From an uncultured Candidatus Saccharibacteria bacterium (GTDB taxonomy: Bacteria > Patescibacteriota > Minisyncoccia > Phycocordibacterales > PALSA-1337), in NCBI GenBank assembly GCA_964543075.1, contig CAZIVT010000002.1:3089-67088 (forward strand): a stretch of 64,000 nt of DNA, in the 5' to 3' direction. Positions 1 to 64,000 of the stretch are shown in pieces. The notes under the pieces were generated by a model. That model was not told where the DNA came from, did not search any database, and was given only the letters and a program-made list of their open reading frames with translations. A program made the translations under genes and the position numbers. Numbering within the stretch: the stretch's first letter is position 1; every line of letters begins with the position of its first letter.

Positions 1-204
1 GCAAATCACAACAAGTATTTCACTCTCAAAAATAAGTTCGGGAAAGTTGATGAGCAGTTCATACGGCAGAGCGTGAAGAATATGCAAGACTGTACTTGGT
101 ATATTGCTGGTCCGCCAAATATGATCGACGCTGTTCGAAATATTCTTCTTTTGCTCGGCATTAGAGCAGAATCAATCTTATATGAAGGATTTGATGGTTA
201 TTAA
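1..204 (+). CDS. C-terminal fragment of an FAD/NAD(P)-binding ferredoxin-reductase-type oxidoreductase (5' end outside window)
   Basis: Frame 1 is open from base 1 to TAA at 202-204. The tail CTWYIAGPPNMIDAVRNILLLLGIRAESILYEGFDGY resembles the NAD-binding C-terminus (G-P-P-x-M) of FNR-like reductases. Confidence 0.45.
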   Translation, partial: ANHNKYFTLKNKFGKVDEQFIRQSVKNMQDCTWYIAGPPNMIDAVRNILLLLGIRAESILYEGFDGY

Positions 205-213
205 TTTTATTAT

Positions 214-1446
214 ATGAATAAGTATTATAAGAAGACTCACAAGAAAAGGCACTGGCTATGGCTTATCTTTCCTGCTTTGCTTGGAATGGTTTTACTAGCG
301 TCAGGATTATTTACGATTACCAAGGAGATAACATATACCGACGATTCAATCGTTGCTCAATCTGAGAATTCAAAAGCAGAACAAAGAATACAGGAGTATC
401 GAGTGGAATCTGGAGACACGTTCGGAACGATACTTGGATCGTTCGGCGTGACCGGCACGGATGTCGATAGTATACTAGCCGCCTCGCAAGATGTATATGA
501 TTTCACAAAAATAAAGACCGGGCAGTTGCTTAAGGTGATTTTTGTTCAGAATGCATTTGCGGCAATGGAGTATGTTATCACCGATCACCAAGTGGTGACT
601 GTAGAAAAAAGCGGCGAAGACTTTGCGGTTGAAACATCCGATATCAAGTACGACATAACACCCGTAACAGCAGAAGCAAGTATAACTTCGTCACTATTTC
701 TTGATGCCTCGTCCGCCGGACTTGAAGATAAAACCATCATGGAGCTTGCCGAAATTTTTGGATGGGATATTGATTTCGCAACTGATATTCGCGAAGGAGA
801 TTCATTCAGAGTTCTCTACGAGAAACGATCAACTGAAGGTAAACCAGCGAAGTCAGGAAAAATACTCGCGGCTCGATTTGAAAATCAAGGCAAAACATAT
901 TGGGCAGTGGCTTATGAAGACGCTTCTGGAAACGTGAAATATTACGATCAAGACGGAAACTCTCTTGCAAGACAATTCTTAAAATCTCCATTGACCTATA
1001 AGTATATAAGCACTCAATACACGAACAGCCGTATTAATCCTGTTACAAAAACGGTAGACACGCATAAGGCGATTGACTATGCGGCTCCAGCTGGAACCCC
1101 TATTGTCGCTTCTGCTGATGGCGTAGTTGCCTACGCAGACTGGAAAGGTGGTTATGGAATAGATGTCGAGATAAATCACGAAGGGTCATACAGGACTTTG
1201 TATGCCCACCTTTCTCGTATTGCGAAGGGCATCAAAAACGGTGTCGAGGTGAAGCAAGGTCAGGTCATTGGCTATGTAGGGTCGACTGGAATCTCCACTG
1301 GACCGCATTTGCACTTTGCCATGTATAGAAATGGAAGCCCCTTGAATCCCTTGACCGCTGATCTGCCACCAGGAGAGGCAATAGGAAGTGAATCAAAAGC
1401 TGATTTTGACTCCAAAAAGGACAAGCTGATAAGTAAATGGTTTTAA
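214..1446 (+). CDS. LysM-domain M23 family metallopeptidase with N-terminal membrane anchor
   Basis: TM segment WLWLIFPALLGMVLLASGLF, LysM-like YRVESGDTFGTILGSFGV, and M23 signatures HKAIDYAAPAGTPI and GSTGISTGPHLHFAMY. Confidence 0.85.
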   Translation: MNKYYKKTHKKRHWLWLIFPALLGMVLLASGLFTITKEITYTDDSIVAQSENSKAEQRIQEYRVESGDTFGTILGSFGVTGTDVDSILAASQDVYDFTKIKTGQLLKVIFVQNAFAAMEYVITDHQVVTVEKSGEDFAVETSDIKYDITPVTAEASITSSLFLDASSAGLEDKTIMELAEIFGWDIDFATDIREGDSFRVLYEKRSTEGKPAKSGKILAARFENQGKTYWAVAYEDASGNVKYYDQDGNSLARQFLKSPLTYKYISTQYTNSRINPVTKTVDTHKAIDYAAPAGTPIVASADGVVAYADWKGGYGIDVEINHEGSYRTLYAHLSRIAKGIKNGVEVKQGQVIGYVGSTGISTGPHLHFAMYRNGSPLNPLTADLPPGEAIGSESKADFDSKKDKLISKWF

Positions 1447-1488
1447 ACTAGAAGAGTTATCCACAGTCCGATCATTTGACAAATAGGA

Positions 1489-1507
1489 TATAGGGGTATA
1501 CCCTATA
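1489..1507. promoter_or_regulatory. Putative CsoR operator
   Basis: TATAGGGGTATACCCTATA lies 35 bp upstream of the csoR ATG. The core GGGTATACCC is a perfect palindrome, resembling the G/C-tract inverted repeats bound by CsoR-family repressors. Confidence 0.4.
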
Positions 1508-1541
1508 AGCAGGTCGATAACTAATAATCTAATAAAAACAT

Positions 1542-1823
1542 ATGCACCATTCAGTTGATCAAAAAATAAAAGGCCGGGCTTTGCACCGGGCAAAGATTCT
1601 TAAAGGCCAGTTTGACGGTCTTATAAAGGCTATTGAGAAGGAAGAGTACTGCCCCACGCTCTTGGAGCAGTCACTCTCCATTCAAAGGTCGCTCAAAAGC
1701 CTTGACAGTTTTCTCTTGGAAAATCATCTCCGTTCCCATGTGAAGCATCAAATGCAGAGCAAGGGTGAAGATGAGAAAGCAGTCAAAGAATTAATCAGGA
1801 TATACAACTTATCCAATAAATAA
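1542..1823 (+). CDS. csoR: CsoR/RcnR-family metal-sensing transcriptional repressor
   Basis: 93 aa. The pattern LHRAKILKGQFDGLIKAIEKEEYCPTLLEQSLSIQRSL is typical of DUF156/CsoR four-helix repressors, with a Cys in the YC motif. It is the first gene of the copper operon. Confidence 0.85.
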   Translation: MHHSVDQKIKGRALHRAKILKGQFDGLIKAIEKEEYCPTLLEQSLSIQRSLKSLDSFLLENHLRSHVKHQMQSKGEDEKAVKELIRIYNLSNK

Positions 1824-1825
1824 TC

Positions 1826-2029
1826 ATGTCTAGCAACATCACAAAACAACTAAAAAAGGCTGGTATGCACATTGAGTTGGATCAGAAGGCGTTAGATGTT
1901 GTATGTGGTATGGAACTTGATCCTGTTCAAACAAAACTGCATGCCGAGCACAAGGGCGAAGTGTATTACTTCTGTAGTACCAATTGCAAGAATCACTTTA
2001 TTAATGATCCAACAAAGTACGTTGGCTAA
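1826..2029 (+). CDS. YHS/TRASH-domain metal-binding protein
   Basis: VVCGMELDP...GEVYYFCSTNCKNHFINDPTKYV matches the YHS-domain pattern (C-G-M ... Y-Y-F-C-S-x-x-C). It starts 2 nt after the csoR stop. Confidence 0.8.
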   Translation: MSSNITKQLKKAGMHIELDQKALDVVCGMELDPVQTKLHAEHKGEVYYFCSTNCKNHFINDPTKYVG

Positions 2030-2039
2030 AAAACCATTT

Positions 2040-3185
2040 ATGAATAAATTATACTTAACTATCGCTGTAGTGATTATCGTTGGCATTGGATTTGCGCTGT
2101 TTTCCCAATCAAGTCCCGACAAATCTGCCACAGATAATGCAAAAGTAGGCAACACTGTTTCTGGCACCCAGGAAAAAATCTATATAGCTCTCGAAGATGA
2201 AGGAAAGGTTGCGGTTATGGACCCGACGGAAAGAAAGATAATCAAGACAATTGATCTTTCCAAAGAAACCGACGGTAAAGAGGTACATTTTATGGCTCAC
2301 AATGTTCAGGTATCTCCGAACGGCCAATTTGTCGCAGTCACCGCAAATGTTGCGGAAAGCATGGATGGAATGTCTAGCGGCTCAATGGCATCTCCTGATG
2401 ACTCATCTGATGAGCTTGTTATTATCAATCCTACCACTGACCAAATCACACAACGCATCCCCATTGATATAGAAAGTCATCTCGCGCATGTTGTTGTTTC
2501 AAAAGACGGGAAAACAGCATATGTGATTTCACAGGAAAAAAGCCTAGTTTATCTTATCAATCTGGAAAGCGGCAAAATAGCAAAAAAGATCGAGCTCGGA
2601 CAAAACGCTCAACCACACGGTTTACGCCTGTCATCAGACGACTCGAAAGCCTTTATAGCTCTCATTGGCAAAGGGCTGGCAATACTAGATACGGCATCGG
2701 GAAAATTTGAGACTATTCAGTTACCCGGTGCAGGTGTCCAGACAGCAGTAACCCAAGATGGTAAATACGCTTTTGTCTCGGTATACGACACTAAACAAAT
2801 TGGCCTGCTCGATCTCAAGACAAATAAATTAAGTTTTATCAATTTACCGACTGAAGCAAAGGGGCCGGTGCAAATCTATCCGTCGCCTGACTCTAAATAT
2901 CTATATGTGGCGGATCAAGGCTATTACTTCGACCAACCGTCAAGTGACAAAGTCTATCGCATTGATATAGCGAAGAAAGAGGTAGATAAGACTGTGGATG
3001 CCGGCACTGCGCCCCACGGCATCGTTGTTAATGATTCGGGAGAGTTTGCGTTTGTTACTAACTTACTAAGCAATGACATATCAGTCATTGATCTCATGAC
3101 TGATAAGGAAGTTGCAAGAATTCCAGCAGGCAAAATGCCAAATGGCATTAGTATCTGGAACAGCGTCACGGGAGGAACGCGTTAA
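2040..3185 (+). CDS. YVTN/YncE-like beta-propeller repeat protein with signal anchor
   Basis: Start moved to the ATG at 2040 (MNKLYLTIAVVIIVGIGFALF), because the longer ORF overlaps the YHS gene. Repeated propeller blades are present, e.g. PHGLRLSSDDSKAFIA and PHGIVVNDSGEFAFVTNLLSNDISVIDL. Confidence 0.7.
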   Translation: MNKLYLTIAVVIIVGIGFALFSQSSPDKSATDNAKVGNTVSGTQEKIYIALEDEGKVAVMDPTERKIIKTIDLSKETDGKEVHFMAHNVQVSPNGQFVAVTANVAESMDGMSSGSMASPDDSSDELVIINPTTDQITQRIPIDIESHLAHVVVSKDGKTAYVISQEKSLVYLINLESGKIAKKIELGQNAQPHGLRLSSDDSKAFIALIGKGLAILDTASGKFETIQLPGAGVQTAVTQDGKYAFVSVYDTKQIGLLDLKTNKLSFINLPTEAKGPVQIYPSPDSKYLYVADQGYYFDQPSSDKVYRIDIAKKEVDKTVDAGTAPHGIVVNDSGEFAFVTNLLSNDISVIDLMTDKEVARIPAGKMPNGISIWNSVTGGTR

Positions 3186-3210
3186 TTAATCAAACTAACT
3201 AATTCAAAAT

Positions 3211-3435
3211 ATGAAACTATCGAAAATACTACATGTCGCGAGTGTCATCTCAGGAGTTTTGGGAATTCTAGGGATTCTGGGCCTCTTTGGTTTCTGGGGT
3301 GTAGGGATGATGGGAAATAATCAGGGTATGATGCCGATGTCTGTAGGCTCAATCCCGCTCCTCCTAGCCGCAATTTGGTTTCAGATTGGAGCAATTCATC
3401 ACATGATACTTGAGAGAAAGGGAGAAATTGTTTAG
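3211..3435 (+). CDS. Small Met-rich two-TM membrane protein
   Basis: 74 aa, hydrophobic, with MMGNNQGMMPM between the TM segments. It sits inside the copper operon. Confidence 0.4.
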   Translation: MKLSKILHVASVISGVLGILGILGLFGFWGVGMMGNNQGMMPMSVGSIPLLLAAIWFQIGAIHHMILERKGEIV

Positions 3436-3455
3436 TCGCTTAACTAAAAAATTAT

Positions 3456-3684
3456 ATGCATAATCATAATGACAATAATAAAGAAATAAAGACGGTGGTC
3501 ACAAAGGAATGATGTTGATGATGATCCCGTGCTTGCTCCTATTAGGATTTCTGTTTCTTGGTGGGGCAACTTATCTTCTTCTGGGTATCTCTGGCCAATT
3601 CTTATTGGCGTCTTTGTAATTGTGCATGTTTGGATGATGTTCAAGGGTCACGGCGGACACGATCACGGGTCTGATAAGAAATAA
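3456..3684 (+). pseudogene. DUF2933-like small His-rich membrane protein, apparently split across three frames
   Basis: ATG 3456 gives MHNHNDNNKEIKTVVTKE then a stop. Frame 2 (ATG 3509) gives MMLMMIPCLLLLGFLFLGGATYLLLGISGQFLLASL. Frame 1 (GTG 3529 to TAA 3682-3684) ends LWPILIGVFVIVHVWMMFKGHGGHDHGSDKK, the typical DUF2933 C-terminus. Confidence 0.3.
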
Positions 3685-3689
3685 ATACT

Positions 3690-5795
3690 ATGACTCATCA
3701 CGAACACACAAAAGATCTGTACACCTGCCCTATGCATCCAGAGGTGATGCAGGACAATCCTGGTATGTGCCCTGAATGCGGTATGCGGCTGGTGCCTACA
3801 AAGAAAAAGGGATCAGTCGGACACGAGGATCATGATAAACACGCAGGTCATTCGACCAAGATGTTTTTTAGAAAGTTTTGGATAAGCCTCATTTTAACTA
3901 TTCCAGTTGTGCTCTACGCTAAGGTCGTAGAGACTATTTTCAAGTGGTCACCGCCTACTTTTCCCGGTTCGGACTATCTCCCTTTGATCTTAGGATCGAT
4001 CGTCTTTTTCTATGGTGGCTGGGTATTCCTTGCTGGTGCATGGCGTGAAATCAAAGGACGACTGCCGGGCATGATGACCCTGATCGCTATCGCTATTTCT
4101 GCCGCTTACCTCTGGAGTGTGTATGCGGTTTTTGCAGGTGCTGAAGCTCTTTTTTGGGAGCTTACAACGCTTATCACCATTATGCTTCTTGGGCACTGGC
4201 TCGAGATGCGTGCAGTTTCCGGAGCACAAGGTGCGCTTAAGGAGCTTTCAAAGCTCCTTCCTGATACTGCAGAAGTAATCCGTAATAGTGTAACAACAAC
4301 TATTTCGCTTTCCGAGCTTCGAGAGAACGATGTTGTGCTCGTAAAACCCGGAACGAAGATTCCTGCAGACGGCTCGATCATTGATGGCGACTCTGATGTA
4401 AACGAGTCGATGGTTACAGGTGAATCAAAGCCTGTTTCTAAGAAAGAGGGTGATGCAGTCATCGCCGGCACGATAAATGGAGACGGTGCGTTGAAAATTA
4501 AAGTTTCGAATATTGGCGAGAAGACATTTCTTGCCGGTGTTATGCGTTTGGTTGCTGAAGCGCAGGCTTCTAAGTCTCGTTTACAGATTCTTTCCGACCG
4601 AGCCGCTCTTTATCTAACCATAGTCGCAGTCGGCGGAGGTATTATTACACTCGTTGCCTGGCTTCTGGCAGGCGCTGATGTCGGTTTTGCGGTGGCTCGG
4701 CTTGTAGCTGTGCTTGTGATTGCTTGTCCGCACGCGCTTGGTTTGGCAGTCCCACTTGTTGCATCAATCTCTACGACCAAAGCGGCACAGAACGGCTTTT
4801 TGGTAAAACAACGCCTTGCTCTTGAGGCCGCTCGAACTATTGATACGGTGTTATTTGATAAAACAGGAACACTCACCAAGGGAGAATTCGGAGTAGTAGA
4901 AGTTTGGAACACTAGCGGACACACCAGAGACGAGGTCATAGAATTAGCTGCTTCACTTGATGCCCTGTCGGAACATCCGATCGCTCGTGCTGTTGTCGCA
5001 AAAGCAAAAGAACAAAAGTTGTCACTCAAAGATCCTAAGAAATTTGAAGCGATCAAAGGCAAGGGCGTGAAAGCAATGATCGGCGAGCAGGAGATTATGG
5101 TTGGCGGACCGGCACTTCTTGAGGGTCTTGGACTTACCGTCCCCAATGAAATCTCCAATCAGATTCAGGATACTGGCAAAAAAGGACAGACCGTTGTCTT
5201 TACAGTAAAAGATAGAAAGCTCCTCGGTGCCATTGCTCTTGCCGACATCATCCGCGAAGAATCACGAGAAGCCATTAAATCGCTCAAAGAAAGGGGTGTG
5301 AAAACAGCAATGATCACCGGTGACTCCGAAGATGTGGCCAAGTGGGTTGCCTCCGAGCTTGGCATAGATGAATATTTCGCCAGGGTGCTCCCGTCGGAGA
5401 AATCAGAAAAGGTCAAAGCGTTGCAGGATCGTGGCTTGAAGGTCGCAATGGTTGGAGATGGTATTAATGACGCTCCGGCTTTAACACAGGCCGATCTCGG
5501 CATTGCAATAGGTGCCGGCACAAACGTCGCCATTGAGTCGGCCGGTATCATTCTCGTGCGAAACGATCCCAGAGACATCGTGAAGATTGTCCGGTTGTCT
5601 CAAATGACTTACACCAAGATGATTCAGAACCTGTTCTGGGCGACCGGATACAATGTGGTCGCGTTGCCGCTTGCCGCCGGTGCGCTTGCGTTCAAGGGAA
5701 TCATTCTTGACCCGGCAGTTGCCGCCGTTTTTATGTCGGCAAGCACGGTCATTGTTGCCATTAACGCTGTCCTTCTGCGAAGGCGCGAATTATAA
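3690..5795 (+). CDS. copB: Copper-translocating P1B-type ATPase (CPH motif, His-rich N-terminus)
   Basis: DKTGTLT, GDGINDAP and TGES motifs. TM6 carries ACPHALGLAVPL (CPH as in CopB-type pumps). The N-terminus has YTCPMHPEVMQDNPGMCPECGMRLVP plus HEDHDKHAGH. Confidence 0.93.
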   Translation: MTHHEHTKDLYTCPMHPEVMQDNPGMCPECGMRLVPTKKKGSVGHEDHDKHAGHSTKMFFRKFWISLILTIPVVLYAKVVETIFKWSPPTFPGSDYLPLILGSIVFFYGGWVFLAGAWREIKGRLPGMMTLIAIAISAAYLWSVYAVFAGAEALFWELTTLITIMLLGHWLEMRAVSGAQGALKELSKLLPDTAEVIRNSVTTTISLSELRENDVVLVKPGTKIPADGSIIDGDSDVNESMVTGESKPVSKKEGDAVIAGTINGDGALKIKVSNIGEKTFLAGVMRLVAEAQASKSRLQILSDRAALYLTIVAVGGGIITLVAWLLAGADVGFAVARLVAVLVIACPHALGLAVPLVASISTTKAAQNGFLVKQRLALEAARTIDTVLFDKTGTLTKGEFGVVEVWNTSGHTRDEVIELAASLDALSEHPIARAVVAKAKEQKLSLKDPKKFEAIKGKGVKAMIGEQEIMVGGPALLEGLGLTVPNEISNQIQDTGKKGQTVVFTVKDRKLLGAIALADIIREESREAIKSLKERGVKTAMITGDSEDVAKWVASELGIDEYFARVLPSEKSEKVKALQDRGLKVAMVGDGINDAPALTQADLGIAIGAGTNVAIESAGIILVRNDPRDIVKIVRLSQMTYTKMIQNLFWATGYNVVALPLAAGALAFKGIILDPAVAAVFMSASTVIVAINAVLLRRREL

Positions 5796-5814
5796 TTAAC
5801 CGACCAATAAATAT

Positions 5815-7419
5815 ATGAAAAATAAACTAATCATTGGAATCATCGTGGTCGTTGTCATCATTGGAGGGGTTGCCCTTTTACAGCGATCTAACACTGGCAA
5901 TATAGTGATGGCCGGCAGTTTTTCTACCGACATCACCGGTCTTGCTGAAGCCAAGCAGAGCGAGACGGTCGAACTTAAGAACGGCGATACGTACGATCTC
6001 ACCGCTTCAATCGTAAAGAAAACGATCGGCAACAGCGTGGTCAAAATGCTTGCCTATAACGGCATGATACCGGGACCCATGATCAAGGTGCAACAGGGTG
6101 CGGAAGTTACTTTGAATTTCACCAATAACACCGATGTCGATACCACGATCCATTCTCACGGTGTTCGGCTGGAGAATAAGTTTGATGGCGTACCAGACGT
6201 AACCCAGAAAGAAGTGAAGCCAGGTGAATCATTTACTTACAAAATCAAATTCCCTGACGAGGGTATGTATTGGTATCACCCTCACATTCGGGAGGACTAT
6301 GCACAAGAACTTGGTCTCTATGGAAATTATCTAGTAGTTCCAAATGATCCGAACTACTGGTCTCCAGTCAATCGTGAAGTCGCACTCTTTGTCGACGACA
6401 TTCTTATCGAGAACGGCAAGATTGCAGTATTCAGCAAAGAGTCAGCTGACCGCACCCTCATGGGCAGGTTCGGGAACACCATGCTCGTAAATGGAGAGAC
6501 CAACTATTCACTTCAAGCAAAAGCCGGAGAAGTTATTCGCTTCTACATCACCAATTCAGCAAATACCAGAACGTTTAACATATCTATCCCCGGTGCAAAA
6601 ATGAAACTAGTAGGAGCTGATGGCGGCAAATACGAACGCGAAACGTGGAGCGACAGCATACTCTTGAGTCCGTCTGAACGCGCTATTGTTGAGGTATTGT
6701 TTGCCGATGCCGGATCATACAAGATTGAGCATAAGACTCCAGAGCGTACTTATACTCTTGGAACAATTACAGTCTCTCCAGAAAAAGTAGCTACTTCATA
6801 CAGTAAAGAATTTGGCGTACTGCGTTCAAATAAAGATATTCAATCGGAGATTGATGCATTCAGATCATCATTCAATAAACCGGCCGATAAACGTCTGAAG
6901 CTCACGATTGATATGGGAATGCAAATGCAGGGCATGATGCAAAGTAACACCGGCGGACATAACATGAACATGATGGGTAATGACCAGATGATGTCCAACA
7001 ATGAAATGGTGTCAAGCGGCGATCCTATCGAGTGGGAAGAAAACAATGCGGCGATGAATACGATGTCGAATCCGGAAATGATGAAGTGGGTTATAGAAGA
7101 CGAAGATACCGGCAAGAAGAACATGGACATTGACTGGAATTTCAAAGTCGGCGACAAGGTAAAAATCAAAATTACCAACGATCCGAACTCCATGCATCCG
7201 ATGCAACACCCAATCCACTTCCACGGCCAGCGATTCTTAGTCTTGAGTACGAACGGTAAGTCGAATGATAACCTCGTCTGGAAAGATACTACGCTTATCC
7301 AAAATGGGGACACCGTTGAGATTATCGTTGAAATGACGAACCCAGGCGAATGGATGGCGCATTGTCACATTGCGGAGCATTTGGAGGCGAGCATGATGTT
7401 TGGGTTTAAGGTAGAGTAA
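5815..7419 (+). CDS. Multicopper oxidase with methionine-rich insert
   Basis: Copper ligand motifs HSHG, WYHPH, HPMQHPIHFHG and HCHIAEHLEASMM. Met-rich segment MGMQMQGMMQSNTGGHNMNMMGNDQMMSNNEM, as in CueO/PcoA-type oxidases. Confidence 0.9.
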   Translation: MKNKLIIGIIVVVVIIGGVALLQRSNTGNIVMAGSFSTDITGLAEAKQSETVELKNGDTYDLTASIVKKTIGNSVVKMLAYNGMIPGPMIKVQQGAEVTLNFTNNTDVDTTIHSHGVRLENKFDGVPDVTQKEVKPGESFTYKIKFPDEGMYWYHPHIREDYAQELGLYGNYLVVPNDPNYWSPVNREVALFVDDILIENGKIAVFSKESADRTLMGRFGNTMLVNGETNYSLQAKAGEVIRFYITNSANTRTFNISIPGAKMKLVGADGGKYERETWSDSILLSPSERAIVEVLFADAGSYKIEHKTPERTYTLGTITVSPEKVATSYSKEFGVLRSNKDIQSEIDAFRSSFNKPADKRLKLTIDMGMQMQGMMQSNTGGHNMNMMGNDQMMSNNEMVSSGDPIEWEENNAAMNTMSNPEMMKWVIEDEDTGKKNMDIDWNFKVGDKVKIKITNDPNSMHPMQHPIHFHGQRFLVLSTNGKSNDNLVWKDTTLIQNGDTVEIIVEMTNPGEWMAHCHIAEHLEASMMFGFKVE

Positions 7420-7448
7420 AAGCTCGCCATACAGGCAAACAAACAAGA

Positions 7449-7475
7449 AGGGGCTTGAAGCCTCTTTTTGTTTGT
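7449..7475 (+). terminator. Rho-independent terminator after the copper operon
   Basis: Stem AGGGGC/GCCTCT (one G-U pair), loop TTGAA, followed by TTTTGTTTGTTT. Confidence 0.5.
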
Positions 7476-7491
7476 TTCAATGAGCCACTAT

Positions 7492-7887
7492 TCAACAAAG
7501 ACATGCTATGCAGATACAAAGTGCATAAGAGCATGAAGGGATGGGGGTCAGAAAGAGAATGGGTAATTTGCCGAACTTCGGCTTTTTCTCTTTGATGTAT
7601 CTTTCGGCAGGCTTGATTGTGATCTCAATTTTTGTCCGTATTTCTATCTCAAGAAGTTTCTGACAGCTGGGACAGCGCATCGTGAATGACGCATTTGAGT
7701 TGAATGCTCCGTTCTTGAAGACAATATTCGTGCAATGAGGGCAATTGCCGATATTTAATGGTTCTTGATCCATATTCGCTGGAGGGTTTGCTGGTGCCGG
7801 CGTTGATTCCGGAGCTTCAGAAACCTTTGACATGGAATTAATTAATAATCGTTCCCGACCGGGGTCGACTACTTCCCGGTCAATCAA
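7492..7887 (-). CDS. Hypothetical zinc-ribbon protein
   Basis: Contains CPHC...CPSC (NCPHCTNIVF ... RCPSCQKLL). No recognisable family and the start is uncertain. Confidence 0.4.
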   Translation of the reverse strand: MIDREVVDPGRERLLINSMSKVSEAPESTPAPANPPANMDQEPLNIGNCPHCTNIVFKNGAFNSNASFTMRCPSCQKLLEIEIRTKIEITIKPAERYIKEKKPKFGKLPILFLTPIPSCSYALCICIACLC

Positions 7888-7894
7888 CGGGCAA

Positions 7895-8428
7895 TTAAGT
7901 GTCGTCTATTGCCTTCCTTTTTGCGCCATTCATCGACATCTTGGCGACCAGCACATCTCTCATCTCCGCTAAGTTATCCCCAGTTTTTTGATCACGTGCG
8001 TAATTCTTTTTAATAAATTCTTTTTCTTTATTCTTGTTAGTAGTTCCTGCTGACTGATCTGACCGGTCTGTATGACCGATGTGCAAGTCTGATTGACCGA
8101 TCTTGTTTGAGTTCGGTCTGTATGACCGGTCTAGTTTCAACAGGTAGTACACATTGTGGTAGCGTCGCCGGCTCTTTCGGATGATCTCAAGCTTGATAAG
8201 TTGCCGGATACCTCTTTGCACGCTCGAGATGCTTGCACCGATCTTATCGGCAATGGTCTGGTGGGACGGAAAACAAAAACCCTCCTGGTTGGCGTGCTCT
8301 GCCAGGCAGTTATAAATAGCGATGCCGATTGGACCTATCGTGCTTCCGTATTCATCGAGAAGCACCTTGCTGATCCAGTACCAGTCACCTTTGCGAAGAT
8401 CTCTGATTGTTATTTTTTCATCCGGCAT
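7895..8428 (-). CDS. Winged-helix DNA-binding protein, phage/plasmid replication-initiator-like
   Basis: Start moved to MPDEKITIRDL. The segment FCFPSHQTIADKIGASISSVQRGIRQLIKLEIIRK is a typical HTH of DnaD/replication-O-like helper proteins. Confidence 0.55.
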   Translation of the reverse strand: MPDEKITIRDLRKGDWYWISKVLLDEYGSTIGPIGIAIYNCLAEHANQEGFCFPSHQTIADKIGASISSVQRGIRQLIKLEIIRKSRRRYHNVYYLLKLDRSYRPNSNKIGQSDLHIGHTDRSDQSAGTTNKNKEKEFIKKNYARDQKTGDNLAEMRDVLVAKMSMNGAKRKAIDDT

Positions 8429-8632
8429 ACACGAGAAATAAGGGCGTGGTGAGGGTTGACCAAAACCCAGACCGCACCTTATCGCTCCTCTCAATGAGGT
8501 GGCAGACCATTGAGGGGAGAGTAAGAGGCGGTCTACCATTCCTTAGATTTTGGTAGAGCCCGATCGATGTTATCCATCGCCCGGCAGAAATCTCTTCGTG
8601 TAATTGGATTTTCAAGTTCCCGGATGTTGAAG

Positions 8633-8911
8633 TTACGCAAGAGACTCTCCCGTCTCCAAAGAAGTTCCTTCCTTGTCGGTGGCTTCCGAGTCATCCGTGT
8701 CCATATCCTCCGGATAAGTCTCTTGATCAGGATTTTCGTTCTCATGTTTTTTGATGTGATCCATGTGATCCAAAAGCATGAACGCCATACGCTTAAAGCC
8801 AGCGTGGACTTTCCAAACTTCTTGTCGGGACGGCTCTCGGCCGAGTACGTCGGCGAGTGCGTTGCGAGTGAGCTCAACGAGAGCTTCCTCATCTTTATCT
8901 GGTTTGGACAT
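8633..8911 (-). CDS. Hypothetical acidic protein
   Basis: 92-aa ORF with a plausible composition. The overlapping 131-aa ORF in another frame is Arg/Ser-rich and less protein-like. Confidence 0.4.
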   Translation of the reverse strand: MSKPDKDEEALVELTRNALADVLGREPSRQEVWKVHAGFKRMAFMLLDHMDHIKKHENENPDQETYPEDMDTDDSEATDKEGTSLETGESLA

Positions 8912-8964
8912 GCGGTGGTTTGGTTCATAGAAGTGACCTCACACTTTTATTGACCCCACCTTGC

Positions 8965-9171
8965 CTAAGGCAAGAAAACTTCCTCTACTCTGACCCCGAG
9001 AGCCAAAGCGATCCGCTGGGCTGTTTCGAGATTCGGCCGTTTCCGGCCGGTCTCGTACCTGCTGATCGCAGTGTTGTGCTTAAAACCAAGAATTCGGGCT
9101 AGTTGATATTGCGTTAGCCCTTTCTTGATTCGAAGGTCACGGAGTTTTATATTCACTGGTGATTTGTTCAT
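8965..9171 (-). CDS. XRE-family HTH regulator (Cro-like)
   Basis: LRIKKGLTQYQLARILGFKHNTAISRYETGRKRPNLETAQRIALALGV is a canonical XRE HTH. It is divergent from the CI-like gene. Confidence 0.85.
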   Translation of the reverse strand: MNKSPVNIKLRDLRIKKGLTQYQLARILGFKHNTAISRYETGRKRPNLETAQRIALALGVRVEEVFLP

Positions 9172-9201
9172 AGGTTTAACTTTTAGACCTCTATAGTCAT
9201 A

Positions 9202-9219
9202 TTAAGCAAAATTGCTTAA
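9202..9219. promoter_or_regulatory. Operator palindrome O1
   Basis: TTAAGCAAAATTGCTTAA is a perfect 18-bp palindrome in the cro/cI divergent intergenic region. Confidence 0.6.
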
Positions 9220-9243
9220 CTCGTCAATATATCAGGGTGTGGA

Positions 9244-9259
9244 TAAGCAAAGTTGCTTA
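9244..9259. promoter_or_regulatory. Operator palindrome O2
   Basis: TAAGCAAAGTTGCTTA has the same half-sites (TAAGCAA-N2-TTGCTTA) as O1 and lies 42 bp away. Confidence 0.6.
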
Positions 9260-9296
9260 ATCTTTACAATTTTGCTACGATGTACTAAACTGGTCG

Positions 9297-9316
9297 TAAG
9301 CAAGGAAATTAAGCAA
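9297..9316. promoter_or_regulatory. Two direct operator half-sites
   Basis: TAAGCAAGGAAATTAAGCAA contains two TAAGCAA half-sites in direct orientation, just upstream of the CI-like ATG at 9328. Confidence 0.4.
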
Positions 9317-9327
9317 ATTCAACAAAT

Positions 9328-10047
9328 ATGTCATTTGGTTCATATCTAAAAAATCAAAGAGAATCGAAAAGTTGGACTATAAAAGAGCTGGCCGAACGGC
9401 TCGGCTTTTCCTCGAGCTACATCAGCCAGTTGGAGAATGGGACACGCAATCCATCCCATAAACAGCTGGCCGTTCTCGCCAAGGCCTATCAGCTTCCTGA
9501 AGAGGAACTGAAGAAGCATTGGACCGAGGGGAAGATCCAAAAGGTCAGCATGGAGGGCAATTATAAATTCAACATCAGCGATGTTGGCGAGAAGCGTGTT
9601 CACGAGGCCGCAAGCAAATTAGAGCAAGGGCTTGAGGAACTACGGAATACCATCTCTGGCGATGATGCATACATCAAGACGCCAGTGATTGATGCACTCT
9701 CAGCCGATGACCTCGGCACTCGTTTGAAGGAAGCGAAGGAGTTTTTCTTTCTCCCTAAAAACAGCGTGCCGGCCGGACATCGTATGTTTGGCTTTCGGGT
9801 GGATGGTTTATCACTACCCGATGCCGGCATTCTCACCGGGGACTTCACCATCCTCGATGCAGATGCTGATCCAAAGAGTGGCGATATTGTGGTGGTCGCC
9901 ACTCCGGATGGACTGGTGATGACTTATTACCATGAGCGAGGTGACTACCTTGAGCTCAGGCCGGAGACGGAGGGCTTCAAAAAGACCTACCATCTCAAGG
10001 AGAGCAAGATAGTGGGTCGGCTCGTCTACCACGTCAAGAAGTATTAA
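9328..10047 (+). CDS. CI-like repressor: XRE HTH fused to an S24/LexA-like C-terminal domain
   Basis: N-terminal HTH WTIKELAERLGFSSSYISQLENGTRNPS. The C-terminus VDGLSLPDAGILTGDFTILDADADPKSGDIVVV...LELRPE...IVGRLVY resembles the LexA/CI autopeptidase fold. The catalytic dyad was not verified. Confidence 0.8.
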   Translation: MSFGSYLKNQRESKSWTIKELAERLGFSSSYISQLENGTRNPSHKQLAVLAKAYQLPEEELKKHWTEGKIQKVSMEGNYKFNISDVGEKRVHEAASKLEQGLEELRNTISGDDAYIKTPVIDALSADDLGTRLKEAKEFFFLPKNSVPAGHRMFGFRVDGLSLPDAGILTGDFTILDADADPKSGDIVVVATPDGLVMTYYHERGDYLELRPETEGFKKTYHLKESKIVGRLVYHVKKY

Positions 10048-10133
10048 AGAACAGGGCTCTCCGCAAGGTGAGCCCTGAAGCTATTTATAGGAGGTTGATT
10101 ATAAAAAATAAGTAAAGAATTTATCAATTAATT

Positions 10134-11717
10134 ATGAACTACTTAATCTACGGCCGTGTCTCTACATCTCGTCAGGCCGAACGAGAATTGAGTATTCCAG
10201 CGCAGGTGAAAGCATGCCAGAAGTACGGCATGGATCACGGTTGGAATCTCGCACCTGATGGCATCTATGAGGAAAAGGGTGAATCAGCTCGAACAGTTGA
10301 ACGTCCACAGCTTCAGAAAATGCTTCATCGGGCAAAGACTGATAACAAGGTCGATGCGATATTGATGCACAAACTTGATCGTATGTGTCGCAACGTTGCG
10401 GACTACGCCGCAATAAAGATGATGCTCAAAAAGCACGACGTCCGGTTGATCTCGGTGGTCGAGCAATTCGATGAGTCTTTCTCCGGAGAGCTTGTCGAGA
10501 ACATCATGTCCTCAATTGCTCAATGGACGTCCCAGAACATCAGCTGGGAGGTCAGGAAAGGCCTTAAAGAGGCCGTAGAGCGTGGCAGGTTCCCCGGATA
10601 CGCTCCAATCGGCTATATGAACGATCGGAAGACCAAATCCCTGATCGTGGATACTGTTCGAGCACCATATGTGAAGCTGGGGTTTGAGCTTTACGCGACA
10701 GGCAAATTTTCTTACTACACGCTCGGTGACGAATTGGCAAAACGAGGTCTCAAGAGCAAGGCTGGCAAACGTGTCTCAAAGAAAGGCGTTGAGCGGATGC
10801 TTCAAAATTCGATCTACTACGGTCTTATAAAAACACGATCGGCCACCAATCAGGCAAACTTTCCGTCACTCATTACCAAGAAGCTCTTTGATGATGTGCA
10901 GGAAATCATCGCACAGCACAATCACTACGCCGATCGGTCTCGCAAGCACACCTTTCCGCTTACCGGCTTCATGCGATGCGGTTACTGTGGCTCGATGTTG
11001 AGTGGTCAGGTGAAAAAGGGTCACTTGTACTATAACTGCTCTCACCGACGTGACGCCAAATGTCCGGAAAGAAAGTACACTCGATCTGAGCTTATTGAGG
11101 AGCAGGTCGTAGCGTATCTCTCACGAGTCGAGTTGCCACCTAAGTTCAAGACGGTCTTGGATGCGTACTTCCAGCACTTCGCAAAAGAGCGTATGGATCA
11201 GGAGGAAAACGAACGCAAGAGCATTAAGCACGACCTGATCAGGGTGCAACAGCAGATCCGTAATATTGTCGTGGATCGCTCAAAACGCATCATTGACGCA
11301 GAGGTTTTTATAAAGATTCAGGACGAGCTTCTCAAGGAGAAAGAGATGTATCAGGATCGCTTGGCCGAGCTCGAGGGTAAGTCAGACAAATTCGTGCAGA
11401 AATTCAATGAGCTTCTCGACTTCACGGATCACGCCGATGAGGTGTATCAAAAGAGTGGCACTAGTCAGAAGCGAACGGTACTAAAGCTTTGCATTGAGGG
11501 ATTCACAGTCAGAAATCAAAAACTGACACCGATATGGACGCCAGTTTTTGATGTTCTTATGGACTTACAATGGTCCAAGTTCGATCCCCCAAAAGTCGGC
11601 GGCAAGGGTTCTAAAACCGCCTCAAAAACCCTTGCCGTACCTAAGGTTCTAACTTGGACATCTGGCGGAGACGGAGGGATTCGAACCCTCGAGGCCCTTG
11701 CGAGCCTAACACCTTAG
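10134..11717 (+). CDS. Large serine recombinase (integrase)
   Basis: Resolvase N-domain LIYGRVSTSRQ with the catalytic Ser, a recombinase domain, the zinc ribbon CGYCGSML...YYNCSHRRDAKCPE and a coiled-coil. The last 56 nt of the ORF overlap tRNA-Ser on the other strand, so the true C-terminus is uncertain. Confidence 0.9.
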   Translation: MNYLIYGRVSTSRQAERELSIPAQVKACQKYGMDHGWNLAPDGIYEEKGESARTVERPQLQKMLHRAKTDNKVDAILMHKLDRMCRNVADYAAIKMMLKKHDVRLISVVEQFDESFSGELVENIMSSIAQWTSQNISWEVRKGLKEAVERGRFPGYAPIGYMNDRKTKSLIVDTVRAPYVKLGFELYATGKFSYYTLGDELAKRGLKSKAGKRVSKKGVERMLQNSIYYGLIKTRSATNQANFPSLITKKLFDDVQEIIAQHNHYADRSRKHTFPLTGFMRCGYCGSMLSGQVKKGHLYYNCSHRRDAKCPERKYTRSELIEEQVVAYLSRVELPPKFKTVLDAYFQHFAKERMDQEENERKSIKHDLIRVQQQIRNIVVDRSKRIIDAEVFIKIQDELLKEKEMYQDRLAELEGKSDKFVQKFNELLDFTDHADEVYQKSGTSQKRTVLKLCIEGFTVRNQKLTPIWTPVFDVLMDLQWSKFDPPKVGGKGSKTASKTLAVPKVLTWTSGGDGGIRTLEALASLTP

Positions 11718-11752
11718 CACGGTGCCGCTTTCGACCACTCAGCCACGTCTCC
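11662..11752 (-). tRNA. tRNA-Ser (GCT anticodon), CCA encoded
   Basis: Manual fold of the reverse complement: acceptor GGAGACG/CGTCTCC, anticodon arm GCACC-GTGCTAA-GGTGT, long variable arm, T arm GAGGG-TTCGAAT-CCCTC, then GCCA. Confidence 0.9.
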
Positions 11753-11992
11753 ATGTAATATTTTCTTAAAGGCAGTGCCACCTTTGTAGCTTTTGACCTT
11801 CTTCTCGAGCATACGAGCCTCTTGTTCAGTGTCGGTCTCACAGTAGCATACCAGTTTCCAAGGACCATTCAACTTGGTAAAAGCACCGCCGGTGCCGCTG
11901 TTGTGCGAGACCAGTCTCTCACTCATGTTTATGGTAGAGCCGACATAATGTTTCCCATTCTTTAGGCTCTTGAGTATATAAACATACGCCAT
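11714..11992 (-). CDS. GIY-YIG nuclease family protein (YhbQ/COG2827-like)
   Basis: MAYVYILKSLKNGKHYVGSTINMSERLVSHNSG...PWKLVCYCETDTEQEARMLEKKVKSYKG is a canonical GIY-YIG pattern. The ORF has no stop of its own, and its last 13 codons are tRNA-Ser sequence with the TAA in the anticodon loop. Confidence 0.8.
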   Translation of the reverse strand: MAYVYILKSLKNGKHYVGSTINMSERLVSHNSGTGGAFTKLNGPWKLVCYCETDTEQEARMLEKKVKSYKGGTAFKKILHGDVAEWSKAAPC

Positions 11993-12061
11993 TCACTTTC
12001 GACCATCCCGCCTTTGGCGGGATAAACTCAGCCACGACCCGCCTTGGCGGGTCACGTCTCC
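11993..12061 (-). pseudogene. Decayed copy of the tRNA-Ser 5' portion (nt 1-26) interrupted by two mini-hairpin insertions
   Basis: The reverse complement reads GGAGACG[TGACCCGCCAAGGCGGGTCG]TGGCTGAG[TTTATCCCGCCAAAGGCGGGA]TGGTCGAAAG. With the brackets removed it equals the first 25-26 nt of the intact tRNA-Ser. Confidence 0.65.
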
Positions 12062-12144
12062 ATCGGTGCGCCGAAGCTCGAAAAGCGTAGGCGACCAGTC
12101 GCCAAGCCATTCTTGCACAAAAGAGGGGAGTAATCAAAGTCATC

Positions 12145-12180
12145 GAAAACAAAAGGCCGTCCACTGAGAGAATGGACGGC
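12145..12180 (-). terminator. Rho-independent terminator of the 12201..12548 gene
   Basis: Stem GCCGTCCA/TGGACGGC (8 bp perfect), followed on the minus strand by CTTTTGTTTTC. Confidence 0.6.
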
Positions 12181-12200
12181 TTGATGAGAGATATGAGAGC

Positions 12201-12548
12201 TTATCGTACTGTCGCTATACCAGTCTGTTCATCCGTGCGAACGTGTTGTTCGGCGAGCTTCCGCGCGACAGCGTCCTCGATCTGTTCTCGAGTCAGATCT
12301 AGGTCGGATCCGGTCCCGGTGACATTAGTCGGACGGACGGTCCAAAGCGTCCCTTTGCCCGGTTCTCTACATCGTCCGATGACGATGAACCGGATGGGAA
12401 TACCTTGCTCTACTTCCCAGAGAAAGTCCTTGCCGATCAGGCTTGGCGGTGAAGCTCTTCTTGACCGCGCGGCTGCCTGACGGATATCGCTGAAGGTGAC
12501 GGTTCTTTTGTTCATTCCATTGCTCGTTTCGGTATAAGATTGTTGCAT
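12201..12548 (-). CDS. Hypothetical protein
   Basis: 115-aa ORF (alternative start MNKRTV at 12515) with a downstream terminator. The opposite-strand ORF 12172..12480 is Ser/Arg/Cys-rich and looks spurious. Confidence 0.5.
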   Translation of the reverse strand: MQQSYTETSNGMNKRTVTFSDIRQAAARSRRASPPSLIGKDFLWEVEQGIPIRFIVIGRCREPGKGTLWTVRPTNVTGTGSDLDLTREQIEDAVARKLAEQHVRTDEQTGIATVR

Positions 12549-12677
12549 AGTCCGAGAGAGATGGTATTGAAATATCTATTCATTGTCAAATCAGCCAAAG
12601 ATGGGCGACAGCTGTGAATTACTCGTCTTGTCGAGATGTCCTGTGTAACCTAGAATATCTCATGAAAGGACCTTGCC

Positions 12678-12899
12678 ATGAACGAACAACCAATGCCGCC
12701 AGTCTCTCATCGGGAAGATATGGCCTCTATGGTCGGGGAAATCCTCGATCCGTTCAATGTATGGGTTACTGGCATCGCGGTCGGACATTCTCCGACGCAC
12801 AACGAGTGCGCACAGCACTATATGACACACGGCGGCCTGGAGCGTTTCAGGCAGCTACATCCGACATTCATCGTCGATCCATTGCCGGTCGCCGCATGA
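12678..12899 (+). CDS. Hypothetical small protein
   Basis: 73-aa ORF preceded by TAGAAT and an AAGGA-like motif, and followed directly by a strong terminator. Confidence 0.45.
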   Translation: MNEQPMPPVSHREDMASMVGEILDPFNVWVTGIAVGHSPTHNECAQHYMTHGGLERFRQLHPTFIVDPLPVAA

Positions 12900-12911
12900 A
12901 AGCGCATCACA

Positions 12912-12936
12912 GGCGGACCCACCGGTCCGCCTTTTG
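12912..12936 (+). terminator. Rho-independent terminator
   Basis: GGCGGACC-CACC-GGTCCGCC followed by TTTT. Confidence 0.65.
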
Positions 12937-12955
12937 TCATGGTATACTGTGTCGC

Positions 12956-13579
12956 ATGCTTGCGGCCTTTGTGACCGGCGTCATCATCGCGTTCCTCACC
13001 TCGATACCGGTCGGGCCGGTCGGCCTCCTCTGCATATCGCGATCGATCTCCCACGGCAAGTATTCCGGGATGGTGGTCGGCCTCGGTGCCGCCGTGGTCG
13101 ACGCCTTCTTCGCCGCTGTAGCGGCTTTCAGCCTGACAGGCATCGTCCATTTCATCAAGGACTACTCCATCGCGTTCCATATCGTCAGCTTCTGCGCGCT
13201 CATCGGTGTCGCTATCTACTTCCTCCGAGCCAAGACCCATGTCGCGCACGAGCATCGCCGCGAGGTGTCGCACAGCGAGAATTTCTTCGTCTCCGCTTTC
13301 CTCAATATCACCAACCCATTCGCCATCTTCGGTTTCTTCACGCTCTTCGCACTAGCTGGCTTGGGTCGAGGCATCGGCCACGGGGAAGCGATCGCCGCGG
13401 TCGGAGGAGTCTTCGTCGGGGCGTGTCTCTGGTGGTATCTCCTAGCGGCTGTCTCCGACCGTTTCGAGTCCAAAGTCGACGATCGCATGATGACCGCGCT
13501 CAACCGCGCCTTCGGCATCCTGATCATCGCCTTCGTCGTTTTCCTCGCGTTCAAGTTCGTGCTGTCGCTTTTGCACTAG
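12956..13579 (+). CDS. LysE/RhtB-family amino-acid exporter
   Basis: Start moved to MLAAFVTGVIIAFLTSIPVGPVGLLCI (typical LysE N-terminus). About six TM segments. TATACT sits 7 nt upstream of the ATG. Confidence 0.8.
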   Translation: MLAAFVTGVIIAFLTSIPVGPVGLLCISRSISHGKYSGMVVGLGAAVVDAFFAAVAAFSLTGIVHFIKDYSIAFHIVSFCALIGVAIYFLRAKTHVAHEHRREVSHSENFFVSAFLNITNPFAIFGFFTLFALAGLGRGIGHGEAIAAVGGVFVGACLWWYLLAAVSDRFESKVDDRMMTALNRAFGILIIAFVVFLAFKFVLSLLH

Positions 13580-13635
13580 GCCGATGGCACACGACCTATT
13601 TTGAAATAGGGCATACATACGCTACTATTAGAGCC

Positions 13636-14835
13636 ATGAAGACCGTCACTGACAAAGCGCGCATCGAAGAACTCTTGGCGCGCGGCATGCTCGTCGAAGC
13701 ATATCCATCCAAAGCCGAGCTCATGGAGCGGCTCCTCTCAGGCGATCGTATCCGGATCTACTACGGCCTCGATCCGACGCATACCGCCATCCATCTCGGT
13801 CATGCCAAGAACCTTATATTCCTCGAAGAGCTCCGTCAGCTCGGCCATGAGGTCATCGTCCTCTTCGGCGATTTCACCGCCACGATCGGCGATCCGACCG
13901 ACAAGGCCGCCGCTCGTTCTCAGCTCACTGTCGAACAGGTCAAAGAGAACATGAAGACGTGGATCGAGCAGATCACGCCGCTCGTCGATTTCGATGACGC
14001 GGATAATCCCGCGCGCGTCGAGCGCAACTCCTCATGGCTCTCCAAACTCTCATTCGCCGACGTTCTCGATCTCTCTTCCAATTTCACTGTCCAGCAGATG
14101 CTCGAGCGTGATATGTTCGAGAAGCGCATGGAGACCGGTGCGCCTATCCACCTGCATGAGTTCATGTATCCGCTGATGCAGGGATACGACAGCGTGGCGA
14201 TGGATGTGGATGCTGAGCTATGTGGAACCGACCAGATCTTCAACGCTCTAGCCGGACGCACGCTCCTCAAGCGCTACAAGAACAAGGACAAGCTCATCAT
14301 CGCTCTCAACCTGATCGCTAACCCTGCAACCGGCGAGCTGATGTCCAAGTCCAACGGCACCGGCGTGTTCATCGACCAGTCGCCGGCCGATCTATTCGGT
14401 TCGATCATGGCGCTCCCTGATCCGATGATCGAGCCGCTCTTCACGCACTGCACCCGTATCCCGATGTCAGACAAGGAGGGGTTCATGGCCGCCGGGCCGA
14501 GGAAGGCCAAGGCCGCTGTGGCGCTCGATATCGTCAAGCGTCTCCATGGCGAGTCAGCGGCGCTGGCGGCAGAGCAGGCATTCGAGAATACCTTCGCCAA
14601 AGGCGGCGTGCCGGATGATGTGCAGGAGGTCTCCCTGGGAGACGGCGAGCATCTCTCTGATGCGCTCGTCAAAGCAGGCGTTATATCTTCCAAGGCCGAG
14701 TGGCGCCGGCTCATCGATGGCGGCGGCATCCGTACCGAGGACGACGAGAAGATATCCGACCCTCATTTCAAACCGGTCAAGACTGTAGTCCTCAGGGTTG
14801 GCAAACGGAGGTTTGTAAGAATAGTACCGCGCTAG
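13636..14835 (+). CDS. tyrS: Tyrosine--tRNA ligase
   Basis: HIGH motif (DPTHTAIHLGH), KMSKS variant (GELMSKSNG), TyrRS-like core and a C-terminal S4-like domain (LSDALVKAGVISSKAEWRRLIDGGGI). The upstream 234 codons of the long ORF are an Arg-rich alternative frame of lysE. Confidence 0.92.
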   Translation: MKTVTDKARIEELLARGMLVEAYPSKAELMERLLSGDRIRIYYGLDPTHTAIHLGHAKNLIFLEELRQLGHEVIVLFGDFTATIGDPTDKAAARSQLTVEQVKENMKTWIEQITPLVDFDDADNPARVERNSSWLSKLSFADVLDLSSNFTVQQMLERDMFEKRMETGAPIHLHEFMYPLMQGYDSVAMDVDAELCGTDQIFNALAGRTLLKRYKNKDKLIIALNLIANPATGELMSKSNGTGVFIDQSPADLFGSIMALPDPMIEPLFTHCTRIPMSDKEGFMAAGPRKAKAAVALDIVKRLHGESAALAAEQAFENTFAKGGVPDDVQEVSLGDGEHLSDALVKAGVISSKAEWRRLIDGGGIRTEDDEKISDPHFKPVKTVVLRVGKRRFVRIVPR

Positions 14836-14922
14836 TTCAATAGTCAAATAGTACCTAGTCCAATAGTCTCTGCTACCAAATCCAGGGGCAGGGACTATTC
14901 GACTATTGAACTATTTGACTGC
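14836..14922. repeat. Intergenic word-repeat hairpin element H1 (CTACC..GCAG core family)
   Basis: Left arm GTTCAATAGTCAAATAGT... pairs with right arm ...GACTATTGAACTATTTGACT. Central part is TCTCTGCTACCAAATCCAGGGGCAGGG. It lies between the convergent tyrS and comFC genes. Confidence 0.65.
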
Positions 14923-15618
14923 TCAATGCGCCAACGATAATCCTCTGACGTCGGTGAACCCCGCGCGTTTCAATGTCTCGATCGCTTCGTGCATCGTGCT
15001 TCCAGTGGTGATGACGTCATCTATGACGATCAATCGCCGCTTGGTGAGCTCCGGCTCCGCCTCAGTGAGCTTCTCCAGCGTCTTTTCATCTATTGCGAAT
15101 ATCCCTTTTGCATCTTCGACTCGGTGTTTGCGATCTTTCATGGTTTGTCGATCCGCATGATGTGTGCGTATCAGCAGGTTTCTGTCGAATACAAACCGAG
15201 CAGGATCTCTCTCTTGTGCCCATCGCGCTATCTCATCCATCAGTAGCTCACACTGGTTGTACCCGCGCTCGCGTCTCCGCCGCGATGTTATCGGCATAGG
15301 TAGGACGAGTATCGGACAGACGCCGGACGCGGCATCTGTAGATATCTCCTCGAGATCGGAAAATAGCGCATACCCGCCGATTTCGACAGCTTGCGTCGAG
15401 TGTTTGTATTTGATGTTCCAGATGAGCTTGGAGACACGCTCATCCTTGTAGGCGAAGATAGATCGGGTGTCAGGGAGATCCACCGCGAGGCCAGAATAGT
15501 TAGGTGCCGGAGGTAGCTTCTCCAAGGCCTCGCGTGGTGACAGCGAAAAGATCTCCTTTTCAGCAGGAGAAAGAGGGAAGAGCGCGTCGAGGATGGTTTG
15601 GTAGAGTATCTTGAGCAT
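14923..15618 (-). CDS. comFC: ComF-family phosphoribosyltransferase-like competence protein
   Basis: PRTase motif RRLIVIDDVITTGSTMHEAIETLKRAG and an N-terminal ComF-like region. Confidence 0.8.
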   Translation of the reverse strand: MLKILYQTILDALFPLSPAEKEIFSLSPREALEKLPPAPNYSGLAVDLPDTRSIFAYKDERVSKLIWNIKYKHSTQAVEIGGYALFSDLEEISTDAASGVCPILVLPMPITSRRRRERGYNQCELLMDEIARWAQERDPARFVFDRNLLIRTHHADRQTMKDRKHRVEDAKGIFAIDEKTLEKLTEAEPELTKRRLIVIDDVITTGSTMHEAIETLKRAGFTDVRGLSLAH

Positions 15619-15639
15619 GAGTTCGGCATACTATGATAC

Positions 15640-15770
15640 CTCCACAGACGCCAATTGGCCTAATCTCTGATTAACCTAGTTGGCCTAAGAAACGCTTGTG
15701 AGACTATCTAGTATAGGTAGTCAGGAGGTTTTAGGACAATTAGGAATTAGAATAATTAGGGTAATTTCGG
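15640..15770. repeat. Intergenic word-repeat hairpin element H5 (CTAATT-word family)
   Basis: CCAATTGGCCTAATCTCTGATTAACCTAGTTGGCCTAAG ... TTTTAGGACAATTAGGAATTAGAATAATTAGGGTAATT. The arms are related to those of the element at 35728..35814. Confidence 0.6.
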
Positions 15771-15783
15771 TATACTATATCCT

Positions 15784-16881
15784 ATGGCCCTCTTTTCCGG
15801 ACTTTTCAAAAAGGACTCCAGTGTGCTCGGCATAGACATCGGATCTTCCGCCATCAAGGTCATCCAGATCAAGAAGAAGCGCGGTCGCGCAGTTCTGGAG
15901 ACCTATGGTGAGCTGGCGCTCGGTCCGTACGCTGGCATCGAAGTCGGCCGCGCGGCGAGCGTGCAGGCTGACAAGATCGTCGAAGCCATCAAGGACATCC
16001 TTCGTGAGTCAAAGACCACGACCGGGCTCTGCGGCGTCGCTTTGCCGCTCTCTTCGAGCTTGATCTCATTCATCTCCGTGCCGCCTGTCCCAGAAAAGCA
16101 GATGAGCGAGGTCATCTCTCTCGAAGCCCGCAAATACATCCCAGTTCCTCTCAATGAAGTCCTGCTCGATTGGTCAGTGATCCCCAAGGAGGACTCCTAT
16201 GTCAGCGAAGACGAATCCGCCAAGCAGGAGAAGCGGGGGAGCGACGTCCTCGTGGTCGCTATCCACAATCAGTACATCAATGACTACCAGTCCATCATCG
16301 GTGGGAGCGGTCTCCAGCCGAGCTTCTACGAGATAGAGATCTTCAGTTCCATACGCGCAGTCGTCGACCAGGGTATCCAGACAGTGATGATCATCGATAT
16401 GGGAGCGCGGTCGACCAAGCTCTATATCGTCGAGCGCGGCATCTTGCGCGCGTCTCATATCATCAACAAGGGCAGCCAAGACATCACGCTGGCTCTCTCC
16501 AAGGCCATGAGCATCACAGTGACCGATGCTGAGACCATGAAGCGCACCTATGGCCTCAAAGGAGGCCCAGAATACAAAGAGCTGACCGAGATCATCACCG
16601 TCAATCTCGATTATATCTTCTATGAGGCCAACGCGACGCTCCTCAACTACCAGAAAAAGTTCAATAAGAACGTCAGTAAAGTCATCCTGACCGGAGGGGG
16701 GGTGCTCCTCAAGGGTTTCACCGATTTGGCGCGCATCGGCTTTCAGACTGAGGTAGTCTACGCGGACCCATTCAGCAAGCTCGAGACGCCAGCCTTCTTG
16801 GCTGACGAGTTCGCTCAGGCTGGGCCGGAGTTCGCGGTGGCTATCGGAGTCGCGCTCCGCAGACTCGGAGAGATGGAGTGA
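15784..16881 (+). CDS. pilM: Type IV pilus assembly protein PilM (actin-like ATPase fold)
   Basis: N-terminus VLGIDIGSSAIKVIQIKK, length and position match PilM. TATACT-N7-ATG lies upstream. Confidence 0.85.
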   Translation: MALFSGLFKKDSSVLGIDIGSSAIKVIQIKKKRGRAVLETYGELALGPYAGIEVGRAASVQADKIVEAIKDILRESKTTTGLCGVALPLSSSLISFISVPPVPEKQMSEVISLEARKYIPVPLNEVLLDWSVIPKEDSYVSEDESAKQEKRGSDVLVVAIHNQYINDYQSIIGGSGLQPSFYEIEIFSSIRAVVDQGIQTVMIIDMGARSTKLYIVERGILRASHIINKGSQDITLALSKAMSITVTDAETMKRTYGLKGGPEYKELTEIITVNLDYIFYEANATLLNYQKKFNKNVSKVILTGGGVLLKGFTDLARIGFQTEVVYADPFSKLETPAFLADEFAQAGPEFAVAIGVALRRLGEME

Positions 16882-16961
16882 CGAGTAGTCAGTCCTTCGT
16901 TATACACACCTCACACTGGCTCTACTCTGGTATAATCATATAGAAACCATCTTACGGAGAT

Positions 16962-17615
16962 ATGGAGACCAAATTCCAGACATCATTCATACCGAAGAAA
17001 CCTCTCACGCTTGCCGGAAGCGGCTTGGGAGGGATCTCTGTCCCTCAGCAGCCCAAGCGACGAGGGACGAGCGTCTTCATGTCCATCGCGGTAATCATCT
17101 TCATCATCTCTCTCGGCGCGGTTGCAGGAGTGCACTTCTGGAAGTCTGTCCTCATCTCGGCTCAGGATAGCTACAAGGTCCAGTTGGCCCAGCGGGAAAA
17201 GCAGTTCAACCTGGCACTCATCGAAGAGCTCAAGCGTCAAGATGTCAAGATCAGCTTGGCTGACCAATTGCTCCGCAATCACCTCGCCATATCCAATATC
17301 TTCGGCATCATCGGCAGCTTCACCATTGAGAACGTCAGGTATCTGTCGCTCGACTTGTCCGCTCCCGCGAACAGCACAGAAGACGTCAAGATCTCGATGA
17401 AAGGGCAGGGATCCAACTTGAGCGCTATCGCGTTCCAGTCGAAAGTCCTCGCGACGCTCGAAGAATACGGCCTCCGTACGATCGTCAGGAATCCCATCCT
17501 GTCCGATCCAGTCCTGGACGCCTCGGGCGCGGTATCGTTTGGATTCACTGCTACGATCAACTCAGGAGCGCTCTCATACGAAAAGAGCGTGACTTCGAGC
17601 GAGTCCGCACCATAG
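16962..17615 (+). CDS. PilN-like bitopic pilus assembly protein
   Basis: Single TM (SVFMSIAVIIFIISLGAVAGV) followed by a coiled-coil and a periplasmic-type domain, directly after pilM. The GGAG 4 nt upstream is a rare SD-like motif in this window. Confidence 0.5.
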   Translation: METKFQTSFIPKKPLTLAGSGLGGISVPQQPKRRGTSVFMSIAVIIFIISLGAVAGVHFWKSVLISAQDSYKVQLAQREKQFNLALIEELKRQDVKISLADQLLRNHLAISNIFGIIGSFTIENVRYLSLDLSAPANSTEDVKISMKGQGSNLSAIAFQSKVLATLEEYGLRTIVRNPILSDPVLDASGAVSFGFTATINSGALSYEKSVTSSESAP

Positions 17616-17622
17616 CAATCCC

Positions 17623-18195
17623 ATGAACAAGAACATCACCGCACTCATCCTGATCATATTGGCCGCTGGCGTGTACTTCACGTATACGCAGGGCAAGCTC
17701 GATGAGCTCAAGTCCATCCGAGAGGTCAACAGCGAGTACTCATCAGCTATCGCCAATGCCGATCAGCTCATCAAGGATCGCGATCGTGTCCTCACTCAGT
17801 ACAATGACATCGCCGCTGATGATCGCGACAGGCTCGACAAGATGATCCCTGACACAGTCGACAACATACGTCTGATCATCGACCTCAATAGCGTCGCTTT
17901 GGATCATGGATTCTCTCTCCGCAACATCAAAGCCGCGGCATCGAGCGACAAGGAGGGAGCTCCGCCGCGCCAGGTACAGTCTGGTTCGCGCGACATAGTC
18001 ATAGCCAATCCTACCCTCGACACGGTGACGGTCACGTTCAGCGTGACCGCGCCATACCAGCAGTTCATCGAGTTCATGCGTTCTCTGGAAGCCAACTTGC
18101 GCGTGATGGATCTGACGCATCTGACCATAGCGGCCAACAGCTCAGGGACGTATGACTTTGGCGTCGAGTTCAAGACCTATTGGCTCCGCGAATAA
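17623..18195 (+). CDS. PilO-like bitopic pilus assembly protein
   Basis: N-terminal TM, coiled-coil (GKLDELKSIREVNSEY...) and a C-terminal alpha/beta domain. Position after pilM/pilN-like. Confidence 0.5.
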   Translation: MNKNITALILIILAAGVYFTYTQGKLDELKSIREVNSEYSSAIANADQLIKDRDRVLTQYNDIAADDRDRLDKMIPDTVDNIRLIIDLNSVALDHGFSLRNIKAAASSDKEGAPPRQVQSGSRDIVIANPTLDTVTVTFSVTAPYQQFIEFMRSLEANLRVMDLTHLTIAANSSGTYDFGVEFKTYWLRE

Positions 18196-18199
18196 CATC

Positions 18200-18532
18200 A
18201 TGAAGAACAAAACCTCATCAAAGAAGACCCTCGTGAGCTCGGTTATCATCATCGTCGCTGTGGCGATCGCGTATTTCTTCTATATGGGCAACAAGGCCCC
18301 CTCCGGACAGTCTCTACTCGAGACGCAGGTGACGCCTGAGGCCAACGCGGCCAGCTCGCGCATACTGGCTCTGCTCAATCAGATCAGATCGCTCAAGATA
18401 GACACGGAGATATTCGATGATCCGGTATATCAGACGCTCATCGATTATTCGGTCGCCATACCAGATGTCCCTGTCGGCAGGCTCAATCCGTTCGCTCCTA
18501 TACCAGGAGTGCCGATAGAAGGGTCAAATTGA
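18200..18532 (+). CDS. Small membrane-anchored protein of the pilus operon
   Basis: Start moved to MKNKTSSKKTLVSSVIIIVAVAIAYFF. No recognisable family. Confidence 0.4.
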   Translation: MKNKTSSKKTLVSSVIIIVAVAIAYFFYMGNKAPSGQSLLETQVTPEANAASSRILALLNQIRSLKIDTEIFDDPVYQTLIDYSVAIPDVPVGRLNPFAPIPGVPIEGSN

Positions 18533-18616
18533 ACGTTGAAAATTGAACGTTGAAGATTAATCCCTCGGGACTAATAGCCGGAATTTTCAATTTTCAATTT
18601 TCAATTTTCAATGCAA
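18527..18616. repeat. Intergenic word-repeat hairpin element H8
   Basis: Left arm is (AATTGAACGTTGAA)x2 and right arm is (ATTTTCA)x4. They are partly complementary (TTGAAAATTGAA versus TTCAATTTTCAA). Confidence 0.6.
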
Positions 18617-18617
18617 C

Positions 18618-20360
18618 ATGTCTGTCCTCGATATCCTACTCCAGAAGAATATCATCACCAAAGATGACGTCCGCGACATCCGCAAGGCGACATCCGCAGG
18701 CAGTCCGCTCGAGGACGCGCTGATCGCCCGTGGGGTCAAACCAGAAGACGTCATCGCGGCCCGCGGTGAATTCCTCAATATGCCCGTCCGTGCGGTAGCC
18801 GAGCAATCGGTCCCTTTTGAAGTGCTCGAGTACATCCCCGAGGAGTCGGCCGTCCACTACAAGTTCGCGCCGCTCGGTCTCGTCGACGGGACGCTCGAAG
18901 TCGGCATCGTCGATCCTGACAACATGGAGGCACGCGACGCGCTGACCTTCTTGGTGGCGAAAAAGAACATCCCATACAAGCTATTCCTCATCACTATCGA
19001 TGACTTCAAGAAAGTGATCGAGATGTACAAAGGCATCACCGGAGAGGTGTCCAAAGCGCTCTCGGAGCTCGAGAGCGAGCTCTCTGTCGATATCTCTGAT
19101 GGCATCAAGAAAGAGGACCTCGCGTCAGAGAAAGGTGGCGGCAAAGGCTCGAGCAAAGCCGAGGATGAGACGCTGATCATCGAGGATGCTCCTGTGGTCA
19201 AGATCGTCGCTACTATCGTCCGGTATGCCGTCGAAGGGGAGGCCTCAGACGTCCACATCGAGCATATGCGCGACAAGATCCGCGTGCGCTTCCGCGTCGA
19301 TGGTGTGCTCAATACGTCGCTCATCTTGCCGCCGCAGGTGCACTCGGCTGTCGTGGCTCGCATCAAAGTCCTCTCCAACATGCGCCTCGACGAGAAGCGC
19401 AAGCCTCAGGACGGACGCTTCTCGGCACGCATAGACGGACGTCGTGTCGATTTTCGTGTCTCTACATTCCCTTCGTATTATGGCGAGAAAGTCGAGATGC
19501 GTATCCTCGACCAAGCAAAGGGTATCCGTACTCTCGACGATATGGGCATGTCCGACAAGAATCTCTCTATGCTCCGTGAGGCGATCAACAAGCCATACGG
19601 CATGATCCTCATCACGGGCCCGACCGGTTCTGGAAAATCCACTACGCTCTACTCTATCCTCGGCGAGGTCGACCGTGAGAGCTACAACGTCCTATCGCTC
19701 GAAGATCCGGTCGAATATCAGATGGAAGGCGTCAGCCAATCGCAGGTTCGTCCGGAGATCGGATATGATTTCAGCTCTGGATTGCGCACGACGCTCCGTC
19801 AGGACCCCGATATCATCATGGTCGGTGAGATCCGCGACAAAGAGACCGCCCAGCTGGCGGTGCAGGCGGCTCTGACCGGTCACTTGGTCTTCTCGACTCT
19901 GCACACCAATGACGCCGCCGGCGTCATACCGCGTCTCATCGATATGGGTGTCGACCCGTATCTGATCGCGCCGACGCTCATCCTAGCAGTCGCGCAACGC
20001 CTCGTAGGACTCTTGCCAAAGGGCGGGGGAGAGCCCATGGCGGTCGATGGCAGTCTCAAAGCGATGATAGACAAGCAGTTCGCTGATCTTCCTGAACAAT
20101 ACAGGCAGGACATCCCATTCACAGATACTGTCAACAAGATCAAACCTACTCCCGAGTGTCCCAAAGGGACGAGGGGCCGTATGGCAGTCTTCGAGATGTT
20201 CACTATGGACAAGGATATCGAGAAAGTCATCCTGACCAATCCGACCGAGACAGAGATCTTCAAGATCGCGCGCGCAAAAGGCATGACTACCCTCAAGGAA
20301 GATGCCATCATCAAGGCGTTCGGCAAAGTGATACCGATAGAGGAGGTCAATAAGCTGTGA
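18618..20360 (+). CDS. pilB: Type IV pilus assembly ATPase PilB (GspE family)
   Basis: T2SSE N-domain, Walker A GPTGSGKST, Asp box, Walker B and His box (LVFSTLHTN). Confidence 0.92.
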   Translation: MSVLDILLQKNIITKDDVRDIRKATSAGSPLEDALIARGVKPEDVIAARGEFLNMPVRAVAEQSVPFEVLEYIPEESAVHYKFAPLGLVDGTLEVGIVDPDNMEARDALTFLVAKKNIPYKLFLITIDDFKKVIEMYKGITGEVSKALSELESELSVDISDGIKKEDLASEKGGGKGSSKAEDETLIIEDAPVVKIVATIVRYAVEGEASDVHIEHMRDKIRVRFRVDGVLNTSLILPPQVHSAVVARIKVLSNMRLDEKRKPQDGRFSARIDGRRVDFRVSTFPSYYGEKVEMRILDQAKGIRTLDDMGMSDKNLSMLREAINKPYGMILITGPTGSGKSTTLYSILGEVDRESYNVLSLEDPVEYQMEGVSQSQVRPEIGYDFSSGLRTTLRQDPDIIMVGEIRDKETAQLAVQAALTGHLVFSTLHTNDAAGVIPRLIDMGVDPYLIAPTLILAVAQRLVGLLPKGGGEPMAVDGSLKAMIDKQFADLPEQYRQDIPFTDTVNKIKPTPECPKGTRGRMAVFEMFTMDKDIEKVILTNPTETEIFKIARAKGMTTLKEDAIIKAFGKVIPIEEVNKL

Positions 20361-20373
20361 TATAATAATACCC

Positions 20374-20799
20374 ATGACTGAACAAACCGTAACCACTGCT
20401 TCCTCTGCGCCGGCTTCGGATGCAAAGAAAGTCCTCCTCGTCGATGACGACAAGTTCCTGCTCGATATGTATGCCATCAAGTTCAGCAAGGCTGGCTACG
20501 AAGTCAAGACGGCAGATGCCACGGACGCGGCCCTCAAGATGCTCCGCGACGGATATATCCCCGATGTGATGCTCGCTGACATCGTCATGCCTGGTCTCGA
20601 TGGTCTCGAGCTGGTCGCAAGTGTCAAGAAGGAGAACTTGATCCCCCAAGCCAAGGTCATCATGTTGACCAATCAGGGCTCTTCCGATGACGTCTCCCGA
20701 GCCAAGAAGCTCAACGTGGATGGCTATATCGTCAAAGCGACGACCATACCGTCGGAGGTGCTCGGTGAAGTGGAGAAGATTATCAGCAGTAAACCGTAA
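20374..20799 (+). CDS. Stand-alone response-regulator receiver protein
   Basis: VLLVDDD...DVMLADIVMPGLDG...VIMLTNQG...GYIVKA are CheY-like receiver residues. It lies between pilB and pilT. Confidence 0.85.
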   Translation: MTEQTVTTASSAPASDAKKVLLVDDDKFLLDMYAIKFSKAGYEVKTADATDAALKMLRDGYIPDVMLADIVMPGLDGLELVASVKKENLIPQAKVIMLTNQGSSDDVSRAKKLNVDGYIVKATTIPSEVLGEVEKIISSKP

Positions 20800-20810
20800 A
20801 GTCAGCCGCG

Positions 20811-20880
20811 TGGTACCTAGTTAGTTCTCGCTACTAGATGCAGAAACTATGTAACTAGGTGCTATGCAACTAAGTAACTA
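20811..20880. repeat. Intergenic word-repeat hairpin element H2 (TCGCTACTAGAT..GCAGAAACTATGTAACT family)
   Basis: The core at 20828..20873 is about 90 percent identical by eye to 33190..33240. Arms GTACCTAGTTAG / CTAACTAGGTGC pair. Confidence 0.7.
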
Positions 20881-20886
20881 CCGTAT

Positions 20887-21945
20887 ATGGACTATAAACA
20901 AGAAATCCAAGAACTCGTCGACCTGGTCTTCAAGGAAGGCGCATCAGACCTGCATCTCTCGACTGGCCGCACGCCGATCATCCGCGTCTCCAGCAATCTG
21001 ATACCGCTCGTCAAGAAACCCACGCTATCTGACGCAGATATGAAGGGCTTCCTCAAGGTATTCCTCAACGAAGAGAGCATCGAGATCTTCCACAGAGAGA
21101 AAGATGTCGACTTTTCATACGGCCTAGACCAGGCGCGTTTCCGTGGCAATGCCTACTATCGTCAAGGCGCTATCTCCATCGCGCTTCGTCTCATCCCCAA
21201 GGCCATACGGACGCTTTCGGAGCTCAACCTGCCTCCTATCCTCGAGACATTCACGAGGAAGCCCCAGGGATTCTTCCTCGTGGTAGGACCGATCGGCCAA
21301 GGCAAGACCACTACGCTGGCTACGCTGGTCGAGATCATCAATCAGACGAGGTCAGAGCACATCATGACCATCGAGGATCCCATCGAGTATCTTTTTGATT
21401 CCAAGAAGTCCATCATCGATCAGCGCGAGGTGCGTTTCGATACGCCTGATTTCCAGACAGCTCTGGTGGCCATGTTCCGTCAGGATATCGATGTCTGTAT
21501 GGTGGGCGAGATGCGAGACAATACCACTGTCGCTACCGCCGTGACCGCCGCTGAGACAGGTCACCTGATCTTCTCGACACTGCATACCAACAATGCCGCC
21601 CAGACGATCAACCGCATCATCGACTCGTTCCCGCCGAGCCAGCAGGATCAGATCCGTATCCAGCTGGCAGGATCCCTGTCAGGCATATTCTCTCAGCGCC
21701 TCATCCCGCGCATCTCTGGCGGACAGATCCCGGCGTATGAGCTTCTCATCAACAACACCGCCGTCGCCAACCTGATTCGCGAGAAGCGCATCCATGAGAT
21801 CAATACCGTCATCGAGACGAGCTCACAGGAGGGGATGATCGACATGAACCGCTCGCTCGCCGAGCTCGCGCGATCCGGAGAGATCACCGTCGAGAACGCG
21901 TATCTCAATTCGCTCAATCCCAAGACGCTCGAACGCATGATGTGA
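20887..21945 (+). CDS. pilT: Twitching-motility retraction ATPase PilT
   Basis: Walker A GPIGQGKTT, and IFSTLHTNNAAQTINRIID is typical of PilT. 352 aa. Confidence 0.92.
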   Translation: MDYKQEIQELVDLVFKEGASDLHLSTGRTPIIRVSSNLIPLVKKPTLSDADMKGFLKVFLNEESIEIFHREKDVDFSYGLDQARFRGNAYYRQGAISIALRLIPKAIRTLSELNLPPILETFTRKPQGFFLVVGPIGQGKTTTLATLVEIINQTRSEHIMTIEDPIEYLFDSKKSIIDQREVRFDTPDFQTALVAMFRQDIDVCMVGEMRDNTTVATAVTAAETGHLIFSTLHTNNAAQTINRIIDSFPPSQQDQIRIQLAGSLSGIFSQRLIPRISGGQIPAYELLINNTAVANLIREKRIHEINTVIETSSQEGMIDMNRSLAELARSGEITVENAYLNSLNPKTLERMM

Positions 21946-21946
21946 T

Positions 21947-22037
21947 GTCAGTCAGATAGTCCATCGGTACATCGTCCAGTAGTCCTCGCTACCGGAATCA
22001 GCAGTAGAGATTATTCGACTGGGAACTATTGAACTGT
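21947..22037. repeat. Intergenic word-repeat hairpin element H3
   Basis: TCCTCGCTACCGGAATCAGCAGTAGAGATTATTCGACTGGGAACTATTGAAC is related to the H1 core (GCTACC..AATC.AG..GCAG..ATTCGACT..GAACTATT). Confidence 0.6.
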
Positions 22038-22065
22038 GATACATGCTCGCGCTATAATTACTCTC

Positions 22066-23277
22066 ATGCTTTTCAACTATGAAGCCATAGACGCGACCGG
22101 AGGCAAGAAGAACGGCTCTATAGATGCCATCAATCTAGACATCGCCATCGCTTCGCTCCAGCGACGCGGGCTCGTACTCACCAATATCAAAGAGGCCGAT
22201 GCCCCGAGCGGCATCCTCTCCGCCAATATCTCCTGGTTCGACCGTGTCTCAGTCAAGGACGTTGTCATCCTGTCCCGCCAGCTGGCGACTCTCTTTGAGG
22301 CGCAGGTGTCGGCGCTCCGCATCTTCCGCTTGCTCGGATCAGAGTCTGAAAATCACGTGCTAGCCAAGAAGCTCACCGAGATCGCCGATGATCTCCAAGC
22401 GGGAAGCTCGATATCCACAGCCCTCTCCAAACATCCCAAGGTATTCAGCGATTTCTATGTCAGCATGGTCAAAGCAGGTGAGGAATCAGGCAAGCTCGAC
22501 GACACCTTCCAGTATCTGGCCGACTATCTCGATCGCACCTATGAGCTCACGTCTCGCGTCCGCGGAGCGCTCATCTATCCGGCGTTCGTGGTCGTGACCT
22601 TCGTCGTGGTCATGATCCTCATGTTCACCATGGTCATCCCCAAGATCAGTGGCATCCTCGTCGATTCGGGCGTGGAGATACCGGTCTACACGCGCGTGAT
22701 CCTCGGACTCAGCAATTTCCTCGTAGAATACGGCTTCATCATCCTCGGCGTCGTCCTCATCGGCGGCTTTTTCCTCATCAGATTCATCCGCACGCCGGTG
22801 GGCAAGGCCGCGTTCGATCGATTCAAGCTCAATATCCCATATGTCAGCGGACTCTATCGCAAGCTCTACCTCTCGCGCATGGCCGACAACATGGCGACCA
22901 TGCTCGGTTCAGGTATCCCGATGGTCCGCGCGCTCGAGCTCACGTCCAATGTCATCAACAACAGCATCTACCAAGGCATCCTGACGGGGTCAGTGGAGAT
23001 GGTCAAGGGTGGTAAGACGCTCTCCGAGTCGCTCTCCGTCGATCCTGACGCTATCCCCGGTATCATGACGCAGATGATGAAGGTGGGTGAGGAGTCCGGC
23101 GAGCTCGGCAGTATCCTCAAGACCGTGGCCAAGTTCTACAGCCGCGAAGTGACCACAGCCGTCGACTCGCTCGTCTCGCTCATCGAGCCGCTCATGATCG
23201 TGCTCCTCGGCGGGGGAGTCGCCGTCCTTCTGGCGTCGGTGCTCATCCCGATCTACAACATCGCCAGCGCGCAGTAG
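22066..23277 (+). CDS. pilC: Type IV pilus platform protein PilC (GspF family)
   Basis: Start moved to MLFNYEAIDATGGKK (TATAAT-N7-ATG). Two GspF repeats and three TM segments. Confidence 0.9.
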   Translation: MLFNYEAIDATGGKKNGSIDAINLDIAIASLQRRGLVLTNIKEADAPSGILSANISWFDRVSVKDVVILSRQLATLFEAQVSALRIFRLLGSESENHVLAKKLTEIADDLQAGSSISTALSKHPKVFSDFYVSMVKAGEESGKLDDTFQYLADYLDRTYELTSRVRGALIYPAFVVVTFVVVMILMFTMVIPKISGILVDSGVEIPVYTRVILGLSNFLVEYGFIILGVVLIGGFFLIRFIRTPVGKAAFDRFKLNIPYVSGLYRKLYLSRMADNMATMLGSGIPMVRALELTSNVINNSIYQGILTGSVEMVKGGKTLSESLSVDPDAIPGIMTQMMKVGEESGELGSILKTVAKFYSREVTTAVDSLVSLIEPLMIVLLGGGVAVLLASVLIPIYNIASAQ

Positions 23278-23281
23278 CAGG

Positions 23282-23325
23282 AACACGCAGGGTAGACCTG
23301 CGTACGCAGGTCTACCCTGCGTGTT
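23282..23325. repeat. REP element copy 1 (44-bp perfect palindrome)
   Basis: AACACGCAGGGTAGACCTGCGTACGCAGGTCTACCCTGCGTGTT, 4 nt after the pilC stop. Confidence 0.9.
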
Positions 23326-23447
23326 ATCCACACCCCTATATTGTGCCGGTTTTGCGGATGGTATAATTATCCCTAACAAACCTTAATTTGAGAAAGGGAT
23401 GTTGTTACATATAAATTATCAATAGTTATCACGTAAATTTCATAATC

Positions 23448-23975
23448 ATGAAAAAGTTTACACAGAAAGGCTTCACCCTCATCGAACTCCTCGTGGTGAT
23501 CGCCATTATCGGTATCTTGTCGTCTGTTGTGTTGGTCTCCCTCAATAGTGCTAGGAGCAAGGGTGGGGATGCAGCTATACAAGGGAATTTGAATGCAATT
23601 AGAACTCAAGCTGAACTCTGGGCAAATAATCAGTCGACACCAACATATGCTACAACGGCTTTTGCGGCGGCGGCATGTCCAGGTACTACACAAACAGGAA
23701 ATATTCTTAATGATTCAACCATAATAAGCGCGATTAATGGTGCAAGTACTCAGGCAGGGGGTAGTGATAACAGTGACACCCGTTGCGCGGTCCGTTCAAA
23801 TGGATGGGCAATAGCCTCTCAACTTAAATCAGGTGGTACTGCAGGAGACTCAACACCAGATGCATGGTGTGTGGATAGCAGCGGAATCGCGAAACCCTAC
23901 ACGTATACATCTGGACAGACGATTGCGAATACGATCACTGATAACTCTTCTGGAAATACAGCATCCTGTAATTAG
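23448..23975 (+). CDS. pilA: Type IV major pilin
   Basis: Prepilin leader MKKFTQKG followed by FTLIELLVVIAIIGIL, and C-terminal Cys residues. Confidence 0.85.
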   Translation: MKKFTQKGFTLIELLVVIAIIGILSSVVLVSLNSARSKGGDAAIQGNLNAIRTQAELWANNQSTPTYATTAFAAAACPGTTQTGNILNDSTIISAINGASTQAGGSDNSDTRCAVRSNGWAIASQLKSGGTAGDSTPDAWCVDSSGIAKPYTYTSGQTIANTITDNSSGNTASCN

Positions 23976-24003
23976 TTGAGATTGTTCAATTTATCGAAAC
24001 TTC

Positions 24004-24030
24004 CCACCCCGCCCCAAGCGGGGTGGTTTC
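24004..24030 (+). terminator. Hairpin terminator after pilA
   Basis: CCACCCCGC-CCCAA-GCGGGGTGG followed by TTT. Confidence 0.55.
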
Positions 24031-24044
24031 GCGTTATGCATGAT

Positions 24045-24082
24045 CCGCAGGGTAGACCTGCGTACGCAGGTCTACCCTGCGG
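24045..24082. repeat. REP element copy 2 (38-bp perfect palindrome)
   Basis: CCGCAGGGTAGACCTGCGTACGCAGGTCTACCCTGCGG. It overlaps the last codons and the stop of the RAYT ORF. Confidence 0.9.
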
Positions 24083-24659
24083 GGACTGCGAGGATTCGAT
24101 AGGTGATGATGCTTGTTTGACTTCGGGACTCCCCCAAGTAGTCCTTGAAACTCGAGTACTCATATGATTTTGAATACTCTATAGCCTCGCCCAAATACTC
24201 CGTTTTGGCAGTTTTCGTCATGTCTGGTTGGTCTATTCCATATGGATTGAGATGAACGTATTGGACCAGATATCGCAGATACTCATCGGAGTCTACATGT
24301 TTTGATCTATACTGGCCTTGGAATATAGTGCCCGAATGGTCGTATTTCTTGTTGTAGTACATGGCATATGAGGTGCAGAGCCTCTGCATGAACTTTTCCA
24401 CCCCTCTTTCTGTCGTCTCGCGCATTCCGATATGAAAATGATTGGGCATGAGGCAGTAGCAGAATATATCCGTGAGCGTATCACGTTCAAACCGAAACAT
24501 ATCTGTCGGCTTTATTGTACGCAGGTCTACCCTGCGGGTGTGGTTATTCATGACGTACAGTAGTTGCAAAAACCTCATATAATCGGATGTGTCATGGAAA
24601 ATAGGCGCTTTGTGAGCACCTCGGTTATATACATGGTAGTGTTCTCCGATGATATGCAT
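24072..24659 (-). CDS. REP-associated tyrosine transposase (RAYT, IS200/IS605 Y1 TnpA-like)
   Basis: YHVYNRG, HUH motif CLMPNHFHI, and catalytic-Tyr region YLRYLVQYVHLNP. It is flanked by REP palindromes. Confidence 0.85.
   Translation of the reverse strand: MHIIGEHYHVYNRGAHKAPIFHDTSDYMRFLQLLYVMNNHTRRVDLRTIKPTDMFRFERDTLTDIFCYCLMPNHFHIGMRETTERGVEKFMQRLCTSYAMYYNKKYDHSGTIFQGQYRSKHVDSDEYLRYLVQYVHLNPYGIDQPDMTKTAKTEYLGEAIEYSKSYEYSSFKDYLGESRSQTSIITYRILAVPAG
24518..24537. repeat. Half REP inside the RAYT coding sequence
   Basis: TACGCAGGTCTACCCTGCGG, translated on the minus strand as TRRVDLRT. Confidence 0.7.
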
Positions 24660-24668
24660 GATCTGCAG

Positions 24669-24690
24669 TCCGCAGGGTAGACCTGCGTAC
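24669..24690. repeat. Half REP upstream of the RAYT start
   Basis: TCCGCAGGGTAGACCTGCGTAC is the left half only, 10 nt upstream of the RAYT ATG. Confidence 0.75.
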
Positions 24691-24801
24691 AGTACGATAT
24701 CAAAAGCAGATAAAATCCAGATAAAATAAGTATAAAGTTTTACTAAAGTTTTCCCCCTATATCTGATGATTGCTTGTCATACGTCGTGGTATAATTCATT
24801 T

Positions 24802-25347
24802 ATGAATAAAAATTCCCTCCGCAGGGTAGACCTGCGTACGCAGGTCTACCCTGCGGAAAAAGCTTTTACTATCATCGAGCTTCTCGTCGTGATCGCCATC
24901 ATCGCGCTCTTGACCGGTATCATCATGACCAACCTGACTTCCGCGAAGTCTCGTGCCAGGGATGCCAAGAGGATATCGGATATGGGGCAGATCGCTCTGG
25001 CGCTCGAGCTTTTCTATGATAGGTGTGGATCGTATCCTATAGCAGAGGGGTATCTTAGTCTTTCAGAAGACGCCAATGGATATTGCCCTAGTGGTGTGAC
25101 ATTTGAAGATTTTATGTCTGTTATTCCTTCCAATCCAGCTCCATATGATCTACCATATTACTACTATAATGCCCCTAGTGATGAGGTTGATTTCAAGGCA
25201 AAGAAATACCTGCTACGTGTCACCTTAGAAGGGAGCAACTCGGTATTGGATGATGATGTCGATAGTATACCAATAGCGGATTGGCCTGATATAGCCAGTA
25301 ACTTTTGTTCTGATGCCTCGAACGCCTACTGCATAATCGGAAATTAG
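24802..25347 (+). CDS. Type IV pilin-like protein with a REP-encoded leader segment
   Basis: MNKNSLRRVDLRTQVYPAEKA then FTIIELLVVIAIIALL. TATAAT-N6-ATG at 24790-24804. There is no alternative start between the REP and the FTIIE motif. Confidence 0.8.
   Translation: MNKNSLRRVDLRTQVYPAEKAFTIIELLVVIAIIALLTGIIMTNLTSAKSRARDAKRISDMGQIALALELFYDRCGSYPIAEGYLSLSEDANGYCPSGVTFEDFMSVIPSNPAPYDLPYYYYNAPSDEVDFKAKKYLLRVTLEGSNSVLDDDVDSIPIADWPDIASNFCSDASNAYCIIGN
24818..24857. repeat. REP element copy 3 (40-bp perfect palindrome) inside a prepilin leader
   Basis: TCCGCAGGGTAGACCTGCGTACGCAGGTCTACCCTGCGGA. Confidence 0.9.
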
Positions 25348-25348
25348 C

Positions 25349-26155
25349 TTGACTACTGTAACTTATCTCCTCCTCCCGTTCATATTCGGTGCCATAGTCG
25401 GCAGTTTTCTCAATGTCGTTGCCTTACGATTCGGGACCGGAAAAGGGATCGGAGGACGTTCGGGTTGTATGAATTGCGGCAAGAAGCTCGGTTGGCGCGA
25501 GCTGATACCGATCGTGAGCTTCTTTTTTCAGAAGGGTCGATGCAGGGAGTGCGGGAGCAAGATATCGTGGCAGTATCCGCTGGTAGAATTCATGACGGGC
25601 GCTATGTTCGCCTTGATCTTCTTGACCTTCCCGCCGTTCGATGTCGTGTCATCGGTGATGACGGTACTCCATATCATTGCGGCTTGTCTGCTGCTGGTTA
25701 TCTGTGTCTATGACATCAAGCACAAGATCATACCCGACGTGTTCTCATATGCTTTTTCTGGTATCGCACTCATCTCTCTCTTCGTCGGCGGATGGTCCTG
25801 GTGGCATGTTCCGAGCTGGTGGCAGATCATCGCCGGACCGCTCGCCGCTGTGCCGTTTGCGCTGATCTGGCTCGTCTCTCGTGGCAGATGGATGGGCCTC
25901 GGCGACGCCAAGCTGATGCTCGGCATCGGCTGGTTCCTCGGGATATCAGGGGCTGTCAATGCCATCATCTTGGCTTTCTGGATAGCCGCCGCAGTCAGCA
26001 TCATATGGATGCTCGTCACCTATAGGCGCTTCAAACGGGGAATGGAGATACCGTTCGGTCCCTACCTCATCGTGGGTATGTACGCCGTGCTCTTATTCGG
26101 GATCCAGGCGATAGATACGGGGATGCTCATGGAGCTTTTTACTTGGTATAATTGA
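25349..26155 (+). CDS. pilD: Prepilin peptidase / N-methyltransferase (A24 family)
   Basis: TTG start. LNVVALRF, Cys-pair zinc motif CMNCGKKL...CRECGSKI, and DVFSY / GLGDAKLM aspartyl motifs. Confidence 0.9.
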   Translation: MTTVTYLLLPFIFGAIVGSFLNVVALRFGTGKGIGGRSGCMNCGKKLGWRELIPIVSFFFQKGRCRECGSKISWQYPLVEFMTGAMFALIFLTFPPFDVVSSVMTVLHIIAACLLLVICVYDIKHKIIPDVFSYAFSGIALISLFVGGWSWWHVPSWWQIIAGPLAAVPFALIWLVSRGRWMGLGDAKLMLGIGWFLGISGAVNAIILAFWIAAAVSIIWMLVTYRRFKRGMEIPFGPYLIVGMYAVLLFGIQAIDTGMLMELFTWYN

Positions 26156-26159
26156 CCAT

Positions 26160-26765
26160 ATGCATAGTCCAAAAGAACAGCATGCTTTGAGATCAGTACA
26201 GTGTCCTCGACATGAACAGAAGAGTCGCGCGGGATTCACACTGGTCGAGCTCATAGTATCCGTGGCGATATTTGCCGTGATGACGGCCTTGGTAGTGGCG
26301 AAATATGGCAACTTCAATAACAACATACTGTTCACCAATCTCGCGTATGACGTCGCTGGCATCATCAGGACCGCCCAGTCATATGGACTGAGCGTGAGGA
26401 GCGCGGACGATGTGGGCAATTTCCAATCCGCCTACGGTGTGCATATATCTACCGACCAGCCCAAGACCATCATCTTCTTCGCTGATACGGATGAGGACGG
26501 CATCTATGGCGGCTCGAGCGAGGACATCAGCTTTTATGCGCTCAAGCAAGGGGCATATATCGTCGGATATTGCTTTGTGCCCTCATGTCAGGGATATGCC
26601 AATGGAGACCTCAATATCACGTTCAAGAGGCCTGATCCGGATGCGAGGTTGTATGATAGCGAGTTCCTCATCGGGAATTATGCCGAGATAGTCATCCAGT
26701 CACCCCAAGGAGATACGCGCGCGATAGTCGTCCGTGGCAACGGACAGATATCGATCAAAGACTAG
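26160..26765 (+). CDS. Minor pilin / pseudopilin (FimT/GspH-like)
   Basis: Long leader ending SRAG, then FTLVELIVSVAIFAVM. TATAAT-N7-ATG. Confidence 0.75.
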   Translation: MHSPKEQHALRSVQCPRHEQKSRAGFTLVELIVSVAIFAVMTALVVAKYGNFNNNILFTNLAYDVAGIIRTAQSYGLSVRSADDVGNFQSAYGVHISTDQPKTIIFFADTDEDGIYGGSSEDISFYALKQGAYIVGYCFVPSCQGYANGDLNITFKRPDPDARLYDSEFLIGNYAEIVIQSPQGDTRAIVVRGNGQISIKD

Positions 26766-26830
26766 CGAAGTGACCGAGAGGCCGCTGTGATGTTAGGCGT
26801 TCGGGATAGTTACTTGGTATAATCATGACG

Positions 26831-27484
26831 ATGAATCATCCCCAGAGATCGAACACGATAGGCGCGCAAGGATGTCGCGAGCGCGGCTTCACACTCGTCG
26901 AGATGATCGTGGCGCTCGCCATCTTCTCCATCGTCTCCGTGGTGGCGCTCGGCGCGTTGGTCAAGATCGTCTCCGCCAACAAAAAGGCCCAGAGCCTCCA
27001 GTCGTCGATCAGCAACTTGAGCTTCGCGCTCGATGCCATGTCTCGCGAGCTGCGTACCGGCAAGAATTATCATTGCGAGAGCAATGATGGTAGTCCGAAC
27101 TATACAGGAGAAGACATAGACTTATTGGGATGTCCGTCTGGATTGAGCGATCGAGAGACTGCCACGTTGCTCGGGTTCGCTTCGGCCAAGCGCATACCGG
27201 ATAGTAGTGGCACCTGCGCCGCTGCCTATGCGTATCGGTTCCGTCCCGAGGGGAGCGTGTATGTCCTGGAGAAAGCTGTTCAGACAGACTGCGATGAAGG
27301 CATCAGCTCTACCGACTTCGAGAATATCATCGACGAGAACGTCGAGATCACTGGGTATTTTCTCTCCGTCCAAGAAGACGAGTATCCTCGAGTGACCGTA
27401 CGCATCTCCGGGTATTCTGGCGTGAGGGAGAGGGAGAAGACCTACTTTGACGTGCAGACGACGATATCGCAACGCGTCCCATAA
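26831..27484 (+). CDS. Minor pilin / pseudopilin (PilW/GspJ-like)
   Basis: ...CRERG then FTLVEMIVALAIFSIV. Start set at the second ATG (26831), which is 7 nt after TATAAT. ATG 26825 is the alternative. Confidence 0.75.
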   Translation: MNHPQRSNTIGAQGCRERGFTLVEMIVALAIFSIVSVVALGALVKIVSANKKAQSLQSSISNLSFALDAMSRELRTGKNYHCESNDGSPNYTGEDIDLLGCPSGLSDRETATLLGFASAKRIPDSSGTCAAAYAYRFRPEGSVYVLEKAVQTDCDEGISSTDFENIIDENVEITGYFLSVQEDEYPRVTVRISGYSGVREREKTYFDVQTTISQRVP

Positions 27485-27488
27485 TCTC

Positions 27489-28067
27489 ATGACTATCTTC
27501 AACCACCAATCTTCAACCGTCGATTCCCGCAGGGTAGACCTGCGTACGCAGGTCTACCCTGCGGGGGCGAGTTCCGGCTTTACCATCATCGAGACGTTGG
27601 TGGCGATAACTGTGCTGATGATCGCTATCGCCGGGCCGCTGGTCGTAGCGACCAAGGGTCTCGCCGCGGCGCAGACTTCCAAGAATCAGATGATCGCCAC
27701 CTATCTCGCGCAAGAGACCATGGAGATCGCCAAGAATACCAAAGACAATAACATCGCCTCAGGTGCGGCATGGGATGAGCTGCTCAACGAATGCTCGGAG
27801 AGCTCGCCGTGCGATATGAGCCCGTTCGACGATTATATATTATGCCCGGAATCCCAGTACCAAGGCCAGGGATGCAGGATCTATTTCACTCCGGAGTTCG
27901 GGTATGTCAATTCTGCCACCGGAGATTCGACCCCGTTCTACCGCAAGTTCTATATCGAGCCGATCGGCAGCAGTGAGATATCCGTCAACGTCATGGTCAA
28001 TTGGAGGGAAGGGGCTCTTCCATATCAGGTTCATATTACCAATCAAATGCTCAATACTACCCGATGA
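27489..28067 (+). CDS. Minor pilin / pseudopilin (PilV/GspI-like) with a REP-encoded leader segment
   Basis: MTIFNHQSSTVDSRRVDLRTQVYPAGASSG then FTIIETLVAITVLMIAI. Start moved to the first ATG after the upstream stop. Confidence 0.75.
   Translation: MTIFNHQSSTVDSRRVDLRTQVYPAGASSGFTIIETLVAITVLMIAIAGPLVVATKGLAAAQTSKNQMIATYLAQETMEIAKNTKDNNIASGAAWDELLNECSESSPCDMSPFDDYILCPESQYQGQGCRIYFTPEFGYVNSATGDSTPFYRKFYIEPIGSSEISVNVMVNWREGALPYQVHITNQMLNTTR
27526..27565. repeat. REP element copy 4 (40-bp perfect palindrome) inside a prepilin leader
   Basis: CCCGCAGGGTAGACCTGCGTACGCAGGTCTACCCTGCGGG. Confidence 0.9.
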
Positions 28068-28558
28068 TGAAACGAGGCTACACACTCCTGTTCGCGGTGA
28101 TCACAGCGGCCTTGGTGCTCGGTGTGGCGGTGTTCATCATCTCGGTCAGCAAGAAGCAGTATGATCTCTCGATCTCTGCCCGCGATTCTATCTACGCGCT
28201 CTACGCCGCCGACAGTGGCATCGAATGCGCGGCCTTCGCTCTCGAGGGCGGCCAGCTCGAGCTCGACGGGACGCCGATCGTAGAATGCAATAATGAGTTT
28301 GCTTCAGGCGCATTTCAGAATATAGGCAATCCCGATGACACGATCTGGAACAGCGATACCGTCGATGAGGCGTCCGATCTGTACATTCCGTTCGAAGATG
28401 GCCGATGCGCTCTCATCACGGTCACGTACGGTCTCAACAAGGACGACGTCCCGGTCGTTCGTATCGTCTCTCGAGGTTATAACCAATGCGATAGCTCCGG
28501 CCCTAGGCCGAGCGCCCGCACTGTCGAGCGCGCGTTCCGTCTGACCAAGACTATTTGA
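28064..28558 (+). CDS. PilX-like minor pilus protein
   Basis: Start MMKRGYTLLFAVITAALVLGVAVFII overlaps the upstream stop (ATGATGA). Its N-terminal hydrophobic segment lacks the G/F cleavage motif, as in PilX-N proteins. Confidence 0.5.
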   Translation: MMKRGYTLLFAVITAALVLGVAVFIISVSKKQYDLSISARDSIYALYAADSGIECAAFALEGGQLELDGTPIVECNNEFASGAFQNIGNPDDTIWNSDTVDEASDLYIPFEDGRCALITVTYGLNKDDVPVVRIVSRGYNQCDSSGPRPSARTVERAFRLTKTI

Positions 28559-28563
28559 CGCAG

Positions 28564-28590
28564 GACGCAGGTCTACCCTGCGTACGCAGG
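28564..28590. repeat. Partial/permuted REP
   Basis: ACGCAGGTCTACCCTGCGTACGCAGGT is the right REP half followed by the start of another right half, 6 nt after the pilX-like stop. Confidence 0.7.
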
Positions 28591-28605
28591 TTCTGCTATC
28601 CTTAG

Positions 28606-30879
<2,274 letters not shown>

Positions 30880-31282
30880 CAAGAAAGTTGTCACTTTTTT
30901 GATGTCGTGGTAGTAGAGCATGGGGAGCTCCCTGTCGCCGTATTCATCGCAACAAAAAAAGATACGGTTTGCTCCTGCCCCACCATCCCGCCACCCAAAA
31001 ATCCTCACCTTGCCGTCGTTCGGTCATCCATCGCAACAAAAAAGATACGACCGGCTCCGCCCCGCCACTCTCGGCCGCCTCCCCACAGTGATCTCCATTC
31101 CCGCCGAGATTTTCATGTACATTTGATGAGATATGTGTTTTGATATCTCAGCCTTTTAAGCCACACCCCGCCACGGTGGGGTGAATGCCACAAGTCAAAA
31201 GTGAAAATAGCGACTAAGATTTTTGACAGAATTATCGCCGACTTATTTGTTGCTATGCTTTTCGCATGGTACACTCACAACC

Positions 31283-31573
31283 ATGATAACCACCCAAGAG
31301 GTCGAGAAATTGGCGGCGCTGGCTCGCATCAAGCTCTCCGATGCCGACAAGGCATCGCTGACGGATGAGTTCGGCTCCATCCTCGCCTATGTCGATCAGC
31401 TCAAGAAGGCCGATGTATCTCTCGACGCCGAGGGTCGCGTCGGCGCGGTCAGGAATGTCATGCGTGCCGATGAGTCCGCCCCGATTTCTTCTGGAGATCG
31501 AGAGGCGCTTCTCGCTGAAGCTCCGGACAGAGAAGGCGATCATATCGCGGTCAAGAAGATCATAGCGCAGTAG
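31283..31573 (+). CDS. gatC: Glutamyl/aspartyl-tRNA amidotransferase subunit C
   Basis: Start moved to MITTQEVEKLAALARIKLSDAD (TACACT-N7-ATG). Typical GatC sequence (ILAYVDQL). Confidence 0.85.
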   Translation: MITTQEVEKLAALARIKLSDADKASLTDEFGSILAYVDQLKKADVSLDAEGRVGAVRNVMRADESAPISSGDREALLAEAPDREGDHIAVKKIIAQ

Positions 31574-31609
31574 CGATACGAATACTACGAATAATGCGAA
31601 TAACGACGA

Positions 31610-33163
31610 ATGCCAATAGACTTACAAAATCTGACGATCGTGAAAGCGCATGAAGCGCTCAAGAAGGGCGAATTCACTTCGGTCGAATTGACGCAGGCGT
31701 ATCTGGATCAAATTGCCGCACGCAACGGCGACATCTACGCATATCTGGAGGTCTTCGAAGACGCGATAGATCAGGCCAAGGAGGCGGATAAGAAAATACA
31801 AGGATTGATCTCGCCAACGGCGGGGTTGACCCCGCCTGTGGCGGGGTTGAAAGAAGGAAAGATTGAAAGATTGAAAGATTCGGATACAGCCGCGGATTTC
31901 CCGATGTTGCTGGGCATCCCGTGCGCGATCAAAGATAATATCCTCATCAAGGGCCACATCGCCAGTTCAGCGTCCAAGATATTGGAGCGATATCATGCGA
32001 CCTACGATGCCACGGTCATCCGCAAGCTCAAGGAGGCCGGCGCGGTCTTCCTCGGACGCACCAATATGGACGAATTCGCTATGGGCGGCTCGACCGAGAA
32101 CTCCGCCTATGGTCCGACTAGGAATCCGCACGATCTCGAACGCGTTCCAGGCGGGACCTCGGGAGGATCGGCAGCTGTCGTAGCGGCGGACATGGCATTG
32201 TTTGCGCTCGGCTCGGATACAGGAGGATCGATCAGACAACCTTCGAGCTTTTGTGGTGTGGTAGGGATCAAACCGACATACGGCAATGTATCACGATATG
32301 GTCTGATGGCGGCTGTTTCGTCATTTGACCAGATTGGTCCGATAGTCAAGACGGTCGAAGATGCCGAAATAGTATTTGATGTGATCAAAGGGAAGGATGA
32401 GAAGGATGGAACAAGTCAAAATTCTCCCGCCTCCGCTCCACTCCGCGAAGCTTCGGCGGGCAAGCAATTCCCAATTCCCAATTCCCAATTCCAACACAGG
32501 CAAGATCGATTGCGTATAGGTATTCCGAAACACTTCTTGAAAGGAGATGGCATCGATCCGGCGGTCGTGAAGGCGTTCGAATCTTCGGTGGAAGCGCTTA
32601 AAGCTAAGGGATATGAGGTGATCGATATCGAGTTACCGAATATCTCGTATTCATTACCTGCATATTATATTCTGAACTTTGCGGAAATATCGTCCAACAT
32701 GGCGCGCTATGATGGTATGAGATTCGGTCTCCATGTAGATGGCGCGGACGGCATCGGCGACTATTTCGAGACGCGCAAGGCGGGCTTAGGCAAGGAGGTC
32801 ATCCGCCGCATCTTGCTCGGCACCTATGTACTCTCGTCAGGATACTACGACGCCTATTACAATCGCGCCAATGCCGTGCGCCGGATGATCACCGAGGACT
32901 TCACCAAAGCATTTCAGTCAGTCGACGTCATCGCCACGCCGACCACGCCATCTCCTGCGTTCAAACTCGGCGAGAAGACGAGCGATCCGGTGGCGATGTA
33001 TCTGGAAGATATATTCACCGTGACGGCAAACCTGACGGGCATGCCGGCCATCTCCGTGCCGATGAAGACCGACGGATTGCCCGTAGGCATCCAGTTCACC
33101 GCGCCACAGGGAGGGGAGAGCGCTCTATTTGAGATCGGAAAAGAGACGGAGATAGTCGAGTAG
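31610..33163 (+). CDS. gatA: Glutamyl/aspartyl-tRNA amidotransferase subunit A with two extra in-frame segments
   Basis: Amidase signature GGSSGGSAA-like GGTSGGSAAVVAA, GSDTGGSIRQP and KDNI. Confidence 0.95.
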   Translation: MPIDLQNLTIVKAHEALKKGEFTSVELTQAYLDQIAARNGDIYAYLEVFEDAIDQAKEADKKIQGLISPTAGLTPPVAGLKEGKIERLKDSDTAADFPMLLGIPCAIKDNILIKGHIASSASKILERYHATYDATVIRKLKEAGAVFLGRTNMDEFAMGGSTENSAYGPTRNPHDLERVPGGTSGGSAAVVAADMALFALGSDTGGSIRQPSSFCGVVGIKPTYGNVSRYGLMAAVSSFDQIGPIVKTVEDAEIVFDVIKGKDEKDGTSQNSPASAPLREASAGKQFPIPNSQFQHRQDRLRIGIPKHFLKGDGIDPAVVKAFESSVEALKAKGYEVIDIELPNISYSLPAYYILNFAEISSNMARYDGMRFGLHVDGADGIGDYFETRKAGLGKEVIRRILLGTYVLSSGYYDAYYNRANAVRRMITEDFTKAFQSVDVIATPTTPSPAFKLGEKTSDPVAMYLEDIFTVTANLTGMPAISVPMKTDGLPVGIQFTAPQGGESALFEIGKETEIVE

Positions 33164-33250
33164 TACTTAGCTACTTGGGTACATAGTTTTCGCTACTAGA
33201 TCTAGATGCAGAAACTATGTAACTGGGTACTATGTAACTATGTAACTATT
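33164..33250. repeat. Intergenic word-repeat hairpin element H4 (same family as H2)
   Basis: TCGCTACTAGATCTAGATGCAGAAACTATGTAACTGGGTACTATGTAACTA. It differs from H2 mainly by a CTAGAT duplication. Confidence 0.7.
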
Positions 33251-33267
33251 TTATATAATATACCCAT

Positions 33268-33882
33268 ATGCCTCCTTCGGAGTTCACAGACCCGTCTCCC
33301 CATATATCGATCGGCCCACCACAGGTCGACATCATGTCGTCTCTAGATACGGCGTATCAAGCTTTTCTCGCGTGGTTGCCGGCGCTGACGTCGATCCTCA
33401 AGTCAGCGTTCGGTGTCTTGGTGGGCCTCTCATTCCCGATATCGCTCTTTTTCCTGATCGTCATCATCTACTGCGTGGAACAGCTCAAGTATATCCGTAA
33501 GAGGGAGGAGCTCATATACGACACGCGGACCGAACCCGCGTATCAGGAACAAGAGGGAGGAGATCCAAAGCTCGCGCATCAGTGGTCGAGCGTGATACGG
33601 CACATCGAGTCTCCCAACGAGAACGATTGGAAGCAGGCGATCCTTGAGGCAGATATGATCCTCGGTGACATCCTGACTGCCATGGGCTATAGGGGAGAGA
33701 GCATCGGGGAGAAGCTCAAGCGGGTCAGTCTCGGCGATATGAAGTCTCTCGACGATGCCTGGGAGGCGCACAAAGTCCGCAATGACATCGCGCATCGACC
33801 TGGTTTCTCCATCAACCAGTATGATGCCCGACAGGTCATCGCTCGATACCGCAAGGTCTTCGAGGAGTTCTACTACATTTGA
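33268..33882 (+). CDS. Hypothetical membrane protein
   Basis: 204 aa with two N-terminal TM segments and a soluble helical C-domain. TATAAT-N8-ATG. Confidence 0.5.
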   Translation: MPPSEFTDPSPHISIGPPQVDIMSSLDTAYQAFLAWLPALTSILKSAFGVLVGLSFPISLFFLIVIIYCVEQLKYIRKREELIYDTRTEPAYQEQEGGDPKLAHQWSSVIRHIESPNENDWKQAILEADMILGDILTAMGYRGESIGEKLKRVSLGDMKSLDDAWEAHKVRNDIAHRPGFSINQYDARQVIARYRKVFEEFYYI

Positions 33883-33885
33883 TAC

Positions 33886-33988
33886 AGATATACGAATGCA
33901 TGCAAATCTACGAATAACTACGAATAGCGCAATCGCCATTCGCAGTTATTCGCATCATTCGAATAATTCGTATATTCGTATCGTGCGT
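33886..33988. repeat. Intergenic word-repeat hairpin element H9 (CGAATA-word family)
   Basis: Long imperfect inverted repeat ...CTACGAATAACTACGAATAGCGC AATC GCCATTCGCAGTTATTCGCATC.... A single-arm relative lies at 31574..31609. Confidence 0.6.
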
Positions 33989-33992
33989 ACGT

Positions 33993-34064
33993 GTTGCGGG
34001 GGCCGGAATCGAACCGGCAATTTTCAGGTTATGAGCCTGACGGGTTACCGTTACCCTACCCCGC
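33993..34064 (-). tRNA. tRNA-Met (CAT); the C1-A72 mismatch suggests an initiator
   Basis: Manual fold: CGCGGGG acceptor with C1 opposite A72, D arm GGGT/ACCC, anticodon arm TCAGG-CTCATAA-CCTGA, T arm GCCGG-TTCGATT-CCGGC. Ends are +/- 1 nt. Confidence 0.8.
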
Positions 34065-34179
34065 GATGTGAGGGCTCATTGTGTCATATTATAGCGTCTG
34101 ATGCAAGACCACGGATCGCGCCTCGAGGTGCGACCTTGATTTGCGCAAAGCCGTTTTTTCATCTATTGTATCTCCATCT

Positions 34180-34253
34180 GTCGGCGTAGCTCAGTTGGTT
34201 AGAGCGTGGGACTCATAAGCCCAAGGTCGGAGGTTCGATCCCTCCCGCCGACA
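34180..34253 (+). tRNA. tRNA with CAT anticodon (elongator Met or lysidine-modified Ile2)
   Basis: Acceptor GTCGGCG/CGCCGAC, anticodon loop CTCATAA, T arm GGAGG-TTCGATC-CCTCC. Confidence 0.8.
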
Positions 34254-34324
34254 CATCATGTTTTCTTGTGTTTTCCGCTCTTTTTGTTACACTAGGTCAC
34301 GTTCGTGCTTTGTATAGGGAATAT

Positions 34325-34399
34325 GCAGCTGTAGCTCAATCTGGTTAGAGCACTCCCCTGTCACGGGAGAGGTTGCGGGTTCGAGCCCCGTCAGCTGCG
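34325..34399 (+). tRNA. tRNA-Asp (GTC)
   Basis: Acceptor GCAGCTG/CAGCTGC, anticodon arm CTCCC-CTGTCAC-GGGAG, T arm GCGGG-TTCGAGC-CCCGT. Confidence 0.88.
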
Positions 34400-34484
34400 C
34401 ACTGCTCCGCTCTGCATACGCAGAGCTTCGCAGCGCAAGCATTGTGCTTGCCCTGCGAAGCTCGACGAAGTCGAGCGGATCAGG

Positions 34485-34560
34485 GCCGATGTAGCTCAGC
34501 TGGTAGAGCATTCCCATGGTAAGGGAAAGGTCTCCGGTTCAATCCCGGACATCGGCTCCA
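34485..34560 (+). tRNA. tRNA-Thr (GGT), CCA encoded
   Basis: Acceptor GCCGATG/CATCGGC, anticodon arm TTCCC-ATGGTAA-GGGAA, T arm TCCGG-TTCAATC-CCGGA, then TCCA. Confidence 0.88.
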
Positions 34561-34656
34561 CTGTTCCGATCCTCACGAGCTCGGAGTTTCGCAGTGCGGG
34601 CAACATATATGTGCCTGCTCTGCGAAGTCCCGAACGAGAGTGAGGGGCGGATCAGG

Positions 34657-34729
34657 GCCGAAGTAGCTCAGTTGGTAGAGCACTCGCTTCGTAAGCGAGT
34701 TGTCGCGAGTTCGATCCTCGCCTTCGGCT
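34657..34729 (+). tRNA. tRNA-Thr (CGT)
   Basis: Acceptor GCCGAAG/CTTCGGC, anticodon arm CTCGC-TTCGTAA-GCGAG, T arm GCGAG-TTCGATC-CTCGC. Confidence 0.88.
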
Positions 34730-34833
34730 CAAGAGAAATTCAAAAATTAAATTTATCCCGCCTTGGCGGGACAGGCAAAAATCAAAAGTGAAAGCGCAAC
34801 GACAGATATTTTCACTATCAGTATACCCTGACT

Positions 34834-35727
34834 ATGACAACAGGAAATCACAAAGAAGAGCTTGAGAAGAAGATAGCCGACCTCGAGACCGCTATGGGCG
34901 CCGCTGATTTTTGGGCGGACAAAGGGCGGGCGCAGGCCTCGATCAAGGAGCTCCAGCGACTCAAGGATGAGCTCGAGGGCGTGGGCAAATACGACCGTGG
35001 CGACGCCATCCTGAGCATCCTGTCGGGAGCGGGTGGAGACGACTCCGAGGATTTCTCATCGATCCTGTTCAAGATGTATCGCAAATATGCTGAGAGCAAG
35101 GGTTGGGGCTGGTCAGTCATCCACTCCAACGAGAATGACCACGGCGGTTATCGCAACATCACCGTGGAGATATCCGGAAAGGGTGTCTATGGCTCGCTCA
35201 AGAACGAGTCCGGCGTCCATCGCCTCGTGCGCATCTCGCCGTTCAACGCCAATCAAAAGCGCCACACGTCCTTCTCTATGGTCGAAGTCATTCCCCGATT
35301 CGAGAAAGCCTCGGCCGCCGATCTCGTCATACCCGATGCTGATATCGAGATATCCATCGCCAAATCCGGCGGTCCGGGCGGCCAGAACGTCAACAAGCGC
35401 GAGACCGCCGTGCGCCTCCTGCACAAGCCGACCAATATATCCATCCACGTGACCTCGGAGCGCTCGCAGGCGCAGAACAAGGAGAAGGCCATGGACATCC
35501 TCCGCGCCAAGCTCTGGAAGCGGATCGAGGATGAGCGCATGGCTCGGGAGAAGGGCATGCAGATATCCTCAACGACCTCTATCGAGTGGGGCAATCAGAT
35601 CCGTTCGTATGTGCTACATCCGTACAAGATGGTGAAGGATCATCGCACGGAGATGGAGACGAGTCAGGTAGACAAGGTGCTCGAGGGAGAGTTGGATGAG
35701 TTCATAGAGGCGGAGAAGGAGCTGTAG
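34834..35727 (+). CDS. prfB: Peptide chain release factor 2 (short form, no frameshift site)
   Basis: SPF tripeptide (RISPFNA), GGQ ([11 protein letters not shown]) and the RF2-like C-terminus. 297 aa in a single frame. Confidence 0.9.
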
Positions 35728-35814
35728 AATTACCCTAATTTCTAATTGATCTAATTTCTAAACAATGACCAATTGTAGGTTACTCAGAAATTAGGCCAAT
35801 TAGGTCAATTCTTG
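35728..35814. repeat. Intergenic word-repeat hairpin element H6 (CTAATT-word family)
   Basis: CTAATTGATCTAATTTCTA pairs with CAGAAATTAGGCCAATTAG. The left arm GAATTACCCTAATTTCTAATT matches the reverse complement of the H5 right arm. Confidence 0.65.
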
Positions 35815-35827
35815 TATAATGACCTCC

Positions 35828-36508
35828 ATGATCTATTACGATAAAGTCACCAAGATATACCCTGATAAGTCGGTAGGCCTCGAAGAGGTCAGCTTCGCCA
35901 TCGAACCAAAGGAGTTCGTAACCATCGTAGGCCATTCCGGCGCGGGCAAGACCACGCTCATGAAGATGCTCATCGCCGAGGATCGGCCGACAGCAGGATC
36001 GGTGTTCTTCGAGTCATCTGACATTCACAGGCTCAACAAGCGTGATGTCAGCAAGCTGCGCAGGCGCATCGGCACGGTGTTCCAGGACTTCCGCCTCATC
36101 CCCGGCAAGACTGTCTATGAGAATATCGCCTTCGCTATGGAGGCGGCCGGCCGTTCTGACGCCGAGATTGCCTCGGATGTCCCGCACGTGCTCGAGCTCG
36201 TGGATGTCGGTCACAAGATCTGGAATTTCCCGCGCGAGCTCTCCGGCGGCGAGCGCCAGCGCGTAGCCATCGCTCGTGCCATCGTCACCCAGCCGGATAT
36301 CGTCATCGCTGATGAGCCGACAGGCAACCTCGATCCAGTCAATGCCTATGAGATCATCCGCATCCTGCAGAAGATCAACGAGCTCGGCACGACAGTCCTC
36401 CTCACAACGCACAACAAAGGCGTCGTCGATGAGGTCAAGGGCCGTGTCATCACCATGGAAAAAGGCAAGATCGCGCGAGATGATCGGGAGGGGAAATACG
36501 TCTTATAA
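35828..36508 (+). CDS. ftsE: Cell-division ABC transporter ATPase FtsE
   Basis: Start set at [11 protein letters not shown] (TATAAT-N7-ATG). Walker [10 protein letters not shown], signature LSGGERQR and Walker B IVIADEP. Confidence 0.9.
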
Positions 36509-36510
36509 AT

Positions 36511-36598
36511 AACTCAAAACTCAAAGCTCAAAAGTCAAAAATAGACCAAATCGAAAAATCAGCGTTAGTTTTGCGTTTTGATTTTTGAGCTTTGAGTT
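36511..36598. repeat. Intergenic word-repeat hairpin element H7 (AAACTC/TCAAAA-word family)
   Basis: Left arm AACTCAAAGCTCAAAAGTCAAAA (36518..36540) pairs with right arm GTTTTGATTTTTGAGCTTTGAGTT (36575..36598). Confidence 0.7.
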
Positions 36599-36606
36599 GT
36601 CATTCT

Positions 36607-37563
36607 ATGATCTTCACCACCTTCAAGAGAATAGCCCGTACCGGATTCGTGAGCTTTTGGCGCAACGGCTTCCTGTCCTTTGCCGCGGTGGTAGTCATCA
36701 CGCTATCGCTCATGGCTATCGGCAGTCTGATCTTTGCGAGCGCGTTCGGCAAGACGCTGATCGCCGACGTCAAGGAGAAGGTGGACATCAACGTCTACTT
36801 CACGCTGGATGCCGAGGAAGATTCGATCACGGATCTCAAAGCCTCGATCGAGAAGCTGCCCGAGGTCGCGCGCGTCGAGTATGTCTCGCGGGATGAGGCG
36901 CTGGAACAGTTCAAGGAACGCTGGCAGGACAACGCGCTCATCATGCAGGGCCTGGATGAGATCGGTTCCAATCCATTCCCCGCCTCGCTCAACATCAAAG
37001 CCCACGATCCGGGTCAGTACGCGAGCATCGCCTCGTATCTGGAGGACAAGGGTCCGGTCTCCGGCGGGGGAGAGTCCATCATAGAGAAGGTCAACTATCA
37101 GCAGAACAAGCTAGTCATCGATCGTCTCGGCAGGATCATCCCGGTGGTGGAACAATCTGGCCTCGCGCTGGCACTGATCTTGGCGCTGGTAGCGATCATC
37201 GTGGTCTGGAATACGATCCGATTGATCGTCTTCACCATGAAGGAGGAGATCTCAGTCATGAAGCTGGTCGGCGCGAGCAACGTCTACGTGCGCGGACCTC
37301 TGGTCGTCTCAGGCATCATGTATGGAGTCGTCTCTGGCGTCCTGACGCTGGTGCTGATGGCGGCGTTCGCCTACTGGAGCGATGCGGTGGTTCTGCGCTT
37401 GGCTGGCGTCCAGGTGGCGGCTGATTTCGAGCTCGCGGTCAACGTCCTCTCGCGCTATTTCACGCAGAATTTCGGTCAGATCTTCATCCTGATCCTCGGA
37501 GCAGGCATCATCCTCGGTGGTGTTTCGAGCTATATCGCCGCGCGGAGGTATCTCAAGGTGTAG
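36607..37563 (+). CDS. ftsX: Cell-division permease-like protein FtsX
   Basis: Start moved to MIFTTFKRIARTGFVSFWRNG. Four TM segments with a large first extracytoplasmic loop, directly after ftsE. Confidence 0.85.
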   Translation: MIFTTFKRIARTGFVSFWRNGFLSFAAVVVITLSLMAIGSLIFASAFGKTLIADVKEKVDINVYFTLDAEEDSITDLKASIEKLPEVARVEYVSRDEALEQFKERWQDNALIMQGLDEIGSNPFPASLNIKAHDPGQYASIASYLEDKGPVSGGGESIIEKVNYQQNKLVIDRLGRIIPVVEQSGLALALILALVAIIVVWNTIRLIVFTMKEEISVMKLVGASNVYVRGPLVVSGIMYGVVSGVLTLVLMAAFAYWSDAVVLRLAGVQVAADFELAVNVLSRYFTQNFGQIFILILGAGIILGGVSSYIAARRYLKV

Positions 37564-37604
37564 GGATGTCGGTGTAGCCATGTAGGTCCCAATATATGTG
37601 GATA

Positions 37605-37632
37605 AAACCGTTCCGAAAAGGACGGTTTTTTT
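37605..37632 (+). terminator. Rho-independent terminator after ftsX
   Basis: AACCGTTCC-GAAAA-GGACGGTT followed by TTTTTT. Confidence 0.6.
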
Positions 37633-37657
37633 TGGTACAATTACCTGTGTCCGAATC

Positions 37658-40162
37658 ATGCCTGAATCACCTATCATACGCGCATCAAAACACATCGGCA
37701 TGGCGCTCATCATAGCGGCCCTGCTTTATGGCGGGTTGGAGATCGCGCGCGCCGCCGCGCGGAGCTCGCCCTTCTCGATCGGTCAGACGACGGATCCTGG
37801 CGCCGACGCCGAACCCTGCGGCCCGCTGGACGCCAACTGCTTCCCAGCGGTCTATGGCGTCTCCACCACGACGGCCAATACCTGGTCGGCTCTGCAGACC
37901 TTCGGCAACAATGCCTCTCTCGGAGGCGCCACCTTCAATGTCTCATCTCTCGGGACAGGTCAGCTCCTGCAGTACGACGGGACCAACTGGGTCAACACGG
38001 CGACGTCGTCCCTCGGCCTGCCGACGTTCAGCGACCTCTCGTCATATTCGAACTTCGGATACCTCTTTCCCTCCAACGCCACCTCCACCGCGCTCTCATT
38101 CACCGGTGGCCTGACCTCATATGCCTCCACCACCATCGGTGATGGAAGTACCACCGGAGGTCTCACCATCTCGGGTAATGCGACGACGACGGGGGCAGTA
38201 TCACTAGGTTCAACTTTGTCAATTGGAAATGGTTCTGGAGGGTCAGTTCCATCTTTTTCGCCAGGTTCGTTTTCTAGATTGACACTTGGTTCTTCTAAAT
38301 TGCAGGTCGGCGGAGACTATAATGTCCTTTCCCTTAGTTCGGCTATGAGGTTGGCTTGGGGCAGTGCTTCAACTGCTGACCCTACATACAATGATACGTA
38401 TCTTGTTCGTAACTCTGCTGGAGTTGTTGAGATTAATAATGGAACCACTGGGCAATACCGTGATTTACAGATTAGATCGCTTAATCCAACATCAGGCAAC
38501 GTCGGGATAGGGACGACAAATCCAGGAGTATTGCTTAGTATTTCAGGTGCGCATGTTTCAGGACAAGGAATGTTTAGGTTGGATGGCACTACACATGCCT
38601 ATGCAACTTACAATGCGGCAGGGACAAACGATTCGGGATTTTTCTTTAATAGGGGTGGCGCTACAAAATGGTACACAAATAATACAGGAACTACAGATGC
38701 ATTTAATATCGCAAGTCGTGATCCATCGGATAATATTCGATTCACCATACTTCAAAATGGCAACGTCGGCATCTCCACCACCTCACCCTTCGCCAAGCTC
38801 TCAGTCACCGGCTCGGGCACAGGCACCGGCACTGCATTCCAGGTAGCTGACTCGACGAATGCACCGAAGTTCACGGTGTTGGACAATGGGAATGTGGGCA
38901 TCGGAACGACGAGTCCATACACACAACTGGCACTCCAAGAAGGAGCAGGAACAGGTATTAATCTTTCGCCTTCCAACAGGTATATCTCGATTGAAAGTTC
39001 GACGAGTAATTCAGAAATTCGTTTCCTGAGAGACGGTGGGTTGAATGCTCGTGTGCAGTCGTCAGCAGGTACGTCATTAAATATGTCGACGCTCTGGGGG
39101 GGTAATGAGGTGTCAAAGATTGATCTGCAGCGTGGGAGTAACGCTGGCTACATCACCTTATCGACCGGAAGTTCGGGTGTGACAGAGCGTGTGCGCATTG
39201 ATAGCTTAGGTAACGTCGGCATCGGCACTACCACCCCCTGGCGCAAGCTCGCGGTCACGGGTACGGTTGGCTTCGATGGCTTGACGAACGACGGCACAGG
39301 CAACTACCTCTGTCTGACGGGCAATAACGAGGTTACATACAGCGCCACTGCCTGTACCGGCGTGTCGTCGCGTGAGTTCAAACATGCCATAGAGGACATC
39401 GTTGGCGGATTGGACACAGTGCTCGCTTTGAGGCCGGTGTCGTTCGTCTACAACGACGACGTATCACCCAACGATCAATCGACCCATCTCGGATTTGTGG
39501 CTGAAGAGGTGGATGAGATCGACCCGAATCTGGCCGCGTATGATAGTGCCGGCAAGGTGCGTTCGGTGAAGTATCTGGAGTTCATTCCGGTGATCATCAA
39601 AGCGTTGCAGGAATTGAGCGCGCGTATCGATCAGCTGGCGCAGGTGGGCATCGCGGGAATTAAACATATATTCGCCGAAAAGGTGACCACCGACGAACTG
39701 TGCGTCGGAGAGACCTGTGTCACGGAGGATGAGCTCAAAGCCCTGCTCCTGAACGCCGATATCGCTCCCGTCGATCATTCATCCGGCGGATCACAGCAAG
39801 AAGAGCAGAGCGAAGATCAGGAATCTCTCGATGAACAAGAAGATGTTCAGAATGAGGATACCGGATCCGACCAGGAAGTGGATGGAGAGGTCATAGATAC
39901 TGATACCACCGATGGAGAACCTGTTTCCGAACCAGTCGCGGAAGAGCCCGCGGATGAGCTTCAGGGAGATGATGAGAGTCAGGTGGATGACGAACCGGTC
40001 GAGAATGATCCTTTGGAAGATGAGACTACGGATGAGGGTATTCAAGCGGATGAAACGATAGACGAGGAACAGGATGCCGCAACGGATGAGGGCGACGGGG
40101 TGGATCAGGAGATATCGGATCAGCCCGTATCCGACCCCGCGCCGACCGAAGAGACTCTGTGA
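37658..40162 (+). CDS. Tail-fibre-like surface protein with an S74 intramolecular-chaperone domain and an acidic C-terminal tail
   Basis: Signal anchor MALIIAALLYGG. Repeated GNVGIGTT(N/S/T)P motifs. SSREFKHAIEDIVGGLDTVLALRPVSFVYN...HLGFVAEEV...VKYLEFIPVIIKALQEL matches the peptidase S74 autoprocessing domain. The last ~130 aa are D/E/Q-rich. Confidence 0.75.
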   Translation: MPESPIIRASKHIGMALIIAALLYGGLEIARAAARSSPFSIGQTTDPGADAEPCGPLDANCFPAVYGVSTTTANTWSALQTFGNNASLGGATFNVSSLGTGQLLQYDGTNWVNTATSSLGLPTFSDLSSYSNFGYLFPSNATSTALSFTGGLTSYASTTIGDGSTTGGLTISGNATTTGAVSLGSTLSIGNGSGGSVPSFSPGSFSRLTLGSSKLQVGGDYNVLSLSSAMRLAWGSASTADPTYNDTYLVRNSAGVVEINNGTTGQYRDLQIRSLNPTSGNVGIGTTNPGVLLSISGAHVSGQGMFRLDGTTHAYATYNAAGTNDSGFFFNRGGATKWYTNNTGTTDAFNIASRDPSDNIRFTILQNGNVGISTTSPFAKLSVTGSGTGTGTAFQVADSTNAPKFTVLDNGNVGIGTTSPYTQLALQEGAGTGINLSPSNRYISIESSTSNSEIRFLRDGGLNARVQSSAGTSLNMSTLWGGNEVSKIDLQRGSNAGYITLSTGSSGVTERVRIDSLGNVGIGTTTPWRKLAVTGTVGFDGLTNDGTGNYLCLTGNNEVTYSATACTGVSSREFKHAIEDIVGGLDTVLALRPVSFVYNDDVSPNDQSTHLGFVAEEVDEIDPNLAAYDSAGKVRSVKYLEFIPVIIKALQELSARIDQLAQVGIAGIKHIFAEKVTTDELCVGETCVTEDELKALLLNADIAPVDHSSGGSQQEEQSEDQESLDEQEDVQNEDTGSDQEVDGEVIDTDTTDGEPVSEPVAEEPADELQGDDESQVDDEPVENDPLEDETTDEGIQADETIDEEQDAATDEGDGVDQEISDQPVSDPAPTEETL

Positions 40163-40167
40163 ATATC

Positions 40168-41985
40168 ATGAAAGCGATACGCATACAGTTCGTCATGTAC
40201 GCGCTCGCCGCGCTCATCCTCGCCGGATTTGCCGGCGAGGCTTTGGCATCAGAGACGAGTGGTACGATCATCTCTGGTTCGTCATCGACCAGGATCTGCA
40301 AGGATGAGAGCTGTTCGTCATACAGCACCGTCAACTGGAAGCCGACACTCAACGCCAACACTACCGGCGCGACGGCTGTAGCTGTCACCGATAGCGGCGT
40401 TACCGGCTGGCTCTGGGGAGACGCCGTCGGCTGGGTCAACATGCAGCCCACCGGCGCGGGAGTGACCATCGATCCAAACACGGGAGCACTGTCTGGTCAC
40501 GCGTATGCCAATACCGGCTCATGGATTAATTTCAGCCCCACGACTGTCTCCGGCGGAACGCAGGTAGGAGTTACCATCACGTCAGCAGGGGAATTATCCG
40601 GTTGGGCGTATGTCTCCGGAGCCAACGGCGGCTGGATGAAGTTCGACTGCACAGCCGTGGCGACGTGTATCAAGACAGACTGGAGGCCCGTGAGTGCGCG
40701 GTCTTTCGGCGGATCAAGTGAACAGCCTTCTTCTGGCGGAGGCGGATCAGGATCCGTAGCTCGGACCACTACGACCTCGTGGTGGACGTGGCTCATTTCT
40801 CCTCTAGTCCCTCAGTCTCCGACTCTCGTCGTCGATCAGAACGCTCTCATAGCCGCTCCCATCGTACAGCCACAGAACCCCCTCGTGCGCACCATCGACG
40901 CCATCATTCCCGGGCTGATCCCGCAGACGCCTGTCCCGAGCCTGCCCGCACCCGTTATCTCAGCGGAGACACCGCTGTCATTGGCGGCCACATGGAACTT
41001 GGTCCCTGAGAAGCCCATCGCCGACTTCGTGATCGGTCCGCTCCCCGCGGAGATACGCATGCTGGCGATCAAATTCCCCGAGCTGGGAGAGACGTTCCGC
41101 GAGCTCGGCATCGCGCGGGTGAGCGATCTCGACAGGTTGAAGACGGCGCGCTTCGTCCTGCCGGGGCTCGATCAGGTCGAGGAGATACCGACGGACATCG
41201 TCTTCGCCAAGTCCGGCGATCTCATCAACTACAGCCCGTCACTGACTATCGCTGATGACGGTACGCCCGAGCAGCTCGTCAGTACCATCGTCGGCAAGCG
41301 GCTCGACCTGGTGATCAAGCCGGATCATCCGGTCGCGTCCATCGACGGGTATCTTCTGGTCAAGGACCTCGATCGCGTGCAGGCGCGCAAGGCGGTCCCG
41401 GAGACCTCGATACTGGCGTCGGCGCTGACCGCGGCTCTGGCCCTCATCAATCGGCCGACCGAGGCGCCGGCCGCACCGCCGGAAGAGAAGCTCGTGCTGG
41501 AGCGCTTCTCCTATAGCGACCCTGATGGGGATGGCATCTATACTGCCTCCATCCAGGCCCCGCTCGTGCATGGCGAGTACGAGGTCGTATCAGTCGTAGA
41601 ATACGAGGATGTCGCTCTGGGATCCAAGGAGTTCCGCTTGATAGCCGTCGTCGATCCGGAGGGGTATGTCTATCGTCGCAGTGGTGCGGACGAGGCGCGC
41701 ATCGGCGATGCGGTGGTCACGCTGTATCACAAGGATCCGGCCACGGGGACGTTCCTATCATGGGATGCCGGCAAATACCAACAGGTCAATCCGCAACGTA
41801 CCGACAAGAGCGGCACGTACTCGTTCCTCGTGCCGGAGGGGACATACCGGCTCGGCGTGACTGCGTCCGGATATGGCGAGTTCACCGGCCAGGAGTTCGA
41901 GGTGAGGCAGGGTAGGGGCGTCCATGAGAACATTGAGCTCAAGCCGGAGGGGTTCTTCAGGAGATTGTTCGGGATATTCAGGTAG
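40168..41985 (+). CDS. Secreted protein with GW-type repeats and a carboxypeptidase-regulatory-like C-terminal domain
   Basis: Signal peptide. Three repeats of the type GWLWGDAVGWVNMQP / GSWINFSP / GWAYVSGANGGWMKFD. C-terminus TDKSGTYSFLVPEGTYRLGVTASGY. Confidence 0.6.
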   Translation: MKAIRIQFVMYALAALILAGFAGEALASETSGTIISGSSSTRICKDESCSSYSTVNWKPTLNANTTGATAVAVTDSGVTGWLWGDAVGWVNMQPTGAGVTIDPNTGALSGHAYANTGSWINFSPTTVSGGTQVGVTITSAGELSGWAYVSGANGGWMKFDCTAVATCIKTDWRPVSARSFGGSSEQPSSGGGGSGSVARTTTTSWWTWLISPLVPQSPTLVVDQNALIAAPIVQPQNPLVRTIDAIIPGLIPQTPVPSLPAPVISAETPLSLAATWNLVPEKPIADFVIGPLPAEIRMLAIKFPELGETFRELGIARVSDLDRLKTARFVLPGLDQVEEIPTDIVFAKSGDLINYSPSLTIADDGTPEQLVSTIVGKRLDLVIKPDHPVASIDGYLLVKDLDRVQARKAVPETSILASALTAALALINRPTEAPAAPPEEKLVLERFSYSDPDGDGIYTASIQAPLVHGEYEVVSVVEYEDVALGSKEFRLIAVVDPEGYVYRRSGADEARIGDAVVTLYHKDPATGTFLSWDAGKYQQVNPQRTDKSGTYSFLVPEGTYRLGVTASGYGEFTGQEFEVRQGRGVHENIELKPEGFFRRLFGIFR

Positions 41986-42012
41986 TTTACAGTTTACAAT
42001 TAAAAATTTTTA

Positions 42013-42381
42013 GTGAAAGACGCAATCAGTATCATGAATAAAGCATCCACCATCGTCATAGTCGCGCTCATCCTCATCTCAGCATTCCTTGTCGTGCGCA
42101 TATCGAGCATCTCGGCTGAGCTCGCATCAGCCCGCGCCGAGATCGCCGAGCATACCACCGATAGGCAAGTGGTCGCCTTCCTCGGACTTTTCATAGATCG
42201 GGTTCTCCAGAGCGATGAGCCGGTGGATTTCGATACCAGACTCAAGCTGGAGAATGACGTCCGTGCCATGAATGATCCGAGCATCTTGGCCCAATGGAAC
42301 GCGTTCACCGCGAGCAAGAGCGAGGCCGAGGCCCAAGAAGCGGTCAAAGACCTGCTCGATATGTTGGTCGAGAGGATCTAG
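42013..42381 (+). CDS. Hypothetical membrane-anchored protein
   Basis: 122-aa ORF with one TM segment. Start uncertain (GTG 42013 or ATG 42034). Confidence 0.4.
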   Translation: MKDAISIMNKASTIVIVALILISAFLVVRISSISAELASARAEIAEHTTDRQVVAFLGLFIDRVLQSDEPVDFDTRLKLENDVRAMNDPSILAQWNAFTASKSEAEAQEAVKDLLDMLVERI

Positions 42382-42513
42382 GTATCTGTGGCGTGTCTCG
42401 AGCCATATCACGGAGGAAGTATCTCAAGATGCGAGTATGGCATGCACGCGGCACTATTTGGTATACTTAGAGGCGTCATACAGTACGCTACCCGGCTCGC
42501 TCGGGGGATATTT

Positions 42514-43332
42514 ATGTACATGAAGCACCATACATCTATCCTGCTCGTCTTCATCTGCGCGATTGCCATCATATCGTGGTCGCTTCATGCTACGCATATC
42601 GTCTATGGCGCCGATGAAGTCGTCGATTCTCTCGAGGAGAGAGATACAGGGACAGTCCTCGGTACGAGCACTCCTCCCGTGGAGACAGAGATCATCCAGC
42701 CAGCGACCGTAGTAGATCCCTCAGCGACCAGCACGGAGGCTATAGTAGAGACGGGAGAGACATCAGAGCCACAAGAAGTCCTCGTGGATGACGTTGATAC
42801 TGGTGTCACAGGAGAAGCTACAGATGGATCTGTTCCCGAAGAGTCAGTCGATGATGGGTCAGAAGAGGTCGCTGATGAGGCATCTGACGAAGAGATGGTA
42901 GAGGAAACAGACGAAGAAGCCTATCTAGATCATCCCGGTCTTCCAACTGTCATGACTGTGCTCCCTAAGCCGAGAATATTCACTAAGAGCTTTGTCCTCG
43001 ATCGGGCGGCAGAGCATACGTGCAAAGCCCGCACGTTCAGAGTCGATATTTCAGGAGATGATTTCTCCTGGGTAGATGTCGCTTTTGAGGGTGCAGAAGA
43101 CGCGCTCTATCGCGCCGAGATCGGAGGTCTGCCGCGGGGCATAGAGGTGAGGTTCGTATCGACCGGCGACTATGCTACCGAGGTCAGCGCAGGCTATCAA
43201 GTCATCGATCTAGATATACACAGCGACCCTGGATCACAAAAAGGCAATTTTGACATACCGATCATATTCACCGCCTTGCGAGAAGAGGGGCCATCGTCTG
43301 TGTCATGTCAGTTCAACCTCGTCAACCTATGA
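42514..43332 (+). CDS. Secreted acidic hypothetical protein
   Basis: Start moved to MYMKHHTSILLVFICAIAIISWSLHA (signal peptide). Acidic low-complexity linker followed by a C-terminal globular part. Confidence 0.5.
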   Translation: MYMKHHTSILLVFICAIAIISWSLHATHIVYGADEVVDSLEERDTGTVLGTSTPPVETEIIQPATVVDPSATSTEAIVETGETSEPQEVLVDDVDTGVTGEATDGSVPEESVDDGSEEVADEASDEEMVEETDEEAYLDHPGLPTVMTVLPKPRIFTKSFVLDRAAEHTCKARTFRVDISGDDFSWVDVAFEGAEDALYRAEIGGLPRGIEVRFVSTGDYATEVSAGYQVIDLDIHSDPGSQKGNFDIPIIFTALREEGPSSVSCQFNLVNL

Positions 43333-44318
43333 AGAATCCTGATGCCGCAGCTCCTCGGATCGTTTGGCTGGTCGTCGCGATCTGCTTTTTTGCGACGGCT
43401 AGCGTCGTCCTAGGTTCTCTGCTTTTCGTCAAGACGCGCCCGGACGCTCTGCGTAAGGCCAGCAATCCGTATCCGCTCATCGATTTCGCACGGAGCTTCA
43501 TAGGACAGGAGCACTATCTGACGACTATCCAGCCGCTCCGTGCGCGCATCAAGGAGATGGCCGATGAATTCGAATCCGGATCGGTCTCTGTATATATAGA
43601 GTATCTCAATACGGGCGCGAACATCTCCATCAACCCGGAGCTCTATATATGGCCGGCGAGCTTGACCAAGGTCCCGCTTGCCATGGCCGTCATGAAGAAG
43701 ATCGAGAGAGGGGAATGGAAGCTCAGTAACGAGCTCGTCCTCATGCGTGGTGATGGCGACGACAAGTCCGGGGATAGCGAGAACCCGCTTTCGGAATACC
43801 CGATCGGCACCAGGTTCACCATCGAGAAGCTGCTCGAAGAGCTCCTCATCAACTCTGACAACACTGCTTATTTCATATTCTTACGCAATCTTCACCAGGA
43901 TGATCTCAAGAATGTCATCCAGTCGCTGGGCATGGAGGCCCTATTCACCGAAGAGGGGAAGATCTCGGCCAAAGAATATTCCCGCGTCCTACGGGCGCTG
44001 TATACCGCGAGCTTCCTCTCCAGAGAGCATTCGCAATACATGCTCGAACTGCTCGACAGGGCGACGTTCGACAAATTCATCTCTGGGGCAGTACCTGCAG
44101 AAGTTCCATTTCCTCATAAATATGGCGAGAACAAGCCGCTCGCCGCGTATTCTGATTCGGGTATAGCGTATGTTCCCGATAGGCCGTATATCATATCCGT
44201 CATGGTCCAGGGAGATCCACAGGCTCCTCATGACGTCGAAGCTGAGCGCGTCGCCGCGTTCATGAAAATGCTCTCCAAGGAGGCGTATGACTATTTCAGG
44301 ACCGAGATAAACCGATGA
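43329..44318 (+). CDS. Class-A beta-lactamase-like serine hydrolase with membrane anchor
   Basis: ATGA start/stop overlap with the upstream gene. S-x-x-K (PASLTKV), SDN (INSDNTAY) and a K-x-G-like motif (HKYGEN). Confidence 0.6.
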   Translation: MKNPDAAAPRIVWLVVAICFFATASVVLGSLLFVKTRPDALRKASNPYPLIDFARSFIGQEHYLTTIQPLRARIKEMADEFESGSVSVYIEYLNTGANISINPELYIWPASLTKVPLAMAVMKKIERGEWKLSNELVLMRGDGDDKSGDSENPLSEYPIGTRFTIEKLLEELLINSDNTAYFIFLRNLHQDDLKNVIQSLGMEALFTEEGKISAKEYSRVLRALYTASFLSREHSQYMLELLDRATFDKFISGAVPAEVPFPHKYGENKPLAAYSDSGIAYVPDRPYIISVMVQGDPQAPHDVEAERVAAFMKMLSKEAYDYFRTEINR

Positions 44319-44331
44319 TCCAGAATGAGCC

Positions 44332-47300
44332 ATGAAGCATATATGTATCAGTAGCTCGATTGTGGCACGTCTGACCAGGATATCTACCGGGTTCGTGCTC
44401 ATGCTGGCCATGGTTCTGACCAATATCCCCCTCGGATTCATCGTGACGATCGCGAAGAAATTCGATGACCGCAATGTTGTCGACTTGATGTGGCAGGCCC
44501 AGCGCGACTCGTCGGTCGTGGACTCGTTCGGCGTCGAGCAGGCTCATGCATCGGCAGAGAATACGGTCGATGTCACCATACTGGACGCTACCGACGAGTT
44601 CGGACCCTCTCCATCGGTCGTCTTCACGAGCGACCAAGTGGGATATGTTTTCTACATCGATGCGACTGCGCAGGATCTCGCCTACAGCAAGACCACCAAT
44701 GGCGGCACCAACTGGAGCGCGGCTGTCGTCATCGATACCGCCATCACCGGCTGGACCACCCTCGCCGTCTGGTATGACCAGTGGACGCCAGGAGACACCA
44801 CCGGCACGCGCATCCATATCGCCGCCGCGGACGATGCCGCTGACGACATCTACTACACATATCTCGATACCAACGGCGATACCCTCAAGGGCAGTGTGGT
44901 CGCGGCAGTCCCCGGATCGACTACCTTCACCGAAGCGAGCGATGGTCCCCCGAGCATCACCAAGGGAGCAGGAGGAGCACTCTTCATCTCCGGCAACTTC
45001 ACGAACACCGCCGGTGGCAAAGTCTACAAATCGACCGACGGAGCCGGAAACACATGGTCGGATGCCACGCCGACGAGCTGGAGCACAGTGGCGATCGATC
45101 AGATCCAGCTCTTACCTCTCCTCACCGACAACGACATCATCGCCATCAAGGCCCAGACGGCAGACAACACCATCAGATATCGCATATATGACGAGGTCGG
45201 CGACACCTGGGACGGAGCCTGGTCCGCGAGCATCGCCTCGCTCACCGAGAACACCACCTACGACCAGTGGTTCTCGGCCACCATCAGGAAGTCTACCGGA
45301 GACGTGTACCTCGCCTTCGCCAATCAGACCAACAATGCCGCCAACGATATCGCGTTCTGGAGCTTCGACGAGAGCGCTCGTTCGGGCTTCTCCCAAGGAG
45401 CGGATCTCTTCACCAACGATATCAGCGTGATGATGCCCGCTCCGCTCGTCGACGAGAACACGGGAGACATCTACGTCTCCTACCTCCGCGGCACGCTCAA
45501 CTCCGCCATGAATGTCTACTACAAGAAGTCGACTGATGGGGGCGCGAGTTGGGGCGATGAATCCGCGAAGCTCAACGAATTCGCCGATGACCACAAAGGC
45601 GTGCGTACCAATCTCCTCAGCGGGAGTAGGCTCTACGTCGTCTGGTACAACGACGACCTCAACGACATATATGGAAGTACCATCATGGATGGCGCAGAAG
45701 TGTCGATAGACAACGCCTTGACTGATGGTACCGACGAGTTCGGGCCGTCGCCATCATCGGTATTCATCTCTGATCAAGAAGGCTATGTCTTCTACATCGA
45801 TGCGGGTAACGACCTTGTCTATAGGAAGACCGTCGATGGAGGCAAGAACTGGCTCAATCCGGTGATCGTGAACAATGTCATCACCGGCTGGACCACCCTC
45901 GCCGTCTGGTATGACCAGTGGACGCCAGGAGACACCACCGGCACGCGCATCCATATCGCCGCCGCGGACGATGCCGCTGACGACATCTACTACACATATC
46001 TCGATACCAACGGCGATACCCTCAAGGGCAGTGTGGTCGCGGCAGTCCCCGGATCGACTACCTTCACCGAAGCGAGCGATGGTCCCCCGAGCATCACCAA
46101 GGGAGCAGGAGGAGCACTCTTCATCTCCGGCAACTTCACGAACACCGCCGGTGGCAAAGTCTACAAATCGACCGACGGAGCCGGAAACACATGGTCGGAT
46201 GCCACGCCGACGAGCTGGAGCACAGTGGCGATCGATCAGATCCAGCTCTTACCTCTCCTCACCGACAACGACATCATCGCCATCAAGGCCCAGACGGCAG
46301 ACAACACCATCAGATATCGCATATATGACGAGGTCGGCGACACCTGGGACGGAGCCTGGTCCGCGAGCATCGCCTCGCTCACCGAGAACACCACCTACGA
46401 CCAGTGGTTCTCGGCCACCATCAGGAAGTCTACCGGAGACGTGTACCTCGCCTTCGCCAATCAGACCAACAATGCCGCCAACGATATCGCGTTCTGGAGC
46501 TTCGACGAGAGCGCTCGTTCGGGCTTCTCCCAAGGAGCGGATCTCTTCACCAACGATATCAGCGTGATGATGCCCGCTCCGCTCGTCGACGAGAACACGG
46601 GAGACATCTACGTCTCCTACCTCCGCGGCACGCTCAACTCCGCCATGAACGTCTACTACAAGAAGTCGACTGATGGGGGTGCGAGTTGGGGAAGCGAATC
46701 GGAGAACTTGAACAAGGGCGTCGTCGATGACTTCAAGACTCTACGCGGGAACCTCCTGAGCGAAGATCGTCTCTATGCGGTCTGGTACAACGACGACCTC
46801 AACGACATATATGGAAGTACAGTAAACGACGTCTACGCATGGGAGCAGGCCGCGTATAGATTCTTCAACAGCGCCGCCTCCACCGATGTGGGGTCGGCTT
46901 TGGCGAATCAGGATATTCCGGGAGTCTTGGCGAGCGGCGGAGATACGTTCCGTCTGCGCATGCTTCTGCACAATACGGGACAGGCTCCGATCAATAGTGC
47001 CTCCATGAAGCTTCAGTATGCTGAGAAGTCAGGCACATGCGATACGGCTTTTTCGGGCGAGAGCTATGTCGATGTCACTTCATCGACTGATATAGCCTAT
47101 GATGTGGCCAACTCTCCGGCTGACGGAGATGCTTTGACATCCAACGCCTCAGACCCGACGCTCGGCAACAGTGTCGTCAATCAGACCTATGAAGAAGCCA
47201 ATCCCTTTACCAATACACAGGCCATAGTGCCATCGGGACAGGATGGTAAGTGGGATTTCGCGCTGATCGACAACGGCGCGCCGCCCGGTACGAGCTATTG

Positions 47301-48162
47301 TTTCCGTATCGTCTATACTGATGGCAATCTCATCAATCAGTATAGCGTCATCCCTGAGGTCTCTACCGCCTCCGGAGGCAATTCTCCACCCGTCGCTTCG
47401 GATGTCTCCATCGATTCTGATGCGGCCTCAGTGACGCTCATAGAAAGCACGACCAAGGACGTGGTCTGTGTCGCTACAGTCACTGATACGGATGGGTATA
47501 CAGATATTTCATCGGTCACGGCGGATCTCTTTCGGACATCACAGACTGTCAGTTCCGGACTCGATGACAACGATCACTATCAACTCTCAGGGGATAGTCA
47601 ATGCGTGCCTTCCGGTGGAGCGGGGAACAGTGAGACGTATACATGCACGTTCGCGGTCCAGTACTTCGCCGATGCTACGGATACTGGTTCGCCCAATGCG
47701 GCCGATGATTGGACGTGTCGAGTCATGCCCAGCGATTCAGCAGGAGAAGGGACGAGCGCGAGCGATACGATAGAAGTCGACTCACTGTTCGCATTGGAAG
47801 TCACGGCATCCATCGACTACGGGTCTCTCGATCCTGATAGCGATACGGGCTCGACCAATCAACAGGTGACGGTGACTAACACTGGCAATCGCGATATGGA
47901 TCCGCAGGTATCCGGAGGAGATATGGTTTCCGGCATCAATTCTATAGCCGTAGGACAACAAAAATACGCGTCTGCAGGATTCACCTATACGAGCGGTGGA
48001 ACGACGCTCTCCACGACACCGGCGACGCTCGACCTGGCCCTTCCTCAGCGCACCGCCGCGGTCGTCGACGCGCTCGTGTACTGGGGTATCGGCATACTGG
48101 ATGGGACTCCGGGAGGCGGATATGCCGGAACCAACACATTCACCGCTACGTCAGGTATATAA
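44332..48162 (+). CDS. Giant surface protein: two BNR/Asp-box beta-propeller units plus a C-terminal adhesin-like module
   Basis: Asp-box motifs (SKTTNGGTNWS, YKSTDGAGNTWS, KKSTDGGASWG) repeat in two ~379-aa units. The C-terminal ~300 aa are paralogous to the product of 48295..49209. Confidence 0.8.
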   Translation: MKHICISSSIVARLTRISTGFVLMLAMVLTNIPLGFIVTIAKKFDDRNVVDLMWQAQRDSSVVDSFGVEQAHASAENTVDVTILDATDEFGPSPSVVFTSDQVGYVFYIDATAQDLAYSKTTNGGTNWSAAVVIDTAITGWTTLAVWYDQWTPGDTTGTRIHIAAADDAADDIYYTYLDTNGDTLKGSVVAAVPGSTTFTEASDGPPSITKGAGGALFISGNFTNTAGGKVYKSTDGAGNTWSDATPTSWSTVAIDQIQLLPLLTDNDIIAIKAQTADNTIRYRIYDEVGDTWDGAWSASIASLTENTTYDQWFSATIRKSTGDVYLAFANQTNNAANDIAFWSFDESARSGFSQGADLFTNDISVMMPAPLVDENTGDIYVSYLRGTLNSAMNVYYKKSTDGGASWGDESAKLNEFADDHKGVRTNLLSGSRLYVVWYNDDLNDIYGSTIMDGAEVSIDNALTDGTDEFGPSPSSVFISDQEGYVFYIDAGNDLVYRKTVDGGKNWLNPVIVNNVITGWTTLAVWYDQWTPGDTTGTRIHIAAADDAADDIYYTYLDTNGDTLKGSVVAAVPGSTTFTEASDGPPSITKGAGGALFISGNFTNTAGGKVYKSTDGAGNTWSDATPTSWSTVAIDQIQLLPLLTDNDIIAIKAQTADNTIRYRIYDEVGDTWDGAWSASIASLTENTTYDQWFSATIRKSTGDVYLAFANQTNNAANDIAFWSFDESARSGFSQGADLFTNDISVMMPAPLVDENTGDIYVSYLRGTLNSAMNVYYKKSTDGGASWGSESENLNKGVVDDFKTLRGNLLSEDRLYAVWYNDDLNDIYGSTVNDVYAWEQAAYRFFNSAASTDVGSALANQDIPGVLASGGDTFRLRMLLHNTGQAPINSASMKLQYAEKSGTCDTAFSGESYVDVTSSTDIAYDVANSPADGDALTSNASDPTLGNSVVNQTYEEANPFTNTQAIVPSGQDGKWDFALIDNGAPPGTSYCFRIVYTDGNLINQYSVIPEVSTASGGNSPPVASDVSIDSDAASVTLIESTTKDVVCVATVTDTDGYTDISSVTADLFRTSQTVSSGLDDNDHYQLSGDSQCVPSGGAGNSETYTCTFAVQYFADATDTGSPNAADDWTCRVMPSDSAGEGTSASDTIEVDSLFALEVTASIDYGSLDPDSDTGSTNQQVTVTNTGNRDMDPQVSGGDMVSGINSIAVGQQKYASAGFTYTSGGTTLSTTPATLDLALPQRTAAVVDALVYWGIGILDGTPGGGYAGTNTFTATSGI
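44742..45512 (+). repeat. Internal tandem repeat, copy A (identical core)
   Basis: By eye, base-for-base identical to 45879..46649 (offset 1137 bp = 379 codons). The first mismatch is at 45513 (T versus C). Confidence 0.85.
45879..46649 (+). repeat. Internal tandem repeat, copy B (identical core)
   Basis: See copy A. The flanks of the two units are clearly diverged. Confidence 0.85.
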
Positions 48163-48294
48163 TCTCTCGTGCGGGTCGGATGGATCGAGGTGCTGTGGAT
48201 AATCAACTCGTCCCAAGAAAAAGCGCATGATATACTATGTGCGCATTTCGAGAGAGATACTCATAGTGCACCCTTTTTAAACACTCCGTATTTT

Positions 48295-49209
48295 ATGAAA
48301 ACAAAAAAAGAGACTATCCATTCGATCGTCGCGTCAGGCGTGAGCGCCATCATGATACTATCGGCAGTCATCGTCCATGCCGATACGACGAGTACCTCTG
48401 TCACCGTGGGCAACGCCGCGCCTTCTATATCAGCCACGACCTTCAATAGCGGCTCAGCGATCGTGCTCACTGAGAACACCACGACGGCTGTATACGCGAC
48501 CACGACAGTCACAGATAGCAACGGATGTGGGAGTATCTACGGAGTCACCGCCAACATTCGCCGATCCGGCGTCGCCGCGGCGAGCTGTGACCAGGTCGGA
48601 GAAGCAGACAACAACAGTTGCTATCCGGTCCTCACGTGTACTGTAGAAGCAGGAACATGTACGGGGGGATCTGATACAGCGGCCAACTACGTATGTTCGA
48701 CATCGCTCCAGTTCTACGCTGATCCGACAGACTCAGGTAGCTTCAGTGCCCAAAACTGGACTGTCGACCTGATAGCCGGAGACGGGGTCGCTACGACTAC
48801 TGAGGCTGCCAACGCGAGCGTCGAGCTCAACTCTCTCGCGGCGCTCAATGTCGATGCTTCATTGGCATACGGCACGATCGCTGCCAATACCGATACAGGA
48901 GCTCTCAACTCGACTACCACGGTCACCAATACCGGCAATACCAACATAGACCCCGATATTTCAGGGACCAATATGACCTCAGGAGGAGATACGATAGCGG
49001 TAGGGAACCAGGAGTACAGCAGTTCGATATTCACGTACGGATCAGGTACGGACCTCTCGACTTCGCCCACGAGTCTCGACCTGACATTGGCCAAACCTAC
49101 ATCAGCGAGTGCGGTGACCGACGATGTTTCCTGGGGTATAGCCATACCGGGCGGAACTCCTCCGGGAAACTATACAGGCACCAACACATTCACGGCTGTT
49201 GCAAACTAG
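48295..49209 (+). CDS. Secreted two-domain adhesin/fibre-subunit-like protein
   Basis: Start moved to MKTKKETIHSIVASGVSAIMILSAVIVHA. It aligns by eye with the C-terminus of the giant protein (…SLQFYADPTDSGS…, …LNVDASLAYGTI…, …WGIAIPGGTPPGNYTGTNTFTAV). Confidence 0.65.
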   Translation: MKTKKETIHSIVASGVSAIMILSAVIVHADTTSTSVTVGNAAPSISATTFNSGSAIVLTENTTTAVYATTTVTDSNGCGSIYGVTANIRRSGVAAASCDQVGEADNNSCYPVLTCTVEAGTCTGGSDTAANYVCSTSLQFYADPTDSGSFSAQNWTVDLIAGDGVATTTEAANASVELNSLAALNVDASLAYGTIAANTDTGALNSTTTVTNTGNTNIDPDISGTNMTSGGDTIAVGNQEYSSSIFTYGSGTDLSTSPTSLDLTLAKPTSASAVTDDVSWGIAIPGGTPPGNYTGTNTFTAVAN

Positions 49210-49248
49210 CCCTGATTCGGGTAGCCTTGCGATGTTAGGATCACGCTC

Positions 49249-50121
49249 GTGAATCTATCACGTCTCATCATCGGCATAGCCATAGTATCAGCATCCGTCG
49301 TGGGATGGGCGTCTTCCACGTATGCAGGGTTTGGTGTATCTCCAGGTCAGATCCAGGAGGACAAGCTCGTCCCTGGGGCGCTCATGGAAAAGACCATATA
49401 TCTAGTCCAAGGGACCCCTACTGAGGATTTGCCGATACGCGTATCAGTAGAATCTCCCAATATCCAAGATTGGATCACTATCCCGGATGGGCCGGATCAG
49501 GTCATCCCCGCGGGGCAACAGCAGTTCCCGGTTAGACTATCGATCCATGTTCCAGAGGATGCTTCGCTCGGGATATATCGCGCGTTCGTCAGAGTGACGA
49601 CGATCCCGCCCAAGGCCGAAGGGTCGCAGATCACCATCGCGCTCGGCGCCAAGGTGACCGTGGATCTCACTGTCGGCGATGATGTCGTATCAGAGTTCTC
49701 GGTCAAATCTATCAAGATCCAAGACATACATGAACGCCAAGATCCGCGCGTATCAGTGACGATCGTCAATACAGGCAACGTGCCTGCCGCTCCTGAGAAT
49801 GCCTCGTTCGAGCTATTCAACAAGTATGGTCAGATACGTCTCGCATACGCCGAGAACGATGATTTCGAAGAGACTCCGCCATTCCAGGAACGGACGATAG
49901 ATCTCCGATTCCCCCTCGATGTCCGGCTTGGTATCGGCGAGTACTGGGGCCATGTTAAAATCTATGATGATGGAATCGTCGTCAAAGAGCTCAAAACAAT
50001 CTTCAATGTCACCGAACGGACATGGTTGGAGCGCTACATGTATGCGCTCATCGGATCCGGCATCGGCATCATCATCTTGCTCCTCATCATCGTGGGGTAT
50101 CTCGCTCGCAAACGTGCGTAG
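49249..50121 (+). CDS. Cell-surface protein with two beta-sandwich-like halves and a C-terminal TM anchor (DUF916/DUF3324-like architecture)
   Basis: GTG start, signal peptide, GFGVSPGQIQEDKLVPGALMEKTIYLV, a second half VSVTIVNTGNVPAAPENASFELF, and a C-terminal TM plus basic tail LARKRA. Confidence 0.55.
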   Translation: MNLSRLIIGIAIVSASVVGWASSTYAGFGVSPGQIQEDKLVPGALMEKTIYLVQGTPTEDLPIRVSVESPNIQDWITIPDGPDQVIPAGQQQFPVRLSIHVPEDASLGIYRAFVRVTTIPPKAEGSQITIALGAKVTVDLTVGDDVVSEFSVKSIKIQDIHERQDPRVSVTIVNTGNVPAAPENASFELFNKYGQIRLAYAENDDFEETPPFQERTIDLRFPLDVRLGIGEYWGHVKIYDDGIVVKELKTIFNVTERTWLERYMYALIGSGIGIIILLLIIVGYLARKRA

Positions 50122-51229
50122 CATCCTCGCATCTATTCTCATAGCGGCGTCCCTCGTGTCTCTATGTCCCGCGCAGTATCTCTATGCCGCGACGTCAGAG
50201 GTCACGGTGACCGTCATTGTGGCAGAGTGTTCTGATGGCATAGACAACGATGGCAATAGCCTCATCGACTATCCGGATGATCCAGGATGTACGTCAGCAC
50301 TAGATCTATACGAGGATACGATCGCAGCATGTGCGGATGGTATAGACAACGATAGCGATGGATCGACCGACTTCCCGGCGGATATCGGATGTGATTCTGC
50401 GGGAGACGATGATGAGTACAACGCTCCCTCGACCCCTCCGAGCGGGGGATCGGGAGGGAGTAGTGGTGGAGGCAGTAGAGGCGACGACACACCTCCTCCA
50501 TCCTCCCAATCTAGCGTGATCATCAAGGGTGTCGCCTATCCAGGTAGCGATGTCCATGTGCTCAAGGATGGACAGTCTGTCGCTATTTCGCCGGCAGGTC
50601 CAGATGCCAAGTTCGAGATACAAGTCTCAGGTCTGGGACCGGGTACCTATACGTTCAGCGTGTGGGCTTCCGATTCCAATGGAGTCCGTTCGACGCTCTA
50701 TCCCTTCACGGTGACGCTCTCACCCAGTATAACCGCCGTCGTGAGCGGTGTATACTTGCCGCCTACCTTGAGCATCGGCTTTTCCTCCGTACGGCGTGGC
50801 GATCCACTGACGATCATCGGGCAGACCAGGCCGTCAGCTAGCGTCTCAGTCGTGACGCACTCTGAGAGTGAGGTCATCGGACAGGCCGTCGCCGATGCTC
50901 AGGGTCTCTGGAGCTACGTGCTCGATACGCTTCAGCTCGAGTATGGCGATCATATGACCCAGGCGCGCTCCAAGGCGGGTGCCGAGATCAGCATGATGTC
51001 GAAGTCCCTCATCTTCAAAGTTGCGTCACAATCCATCCCGCTTACCTCCGCAGAGGGTCTCATGGGCGACTTCAATCATGACAACAGGGTCAATCTAGCC
51101 GACTTCAGCATCATGTTATATTGGCATGGTCGTCCGCTCACGGCTTCATCCCCCGGAGTCGATCTCAATGGTGACGGCAAACTCGATCTGACCGATTTCA
51201 GCATATTCGCCTATCATTGGACGGGATAG
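50114..51229 (+). CDS. Secreted protein with Cys/Asp calcium-binding-type repeats, an Ig-like region and a C-terminal dockerin
   Basis: GTG start overlapping the upstream stop. CSDGIDNDGNSLIDYPDDPGC and CADGIDNDSDGSTDFPADIGC repeats. Dockerin pair DFNHDNRVNLADFSIM and DLNGDGKLDLTDFSIF. Confidence 0.7.
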   Translation: MRSILASILIAASLVSLCPAQYLYAATSEVTVTVIVAECSDGIDNDGNSLIDYPDDPGCTSALDLYEDTIAACADGIDNDSDGSTDFPADIGCDSAGDDDEYNAPSTPPSGGSGGSSGGGSRGDDTPPPSSQSSVIIKGVAYPGSDVHVLKDGQSVAISPAGPDAKFEIQVSGLGPGTYTFSVWASDSNGVRSTLYPFTVTLSPSITAVVSGVYLPPTLSIGFSSVRRGDPLTIIGQTRPSASVSVVTHSESEVIGQAVADAQGLWSYVLDTLQLEYGDHMTQARSKAGAEISMMSKSLIFKVASQSIPLTSAEGLMGDFNHDNRVNLADFSIMLYWHGRPLTASSPGVDLNGDGKLDLTDFSIFAYHWTG

Positions 51230-51252
51230 GTTCTACGATATCTCACATCATC

Positions 51253-52179
51253 ATGAATACCAGAACACCAAACTCGTATAGATCTACCGTGACAGCTTTC
51301 ATGCTCGTCGCGCTCTATGTTCTCATCCCCGCTCCTGCTGACGCGGCCGAATCATGGTTCGTATCGGATATGATCGAGGTCGGATCTGAGTCTCACATCT
51401 TCGTCATGATGAGTTCGGACGATCCGATCAATGCTGTCGAGATGTCTATACACGCGCCAGATGGTCTGCGCATAGTGGATGCGTCAGACGGAGATTCGGT
51501 CGTCAATTTCTGGGTCGAACGGCCGATGGTCTCAGAGGACATGAGGTCAGTCAGGTTCGCAGGCATCATCCCAGGAGGGTTCAGCGGCGCAGAAGGGAAG
51601 GTCATCGACCTGAGCGTCATAGCCGATCGGCCAGGGCAATACACGATGTCGTTCGATGCATCTTCCAAGCTCTATATGAATGATCCGACAGCGGCAGGGA
51701 TCGAGATCCAGGTCCGACCTTCTCGAATCATCGCGAGCGTCGATGTGGCCACGTCATCGGCCGCGATACAGTCTGACACAGACGTCGATCCTCCCGAGCC
51801 GTTCACTCCGGTCTATGCGCGCATCTCCGATGGGGATGAGGATTTCTGGGTGGTCTCATTCGAGACGCAAGACAAAGGATCAGGAGTCTATCTCTACCAG
51901 GTCGCCGAGACGCGCAGGCCAGTAGATATGGATGATCGTTTCGCGCTCGCGCGGCTCACGTGGACGACGACGTGGTCGCCGTATCGACTATCGGACCAGG
52001 AGACTGTTTCGCATATCTATGTCAAAGCCGTCGATCGCAAGGGCAATGTCCGATTCGGTCATCTCGATCCACTGCGACATATCCCATGGTATCGAGGCCC
52101 GATCCAGTATATACTTATCCTGACGGTATCAATCGCGCTCCTTGTCTTCCTGTGGTCGCGTCGGAGAGCGGTGCGGTGA
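51253..52179 (+). CDS. Membrane-anchored cohesin-like domain protein
   Basis: Signal peptide, a domain aligning with the cohesin-like N-domain of the next gene (…INAVEMSIHAPDGLRIVDASDGDSVVNFWV…), and a C-terminal TM YILILTVSIALLVFLW. Confidence 0.55.
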   Translation: MNTRTPNSYRSTVTAFMLVALYVLIPAPADAAESWFVSDMIEVGSESHIFVMMSSDDPINAVEMSIHAPDGLRIVDASDGDSVVNFWVERPMVSEDMRSVRFAGIIPGGFSGAEGKVIDLSVIADRPGQYTMSFDASSKLYMNDPTAAGIEIQVRPSRIIASVDVATSSAAIQSDTDVDPPEPFTPVYARISDGDEDFWVVSFETQDKGSGVYLYQVAETRRPVDMDDRFALARLTWTTTWSPYRLSDQETVSHIYVKAVDRKGNVRFGHLDPLRHIPWYRGPIQYILILTVSIALLVFLWSRRRAVR

Positions 52180-52192
52180 CGTCCATATCTCT

Positions 52193-53956
52193 ATGCTGAG
52201 AGCGATTCTTGCGTATACCAGATCTACTAGCCGACATACGTCGCGTATGGCGGCTGTCGTAGCGCTCATGGCGCTCGTCTCTATCGGCTATGTCTCTCCA
52301 TCTCGAGCCGAGGCCGCGGTGCTGTCTATCGCTCCGTCAGACGCATCGGCGACATATACGGTGGGTCAGGTATTCTCTGTACCAGTCCTCGTCTCGACAG
52401 TGAGCGGCATCCCAGTCAATGCCGTATCAGGCACGATCTCATTCCCGACCAATTCTCTCCAAGTCGTCTCGCTCGATACGTCCGGAACATTCGTGGATTT
52501 CTGGATAAGCAAGCCCGTGTTCTCCAATAGCGAGGGGACTATCAATTTCGAAGGAGGCTCCTACAATCCAGGATTCCTCGGTTCGGGAGGGAAGATAGTC
52601 AATATCCTATTCAAAGCAAAGGCTGTCGGTCCGGCGACGGTCTCATTTTTGAGCTCAGCAGCTCTGGCCAATGACGGGCGGGGAACCAACATCCTCATCA
52701 AGGCCAATCCGGCAACGCTCAATATCGTCCCTTCTTCTGCTCTCGTTCCTGATGTAGCCAATACAGTCGAAAGCCAAGCACTCTCTGCGTATTCGCCGAC
52801 TCACCCTGATCAGACCAAGTGGTACAATCTGACCACGGCAAAAGTCGCTTGGCGTCTCCCGACAGGGACAACTGCCGTGAGGACGCGCCTCGACAGGAGT
52901 CCGTCGACCATACCGTCGATCATGTACTCTCCTCCGATCTCTGAGAAAGAGGTAGAAATATCCTCTGACGGTGTCTGGTATTTCCATGTACAAGCTCGCA
53001 ATGACAGCGCGTGGGGTCCAGTCACTCACTACAAGTTGCAGATCGATACGACATCCCCCGATCCATTTTCCATCGAATTCCCCCATGGTTCCACATCTGA
53101 TGATCCGCGCCCCGTCATACTCTTCAATACCACCGATGGACTCTCTGGCATGAGTCACTACGATGTAGTGATCGGTGATTTGGATCTGGTACACGTAGAT
53201 TACAAATCTGTCGATAGCAATCCATATGCCATACCTGATCAGGATCCTGGAGATCAGGTAATCAAAGTAGTCGCGTATGATGTCGCAGGCAATGCCGCGA
53301 TCGCCACGAGCACGTTCACTATCACCGGTCTCAAGCAGCCTGAGTTCGACGCGTTCCCCGAGATCCTCACAGAAGGAGACAGCCTCCAATTTCTCGGTAC
53401 CACGTATCCATACGCGACCTTGGTGGTCACCATCACAGATAGCGTCGGGCAACCTGTCACACAAGAAGCAGTGGCGAACTCAGCTGGCAGATTCATCATG
53501 ATATGGCAGAAATATCTCAACAAAGGCCTGTATACAATGACGTCACATGTCGTCGATGAACGGGGAGCCAAGAGCGTTTCTATCGACGAACGACTGATCA
53601 CTGTCAGGCCACCTGCGCTCACGCGCATTGGCGTGCCGATACTCAACTACATGACGTTCCTCGCCATCGTCATCGGTGGCATCGCGGCGATCGTTCTCTG
53701 GTCCTGGTACCTGCTCTATCATGTGCGCAAATTGAATCGCAAGCTCTCTAGCCGTCTTCGCGCCGCTGATGAAAGCGTCCATACTCAGTTCAAGAAGCTG
53801 CAAAGATCGGTCAGCCAACAGGTCAAGGCGCTCGAAGCCGCTTCCGAGCGCCGGACGCTGACCCCCGAGGAATCTCGACTGATCGACGGGCTCCGCGATG
53901 CCATAGACGAGGCGGAAGAAGTTGTGGAACGAGAAGTCAAAGACATCGGGAAGTAG
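52193..53956 (+). CDS. Cohesin-domain surface protein with Ig-like repeats, a TM anchor and a cytoplasmic coiled coil
   Basis: VLSIAPSDASATYTVGQVFSVPVLVST...VNAVSGTISFPTNSLQVVSLD...GTINFEGG is a cohesin-like pattern. TM segment FLAIVIGGIAAIVLWSWYLLY. Confidence 0.65.
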   Translation: MLRAILAYTRSTSRHTSRMAAVVALMALVSIGYVSPSRAEAAVLSIAPSDASATYTVGQVFSVPVLVSTVSGIPVNAVSGTISFPTNSLQVVSLDTSGTFVDFWISKPVFSNSEGTINFEGGSYNPGFLGSGGKIVNILFKAKAVGPATVSFLSSAALANDGRGTNILIKANPATLNIVPSSALVPDVANTVESQALSAYSPTHPDQTKWYNLTTAKVAWRLPTGTTAVRTRLDRSPSTIPSIMYSPPISEKEVEISSDGVWYFHVQARNDSAWGPVTHYKLQIDTTSPDPFSIEFPHGSTSDDPRPVILFNTTDGLSGMSHYDVVIGDLDLVHVDYKSVDSNPYAIPDQDPGDQVIKVVAYDVAGNAAIATSTFTITGLKQPEFDAFPEILTEGDSLQFLGTTYPYATLVVTITDSVGQPVTQEAVANSAGRFIMIWQKYLNKGLYTMTSHVVDERGAKSVSIDERLITVRPPALTRIGVPILNYMTFLAIVIGGIAAIVLWSWYLLYHVRKLNRKLSSRLRAADESVHTQFKKLQRSVSQQVKALEAASERRTLTPEESRLIDGLRDAIDEAEEVVEREVKDIGK

Positions 53957-53995
53957 GCCTCTTGGAATTTCCGTCATTTGGTGTATACTCCACCC

Positions 53996-55873
53996 ATGCG
54001 ACGGAAGAAGCGCCCGAATGGCCGGAATAGCGTGAAGAAAAGTTCAGCGAAAAGCCATTCGCGGGGCGCTTCAAAGCCCTCTCGTCCGAGACATGCTCAC
54101 AAGTACATCTTCGTCATCGGCGGCGTGATGTCCGGCGTCGGCAAGGGTATCGCCACCTCTTCCATAGGCACGCTGCTCGCCGCCAAGGGCTGGACGGTCA
54201 ATCTGGCCAAGGTCGACCCCTATCTCAATGTCGATGCTGGCACCATGAATCCCACTGAGCATGGGGAAGTCTTCGTGCTCGATAGCGGCCTGGAGACCGA
54301 TCAGGACATGGGGAACTATGAGCGCTTCCTCAACCGCGACCTCACGGCCGATGACTATATCACGAGCGGCATGGTCTATCGCCACGTCATCGAGAAGGAG
54401 CGCGCGCTCGGCTACGGCGGCAAGTGCGTCGAGGCCATCCCGCATATCCGCGACGAGATCGTGCGACGCTTCGAGCATAGCGCCAAGGTCAACAAGTCCG
54501 ACATCTCGATCATCGAGATCGGCGGCACCGTCGGCGACTATCAGAACATCATGTTCATCGAAGCGGCTCGTGTGCTCAAGATCCGCCATCCGCAGGATGT
54601 CATCTTCATCATGGTGTCGTATCTGCCGGTGCCGGGCGCGCTCGGCGAGATGAAGACGAGGCCGACCCAGAACGCCGTGCACCAGCTGGCCTCATACGGA
54701 GTGACCGCCGATATCATCATCGCGCGCGCCAGCATCCCGCTCGACGAGCGCCGCAAGGAGAAGATCGCTACCGCTTGCAACTTGCCGGCCACACGGGTGG
54801 TTTCTGCTCCGGATATCAGGAGCATCTATGACGTCCCGGGCAATTTCGAGCATGACCGTCTCGCCGATACTGTGCTCGAAGCGCTCCATGTGCCCGCGGG
54901 CGAGCGATCGGGTCCGCTCATCGATGACCCACTCATCTCCATGAAGTCGTGGAAGAAGATGGCCGCCGGCGTCGGCCGACCGCTCGATGAGGGCGAGCGT
55001 CCGCTCAATATCGCTATCGTCGGCAAATATTTCAATACGGGGGATTTCGTCCTCACGGATGCATATTTATCGGTGCTCGAAGCGATCAAATTCTCTGGTC
55101 ATGAGGTCAAGGTCAAGCCGATCATACATACGATCAATGCGAGAGACTTCGAAGAGAAAACTCAAAACTCAAAACTCAAAAGTCAAAAATCCGGTGCAGA
55201 TTCGGACCCTGGTCTTTTTCCGTATGCCCAACTCGACGAGATGGACGGCGTGATCGTGCCCGGCGGGTTCGGCGAGAGCGGTATCGAGGGCAAGCTCAAC
55301 GTCATCAGGTATTGCCGCGAGAATGGCATCCCGTACTTCGGCCTCTGCTACGGCATGCAGCTCATGACCATCGAGTACGCGCGCAATGTCCTCGGTCTCT
55401 CCGGCGCGCAGACGGCCGAGATCGATCCGGCCGCGCCGCATCTCATCATCGATATCATGCCCGATCAGAAGAAGAAGCTCCAGGACGCCGACTATGGCGG
55501 CTCGATGCGCCTCGGTCTCTATCCGGCCAAATTGCTCAAAGGATCGATCGCTCAAGAGGCTTATTCGCAGTTCGCCGGCAAGCCTCTGCCCAAACCGACG
55601 ACCATGATCAAGGAGCGCCACCGCCATCGCTACGAGGTCAATCCCAAATATGTCGAGCGGCTAGAAAAAGGCGGCCTCGTTTTTTCTGGAAAATCACCCG
55701 ACGGTCGTCTATGCGAGATCGCAGAATTGCCGCGAGATCGACATCCCTTTTTCCTCGGTACGCAGTTCCATCCGGAGTTCCTGGCGCGTCCGCTCCTGCC
55801 GCATCCGCTCTTCACCGAGTTCCTCAGGGCGGCAAAATGGAGGAAAAGATCTCAAATAGAGAAAGGGAATTAA
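53996..55873 (+). CDS. pyrG: CTP synthase with a basic N-terminal extension and one extra in-frame segment
   Basis: KYIFVIGGVMSGVGKG, a GATase domain with GLCYGMQ and HRHRYEVN. Start set at the ATG 6 nt after TATACT. Confidence 0.93.
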   Translation: MRRKKRPNGRNSVKKSSAKSHSRGASKPSRPRHAHKYIFVIGGVMSGVGKGIATSSIGTLLAAKGWTVNLAKVDPYLNVDAGTMNPTEHGEVFVLDSGLETDQDMGNYERFLNRDLTADDYITSGMVYRHVIEKERALGYGGKCVEAIPHIRDEIVRRFEHSAKVNKSDISIIEIGGTVGDYQNIMFIEAARVLKIRHPQDVIFIMVSYLPVPGALGEMKTRPTQNAVHQLASYGVTADIIIARASIPLDERRKEKIATACNLPATRVVSAPDIRSIYDVPGNFEHDRLADTVLEALHVPAGERSGPLIDDPLISMKSWKKMAAGVGRPLDEGERPLNIAIVGKYFNTGDFVLTDAYLSVLEAIKFSGHEVKVKPIIHTINARDFEEKTQNSKLKSQKSGADSDPGLFPYAQLDEMDGVIVPGGFGESGIEGKLNVIRYCRENGIPYFGLCYGMQLMTIEYARNVLGLSGAQTAEIDPAAPHLIIDIMPDQKKKLQDADYGGSMRLGLYPAKLLKGSIAQEAYSQFAGKPLPKPTTMIKERHRHRYEVNPKYVERLEKGGLVFSGKSPDGRLCEIAELPRDRHPFFLGTQFHPEFLARPLLPHPLFTEFLRAAKWRKRSQIEKGN

Positions 55874-55874
55874 A

Positions 55875-55933
55875 AAACCGGGCCAAGAGATTCCTCAAAT
55901 AAGGAGGTATCTCTTGGCAGCCGGTGGTTTTTC
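55875..55933 (+). terminator. Long-stem terminator after pyrG
   Basis: GCCAAGAGAT ... ATCTCTTGGC (10 bp), extended by AACCGG/CCGGTGGTT, then TTTTT. Confidence 0.6.
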
Positions 55934-56190
55934 ATGGACGTAAGCCCCCAAAGAGGCAGTCCTAGACCCTAGTGGATCTGATATGACGAGGTCATGTTGA
56001 TCGGAGCTCAATTTACATTCGTCTATTCATTCGGTTCAATAGGCGCTTGTTTGTCGAGTGATCTACGCTGCTTCCATGGGCTTATTCAGCACGTCATGGA
56101 TTCAGCCACAAGTGTATCATATCGGCATATAAAAGTCAAGCCCCTCTTATAGGGCTCAAATGAGGTTTGGGATCCTCGTTTATCCATAAG

Positions 56191-56218
56191 AAAACCCGCT
56201 GGTAAGAGCGGGTTTTGT
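56191..56218 (-). terminator. Terminator of the 56236..56868 gene
   Basis: AACCCGCT-GGTAAG-AGCGGGTT flanked by A/T runs on both sides. Confidence 0.55.
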
Positions 56219-56235
56219 GTAGTCAGTCGAGCTGA

Positions 56236-56868
56236 TCAGTCAGTCGCGTCAGGTTCTCTCCACATGAAGCAGATCGTGCGGCCATTGTCTCGGCTCACGT
56301 ACTTGGTGTGATAGAGATCCGACCCTATCGTACAGGTGAGGAATCTGCGATGGTACGTATCGAATGCTCCTGGATAGAAGTTGGAAGGTCGCGGTCCCTC
56401 GACCGCGTAATTGTCCAACCACAGGCTGTATCGCGATGGGTCGGAGAACCCGGGCTCTGTGGGAGCGAGCTCTTCCTCGAGGCCTCGTCGCGCGGCGTCT
56501 TGTGCAGACTCTCCGTGGAGCATCTTCTCCCCGAGACTGCCGCTATAAGGCCTGCGCGTACCGTTGCGGAATTCCCGCAGGACGAGCTCTCGGCCGGTGT
56601 GGTGGCAGATCACGGTGATGACGGCGACATTGATGTGGATGATCAGGATCCGATCGGGGTGATCCTCCAGCCACGCCTCTCCGGAATGGATCCATTCGAT
56701 GAGGGTCTCGAGGTCGTTGGCTTCGGGATCATCCTCCCACTTCCTCCAATCGATCTCATGCTTGCGCAGCAGGCTGATGACCCGGTCGCGGGTCGGGTAG
56801 GTATCTATGTAGATGAGTCCGACACAGCAGAATGAGGCGATGATGAGCATCGCGTCGGTGAATGTCAT
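56236..56868 (-). CDS. Hypothetical protein with a degenerate Nudix-like box and an N-terminal TM segment
   Basis: GEKMLHGESAQDAARRGLEEEL loosely resembles the Nudix box (G-x5-E-x7-R-E-x2-E-E). It is not a clean match. Confidence 0.35.
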   Translation of the reverse strand: MTFTDAMLIIASFCCVGLIYIDTYPTRDRVISLLRKHEIDWRKWEDDPEANDLETLIEWIHSGEAWLEDHPDRILIIHINVAVITVICHHTGRELVLREFRNGTRRPYSGSLGEKMLHGESAQDAARRGLEEELAPTEPGFSDPSRYSLWLDNYAVEGPRPSNFYPGAFDTYHRRFLTCTIGSDLYHTKYVSRDNGRTICFMWREPDATD

Positions 56869-57016
56869 GGTGCGTCCTTTGGTTGACGTTGGTTTTTTCT
56901 GCCTTGTTTTATACTCCTTTTTACGCTATCCTGCAAGGCACACGTTTTCTTCCTGCGTTCGTATACATGCTATTGCTTGCACTGCGTAGCTCGTAGCGAA
57001 GCGGAGAGCGAAGCAG

Positions 57017-57076
57017 TGCGGGATCGTCCTTCGTCGCTCCTCGCACGCTCGGAGCTTCTCAGGACAGGTCTAATGG
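57017..57076 (+). pseudogene. tRNA-Gln 5' fragment interrupted by a ~39-nt insertion
   Basis: TGCGGGATCGTC[CTTCGTCGCTCCTCGCACGCTCGGAGCTTCTCAGGACAG]GTCTAATGG. With the bracket and one GTC copy removed it equals the first 18 nt of the intact tRNA-Gln 100 bp downstream. Confidence 0.55.
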
Positions 57077-57175
57077 CCCTCCCTCTGCTCCTCGCATGCT
57101 CGGAGCTTCGGAAGGACGAGAAGCGATTTCGATAGAGCATGAGGCACGTCGTATATTCGATCAGTATATTTACAT

Positions 57176-57246
57176 TGCGGGATCGTCTAATGGTAGGACA
57201 CAGCTCTCTGAAAGCTGGTATCTTGGTTCGAGTCCAAGTCCCGCAG
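57176..57246 (+). tRNA. tRNA-Gln (CTG)
   Basis: Acceptor TGCGGGA/TCCCGCA (U1-A72 as in tRNA-Gln), anticodon arm CAGCT-CTCTGAA-AGCTG, T arm CTTGG-TTCGAGT-CCAAG. Confidence 0.85.
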
Positions 57247-57329
57247 CACTTCGGCTCGCCGCGCTCGCCTTAGCACCTCAACCTACAACGTCATTTCGAG
57301 CCCCACAGGCTTTTGCTATAATCATACCC

Positions 57330-57704
57330 ATGAAACCTACAAGCGAAGCGACGCTCAAGCGCGTGCATGCAATGAGCTTTGCAAAGGTATATCCGATGTA
57401 CATCGCTAAGGCTGAAAAGAAAGGCCGCACCAAGGGAGAGGTCGACGAAGTCATTCGCTGGCTCACTGGATACGCGCAAAGCGAATTGGATGCGCAGATC
57501 AAAAGGGAGGTGAGCTTCGAGACCTTCTTCGAAGAAGCTCCTAGGCTCAATCCTTCACGCGAGCTCATCACGGGGACGATCTGTGGTGTGCGGGTAGAGG
57601 AGATAGGAGATGAGATCATGCGTGAAGTCCGCTATCTCGACAAGTTGGTCGATGAGCTCGCACAAGGGAGGCCGGTGGAGAAGATCCTGCGGAAGGTCGC
57701 ATAG
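57330..57704 (+). CDS. DUF2200-family protein
   Basis: Start moved to [48 protein letters not shown], typical of DUF2200. TATAAT-N7-ATG. The longer ORF runs through tRNA-Gln. Confidence 0.7.
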
Positions 57705-57728
57705 TTTCGTCATGCTATACTTATCCGT

Positions 57729-58307
57729 ATGAGACCTATAACTCTATGGATCATGTTGTGCATGATCGTCACACTCGTGATCGGTGCGATCGCGACCATG
57801 GTGACTCAAAGCATCCGCATGGCCGGAGATGATCCGCAAGTCCAGATGGCGCGCGACGCGGCGAGGATGATAGGTGAAGGGTCTCCGCCGCTGGATGTGA
57901 TACCACAGGGATCCATAGACCCTTCCGTGAGTCCCGCGTCATTTGTCGTCGTCTATGACAGTAAAGGTCAGGCGCTGGCGTCATCATTGCAGATAGGTGG
58001 TCTCGTACCGAGTCCCTCTGTCAATGTGTTCGATCAGGCATGGAATCAAGGAGAATATCGGCTGGTATGGCAGCCGACCGAGGATGCACGTGTCGCCGTC
58101 GTCATCGTACCTGTTCTTGGACAGCCGGTCTTCGTGCTCGCAGGACGTTCGACAGGGGAGACAGAGGACAGAGTAGCTACCATACGCTGGACCGCATTCT
58201 TGTCATGGTGCGTGACTGTCGTCATGGTTACCTGTGTGATGGGAATCATAGCCATCGCGAGTCGTCGTGATGGGGATGGTGGAAGGTCGATCAGTGACGT
58301 CGTTTGA
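57729..58307 (+). CDS. Hypothetical bitopic membrane protein
   Basis: 192 aa with N- and C-terminal TM segments around a soluble domain. Confidence 0.45.
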   Translation: MRPITLWIMLCMIVTLVIGAIATMVTQSIRMAGDDPQVQMARDAARMIGEGSPPLDVIPQGSIDPSVSPASFVVVYDSKGQALASSLQIGGLVPSPSVNVFDQAWNQGEYRLVWQPTEDARVAVVIVPVLGQPVFVLAGRSTGETEDRVATIRWTAFLSWCVTVVMVTCVMGIIAIASRRDGDGGRSISDVV

Positions 58308-58740
58308 TCGGGTGTAGATGTGCGGCGATGACGATCGCGGCCGCGACGATGAGGATGTTCTTGATGATGTACTGACCCTCTAGGGTGGGGACCATGAATC
58401 CCGACCAGCTCGAGGTTGTCAGGAAGAAGAGTGGCATGATCGTCGTGATCAGGTGGATGATGAGAAGCGGTATGACGATCCTCTCGGTTCCACGGATGAG
58501 GAAGAGGATACCGATCAGACACTCAAAGATGCCGAAGGCGATCATGAACGTCGAGAAGGGCATGTCGATGGGGAAGGTTCGTTCGAAGAGAGCTTGCACG
58601 AGCGGGCTGGCAGGGGAGAGGCCGAAGACCTTGAGGATGCCGAACCAGAAGAAGACGACGAATAGTCCGCCGCGCGCGACGGGAATGCTGAGCTTGCGGA
58701 AGACATGGATGAGCTCGATGTCGAGGGTGCGTAGGGTCAT
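58291..58740 (-). CDS. Four-TM membrane protein (DoxX/DUF417-like)
   Basis: 149 aa, hydrophobic, with GGLFVVFFWFGILKVFG and IIHLITTIMPLFFL. Family assignment is tentative. Confidence 0.4.
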   Translation of the reverse strand: MTLRTLDIELIHVFRKLSIPVARGGLFVVFFWFGILKVFGLSPASPLVQALFERTFPIDMPFSTFMIAFGIFECLIGILFLIRGTERIVIPLLIIHLITTIMPLFFLTTSSWSGFMVPTLEGQYIIKNILIVAAAIVIAAHLHPIKRRH

Positions 58741-58836
58741 GGGACTAGTATAGCATTTTCGGATCCGCAGCTTCTACAAAAATCCCCACACACCGACAAT
58801 GGCGTGTGGGGTGACAGTCGATTCAACAATGAGGAT

Positions 58837-59229
58837 CTAGCAGTCGGAAAATGCGATTGGTCCTGCTTGACACTGAATCTGGATCCGCATCGGATCATCG
58901 GGCTGTGTGCCAACGATCCCTTTACAACAGTTAAAGAAGCTGAGCCGCATACCGTGGCAGAAGTGTTTTGATGCTAGGCCACGAAGCACATCTCCTGCAT
59001 GGATGCGCGTGAGCATCTTGCCGATCGGGGATTTTGGATCCTCTTGCCAATCGGCAGATCCGCCACGGCTTCGTGCTTCATGAGCCTTTTTGTGGAGCAG
59101 TTCGAGAGCAGGGCCCAAATCTCGACGCATGGCCTCGACAAGCAAAGCCTCGTTCTGTTCGGGCGTTGTTGGTCTATCGAGGTTGATGCCCATATCATTG
59201 GCGATAGAGGTTATCGATGGTAGTGACAT
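58837..59229 (-). CDS. Hypothetical Cys-rich protein
   Basis: 130-aa ORF with no recognisable motifs. Confidence 0.35.
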   Translation of the reverse strand: MSLPSITSIANDMGINLDRPTTPEQNEALLVEAMRRDLGPALELLHKKAHEARSRGGSADWQEDPKSPIGKMLTRIHAGDVLRGLASKHFCHGMRLSFFNCCKGIVGTQPDDPMRIQIQCQAGPIAFSDC

Positions 59230-59322
59230 ACTATTAAGGAACTCTTTCTTGGTTATATCGGTCGCACTATGCGATCGATATCGAAACTCGAATAGATTCG
59301 AGGATCGATATCGCCCACAAGC

Positions 59323-59997
59323 CTACTTTCGATATGATTGAATTGTAGCTATCATGGCGGCCGTATCGGTTTCAATCCCGGATATCTTATTGTCTATGAT
59401 GACGTAGGGAATGCCTGCGAGCGACAGCTCGTATCGTATCTGTTCGGCGACCCTACCACTGTTCACGGTTGCTTCACGTACGATCACCACCAGATCTACG
59501 CCGGATAATATGCCTGTAGCTATCGGATCCGTACCGGCTCGCTCATCTATCACAACTTCATCATTCCGATCTAGATGCAAGAGAGGCAAATAAACTTTGA
59601 GTGGCGCGGCGAGAGAATGACTGCATGATTCTTGAGATCGTACCCGGTCGGTATGCGGCCCCGCTACCATGAGACGGAGACCCGGCTCAAGTTCGATCGA
59701 TACTTCGGCAGTGTACCTATCCGCAGGAAATGTCTTGAATGCCATGCCTATCGAGCGGCCGAGTTCAAGCGTGGCTTGGTAAGTATCCTCTCGATTCGAT
59801 CCCATGTATTCTTTGATCCGATCAGGATCAGTGCCTAAGAATACGCGAGGGTCTGCACCGAGATTATAGGAAAGGTCCATATTGTGATCTGCATCAATGG
59901 CAAGTACGCGCTTGTTGCGGTTGCGGAAATCACGCACCAAGGCAGTCGCCATAGTCGATTTTCCCGAACCGCCTTTTCCGGTGAACGCGATCTTCAT
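59323..59997 (-). CDS. CooC/MinD-type P-loop NTPase (candidate metallochaperone)
   Basis: Start moved to MKIAFTGKGGSGKST (deviant Walker A). VLAIDADHN. ESCSHS sits where CooC carries its C-x-C metal site. It is divergent from the Fur-family gene and shares its palindromic boxes. Confidence 0.7.
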   Translation of the reverse strand: MKIAFTGKGGSGKSTMATALVRDFRNRNKRVLAIDADHNMDLSYNLGADPRVFLGTDPDRIKEYMGSNREDTYQATLELGRSIGMAFKTFPADRYTAEVSIELEPGLRLMVAGPHTDRVRSQESCSHSLAAPLKVYLPLLHLDRNDEVVIDERAGTDPIATGILSGVDLVVIVREATVNSGRVAEQIRYELSLAGIPYVIIDNKISGIETDTAAMIATIQSYRK

Positions 59998-60039
59998 ATA
60001 GAAACCATGGGGGATCATGTATCTAGCTGGCTGGTTTTT

Positions 60040-60064
60040 GTAATTGAAAAAGTTTTTCAATTAC
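60040..60064. promoter_or_regulatory. Putative Zur/Fur box 1
   Basis: GTAATTGAAAAAGTTTTTCAATTAC is a perfect 25-bp palindrome, 43 bp upstream of the CooC-like start. Confidence 0.6.
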
Positions 60065-60093
60065 CTACGGAGGAATATAGCTTATCTTCCTTC

Positions 60094-60115
60094 TAATTGC
60101 AAATCTTTTTCAATT
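60094..60115. promoter_or_regulatory. Putative Zur/Fur box 2
   Basis: TAATTGCAAATCTTTTTCAATT matches box 1 at 19 of 25 positions. It is immediately upstream of TATATT and the Fur-family ATG. Confidence 0.5.
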
Positions 60116-60138
60116 GGGTTATATTGTAGACTATCAAC

Positions 60139-60645
60139 ATGTCCACCTACCGCAGCCGTCACAACCATCGATCTCGTGGAGAAGATGGATCCCTAGATGA
60201 GGATATCGATGAAGAATATATCGATGAAGAAGCGCGATACCTTTTGTGGTCGATGCGCGTCAAGATCACGAAGCCGCGCATGGCCATAGTCACGCTGTTA
60301 TTGAAAGAAAAGAAGCCTCTATCTATATCTCAGATCTCCGAGAAGATCCCGGACTATAGCCAGACGTCGCTCTATCGTACATTGGAGATCTTGACCGCGC
60401 ATGATATCGCGCAAAAGATCAATGCAGAGAAGACGCATGCCCGATACGAGATAGCATTTGGTCGTAAGCACCATCACCATCTGATCTGTACCGGCTGTGG
60501 AGACATAGAAGATGTCTCTCACTGTCTGCCGCAAAGCATCGAACAGGCGATCCTTATGGACTCAAAGCATTTCGCGTCGCTATCGAGGCATTCGCTGGAA
60601 TTCTTCGGTATCTGCAAGAGATGCGCCGGTTCCATTAATAAATAA
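60139..60645 (+). CDS. Fur-family metalloregulator (probably Zur)
   Basis: Winged helix (LSISQISEKIPDYSQTSLYRTLEIL), HHHHLIC, and CxxC pairs CTGCG and CKRCAG. An acidic N-terminal extension is present. A ZIP transporter follows. Confidence 0.8.
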   Translation: MSTYRSRHNHRSRGEDGSLDEDIDEEYIDEEARYLLWSMRVKITKPRMAIVTLLLKEKKPLSISQISEKIPDYSQTSLYRTLEILTAHDIAQKINAEKTHARYEIAFGRKHHHHLICTGCGDIEDVSHCLPQSIEQAILMDSKHFASLSRHSLEFFGICKRCAGSINK

Positions 60646-60656
60646 AAAAATCAATC

Positions 60657-61409
60657 ATGACCATACTCATCGCTATCATCGCTTCGCTCGCCGCTTTCAT
60701 CGGCGGGGCCATCGCGCTCCGATTCAAAGACAAGCTCCACATCATCCTCGGTCTGTCGGCCGGAGCCGTCATCGGCGCGGCGCTCTTCGACCTCATTCCT
60801 GAAGCCATCGAGCTTGGCGAGTCTATCTCAGTGCATGCCGAACATCTGACCGCGCTCACTGCCGTCGGATTCCTCGCGTACCTGATCCTCGACCGCGTAT
60901 TCTCATTCCACCCGCACCCTCACGGTAGCCCCGACCAGGGCCGACCAACCGATAACGTATCCGAGTATAGCCATCACGGTGGTTCGCTCGGCGGCGCCAG
61001 CTTCACACTGCACAGCCTGATCGACGGCATCGCTATCGGCCTCGCGTTCCAAGCCGGTTCAACCATCGGCGCTATCGTAGCTATCGCTGTCATCGCGCAC
61101 AGATTCTCCGACGGCATCAACACGGTCGGCGTCATCCTCAAACATCGTGGGGCACACTCGCACGCATGGGGCTGGCTCATCGCAGTTGCTCTCGCGCCAA
61201 TCATCGGCGCTGCTTCGACATATCTCTTCTCCGTATCGGACCGCTCCCTTGCTACCATCCTAGCCGTATTCGCCGGATTCTTCCTCTATATCGGCGCGAG
61301 CGATCTCATCCCCGAGGGACATCACAGTCATGCCAAAGGCTTGACCACTGCGATGACTATCGTCGGCGCCGCCGCGCTCTATCTCATCGTCTCGTTCGCT
61401 CACGCCTGA
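60657..61409 (+). CDS. zupT: ZIP-family zinc transporter (ZupT-like)
   Basis: HSLIDGIAIGLAF and IAHRFSDGINT motifs, a His-rich loop HPHPHGSPD, and eight predicted TM segments. Confidence 0.85.
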   Translation: MTILIAIIASLAAFIGGAIALRFKDKLHIILGLSAGAVIGAALFDLIPEAIELGESISVHAEHLTALTAVGFLAYLILDRVFSFHPHPHGSPDQGRPTDNVSEYSHHGGSLGGASFTLHSLIDGIAIGLAFQAGSTIGAIVAIAVIAHRFSDGINTVGVILKHRGAHSHAWGWLIAVALAPIIGAASTYLFSVSDRSLATILAVFAGFFLYIGASDLIPEGHHSHAKGLTTAMTIVGAAALYLIVSFAHA

Positions 61410-61428
61410 TGCGTGATACAATGGCCGC

Positions 61429-62634
61429 ATGAGCAGGAAAATTCCGATCCCGATCCCGATCTCGACCATAGTGTTTGTCGCCATAGTCACGGCATGCGTG
61501 TTCGTATCGACGCTGACGTCGATAGGGCATGAGGCGCAAGCACAGGAATTGGTGCGAGACACGATATCTATCTTCAAGGCGCGCGTCATCGAAGTGCTCG
61601 AACAAGAGGAGCGCCAAGTCCTCGGGACCGATGTCGGAGGTATATTCCAAAAGCTCTCGGTAGAGATCCTCGAGGGTCCTCAGGAGGGGGAGCGGGTCAT
61701 TGTCGAGAATGATTATCTCAATCTACAGGATGGAGAGATGTTCTATCTCCGACATGTAATCAACGATGTAGACGGCATCGATTATTATTCGGTGGCTGAC
61801 CCATATCGCCTACCGGTCATCTATATCCTCATCGGCGCATTCGTCGTGCTCGTGATCGTATTCGGGGGCAAACAGGGAGCTCGCGGCATCGTCGCGCTGG
61901 CTATCAGTTTCGTATTCATCATCTATCTGCTGTTCCCGGGAGTCCTCCACGGATACTCTCCCGTCTGGGTGAGCATGGGCGTCGCGTCGCTCATCGTCGT
62001 GCTCGGTTCATATATCACGCACGGATTCAACAGAGTCACATCATCGGCCGTTTTGGGCATGATAGCGACTATCCTGATCACGGGCGCTCTCGCCTATGTG
62101 AGCATCCACTATGGTCGTCTGACAGGGTTTGACTCAGAAGAGGCCGTCTTCCTCAATCTGCAGACACGAGGTGCGATAGATTTTGCCGGCCTCTTGCTCG
62201 GGGGTATGCTCATCGGCTTGCTCGGCGTGCTCTATGATGCGGCTATCGGTCAAGCAGTCGCAGTCGACGAATTGCACCATGTCGGCCCGCACTTGGAACG
62301 ATCGGTCATCTTCCGTCGAGCCATCCGGATCGGTAGAGAGCATATCGGCGCGCTGGTCAATACGCTCGCCATCGCCTATGTCGGCGCGTCTCTCCCGCTA
62401 CTCCTGCTTTTCTATCATTCTACAGCCGGTACAGACATACTCATAAATCAGGAGATATTCGCCGCGGAGATCGTCCGCGCGCTGGTCGGATCCATCGGCC
62501 TTGTCCTGGCAGTCCCTATCACTACCGCGATCGCTGTCTCCATGCTCGTACACCCGAGAGACAGATCTCTGACTAGTCCGGCATCTATCGCGACGGAACG
62601 AGAGCAGGTCGAGCATGCCGGACATGCTCACTGA
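61429..62634 (+). CDS. YibE/F-family membrane protein
   Basis: N-terminal extracytoplasmic domain followed by a multi-TM YibE/F-like core (GGKQGARGIVALAISFVFIIYLLFPG...). Confidence 0.7.
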   Translation: MSRKIPIPIPISTIVFVAIVTACVFVSTLTSIGHEAQAQELVRDTISIFKARVIEVLEQEERQVLGTDVGGIFQKLSVEILEGPQEGERVIVENDYLNLQDGEMFYLRHVINDVDGIDYYSVADPYRLPVIYILIGAFVVLVIVFGGKQGARGIVALAISFVFIIYLLFPGVLHGYSPVWVSMGVASLIVVLGSYITHGFNRVTSSAVLGMIATILITGALAYVSIHYGRLTGFDSEEAVFLNLQTRGAIDFAGLLLGGMLIGLLGVLYDAAIGQAVAVDELHHVGPHLERSVIFRRAIRIGREHIGALVNTLAIAYVGASLPLLLLFYHSTAGTDILINQEIFAAEIVRALVGSIGLVLAVPITTAIAVSMLVHPRDRSLTSPASIATEREQVEHAGHAH

Positions 62635-62679
62635 CGATCAGTCTCCCGCGAGTGTTGTATCCATGGTACAATTCACCAC

Positions 62680-63987
62680 ATGTCGAAGCCGCACATCGTC
62701 ATACTCGGCGCAGGGTTCGGAGGTACCTATGTGGCACAGAAGCTCGTCCCGTATGCAAAGAAGGGGATGATCGAGCTTACGATCGTCAATCGCACCAACT
62801 ACTTCCTCTTCACGCCACTCCTTCACGAAGTCGCCACGGGCGCGCTATCTCCGACATCGGTCGCCGAGCCGCTTCGAGAGATATTCGCGGGTACGGGAGT
62901 CCATATCGTCCAGGGTACAGTCGAATCTATCGACCGTACCGCTCGCGTGGTGGAGATCGGAGGCCATTTGAGCATGAGACCCATCTCCTATGACTACCTA
63001 GTCATAGCTACCGGTTCGCAGACCAACTATTTCGGCGTTCCTGGCGCAGACCGATATTCATATCCACTCAAAGATCTCTCTGATGCCGCACGCATCCGTT
63101 CGCAAGTCATAGATTCGTTCGAGCAGGCGATCCTCGTCGATGATCCGTCCGAACGTGCCCGTCTGCTATCTTTTGCAGTCGTCGGTGGAGGGGCTACCGG
63201 CGTAGAGACAGCAGCCGAGCTGGCCGAGCTCGTGCATTCTATGGTCCATAGATATTACGGCGCTACGGCAGGATGTCATCCGGGAGATCCGCGCACATGC
63301 CGTCCCGAAGAGCCGTTCGTCACGCTCATCCACATGGGTTCACACGTGTTAGAGATGTTCTCGCCTCCGCTCAGATCTGCCGCTGAGCGCCGCCTGCGCC
63401 AGGCGGGCGTCGACCTTCAGCTTGAGAGCATCGTCTCTGAAGTCTCTCCTGCAGGACTTCTCCTCAAATCAGGATCTAGGATCCCTGCCGCTACCGTCAT
63501 CTGGACTGCTGGTGTCAAGCCGGTCATCCCTCGATTCCGAAATGAGACCCCCACACTGGTCGCGGGTCGTCTCGTCGTCGATGGGCAGTTCCGTGTTGCC
63601 GGCGATGCGTGCGTCTTCGCTCTCGGCGATGTTGCAGGATATATAGATCCTGACCGTCTCCAAGCGGATCCCGCCGCTCGTCCTGTTCCGATGCTCGCGC
63701 AGGTCGCGAGCGCTCAATCGGCCATAGTCGCACGCAACCTGATCGCCTCGATCCGAGGTATTGAGCTGACCACGTTCCATTATCATTCCAAAGGGAGCAT
63801 GGTGTCGGTGGGGCAGTGGTTCGCATTAGGAGAGATCTTCTCTCTCAACATAGCCGGTCGCTTGACATGGTGGCTCTGGCGCACGCTCTATCTTTTCAAA
63901 TTCGCTTCATGGAAGAAGCGTTTCCGCATCGCTTTCGAATGGGCTCTCGAGCTCGTCTCCCCGCGTGATATCACCAAGCTGACATGA
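62680..63987 (+). CDS. ndh: Type II NADH dehydrogenase (NDH-2)
   Basis: IVILGAGFGGTY (first GxGxxG), FTPLLHEVATG, and a second dinucleotide fold VVGGGATGVE. TACAAT-N7-ATG. Confidence 0.88.
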   Translation: MSKPHIVILGAGFGGTYVAQKLVPYAKKGMIELTIVNRTNYFLFTPLLHEVATGALSPTSVAEPLREIFAGTGVHIVQGTVESIDRTARVVEIGGHLSMRPISYDYLVIATGSQTNYFGVPGADRYSYPLKDLSDAARIRSQVIDSFEQAILVDDPSERARLLSFAVVGGGATGVETAAELAELVHSMVHRYYGATAGCHPGDPRTCRPEEPFVTLIHMGSHVLEMFSPPLRSAAERRLRQAGVDLQLESIVSEVSPAGLLLKSGSRIPAATVIWTAGVKPVIPRFRNETPTLVAGRLVVDGQFRVAGDACVFALGDVAGYIDPDRLQADPAARPVPMLAQVASAQSAIVARNLIASIRGIELTTFHYHSKGSMVSVGQWFALGEIFSLNIAGRLTWWLWRTLYLFKFASWKKRFRIAFEWALELVSPRDITKLT

Positions 63988-64000
63988 CCGTCTTCTCGAC

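Follow-up and report, generated by a model that had tools for sequence, protein, structure and literature searches.

A spacer-type heptanucleotide array, probably imported in frame, in a variable loop of the CTP synthase PyrG of a Candidatus Saccharibacteria bacterium

The pyrG gene of an uncultured Candidatus Saccharibacteria bacterium carries, within its reading frame, a short A-rich array that nearly duplicates one arm of a hairpin in the ftsE-ftsX intergenic spacer. Both loci lie in the window, the whole 64-kb stretch of DNA analyzed here, and they raise the question of how a repeat of the intergenic type became part of the coding sequence of an essential, single-copy gene. A sequence-only reading had matched the pyrG segment to the left arm of a spacer element, H7, at 31 of 32 positions. 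The comparison reproduced this match: positions 55159-55190 (AACTCAAAACTCAAAACTCAAAAGTCAAAAAT) and 36511-36542 differ at a single base, with a BLAST identity of 96.9% over 32 nt. They are the only two sites in the window related at three or fewer mismatches, and no such site arose in 100 dinucleotide shuffles; as both sequences repeat one 7-nt unit, this control overstates the significance. The pyrG copy is nearer to the left arm of the hairpin (31/33) than to the reverse complement of its right arm (27/33). The coordinates of all features are collected in Table 1.

Table 1. Positions of the pyrG array and of related repeat features in the window
Feature	Position	Strand	Evidence or content
Y1_Tnp gene (IS200-like)	24072-24659		flanked by 38-44-nt palindromes; candidate REP-RAYT unit
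ligA in-frame insert	29389..29470	+	AAAACTCAAAACTCAAA, two 28-nt GC-hairpin units, CAAAAATCCGG
Second ligA in-frame 7-nt array, (AAATCCG)n	30416..30459	+	period scan, TRF
gatA in-frame module	31805..31880	+	two 21-nt GC-hairpin units, then (GAAAGATT)x4
gatA in-frame (CAATTCC)x4 array	32465..32492	+	encodes QFPIPNSQF; loop 13 residues longer than PDB homologue
Intergenic relative of the ligA module, 3' of tRNA	34736..34779	+	93% over 44 nt to 29392-29435
Left A-rich arm, ftsE-ftsX spacer hairpin	36511..36543	+	31/32 identical to pyrG array
Right T-rich arm, ftsE-ftsX spacer hairpin	36566..36598	+	stop codons in all three frames; inverted repeat 33 nt, 82% complementary
pyrG (CTP synthase) ORF	53978..55873	+	CTP_synth_N 2e-98, GATase 3e-31 (Pfam); PDB CTP synthases E ~1e-134
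Whole variable loop, PyrG glutaminase domain (E-KTQNSKLKSQKSGADSDPGLFPYAQ)	55154..55231	+	between conserved DFE and LDEMDG
In-frame heptanucleotide array in pyrG	55157..55195	+	TRF, coordinates, translation, codon composition

The spacer hairpin (36511-36598) separates ftsE (35819-36508, ABC_tran) from ftsX (FtsX_ECD and FtsX domains) and is predicted to fold as RNA with a dG of -31.4 kcal/mol (z -5.9). A terminator scan of 34700-36700 called no intrinsic terminator at this hairpin; the one terminator that it did call was the GC-hairpin module on the minus strand at 34754-34773. The pyrG array lacks a stem, and no inverted partner of it was found within the same loop, so that the gene holds one arm only. 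The (AAAACTC)n strand contains no stop codon in any of the three frames, whereas its complement has stops in all three and the T-rich arm carries TGA in every frame. Since the A-rich strand alone is free of stops, the presence of a single arm in the gene is explained. Among relatives, the ftsE-ftsX spacer is 18-29 nt long with no hairpin in L013 and L015, and about 100 nt long with no heptamer hairpin in L090.

Within pyrG the array spans 39 nt and reads (AAAACTC)3-AAAAGTC-AAAAATCC, followed by GG. TRF reports a head-to-tail repeat of period 7 at 55157-55188, with 4.6 copies, 96% matches and no indels, and together with the period scan this identifies the segment as a heptanucleotide simple-sequence repeat. 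The A4NTC units stand in the order CTCAAAACTCAAAAGTCAAAAAT, that is, as C, C, G and A variants; CTCAAAAGTCAAAACTCAAAAAT is another permutation of four units. The array is translated as the 13 residues KTQNSKLKSQKSG (PyrG residues 394-406), and the peptide stretch across it is SQKSGADSDPGLFPYAQLDEMDGVIVPGGFGESGIEGK. Its composition is spacer-like rather than gene-like: GC is 0.31 against 0.58 gene-wide, GC3 is 0.23 against 0.74, and the rare codons AAA and CAA specify all four Lys and both Gln residues, at genome fractions of 0.30 and 0.26, a combination with a probability of about 5e-4 under the genome codon fractions. The RNA fold of the region is without structure (z +0.9).

A database protein (P0001, 625 aa, from one contig) is 100% identical to the window PyrG, and its length indicates that the gene probably starts at 53996 rather than 53978. 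Because the contig is metagenome-assembled and P0001 is the sole database copy, we considered whether a chimeric low-complexity join, in assembly or binning, had placed a spacer repeat in pyrG. Assemblers are prone to trouble at low-complexity repeats. Nevertheless, the frame and the ORF are intact across the insert with conserved PyrG sequence on either flank, analogous in-frame arrays occupy the pyrG site in the independent assemblies L013, L015, L089 and L090, and a RadA array is identical in three further independent assemblies (L006, L073 and L074). An artefact is thus very improbable.

The sequence-only reading had also described PyrG as about 15-18 residues longer than usual in the linker before the GATase core. 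The excess holds, at +16 to +18: the IIHT..GGFG interval measures 51 residues here, 35-36 in the closest insert-free orthologues (P0002, P0004, P0006 and P0009) and 33 in the shortest homologues. The location had to be revised: the loop that holds the segment precedes GGFG and is itself part of the GATase domain (Pfam 358-617). Had orthologues carried the same segment, the idea of an insertion would have failed; it is missing from these four proteins, whose loops are 9-10 residues long, and from the PDB CTP synthases, and P0003, P0005 and P0007 have unrelated sequence there. The array is an in-frame insertion into a conserved gene that is absent from the closest insert-free orthologues, as in Rickettsia palindromic elements (RPEs). 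In an alignment of 120 homologues the loop has no alignable sequence; it is 25 residues long here and 7-35 in tabulated relatives. Even sister PyrG pairs differ in it, from 9 to 35 residues. In their conserved columns these orthologues are 88-91% identical to the window protein.

On the modelled structure, this loop may be a permissive surface element. AF2 pLDDT values are 64 and then 50 over residues 391-410 and below 50 at 406-412, with the insert between strands 380-387 and 424-427. The 13-residue Lys/Ser/Gln/Asn-rich excursion is probably flexible. The loop aligns with the helical insert (KFHEAW) of yeast CTPS 7rmo; this eukaryotic insert is solvent-exposed and forms the filament interface (PMC8641951). 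The array might be imagined as a selected gain, providing a novel surface for interaction such as a contact in CTPS assembly, or a regulatory or phase-variable A-rich RNA or DNA tract. The shared position with the filament helix, the helix drawn by AF2 with low confidence at residues 393-405, and an orthologous array that persists in L015 and L090 with point changes only would fit such a role. Against it stand the lack of conservation of the loop among close relatives, where lengths vary from 9 to 35 residues in sister lineages, the unadapted codon usage of the array, the occurrence of the identical string in many unrelated proteins and the absence of RNA structure. We regard selection for a function as improbable.

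We compared the DNA of the insertion site in eight genomes. Other A-rich heptamer arrays occupy the same pyrG codon position in L013, L015 and L090. In L015 and L090, (AAAATCC)n stands at two distinct places within pyrG (93% over 29 nt in L015), L089 has CAAATCACAAA in common between its two sites, and L014 has a hairpin-forming insert. The site is thus a hypervariable hotspot with fast turnover across Paceibacterota, and in the relatives L015, L090 and L089 as well the arrays of one genome resemble each other. For the pyrG inserts of L013, L014 and L088, no spacer match above chance was found in their own contigs, which at 5-12 kb are too short to be informative. L012 retains an empty site without an AAAACTC seed, and relative to it no direct repeats flank 55157-55195 and no junction signature between donor and recipient, such as extended microhomology or a duplication, is visible at the insert. 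Since the site is hypervariable and relatives hold other arrays, an empty site that was filled looks the same as an older array that was replaced or converted; the pyrG site may have held such an older array and later undergone conversion.

The adjacency of prfB, ftsE, ftsX and pyrG in relatives prompted us to consider local template switching between neighbouring loci. We rejected it because in L012 the gene immediately 5' of pyrG is the cohesin-domain gene that stands there in the window too, and yet the insert is missing; no ftsX was found in L012 within 10 kb upstream of pyrG.

The 7-nt period bears on whether the array could have grown in place by slippage, its likeness to the spacer being due to convergence, with A4NTC heptamers acting as a mutational attractor. 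The array is a near-perfect tandem (96% matches), relatives have other heptamer arrays at the same codon, and the native pyrG flank TTCGAA(A/G)AG is close to a TTCAAAA unit. Moreover, bacteria are reported to have an excess of heptamer simple-sequence repeats, which has been put down to polymerase slippage (PMC4692102). On the other hand, each 7-nt step would shift the frame of an essential single-copy gene, so that stepwise growth would pass through null alleles that import of a block would avoid, and the empty-site orthologue L012 lacks a seed. Slippage does not predict the non-repeat tail AAAAATCCGG in common with ligA, nor the G-then-A order of units in common with the spacer.

That tail connects pyrG to other modules of the window. 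The sequence-only reading had proposed that the pyrG and ligA inserts end alike, and the window indeed holds two copies of the 10-mer AAAAATCCGG and no more, one at the 3' end of each (29461 for the ligA insert, 55185 for the pyrG array), against an expectation of 0.08. Pairwise alignment shows the two inserts alike at both ends, at 20/21 positions in the 5' AGA[G/T]AAAACTCAAAACTCAAA and over the 3' 11-mer CAAAAATCCGG. The ligA insert accounts for 20 residues that E. coli LigA (2owo) lacks and forms an RNA hairpin (dG -34.4, z -4.8); the second ligA array falls in a segment unaligned to the E. coli protein (query 585-623 against chain 533-537). The intergenic relative 3' of a tRNA consists of A-rich heptamers, a CCCGCCTTGGCGGG hairpin and A-rich heptamers again. 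All four in-frame arrays or hairpin modules of ligA and gatA, two in each gene, are missing from PDB homologues. Across the whole window, the only Rfam families at or above the gathering threshold were seven tRNAs. One sequence class thus occupies both spacers and coding regions of this genome, and this part of the earlier proposal of one mobile or recombining sequence stands. The part that took the match as direct evidence of a mobile element does not, given the recurrence of the string across genomes and its lack of fixed termini.

Outside the window, the 23-mer core of the array recurs at some 28 independent loci; the genomes that hold them, Anabaena among them, are unrelated. An identical string of 32-34 nt is found in Anabaena azotica (L010) and in metagenomic glycosyltransferase (GT1), RecG, IleRS and LeuRS genes, and exact matches in cyanobacterial chromosomes reach 30 nt in Scytonema (L004) and 34 nt in Anabaena (L010). 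Because unrelated genomes hold the identical string, the 31/32 identity alone is no proof of copying between the two window loci. Open frames of 90 codons or more contain the core at 14 of the ~28-30 independent loci, the A-rich strand being the sense strand in every case, and nine of the ten scanned core-bearing ORFs match Pfam domains (IleRS, LeuRS, RecG, RadA and others). Unit number varies among the unrelated loci. Recurrence of a 23-34-mer in unrelated phyla and of (AAAACTC)n at 48 viral loci would suit slippage, but the G,A variant order occurs in none of the 85 viral matches (overlapping registers counted separately). A scan of 596 Gb of genomes yielded just 11 copies of the core. At that frequency a 64-kb stretch should hold about 1e-6 second copies, and even if CPR genomes were 1000-fold enriched, two independent copies in one window would remain improbable. 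What looks like a shared repeat pool could also stem from a mutational bias of the particular genome. Taken together, slippage in place is an unlikely account of the array.

These loci also bear on a discrete non-autonomous element (MITE-, REP- or RPE-like), moved by a transposase such as the window's Y1 and spreading horizontally among CPR bacteria and other phyla. Such an element would fit the spacer copy, an 88-nt MITE-like hairpin with 33-nt inverted arms, the similarity of the pyrG and ligA copies at both ends, the verbatim core at ~28 loci in many phyla, about half of which end the strict array at ...AAAAGTCAAAAAT, and the Y1_Tnp gene with its flanking palindromes at 24072-24659. However, the 30 core-anchored loci have no fixed 5' or 3' ends and no target-site duplications, their flanks are not conserved above 60% beyond A-richness, their unit number is variable, and no longer conserved element surrounds the core. 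The coding copies have no inverted repeats among the core-bearing loci and, as single arms, would be incomplete elements. In the window comparison the heptamer arrays showed no similarity to the Y1 palindromes (CCGCAGGGTAGACCTGCGT), and AAAACTCAAAAGTCAAAAAT had no match in 2.9 million viral contigs, which leaves no obvious vector. Transposition of a discrete element is distinctly unlikely.

A related possibility is that (AAAACTC)n-AAAAGTC-AAAAAT is a micro-sequence common to Patescibacteria and, less so, to other phyla, which some process, perhaps enzyme-mediated or spreading horizontally, repeatedly places in spacer hairpins and, in frame, in essential genes. The 32-34-nt identity between this pyrG, the Anabaena chromosome and the metagenomic genes would then be due to shared ancestry of a mobile micro-element and not to convergence. 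The genes named for it are those of PyrG, LigA, IleRS, LeuRS, RecG, RadA, RsmH and a MiaB-like protein. We consider this account unlikely as well.

The explanation we favor, and think probable, is that a spacer-type array was imported pre-formed and in frame from the genome's own repeat pool and has been kept as a tolerated passenger in the PyrG loop. The pyrG segment would be a ready-made array of AAAANTC units, copied in a single in-frame step, an import favored over slippage by a repeat unit that is not a multiple of three. The donor pool would consist of the genome's simple-repeat modules, namely arms of intergenic hairpins and flanks of small GC hairpins, and the true donor may lie outside the 64-kb window. 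The destination would be a fast-turnover, permissive loop of the glutaminase domain. As a mechanism, we propose an exchange between A-rich arrays, by ectopic recombination, by gene conversion or by template switching guided by microhomology, which seems likelier than transposition of a discrete element. Two filters would then govern persistence: only the stop-free A-rich strand, hence one arm in one orientation, would survive in an ORF, and the PyrG loop would accept nearly any sequence. We assume neutrality, taking the peptide KTQNSKLKSQKSG to be a passenger and not an adaptation.

Among described systems, those closest to the pyrG array are Rickettsia RPEs and bacterial heptamer repeats. RPEs are 105-146-bp palindromic sequences with family-wide identity, as Ogata et al. 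(2000) are summarized in PMC3184786. RPEs, like BRE of Bordetella and RUP, BOX and SPRITE of pneumococcus, share with the pyrG array the placement of an intergenic-type repeat in frame in housekeeping genes, at tolerated positions and with the protein kept. The hairpin-forming ligA and gatA inserts and the L014 pyrG insert are RPE-like in this respect. Unlike RPEs, the pyrG segment is a tandem 7-nt array representing a single hairpin arm, without conserved termini; at 39 nt and a fold z of +0.9 it shows no 100-150-bp palindromic or extended consensus, and its string is common to several phyla, whereas RPEs stay within one genus. Bacterial heptamers include cyanobacterial repeats (Calothrix/Nostoc), GGGAATC in Xanthomonas and GGGGA(T/C)T in Nostoc (PMC4692102), and TAACTGA repeats in Beggiatoaceae, Cyanobacteria and Bacteroidetes (PMC4679880). 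Like the arrays described here they have period 7, are mostly intergenic, often form inverted pairs, and have one unit in distant phyla with no known mechanism of transfer. The reports concern mainly intergenic repeats with proposed regulatory or G-quadruplex roles, whereas the pyrG array is A-rich, belongs to a type found in frame in essential genes, and matches hairpin-arm sequence of the same genome. Our limited search of the repeat-related literature found no paper that describes CPR genomes with heptamer arrays or with spacer repeats placed in frame.

Tandem repeats in Borg ORFs are perfect, have unit lengths all divisible by three, and create intrinsically disordered regions (PMC9879509). 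The heptamer arrays resemble them in being A-enriched, intergenic as well as in ORFs, recent, fast-evolving and genome-specific, and in encoding disorder-prone low-complexity peptides. They differ in their 7-nt unit, in frame kept by total length only, in a peptide period of three units, and in being short (3-6 units) and imperfect. With MITEs and REP/REPIN-RAYT systems (PMC3184786, PMC3733652, PMC3116915) the arrays share small size, non-coding hairpin repeats and a scattered distribution in spacers, but they lack a GTAG/CGTC tag, a GC-rich palindrome, fixed inverted termini and target duplication. The pyrG copy itself, 31% GC, non-palindromic and unrelated to the Y1_Tnp palindromes, shows neither REP/REPIN features nor the terminal inverted repeats, target-site duplication and conserved ends of a MITE.

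The identity of one exact 23-34-mer across phyla means that short repeat identity, without a proper null, is no evidence of transfer or contamination. Inserts of this kind inflate apparent divergence and can confuse orthology assignment, alignment trimming and gene calling in CPR genomes. If the shared micro-sequence account were true, reduced genomes would regularly gain new protein loops from non-triplet 7-nt repeats. The 7-nt unit sets the pyrG case apart from triplet-compatible Borg repeats and ordinary low-complexity regions, and the PyrG hotspot is a possible source of raw material for innovations like the eukaryotic filament helix (PMC8641951). The window holds the intermediates side by side, namely a spacer hairpin, a half-copy in a gene and the hairpin modules of ligA and gatA, and offers a concrete, datable case in which, in a reduced genome, an essential enzyme would have taken up non-coding spacer repeats as protein sequence, suggesting that spacer-type repeats can become protein loops.

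The open reading frame at 53978-55873 (+) encodes a CTP synthase (Pfam CTP_synth_N, 2e-98, and GATase, 3e-31; PDB CTP synthases, E about 1e-134). It contains a heptamer array of period 7 and 4.6 copies with 96% matches (TRF), which is translated as KTQNSKLKSQKSG (PyrG residues 394-406). The sequence-only reading had described this array as a near-copy of one arm of the ftsE-ftsX spacer hairpin, and our comparison bears this out: the 32 bases at 55159-55190 differ from 36511-36542 by one mismatch, and these two segments are the sole matches at three or fewer mismatches in the 64-kb window. Of the 33 positions compared, the array agrees with the left arm at 31 and with the complemented right arm at 27, and the hairpin RNA has a predicted folding energy of dG -31.4 kcal/mol (z -5.9). 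The ligA and pyrG inserts had been said to end alike, as they do: AAAAATCCGG occurs twice in 64 kb, at 29461 (3' end of the ligA insert) and 55185 (3' end of the pyrG array), against 0.08 occurrences expected, and the 5' ends have AGA[G/T]AAAACTCAAAACTCAAA in common at 20/21 positions. The extra length of the PyrG loop was also confirmed, with 17 residues more than in M. tuberculosis PyrG, a PDB homologue. All of the observations reported in that reading are present in the sequence.

The insert does not look like coding sequence of its own genome. Its GC content is 0.31, compared to 0.58 for the gene, and its GC3 is 0.23 versus 0.74; Lys is encoded by AAA (4/4) and Gln by CAA (2/2), codons with genome fractions of 0.30 and 0.26, respectively, and the rare ACT and AGT codons are used. 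No stop codon occurs in any frame of (AAAACTC)n, but TGA appears in all three frames of the complementary (GAGTTTT)n; in the actual right arm, and in the hairpin as a whole, each frame is likewise interrupted by stops. It follows that an ORF can retain the A-rich arm alone, and only as the sense strand. In agreement with this rule, where the core (the 23-mer CTCAAARCTCAAAAGTCAAAAAT, common to both window copies) lies in an ORF of at least 90 codons, at 14 of ~30 independent loci, the A-rich strand is always sense and never antisense.

Positions of arrays, hairpins and related features in the window and, for loci with L numbers, at the corresponding pyrG site of relatives
Feature	Position	Gene or strand	Content
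pyrG array	55157-55195	+	AAAACTC AAAACTC AAAACTC AAAAGTC AAAAATCC GG
ftsE	35819-36508		directly before the spacer hairpin
ftsE-ftsX spacer hairpin, 88 nt	36511-36598 (arms 36511-36543, 36566-36598)		arms of tandem 7-9-mers, 82% complementary
ftsX	likely ATG 36607		after the spacer hairpin
AT-rich spacer hairpins, arms of tandem 7-9-mers	14833-14913, 18526-18612, 33881-33982, 35728-35801, 60042-60115		own unit per spacer (AATAGTCA, AAATTGA, TACGAATA, CTAATTT, others)
ligA module 1	29389-29470	ligA 28609-30879 +	20 residues longer than E. coli LigA
ligA module 2	30416-30459	ligA	(AAATCCG)x6 in segment unaligned to E. coli LigA
gatA module 1	31805-31880	gatA 31610-33163 +	exceeds A. aeolicus GatA by about 12 residues
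gatA module 2	32465-32492	gatA	(CAATTCC)x4, read as QFPIPNSQF; loop 13 residues longer than PDB homologue
GC-hairpin module	34736-34779		93% identity over 44 nt to ligA insert core
Spacer segment pairs	33202-33248 and 20834-20880; 33937-33973 and 31612-31576; 35776-35801 and 15678-15653; 24872-24904 and 23479-23511		84-92% identity over 26-47 nt
Palindromes around Y1 ORF	23282-23325, 24045-24082, 24517-24538, 24669-24691, 24818-24857, 27526-27565, 28565-28583
L015 pyrG site			AAAGTTCAAAATCCAAAATCCAAAGTTCAAAATAG
L090 pyrG site			orthologous variant of the L015 array
L013 pyrG site			AAGAATCAACAATCGAAAACCAATAATCC
L014 pyrG site	6579-6668		complete in-frame hairpin (GGGTATAGAGGGAAGGGTGTAGGAG ... 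CTCCACCCTGTACCCTACACCC)
L088 pyrG site			GC stem-loops, read as GVTPAKAGVQ and SRLRGND

The pyrG insert belongs to the module class that fills the spacers of the window, and spacer-type modules are found in frame in three housekeeping genes, pyrG, ligA and gatA. Module 1 of ligA joins heptamers to a pair of 28-nt GC-hairpin units (dG -34 kcal/mol); in module 1 of gatA, (GAAAGATT)x4 comes after a pair of 21-nt GC hairpin units. Small GC hairpins with A-rich heptamers on either side are also present in the window; the module at 34736-34779 is terminator-like on the minus strand but not on the plus strand. The AT-rich tandem-arm hairpins were found between convergent, tandem and divergent genes, making a pure terminator role unlikely. 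Four other pairs of spacer segments are copies between distant loci, so that module sharing within the genome is not limited to the AAAACTC family.

We aligned 120 PyrG homologues, all from Paceibacterota/Patescibacteria, and constructed a neighbour-joining tree with the loop masked, using 518 conserved columns for identity. The IIHT..GGFG stretch comprises 51 residues in the window protein, 35-36 in the homologues P0002, P0004, P0006 and P0009, and 33 in the shortest of the 120, while the loops of P0003, P0005, P0007 and P0008 have unrelated sequence and other lengths; all eight proteins are 81-86% identical to the window PyrG. Within the window's own clade (88-91% identity over the conserved columns), loop lengths are 25, 35, 10, 29, 9, 20, 9 and 9, and sister pairs are unlike. 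The segment is thus not common to orthologues; the site, however, is a hotspot of rapid turnover. In the hairpin of L014, from a related Paceibacterota, both arms are GGGTNNA-type heptamers, read as GEGYRGKGVGDQKVANAQSSTLYPTPY. A second hypervariable site just before ERHRHRYE (window 55541-55636) behaves similarly in other lineages. It is 22-63 residues long in Paceibacterota, the window having the common 32-residue form, and heptamer-type peptides (KLKSKISNLK, TQNSKFEIRNSK, ILNLKSQKSNL) occur there in many lineages.

A scan of public collections located the core at 11 loci in 596 Gb of genomes, the source genome not among them: two Saccharibacteria, a Kerfeldbacteria, an Amesbacteria, a Patescibacteria, a Stahlbacteria, an Ignavibacteriaceae, a Saprospiraceae, a gammaproteobacterial MAG, Scytonema and Anabaena. 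Metagenomes supplied 24 further stretches and, with orthologous duplicates removed, there are ~28 independent loci besides the window's two. In 14 of these ~28 cases the array is part of an open reading frame, and Pfam domain matches were obtained for nine of the 10 such ORFs scanned (IleRS, LeuRS, RecG, RadA, RsmH, a MiaB-like radical-SAM enzyme, a GT1 glycosyltransferase, a GATase_3 protein and a methyltransferase). In one metagenomic isoleucyl-tRNA synthetase (L084, 1-3183, -), the in-frame array is accompanied by a His_Phos_1 (histidine-phosphatase) domain mid-synthetase. Spacer hairpins with a T-rich partner arm carry the core in L002, L075-L077, L079 and L083. Over 32-34 nt, seven of the retrieved loci (five independent sites), including the Anabaena azotica chromosome, are identical to the pyrG array and thus closer to it than the spacer arm of its own genome is. 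Exact matches to the array core extend over 34 nt in a spacer of A. azotica SJ-1 (L010) and 30 nt in a spacer of Scytonema sp. HK-05 (L004); the core is neighboured by CCCCAT-rich repeats in L004 and by CCCCTAA-type heptamer arrays in L005. In viral contigs, (AAAACTC)n and (AAAATTC)n arrays are numerous and typically lie beside a GC hairpin, but none has the variant G,A order of the last units. The recurrence of the core across genomes makes a dinucleotide-shuffle null too generous. The proposal that one mobile or recombining sequence populates both spacers and genes holds in part: a recombining pool is likely, but a discrete MITE- or RPE-type element is not, since the 30 core loci have neither termini nor a longer consensus in common and show no duplication of the target.

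We favor a common origin within the genome for the pyrG array and its look-alikes in the window. From the measured frequency of the core, a 64-kb stretch should hold about 1e-6 second copies, or about 1e-3 even with a 1000-fold enrichment in CPR (the small-genome group of the source). The ligA and pyrG inserts also have a non-repeat 3' tail in common. Other genomes likewise each reuse their own unit at several loci, with (AAAATCC)n at two separate pyrG sites in L015 and L090 (93% over 29 nt in L015) and CAAATCACAAA common to both pyrG sites of L089. Both window copies are also lineage-specific, the ftsE-ftsX spacer being 18-29 nt without a hairpin in L013 and L015 and about 100 nt without a heptamer hairpin in L090. 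Finally, one added 7-nt unit would shift the frame of an essential gene, so that stepwise growth in place would generate null alleles; block import, or conversion of a length that is a multiple of three, would avoid such intermediates. A-rich arrays could have exchanged sequence by ectopic recombination or conversion, or by template switching; no junction signature was found. An older array formerly at the pyrG site may have been overwritten later.

Among the papers covered by repeat-related searches, none reported heptamer arrays, or spacer repeats in frame, for CPR genomes. Closest in working are the palindromic elements of Rickettsia and other small repeats that occur as in-frame fusions within genes (PMC3184786), but the pyrG array departs from the Rickettsia elements in its length and lacks their palindromy and family consensus. 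In sequence it belongs to the bacterial heptanucleotide SSRs, which are reported as over-represented in bacteria, present in distant phyla and unexplained (PMC4692102, PMC4679880). Borg tandem repeats resemble it in being A-rich and making disorder-prone segments; however, Borg repeats within ORFs have unit lengths all divisible by three (PMC9879509), in contrast to the 7-nt pyrG unit.

The window also contains a 195-aa ORF (24072-24659, -) that matches the family of IS200-like Y1 transposases (PF01797; 32.6 bits, cutoff 23). Copies of a perfect 38-44-nt palindrome (CCGCAGGGTAGACCTGCGT/ACGCAGGTCTACCCTGCGG) lie on either side of the ORF, and the palindrome is also scattered in spacers of the type IV pilus/pilin cluster (T2SSE, T2SSF, prepilin peptidase, N_methyl pilins). 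ORF and palindromes together resemble a REP-RAYT ('REPtron') unit, here in the genome of a CPR bacterium. The genes prfB-ftsE-ftsX-pyrG are adjacent in L013, L015, L090 and the P0008 contig; in the window, about 16 kb (37598-53956) of large, mostly unannotated proteins lie between ftsX and pyrG, including Peptidase_S74, CarboxypepD_reg, cohesin/Big_13 and a 1276-aa ORF (44332-48162) with a 942-nt direct duplication (44742-45680 and 45879-46820, 95.6% identity). A cohesin-domain gene is directly upstream of pyrG in both L012 and the window.

An AlphaFold2 model of PyrG, built with a 54-sequence alignment, was confident for the fold as a whole (mean pLDDT 79) but had low confidence in the insert (mean pLDDT 64 for residues 391-400 and 50 for 401-410, and <50 at 406-412), where residues 393-405 are tentatively predicted as a helix between strands 380-387 and 424-427. 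A basic, low-complexity N-terminal extension of 35-41 residues (window 53978-54100; MRRKKRPNGRNSVKKSSAKSHSRGASKPSRPRHA...), absent from solved CTP synthases, also has pLDDT <50. The PyrG loop aligns with the yeast segment KTKFHEAW, which is the alpha-helical insert of eukaryotic CTPS; a histidine of this insert (H360 in yeast and H355 in human) forms the filament interface (PMC8641951). Judging from the rapid turnover, the lack of conservation and the unadapted codons, the insert in this CPR protein is probably a passenger that is tolerated. Its site shows where interface-forming inserts like the eukaryotic one could originate.
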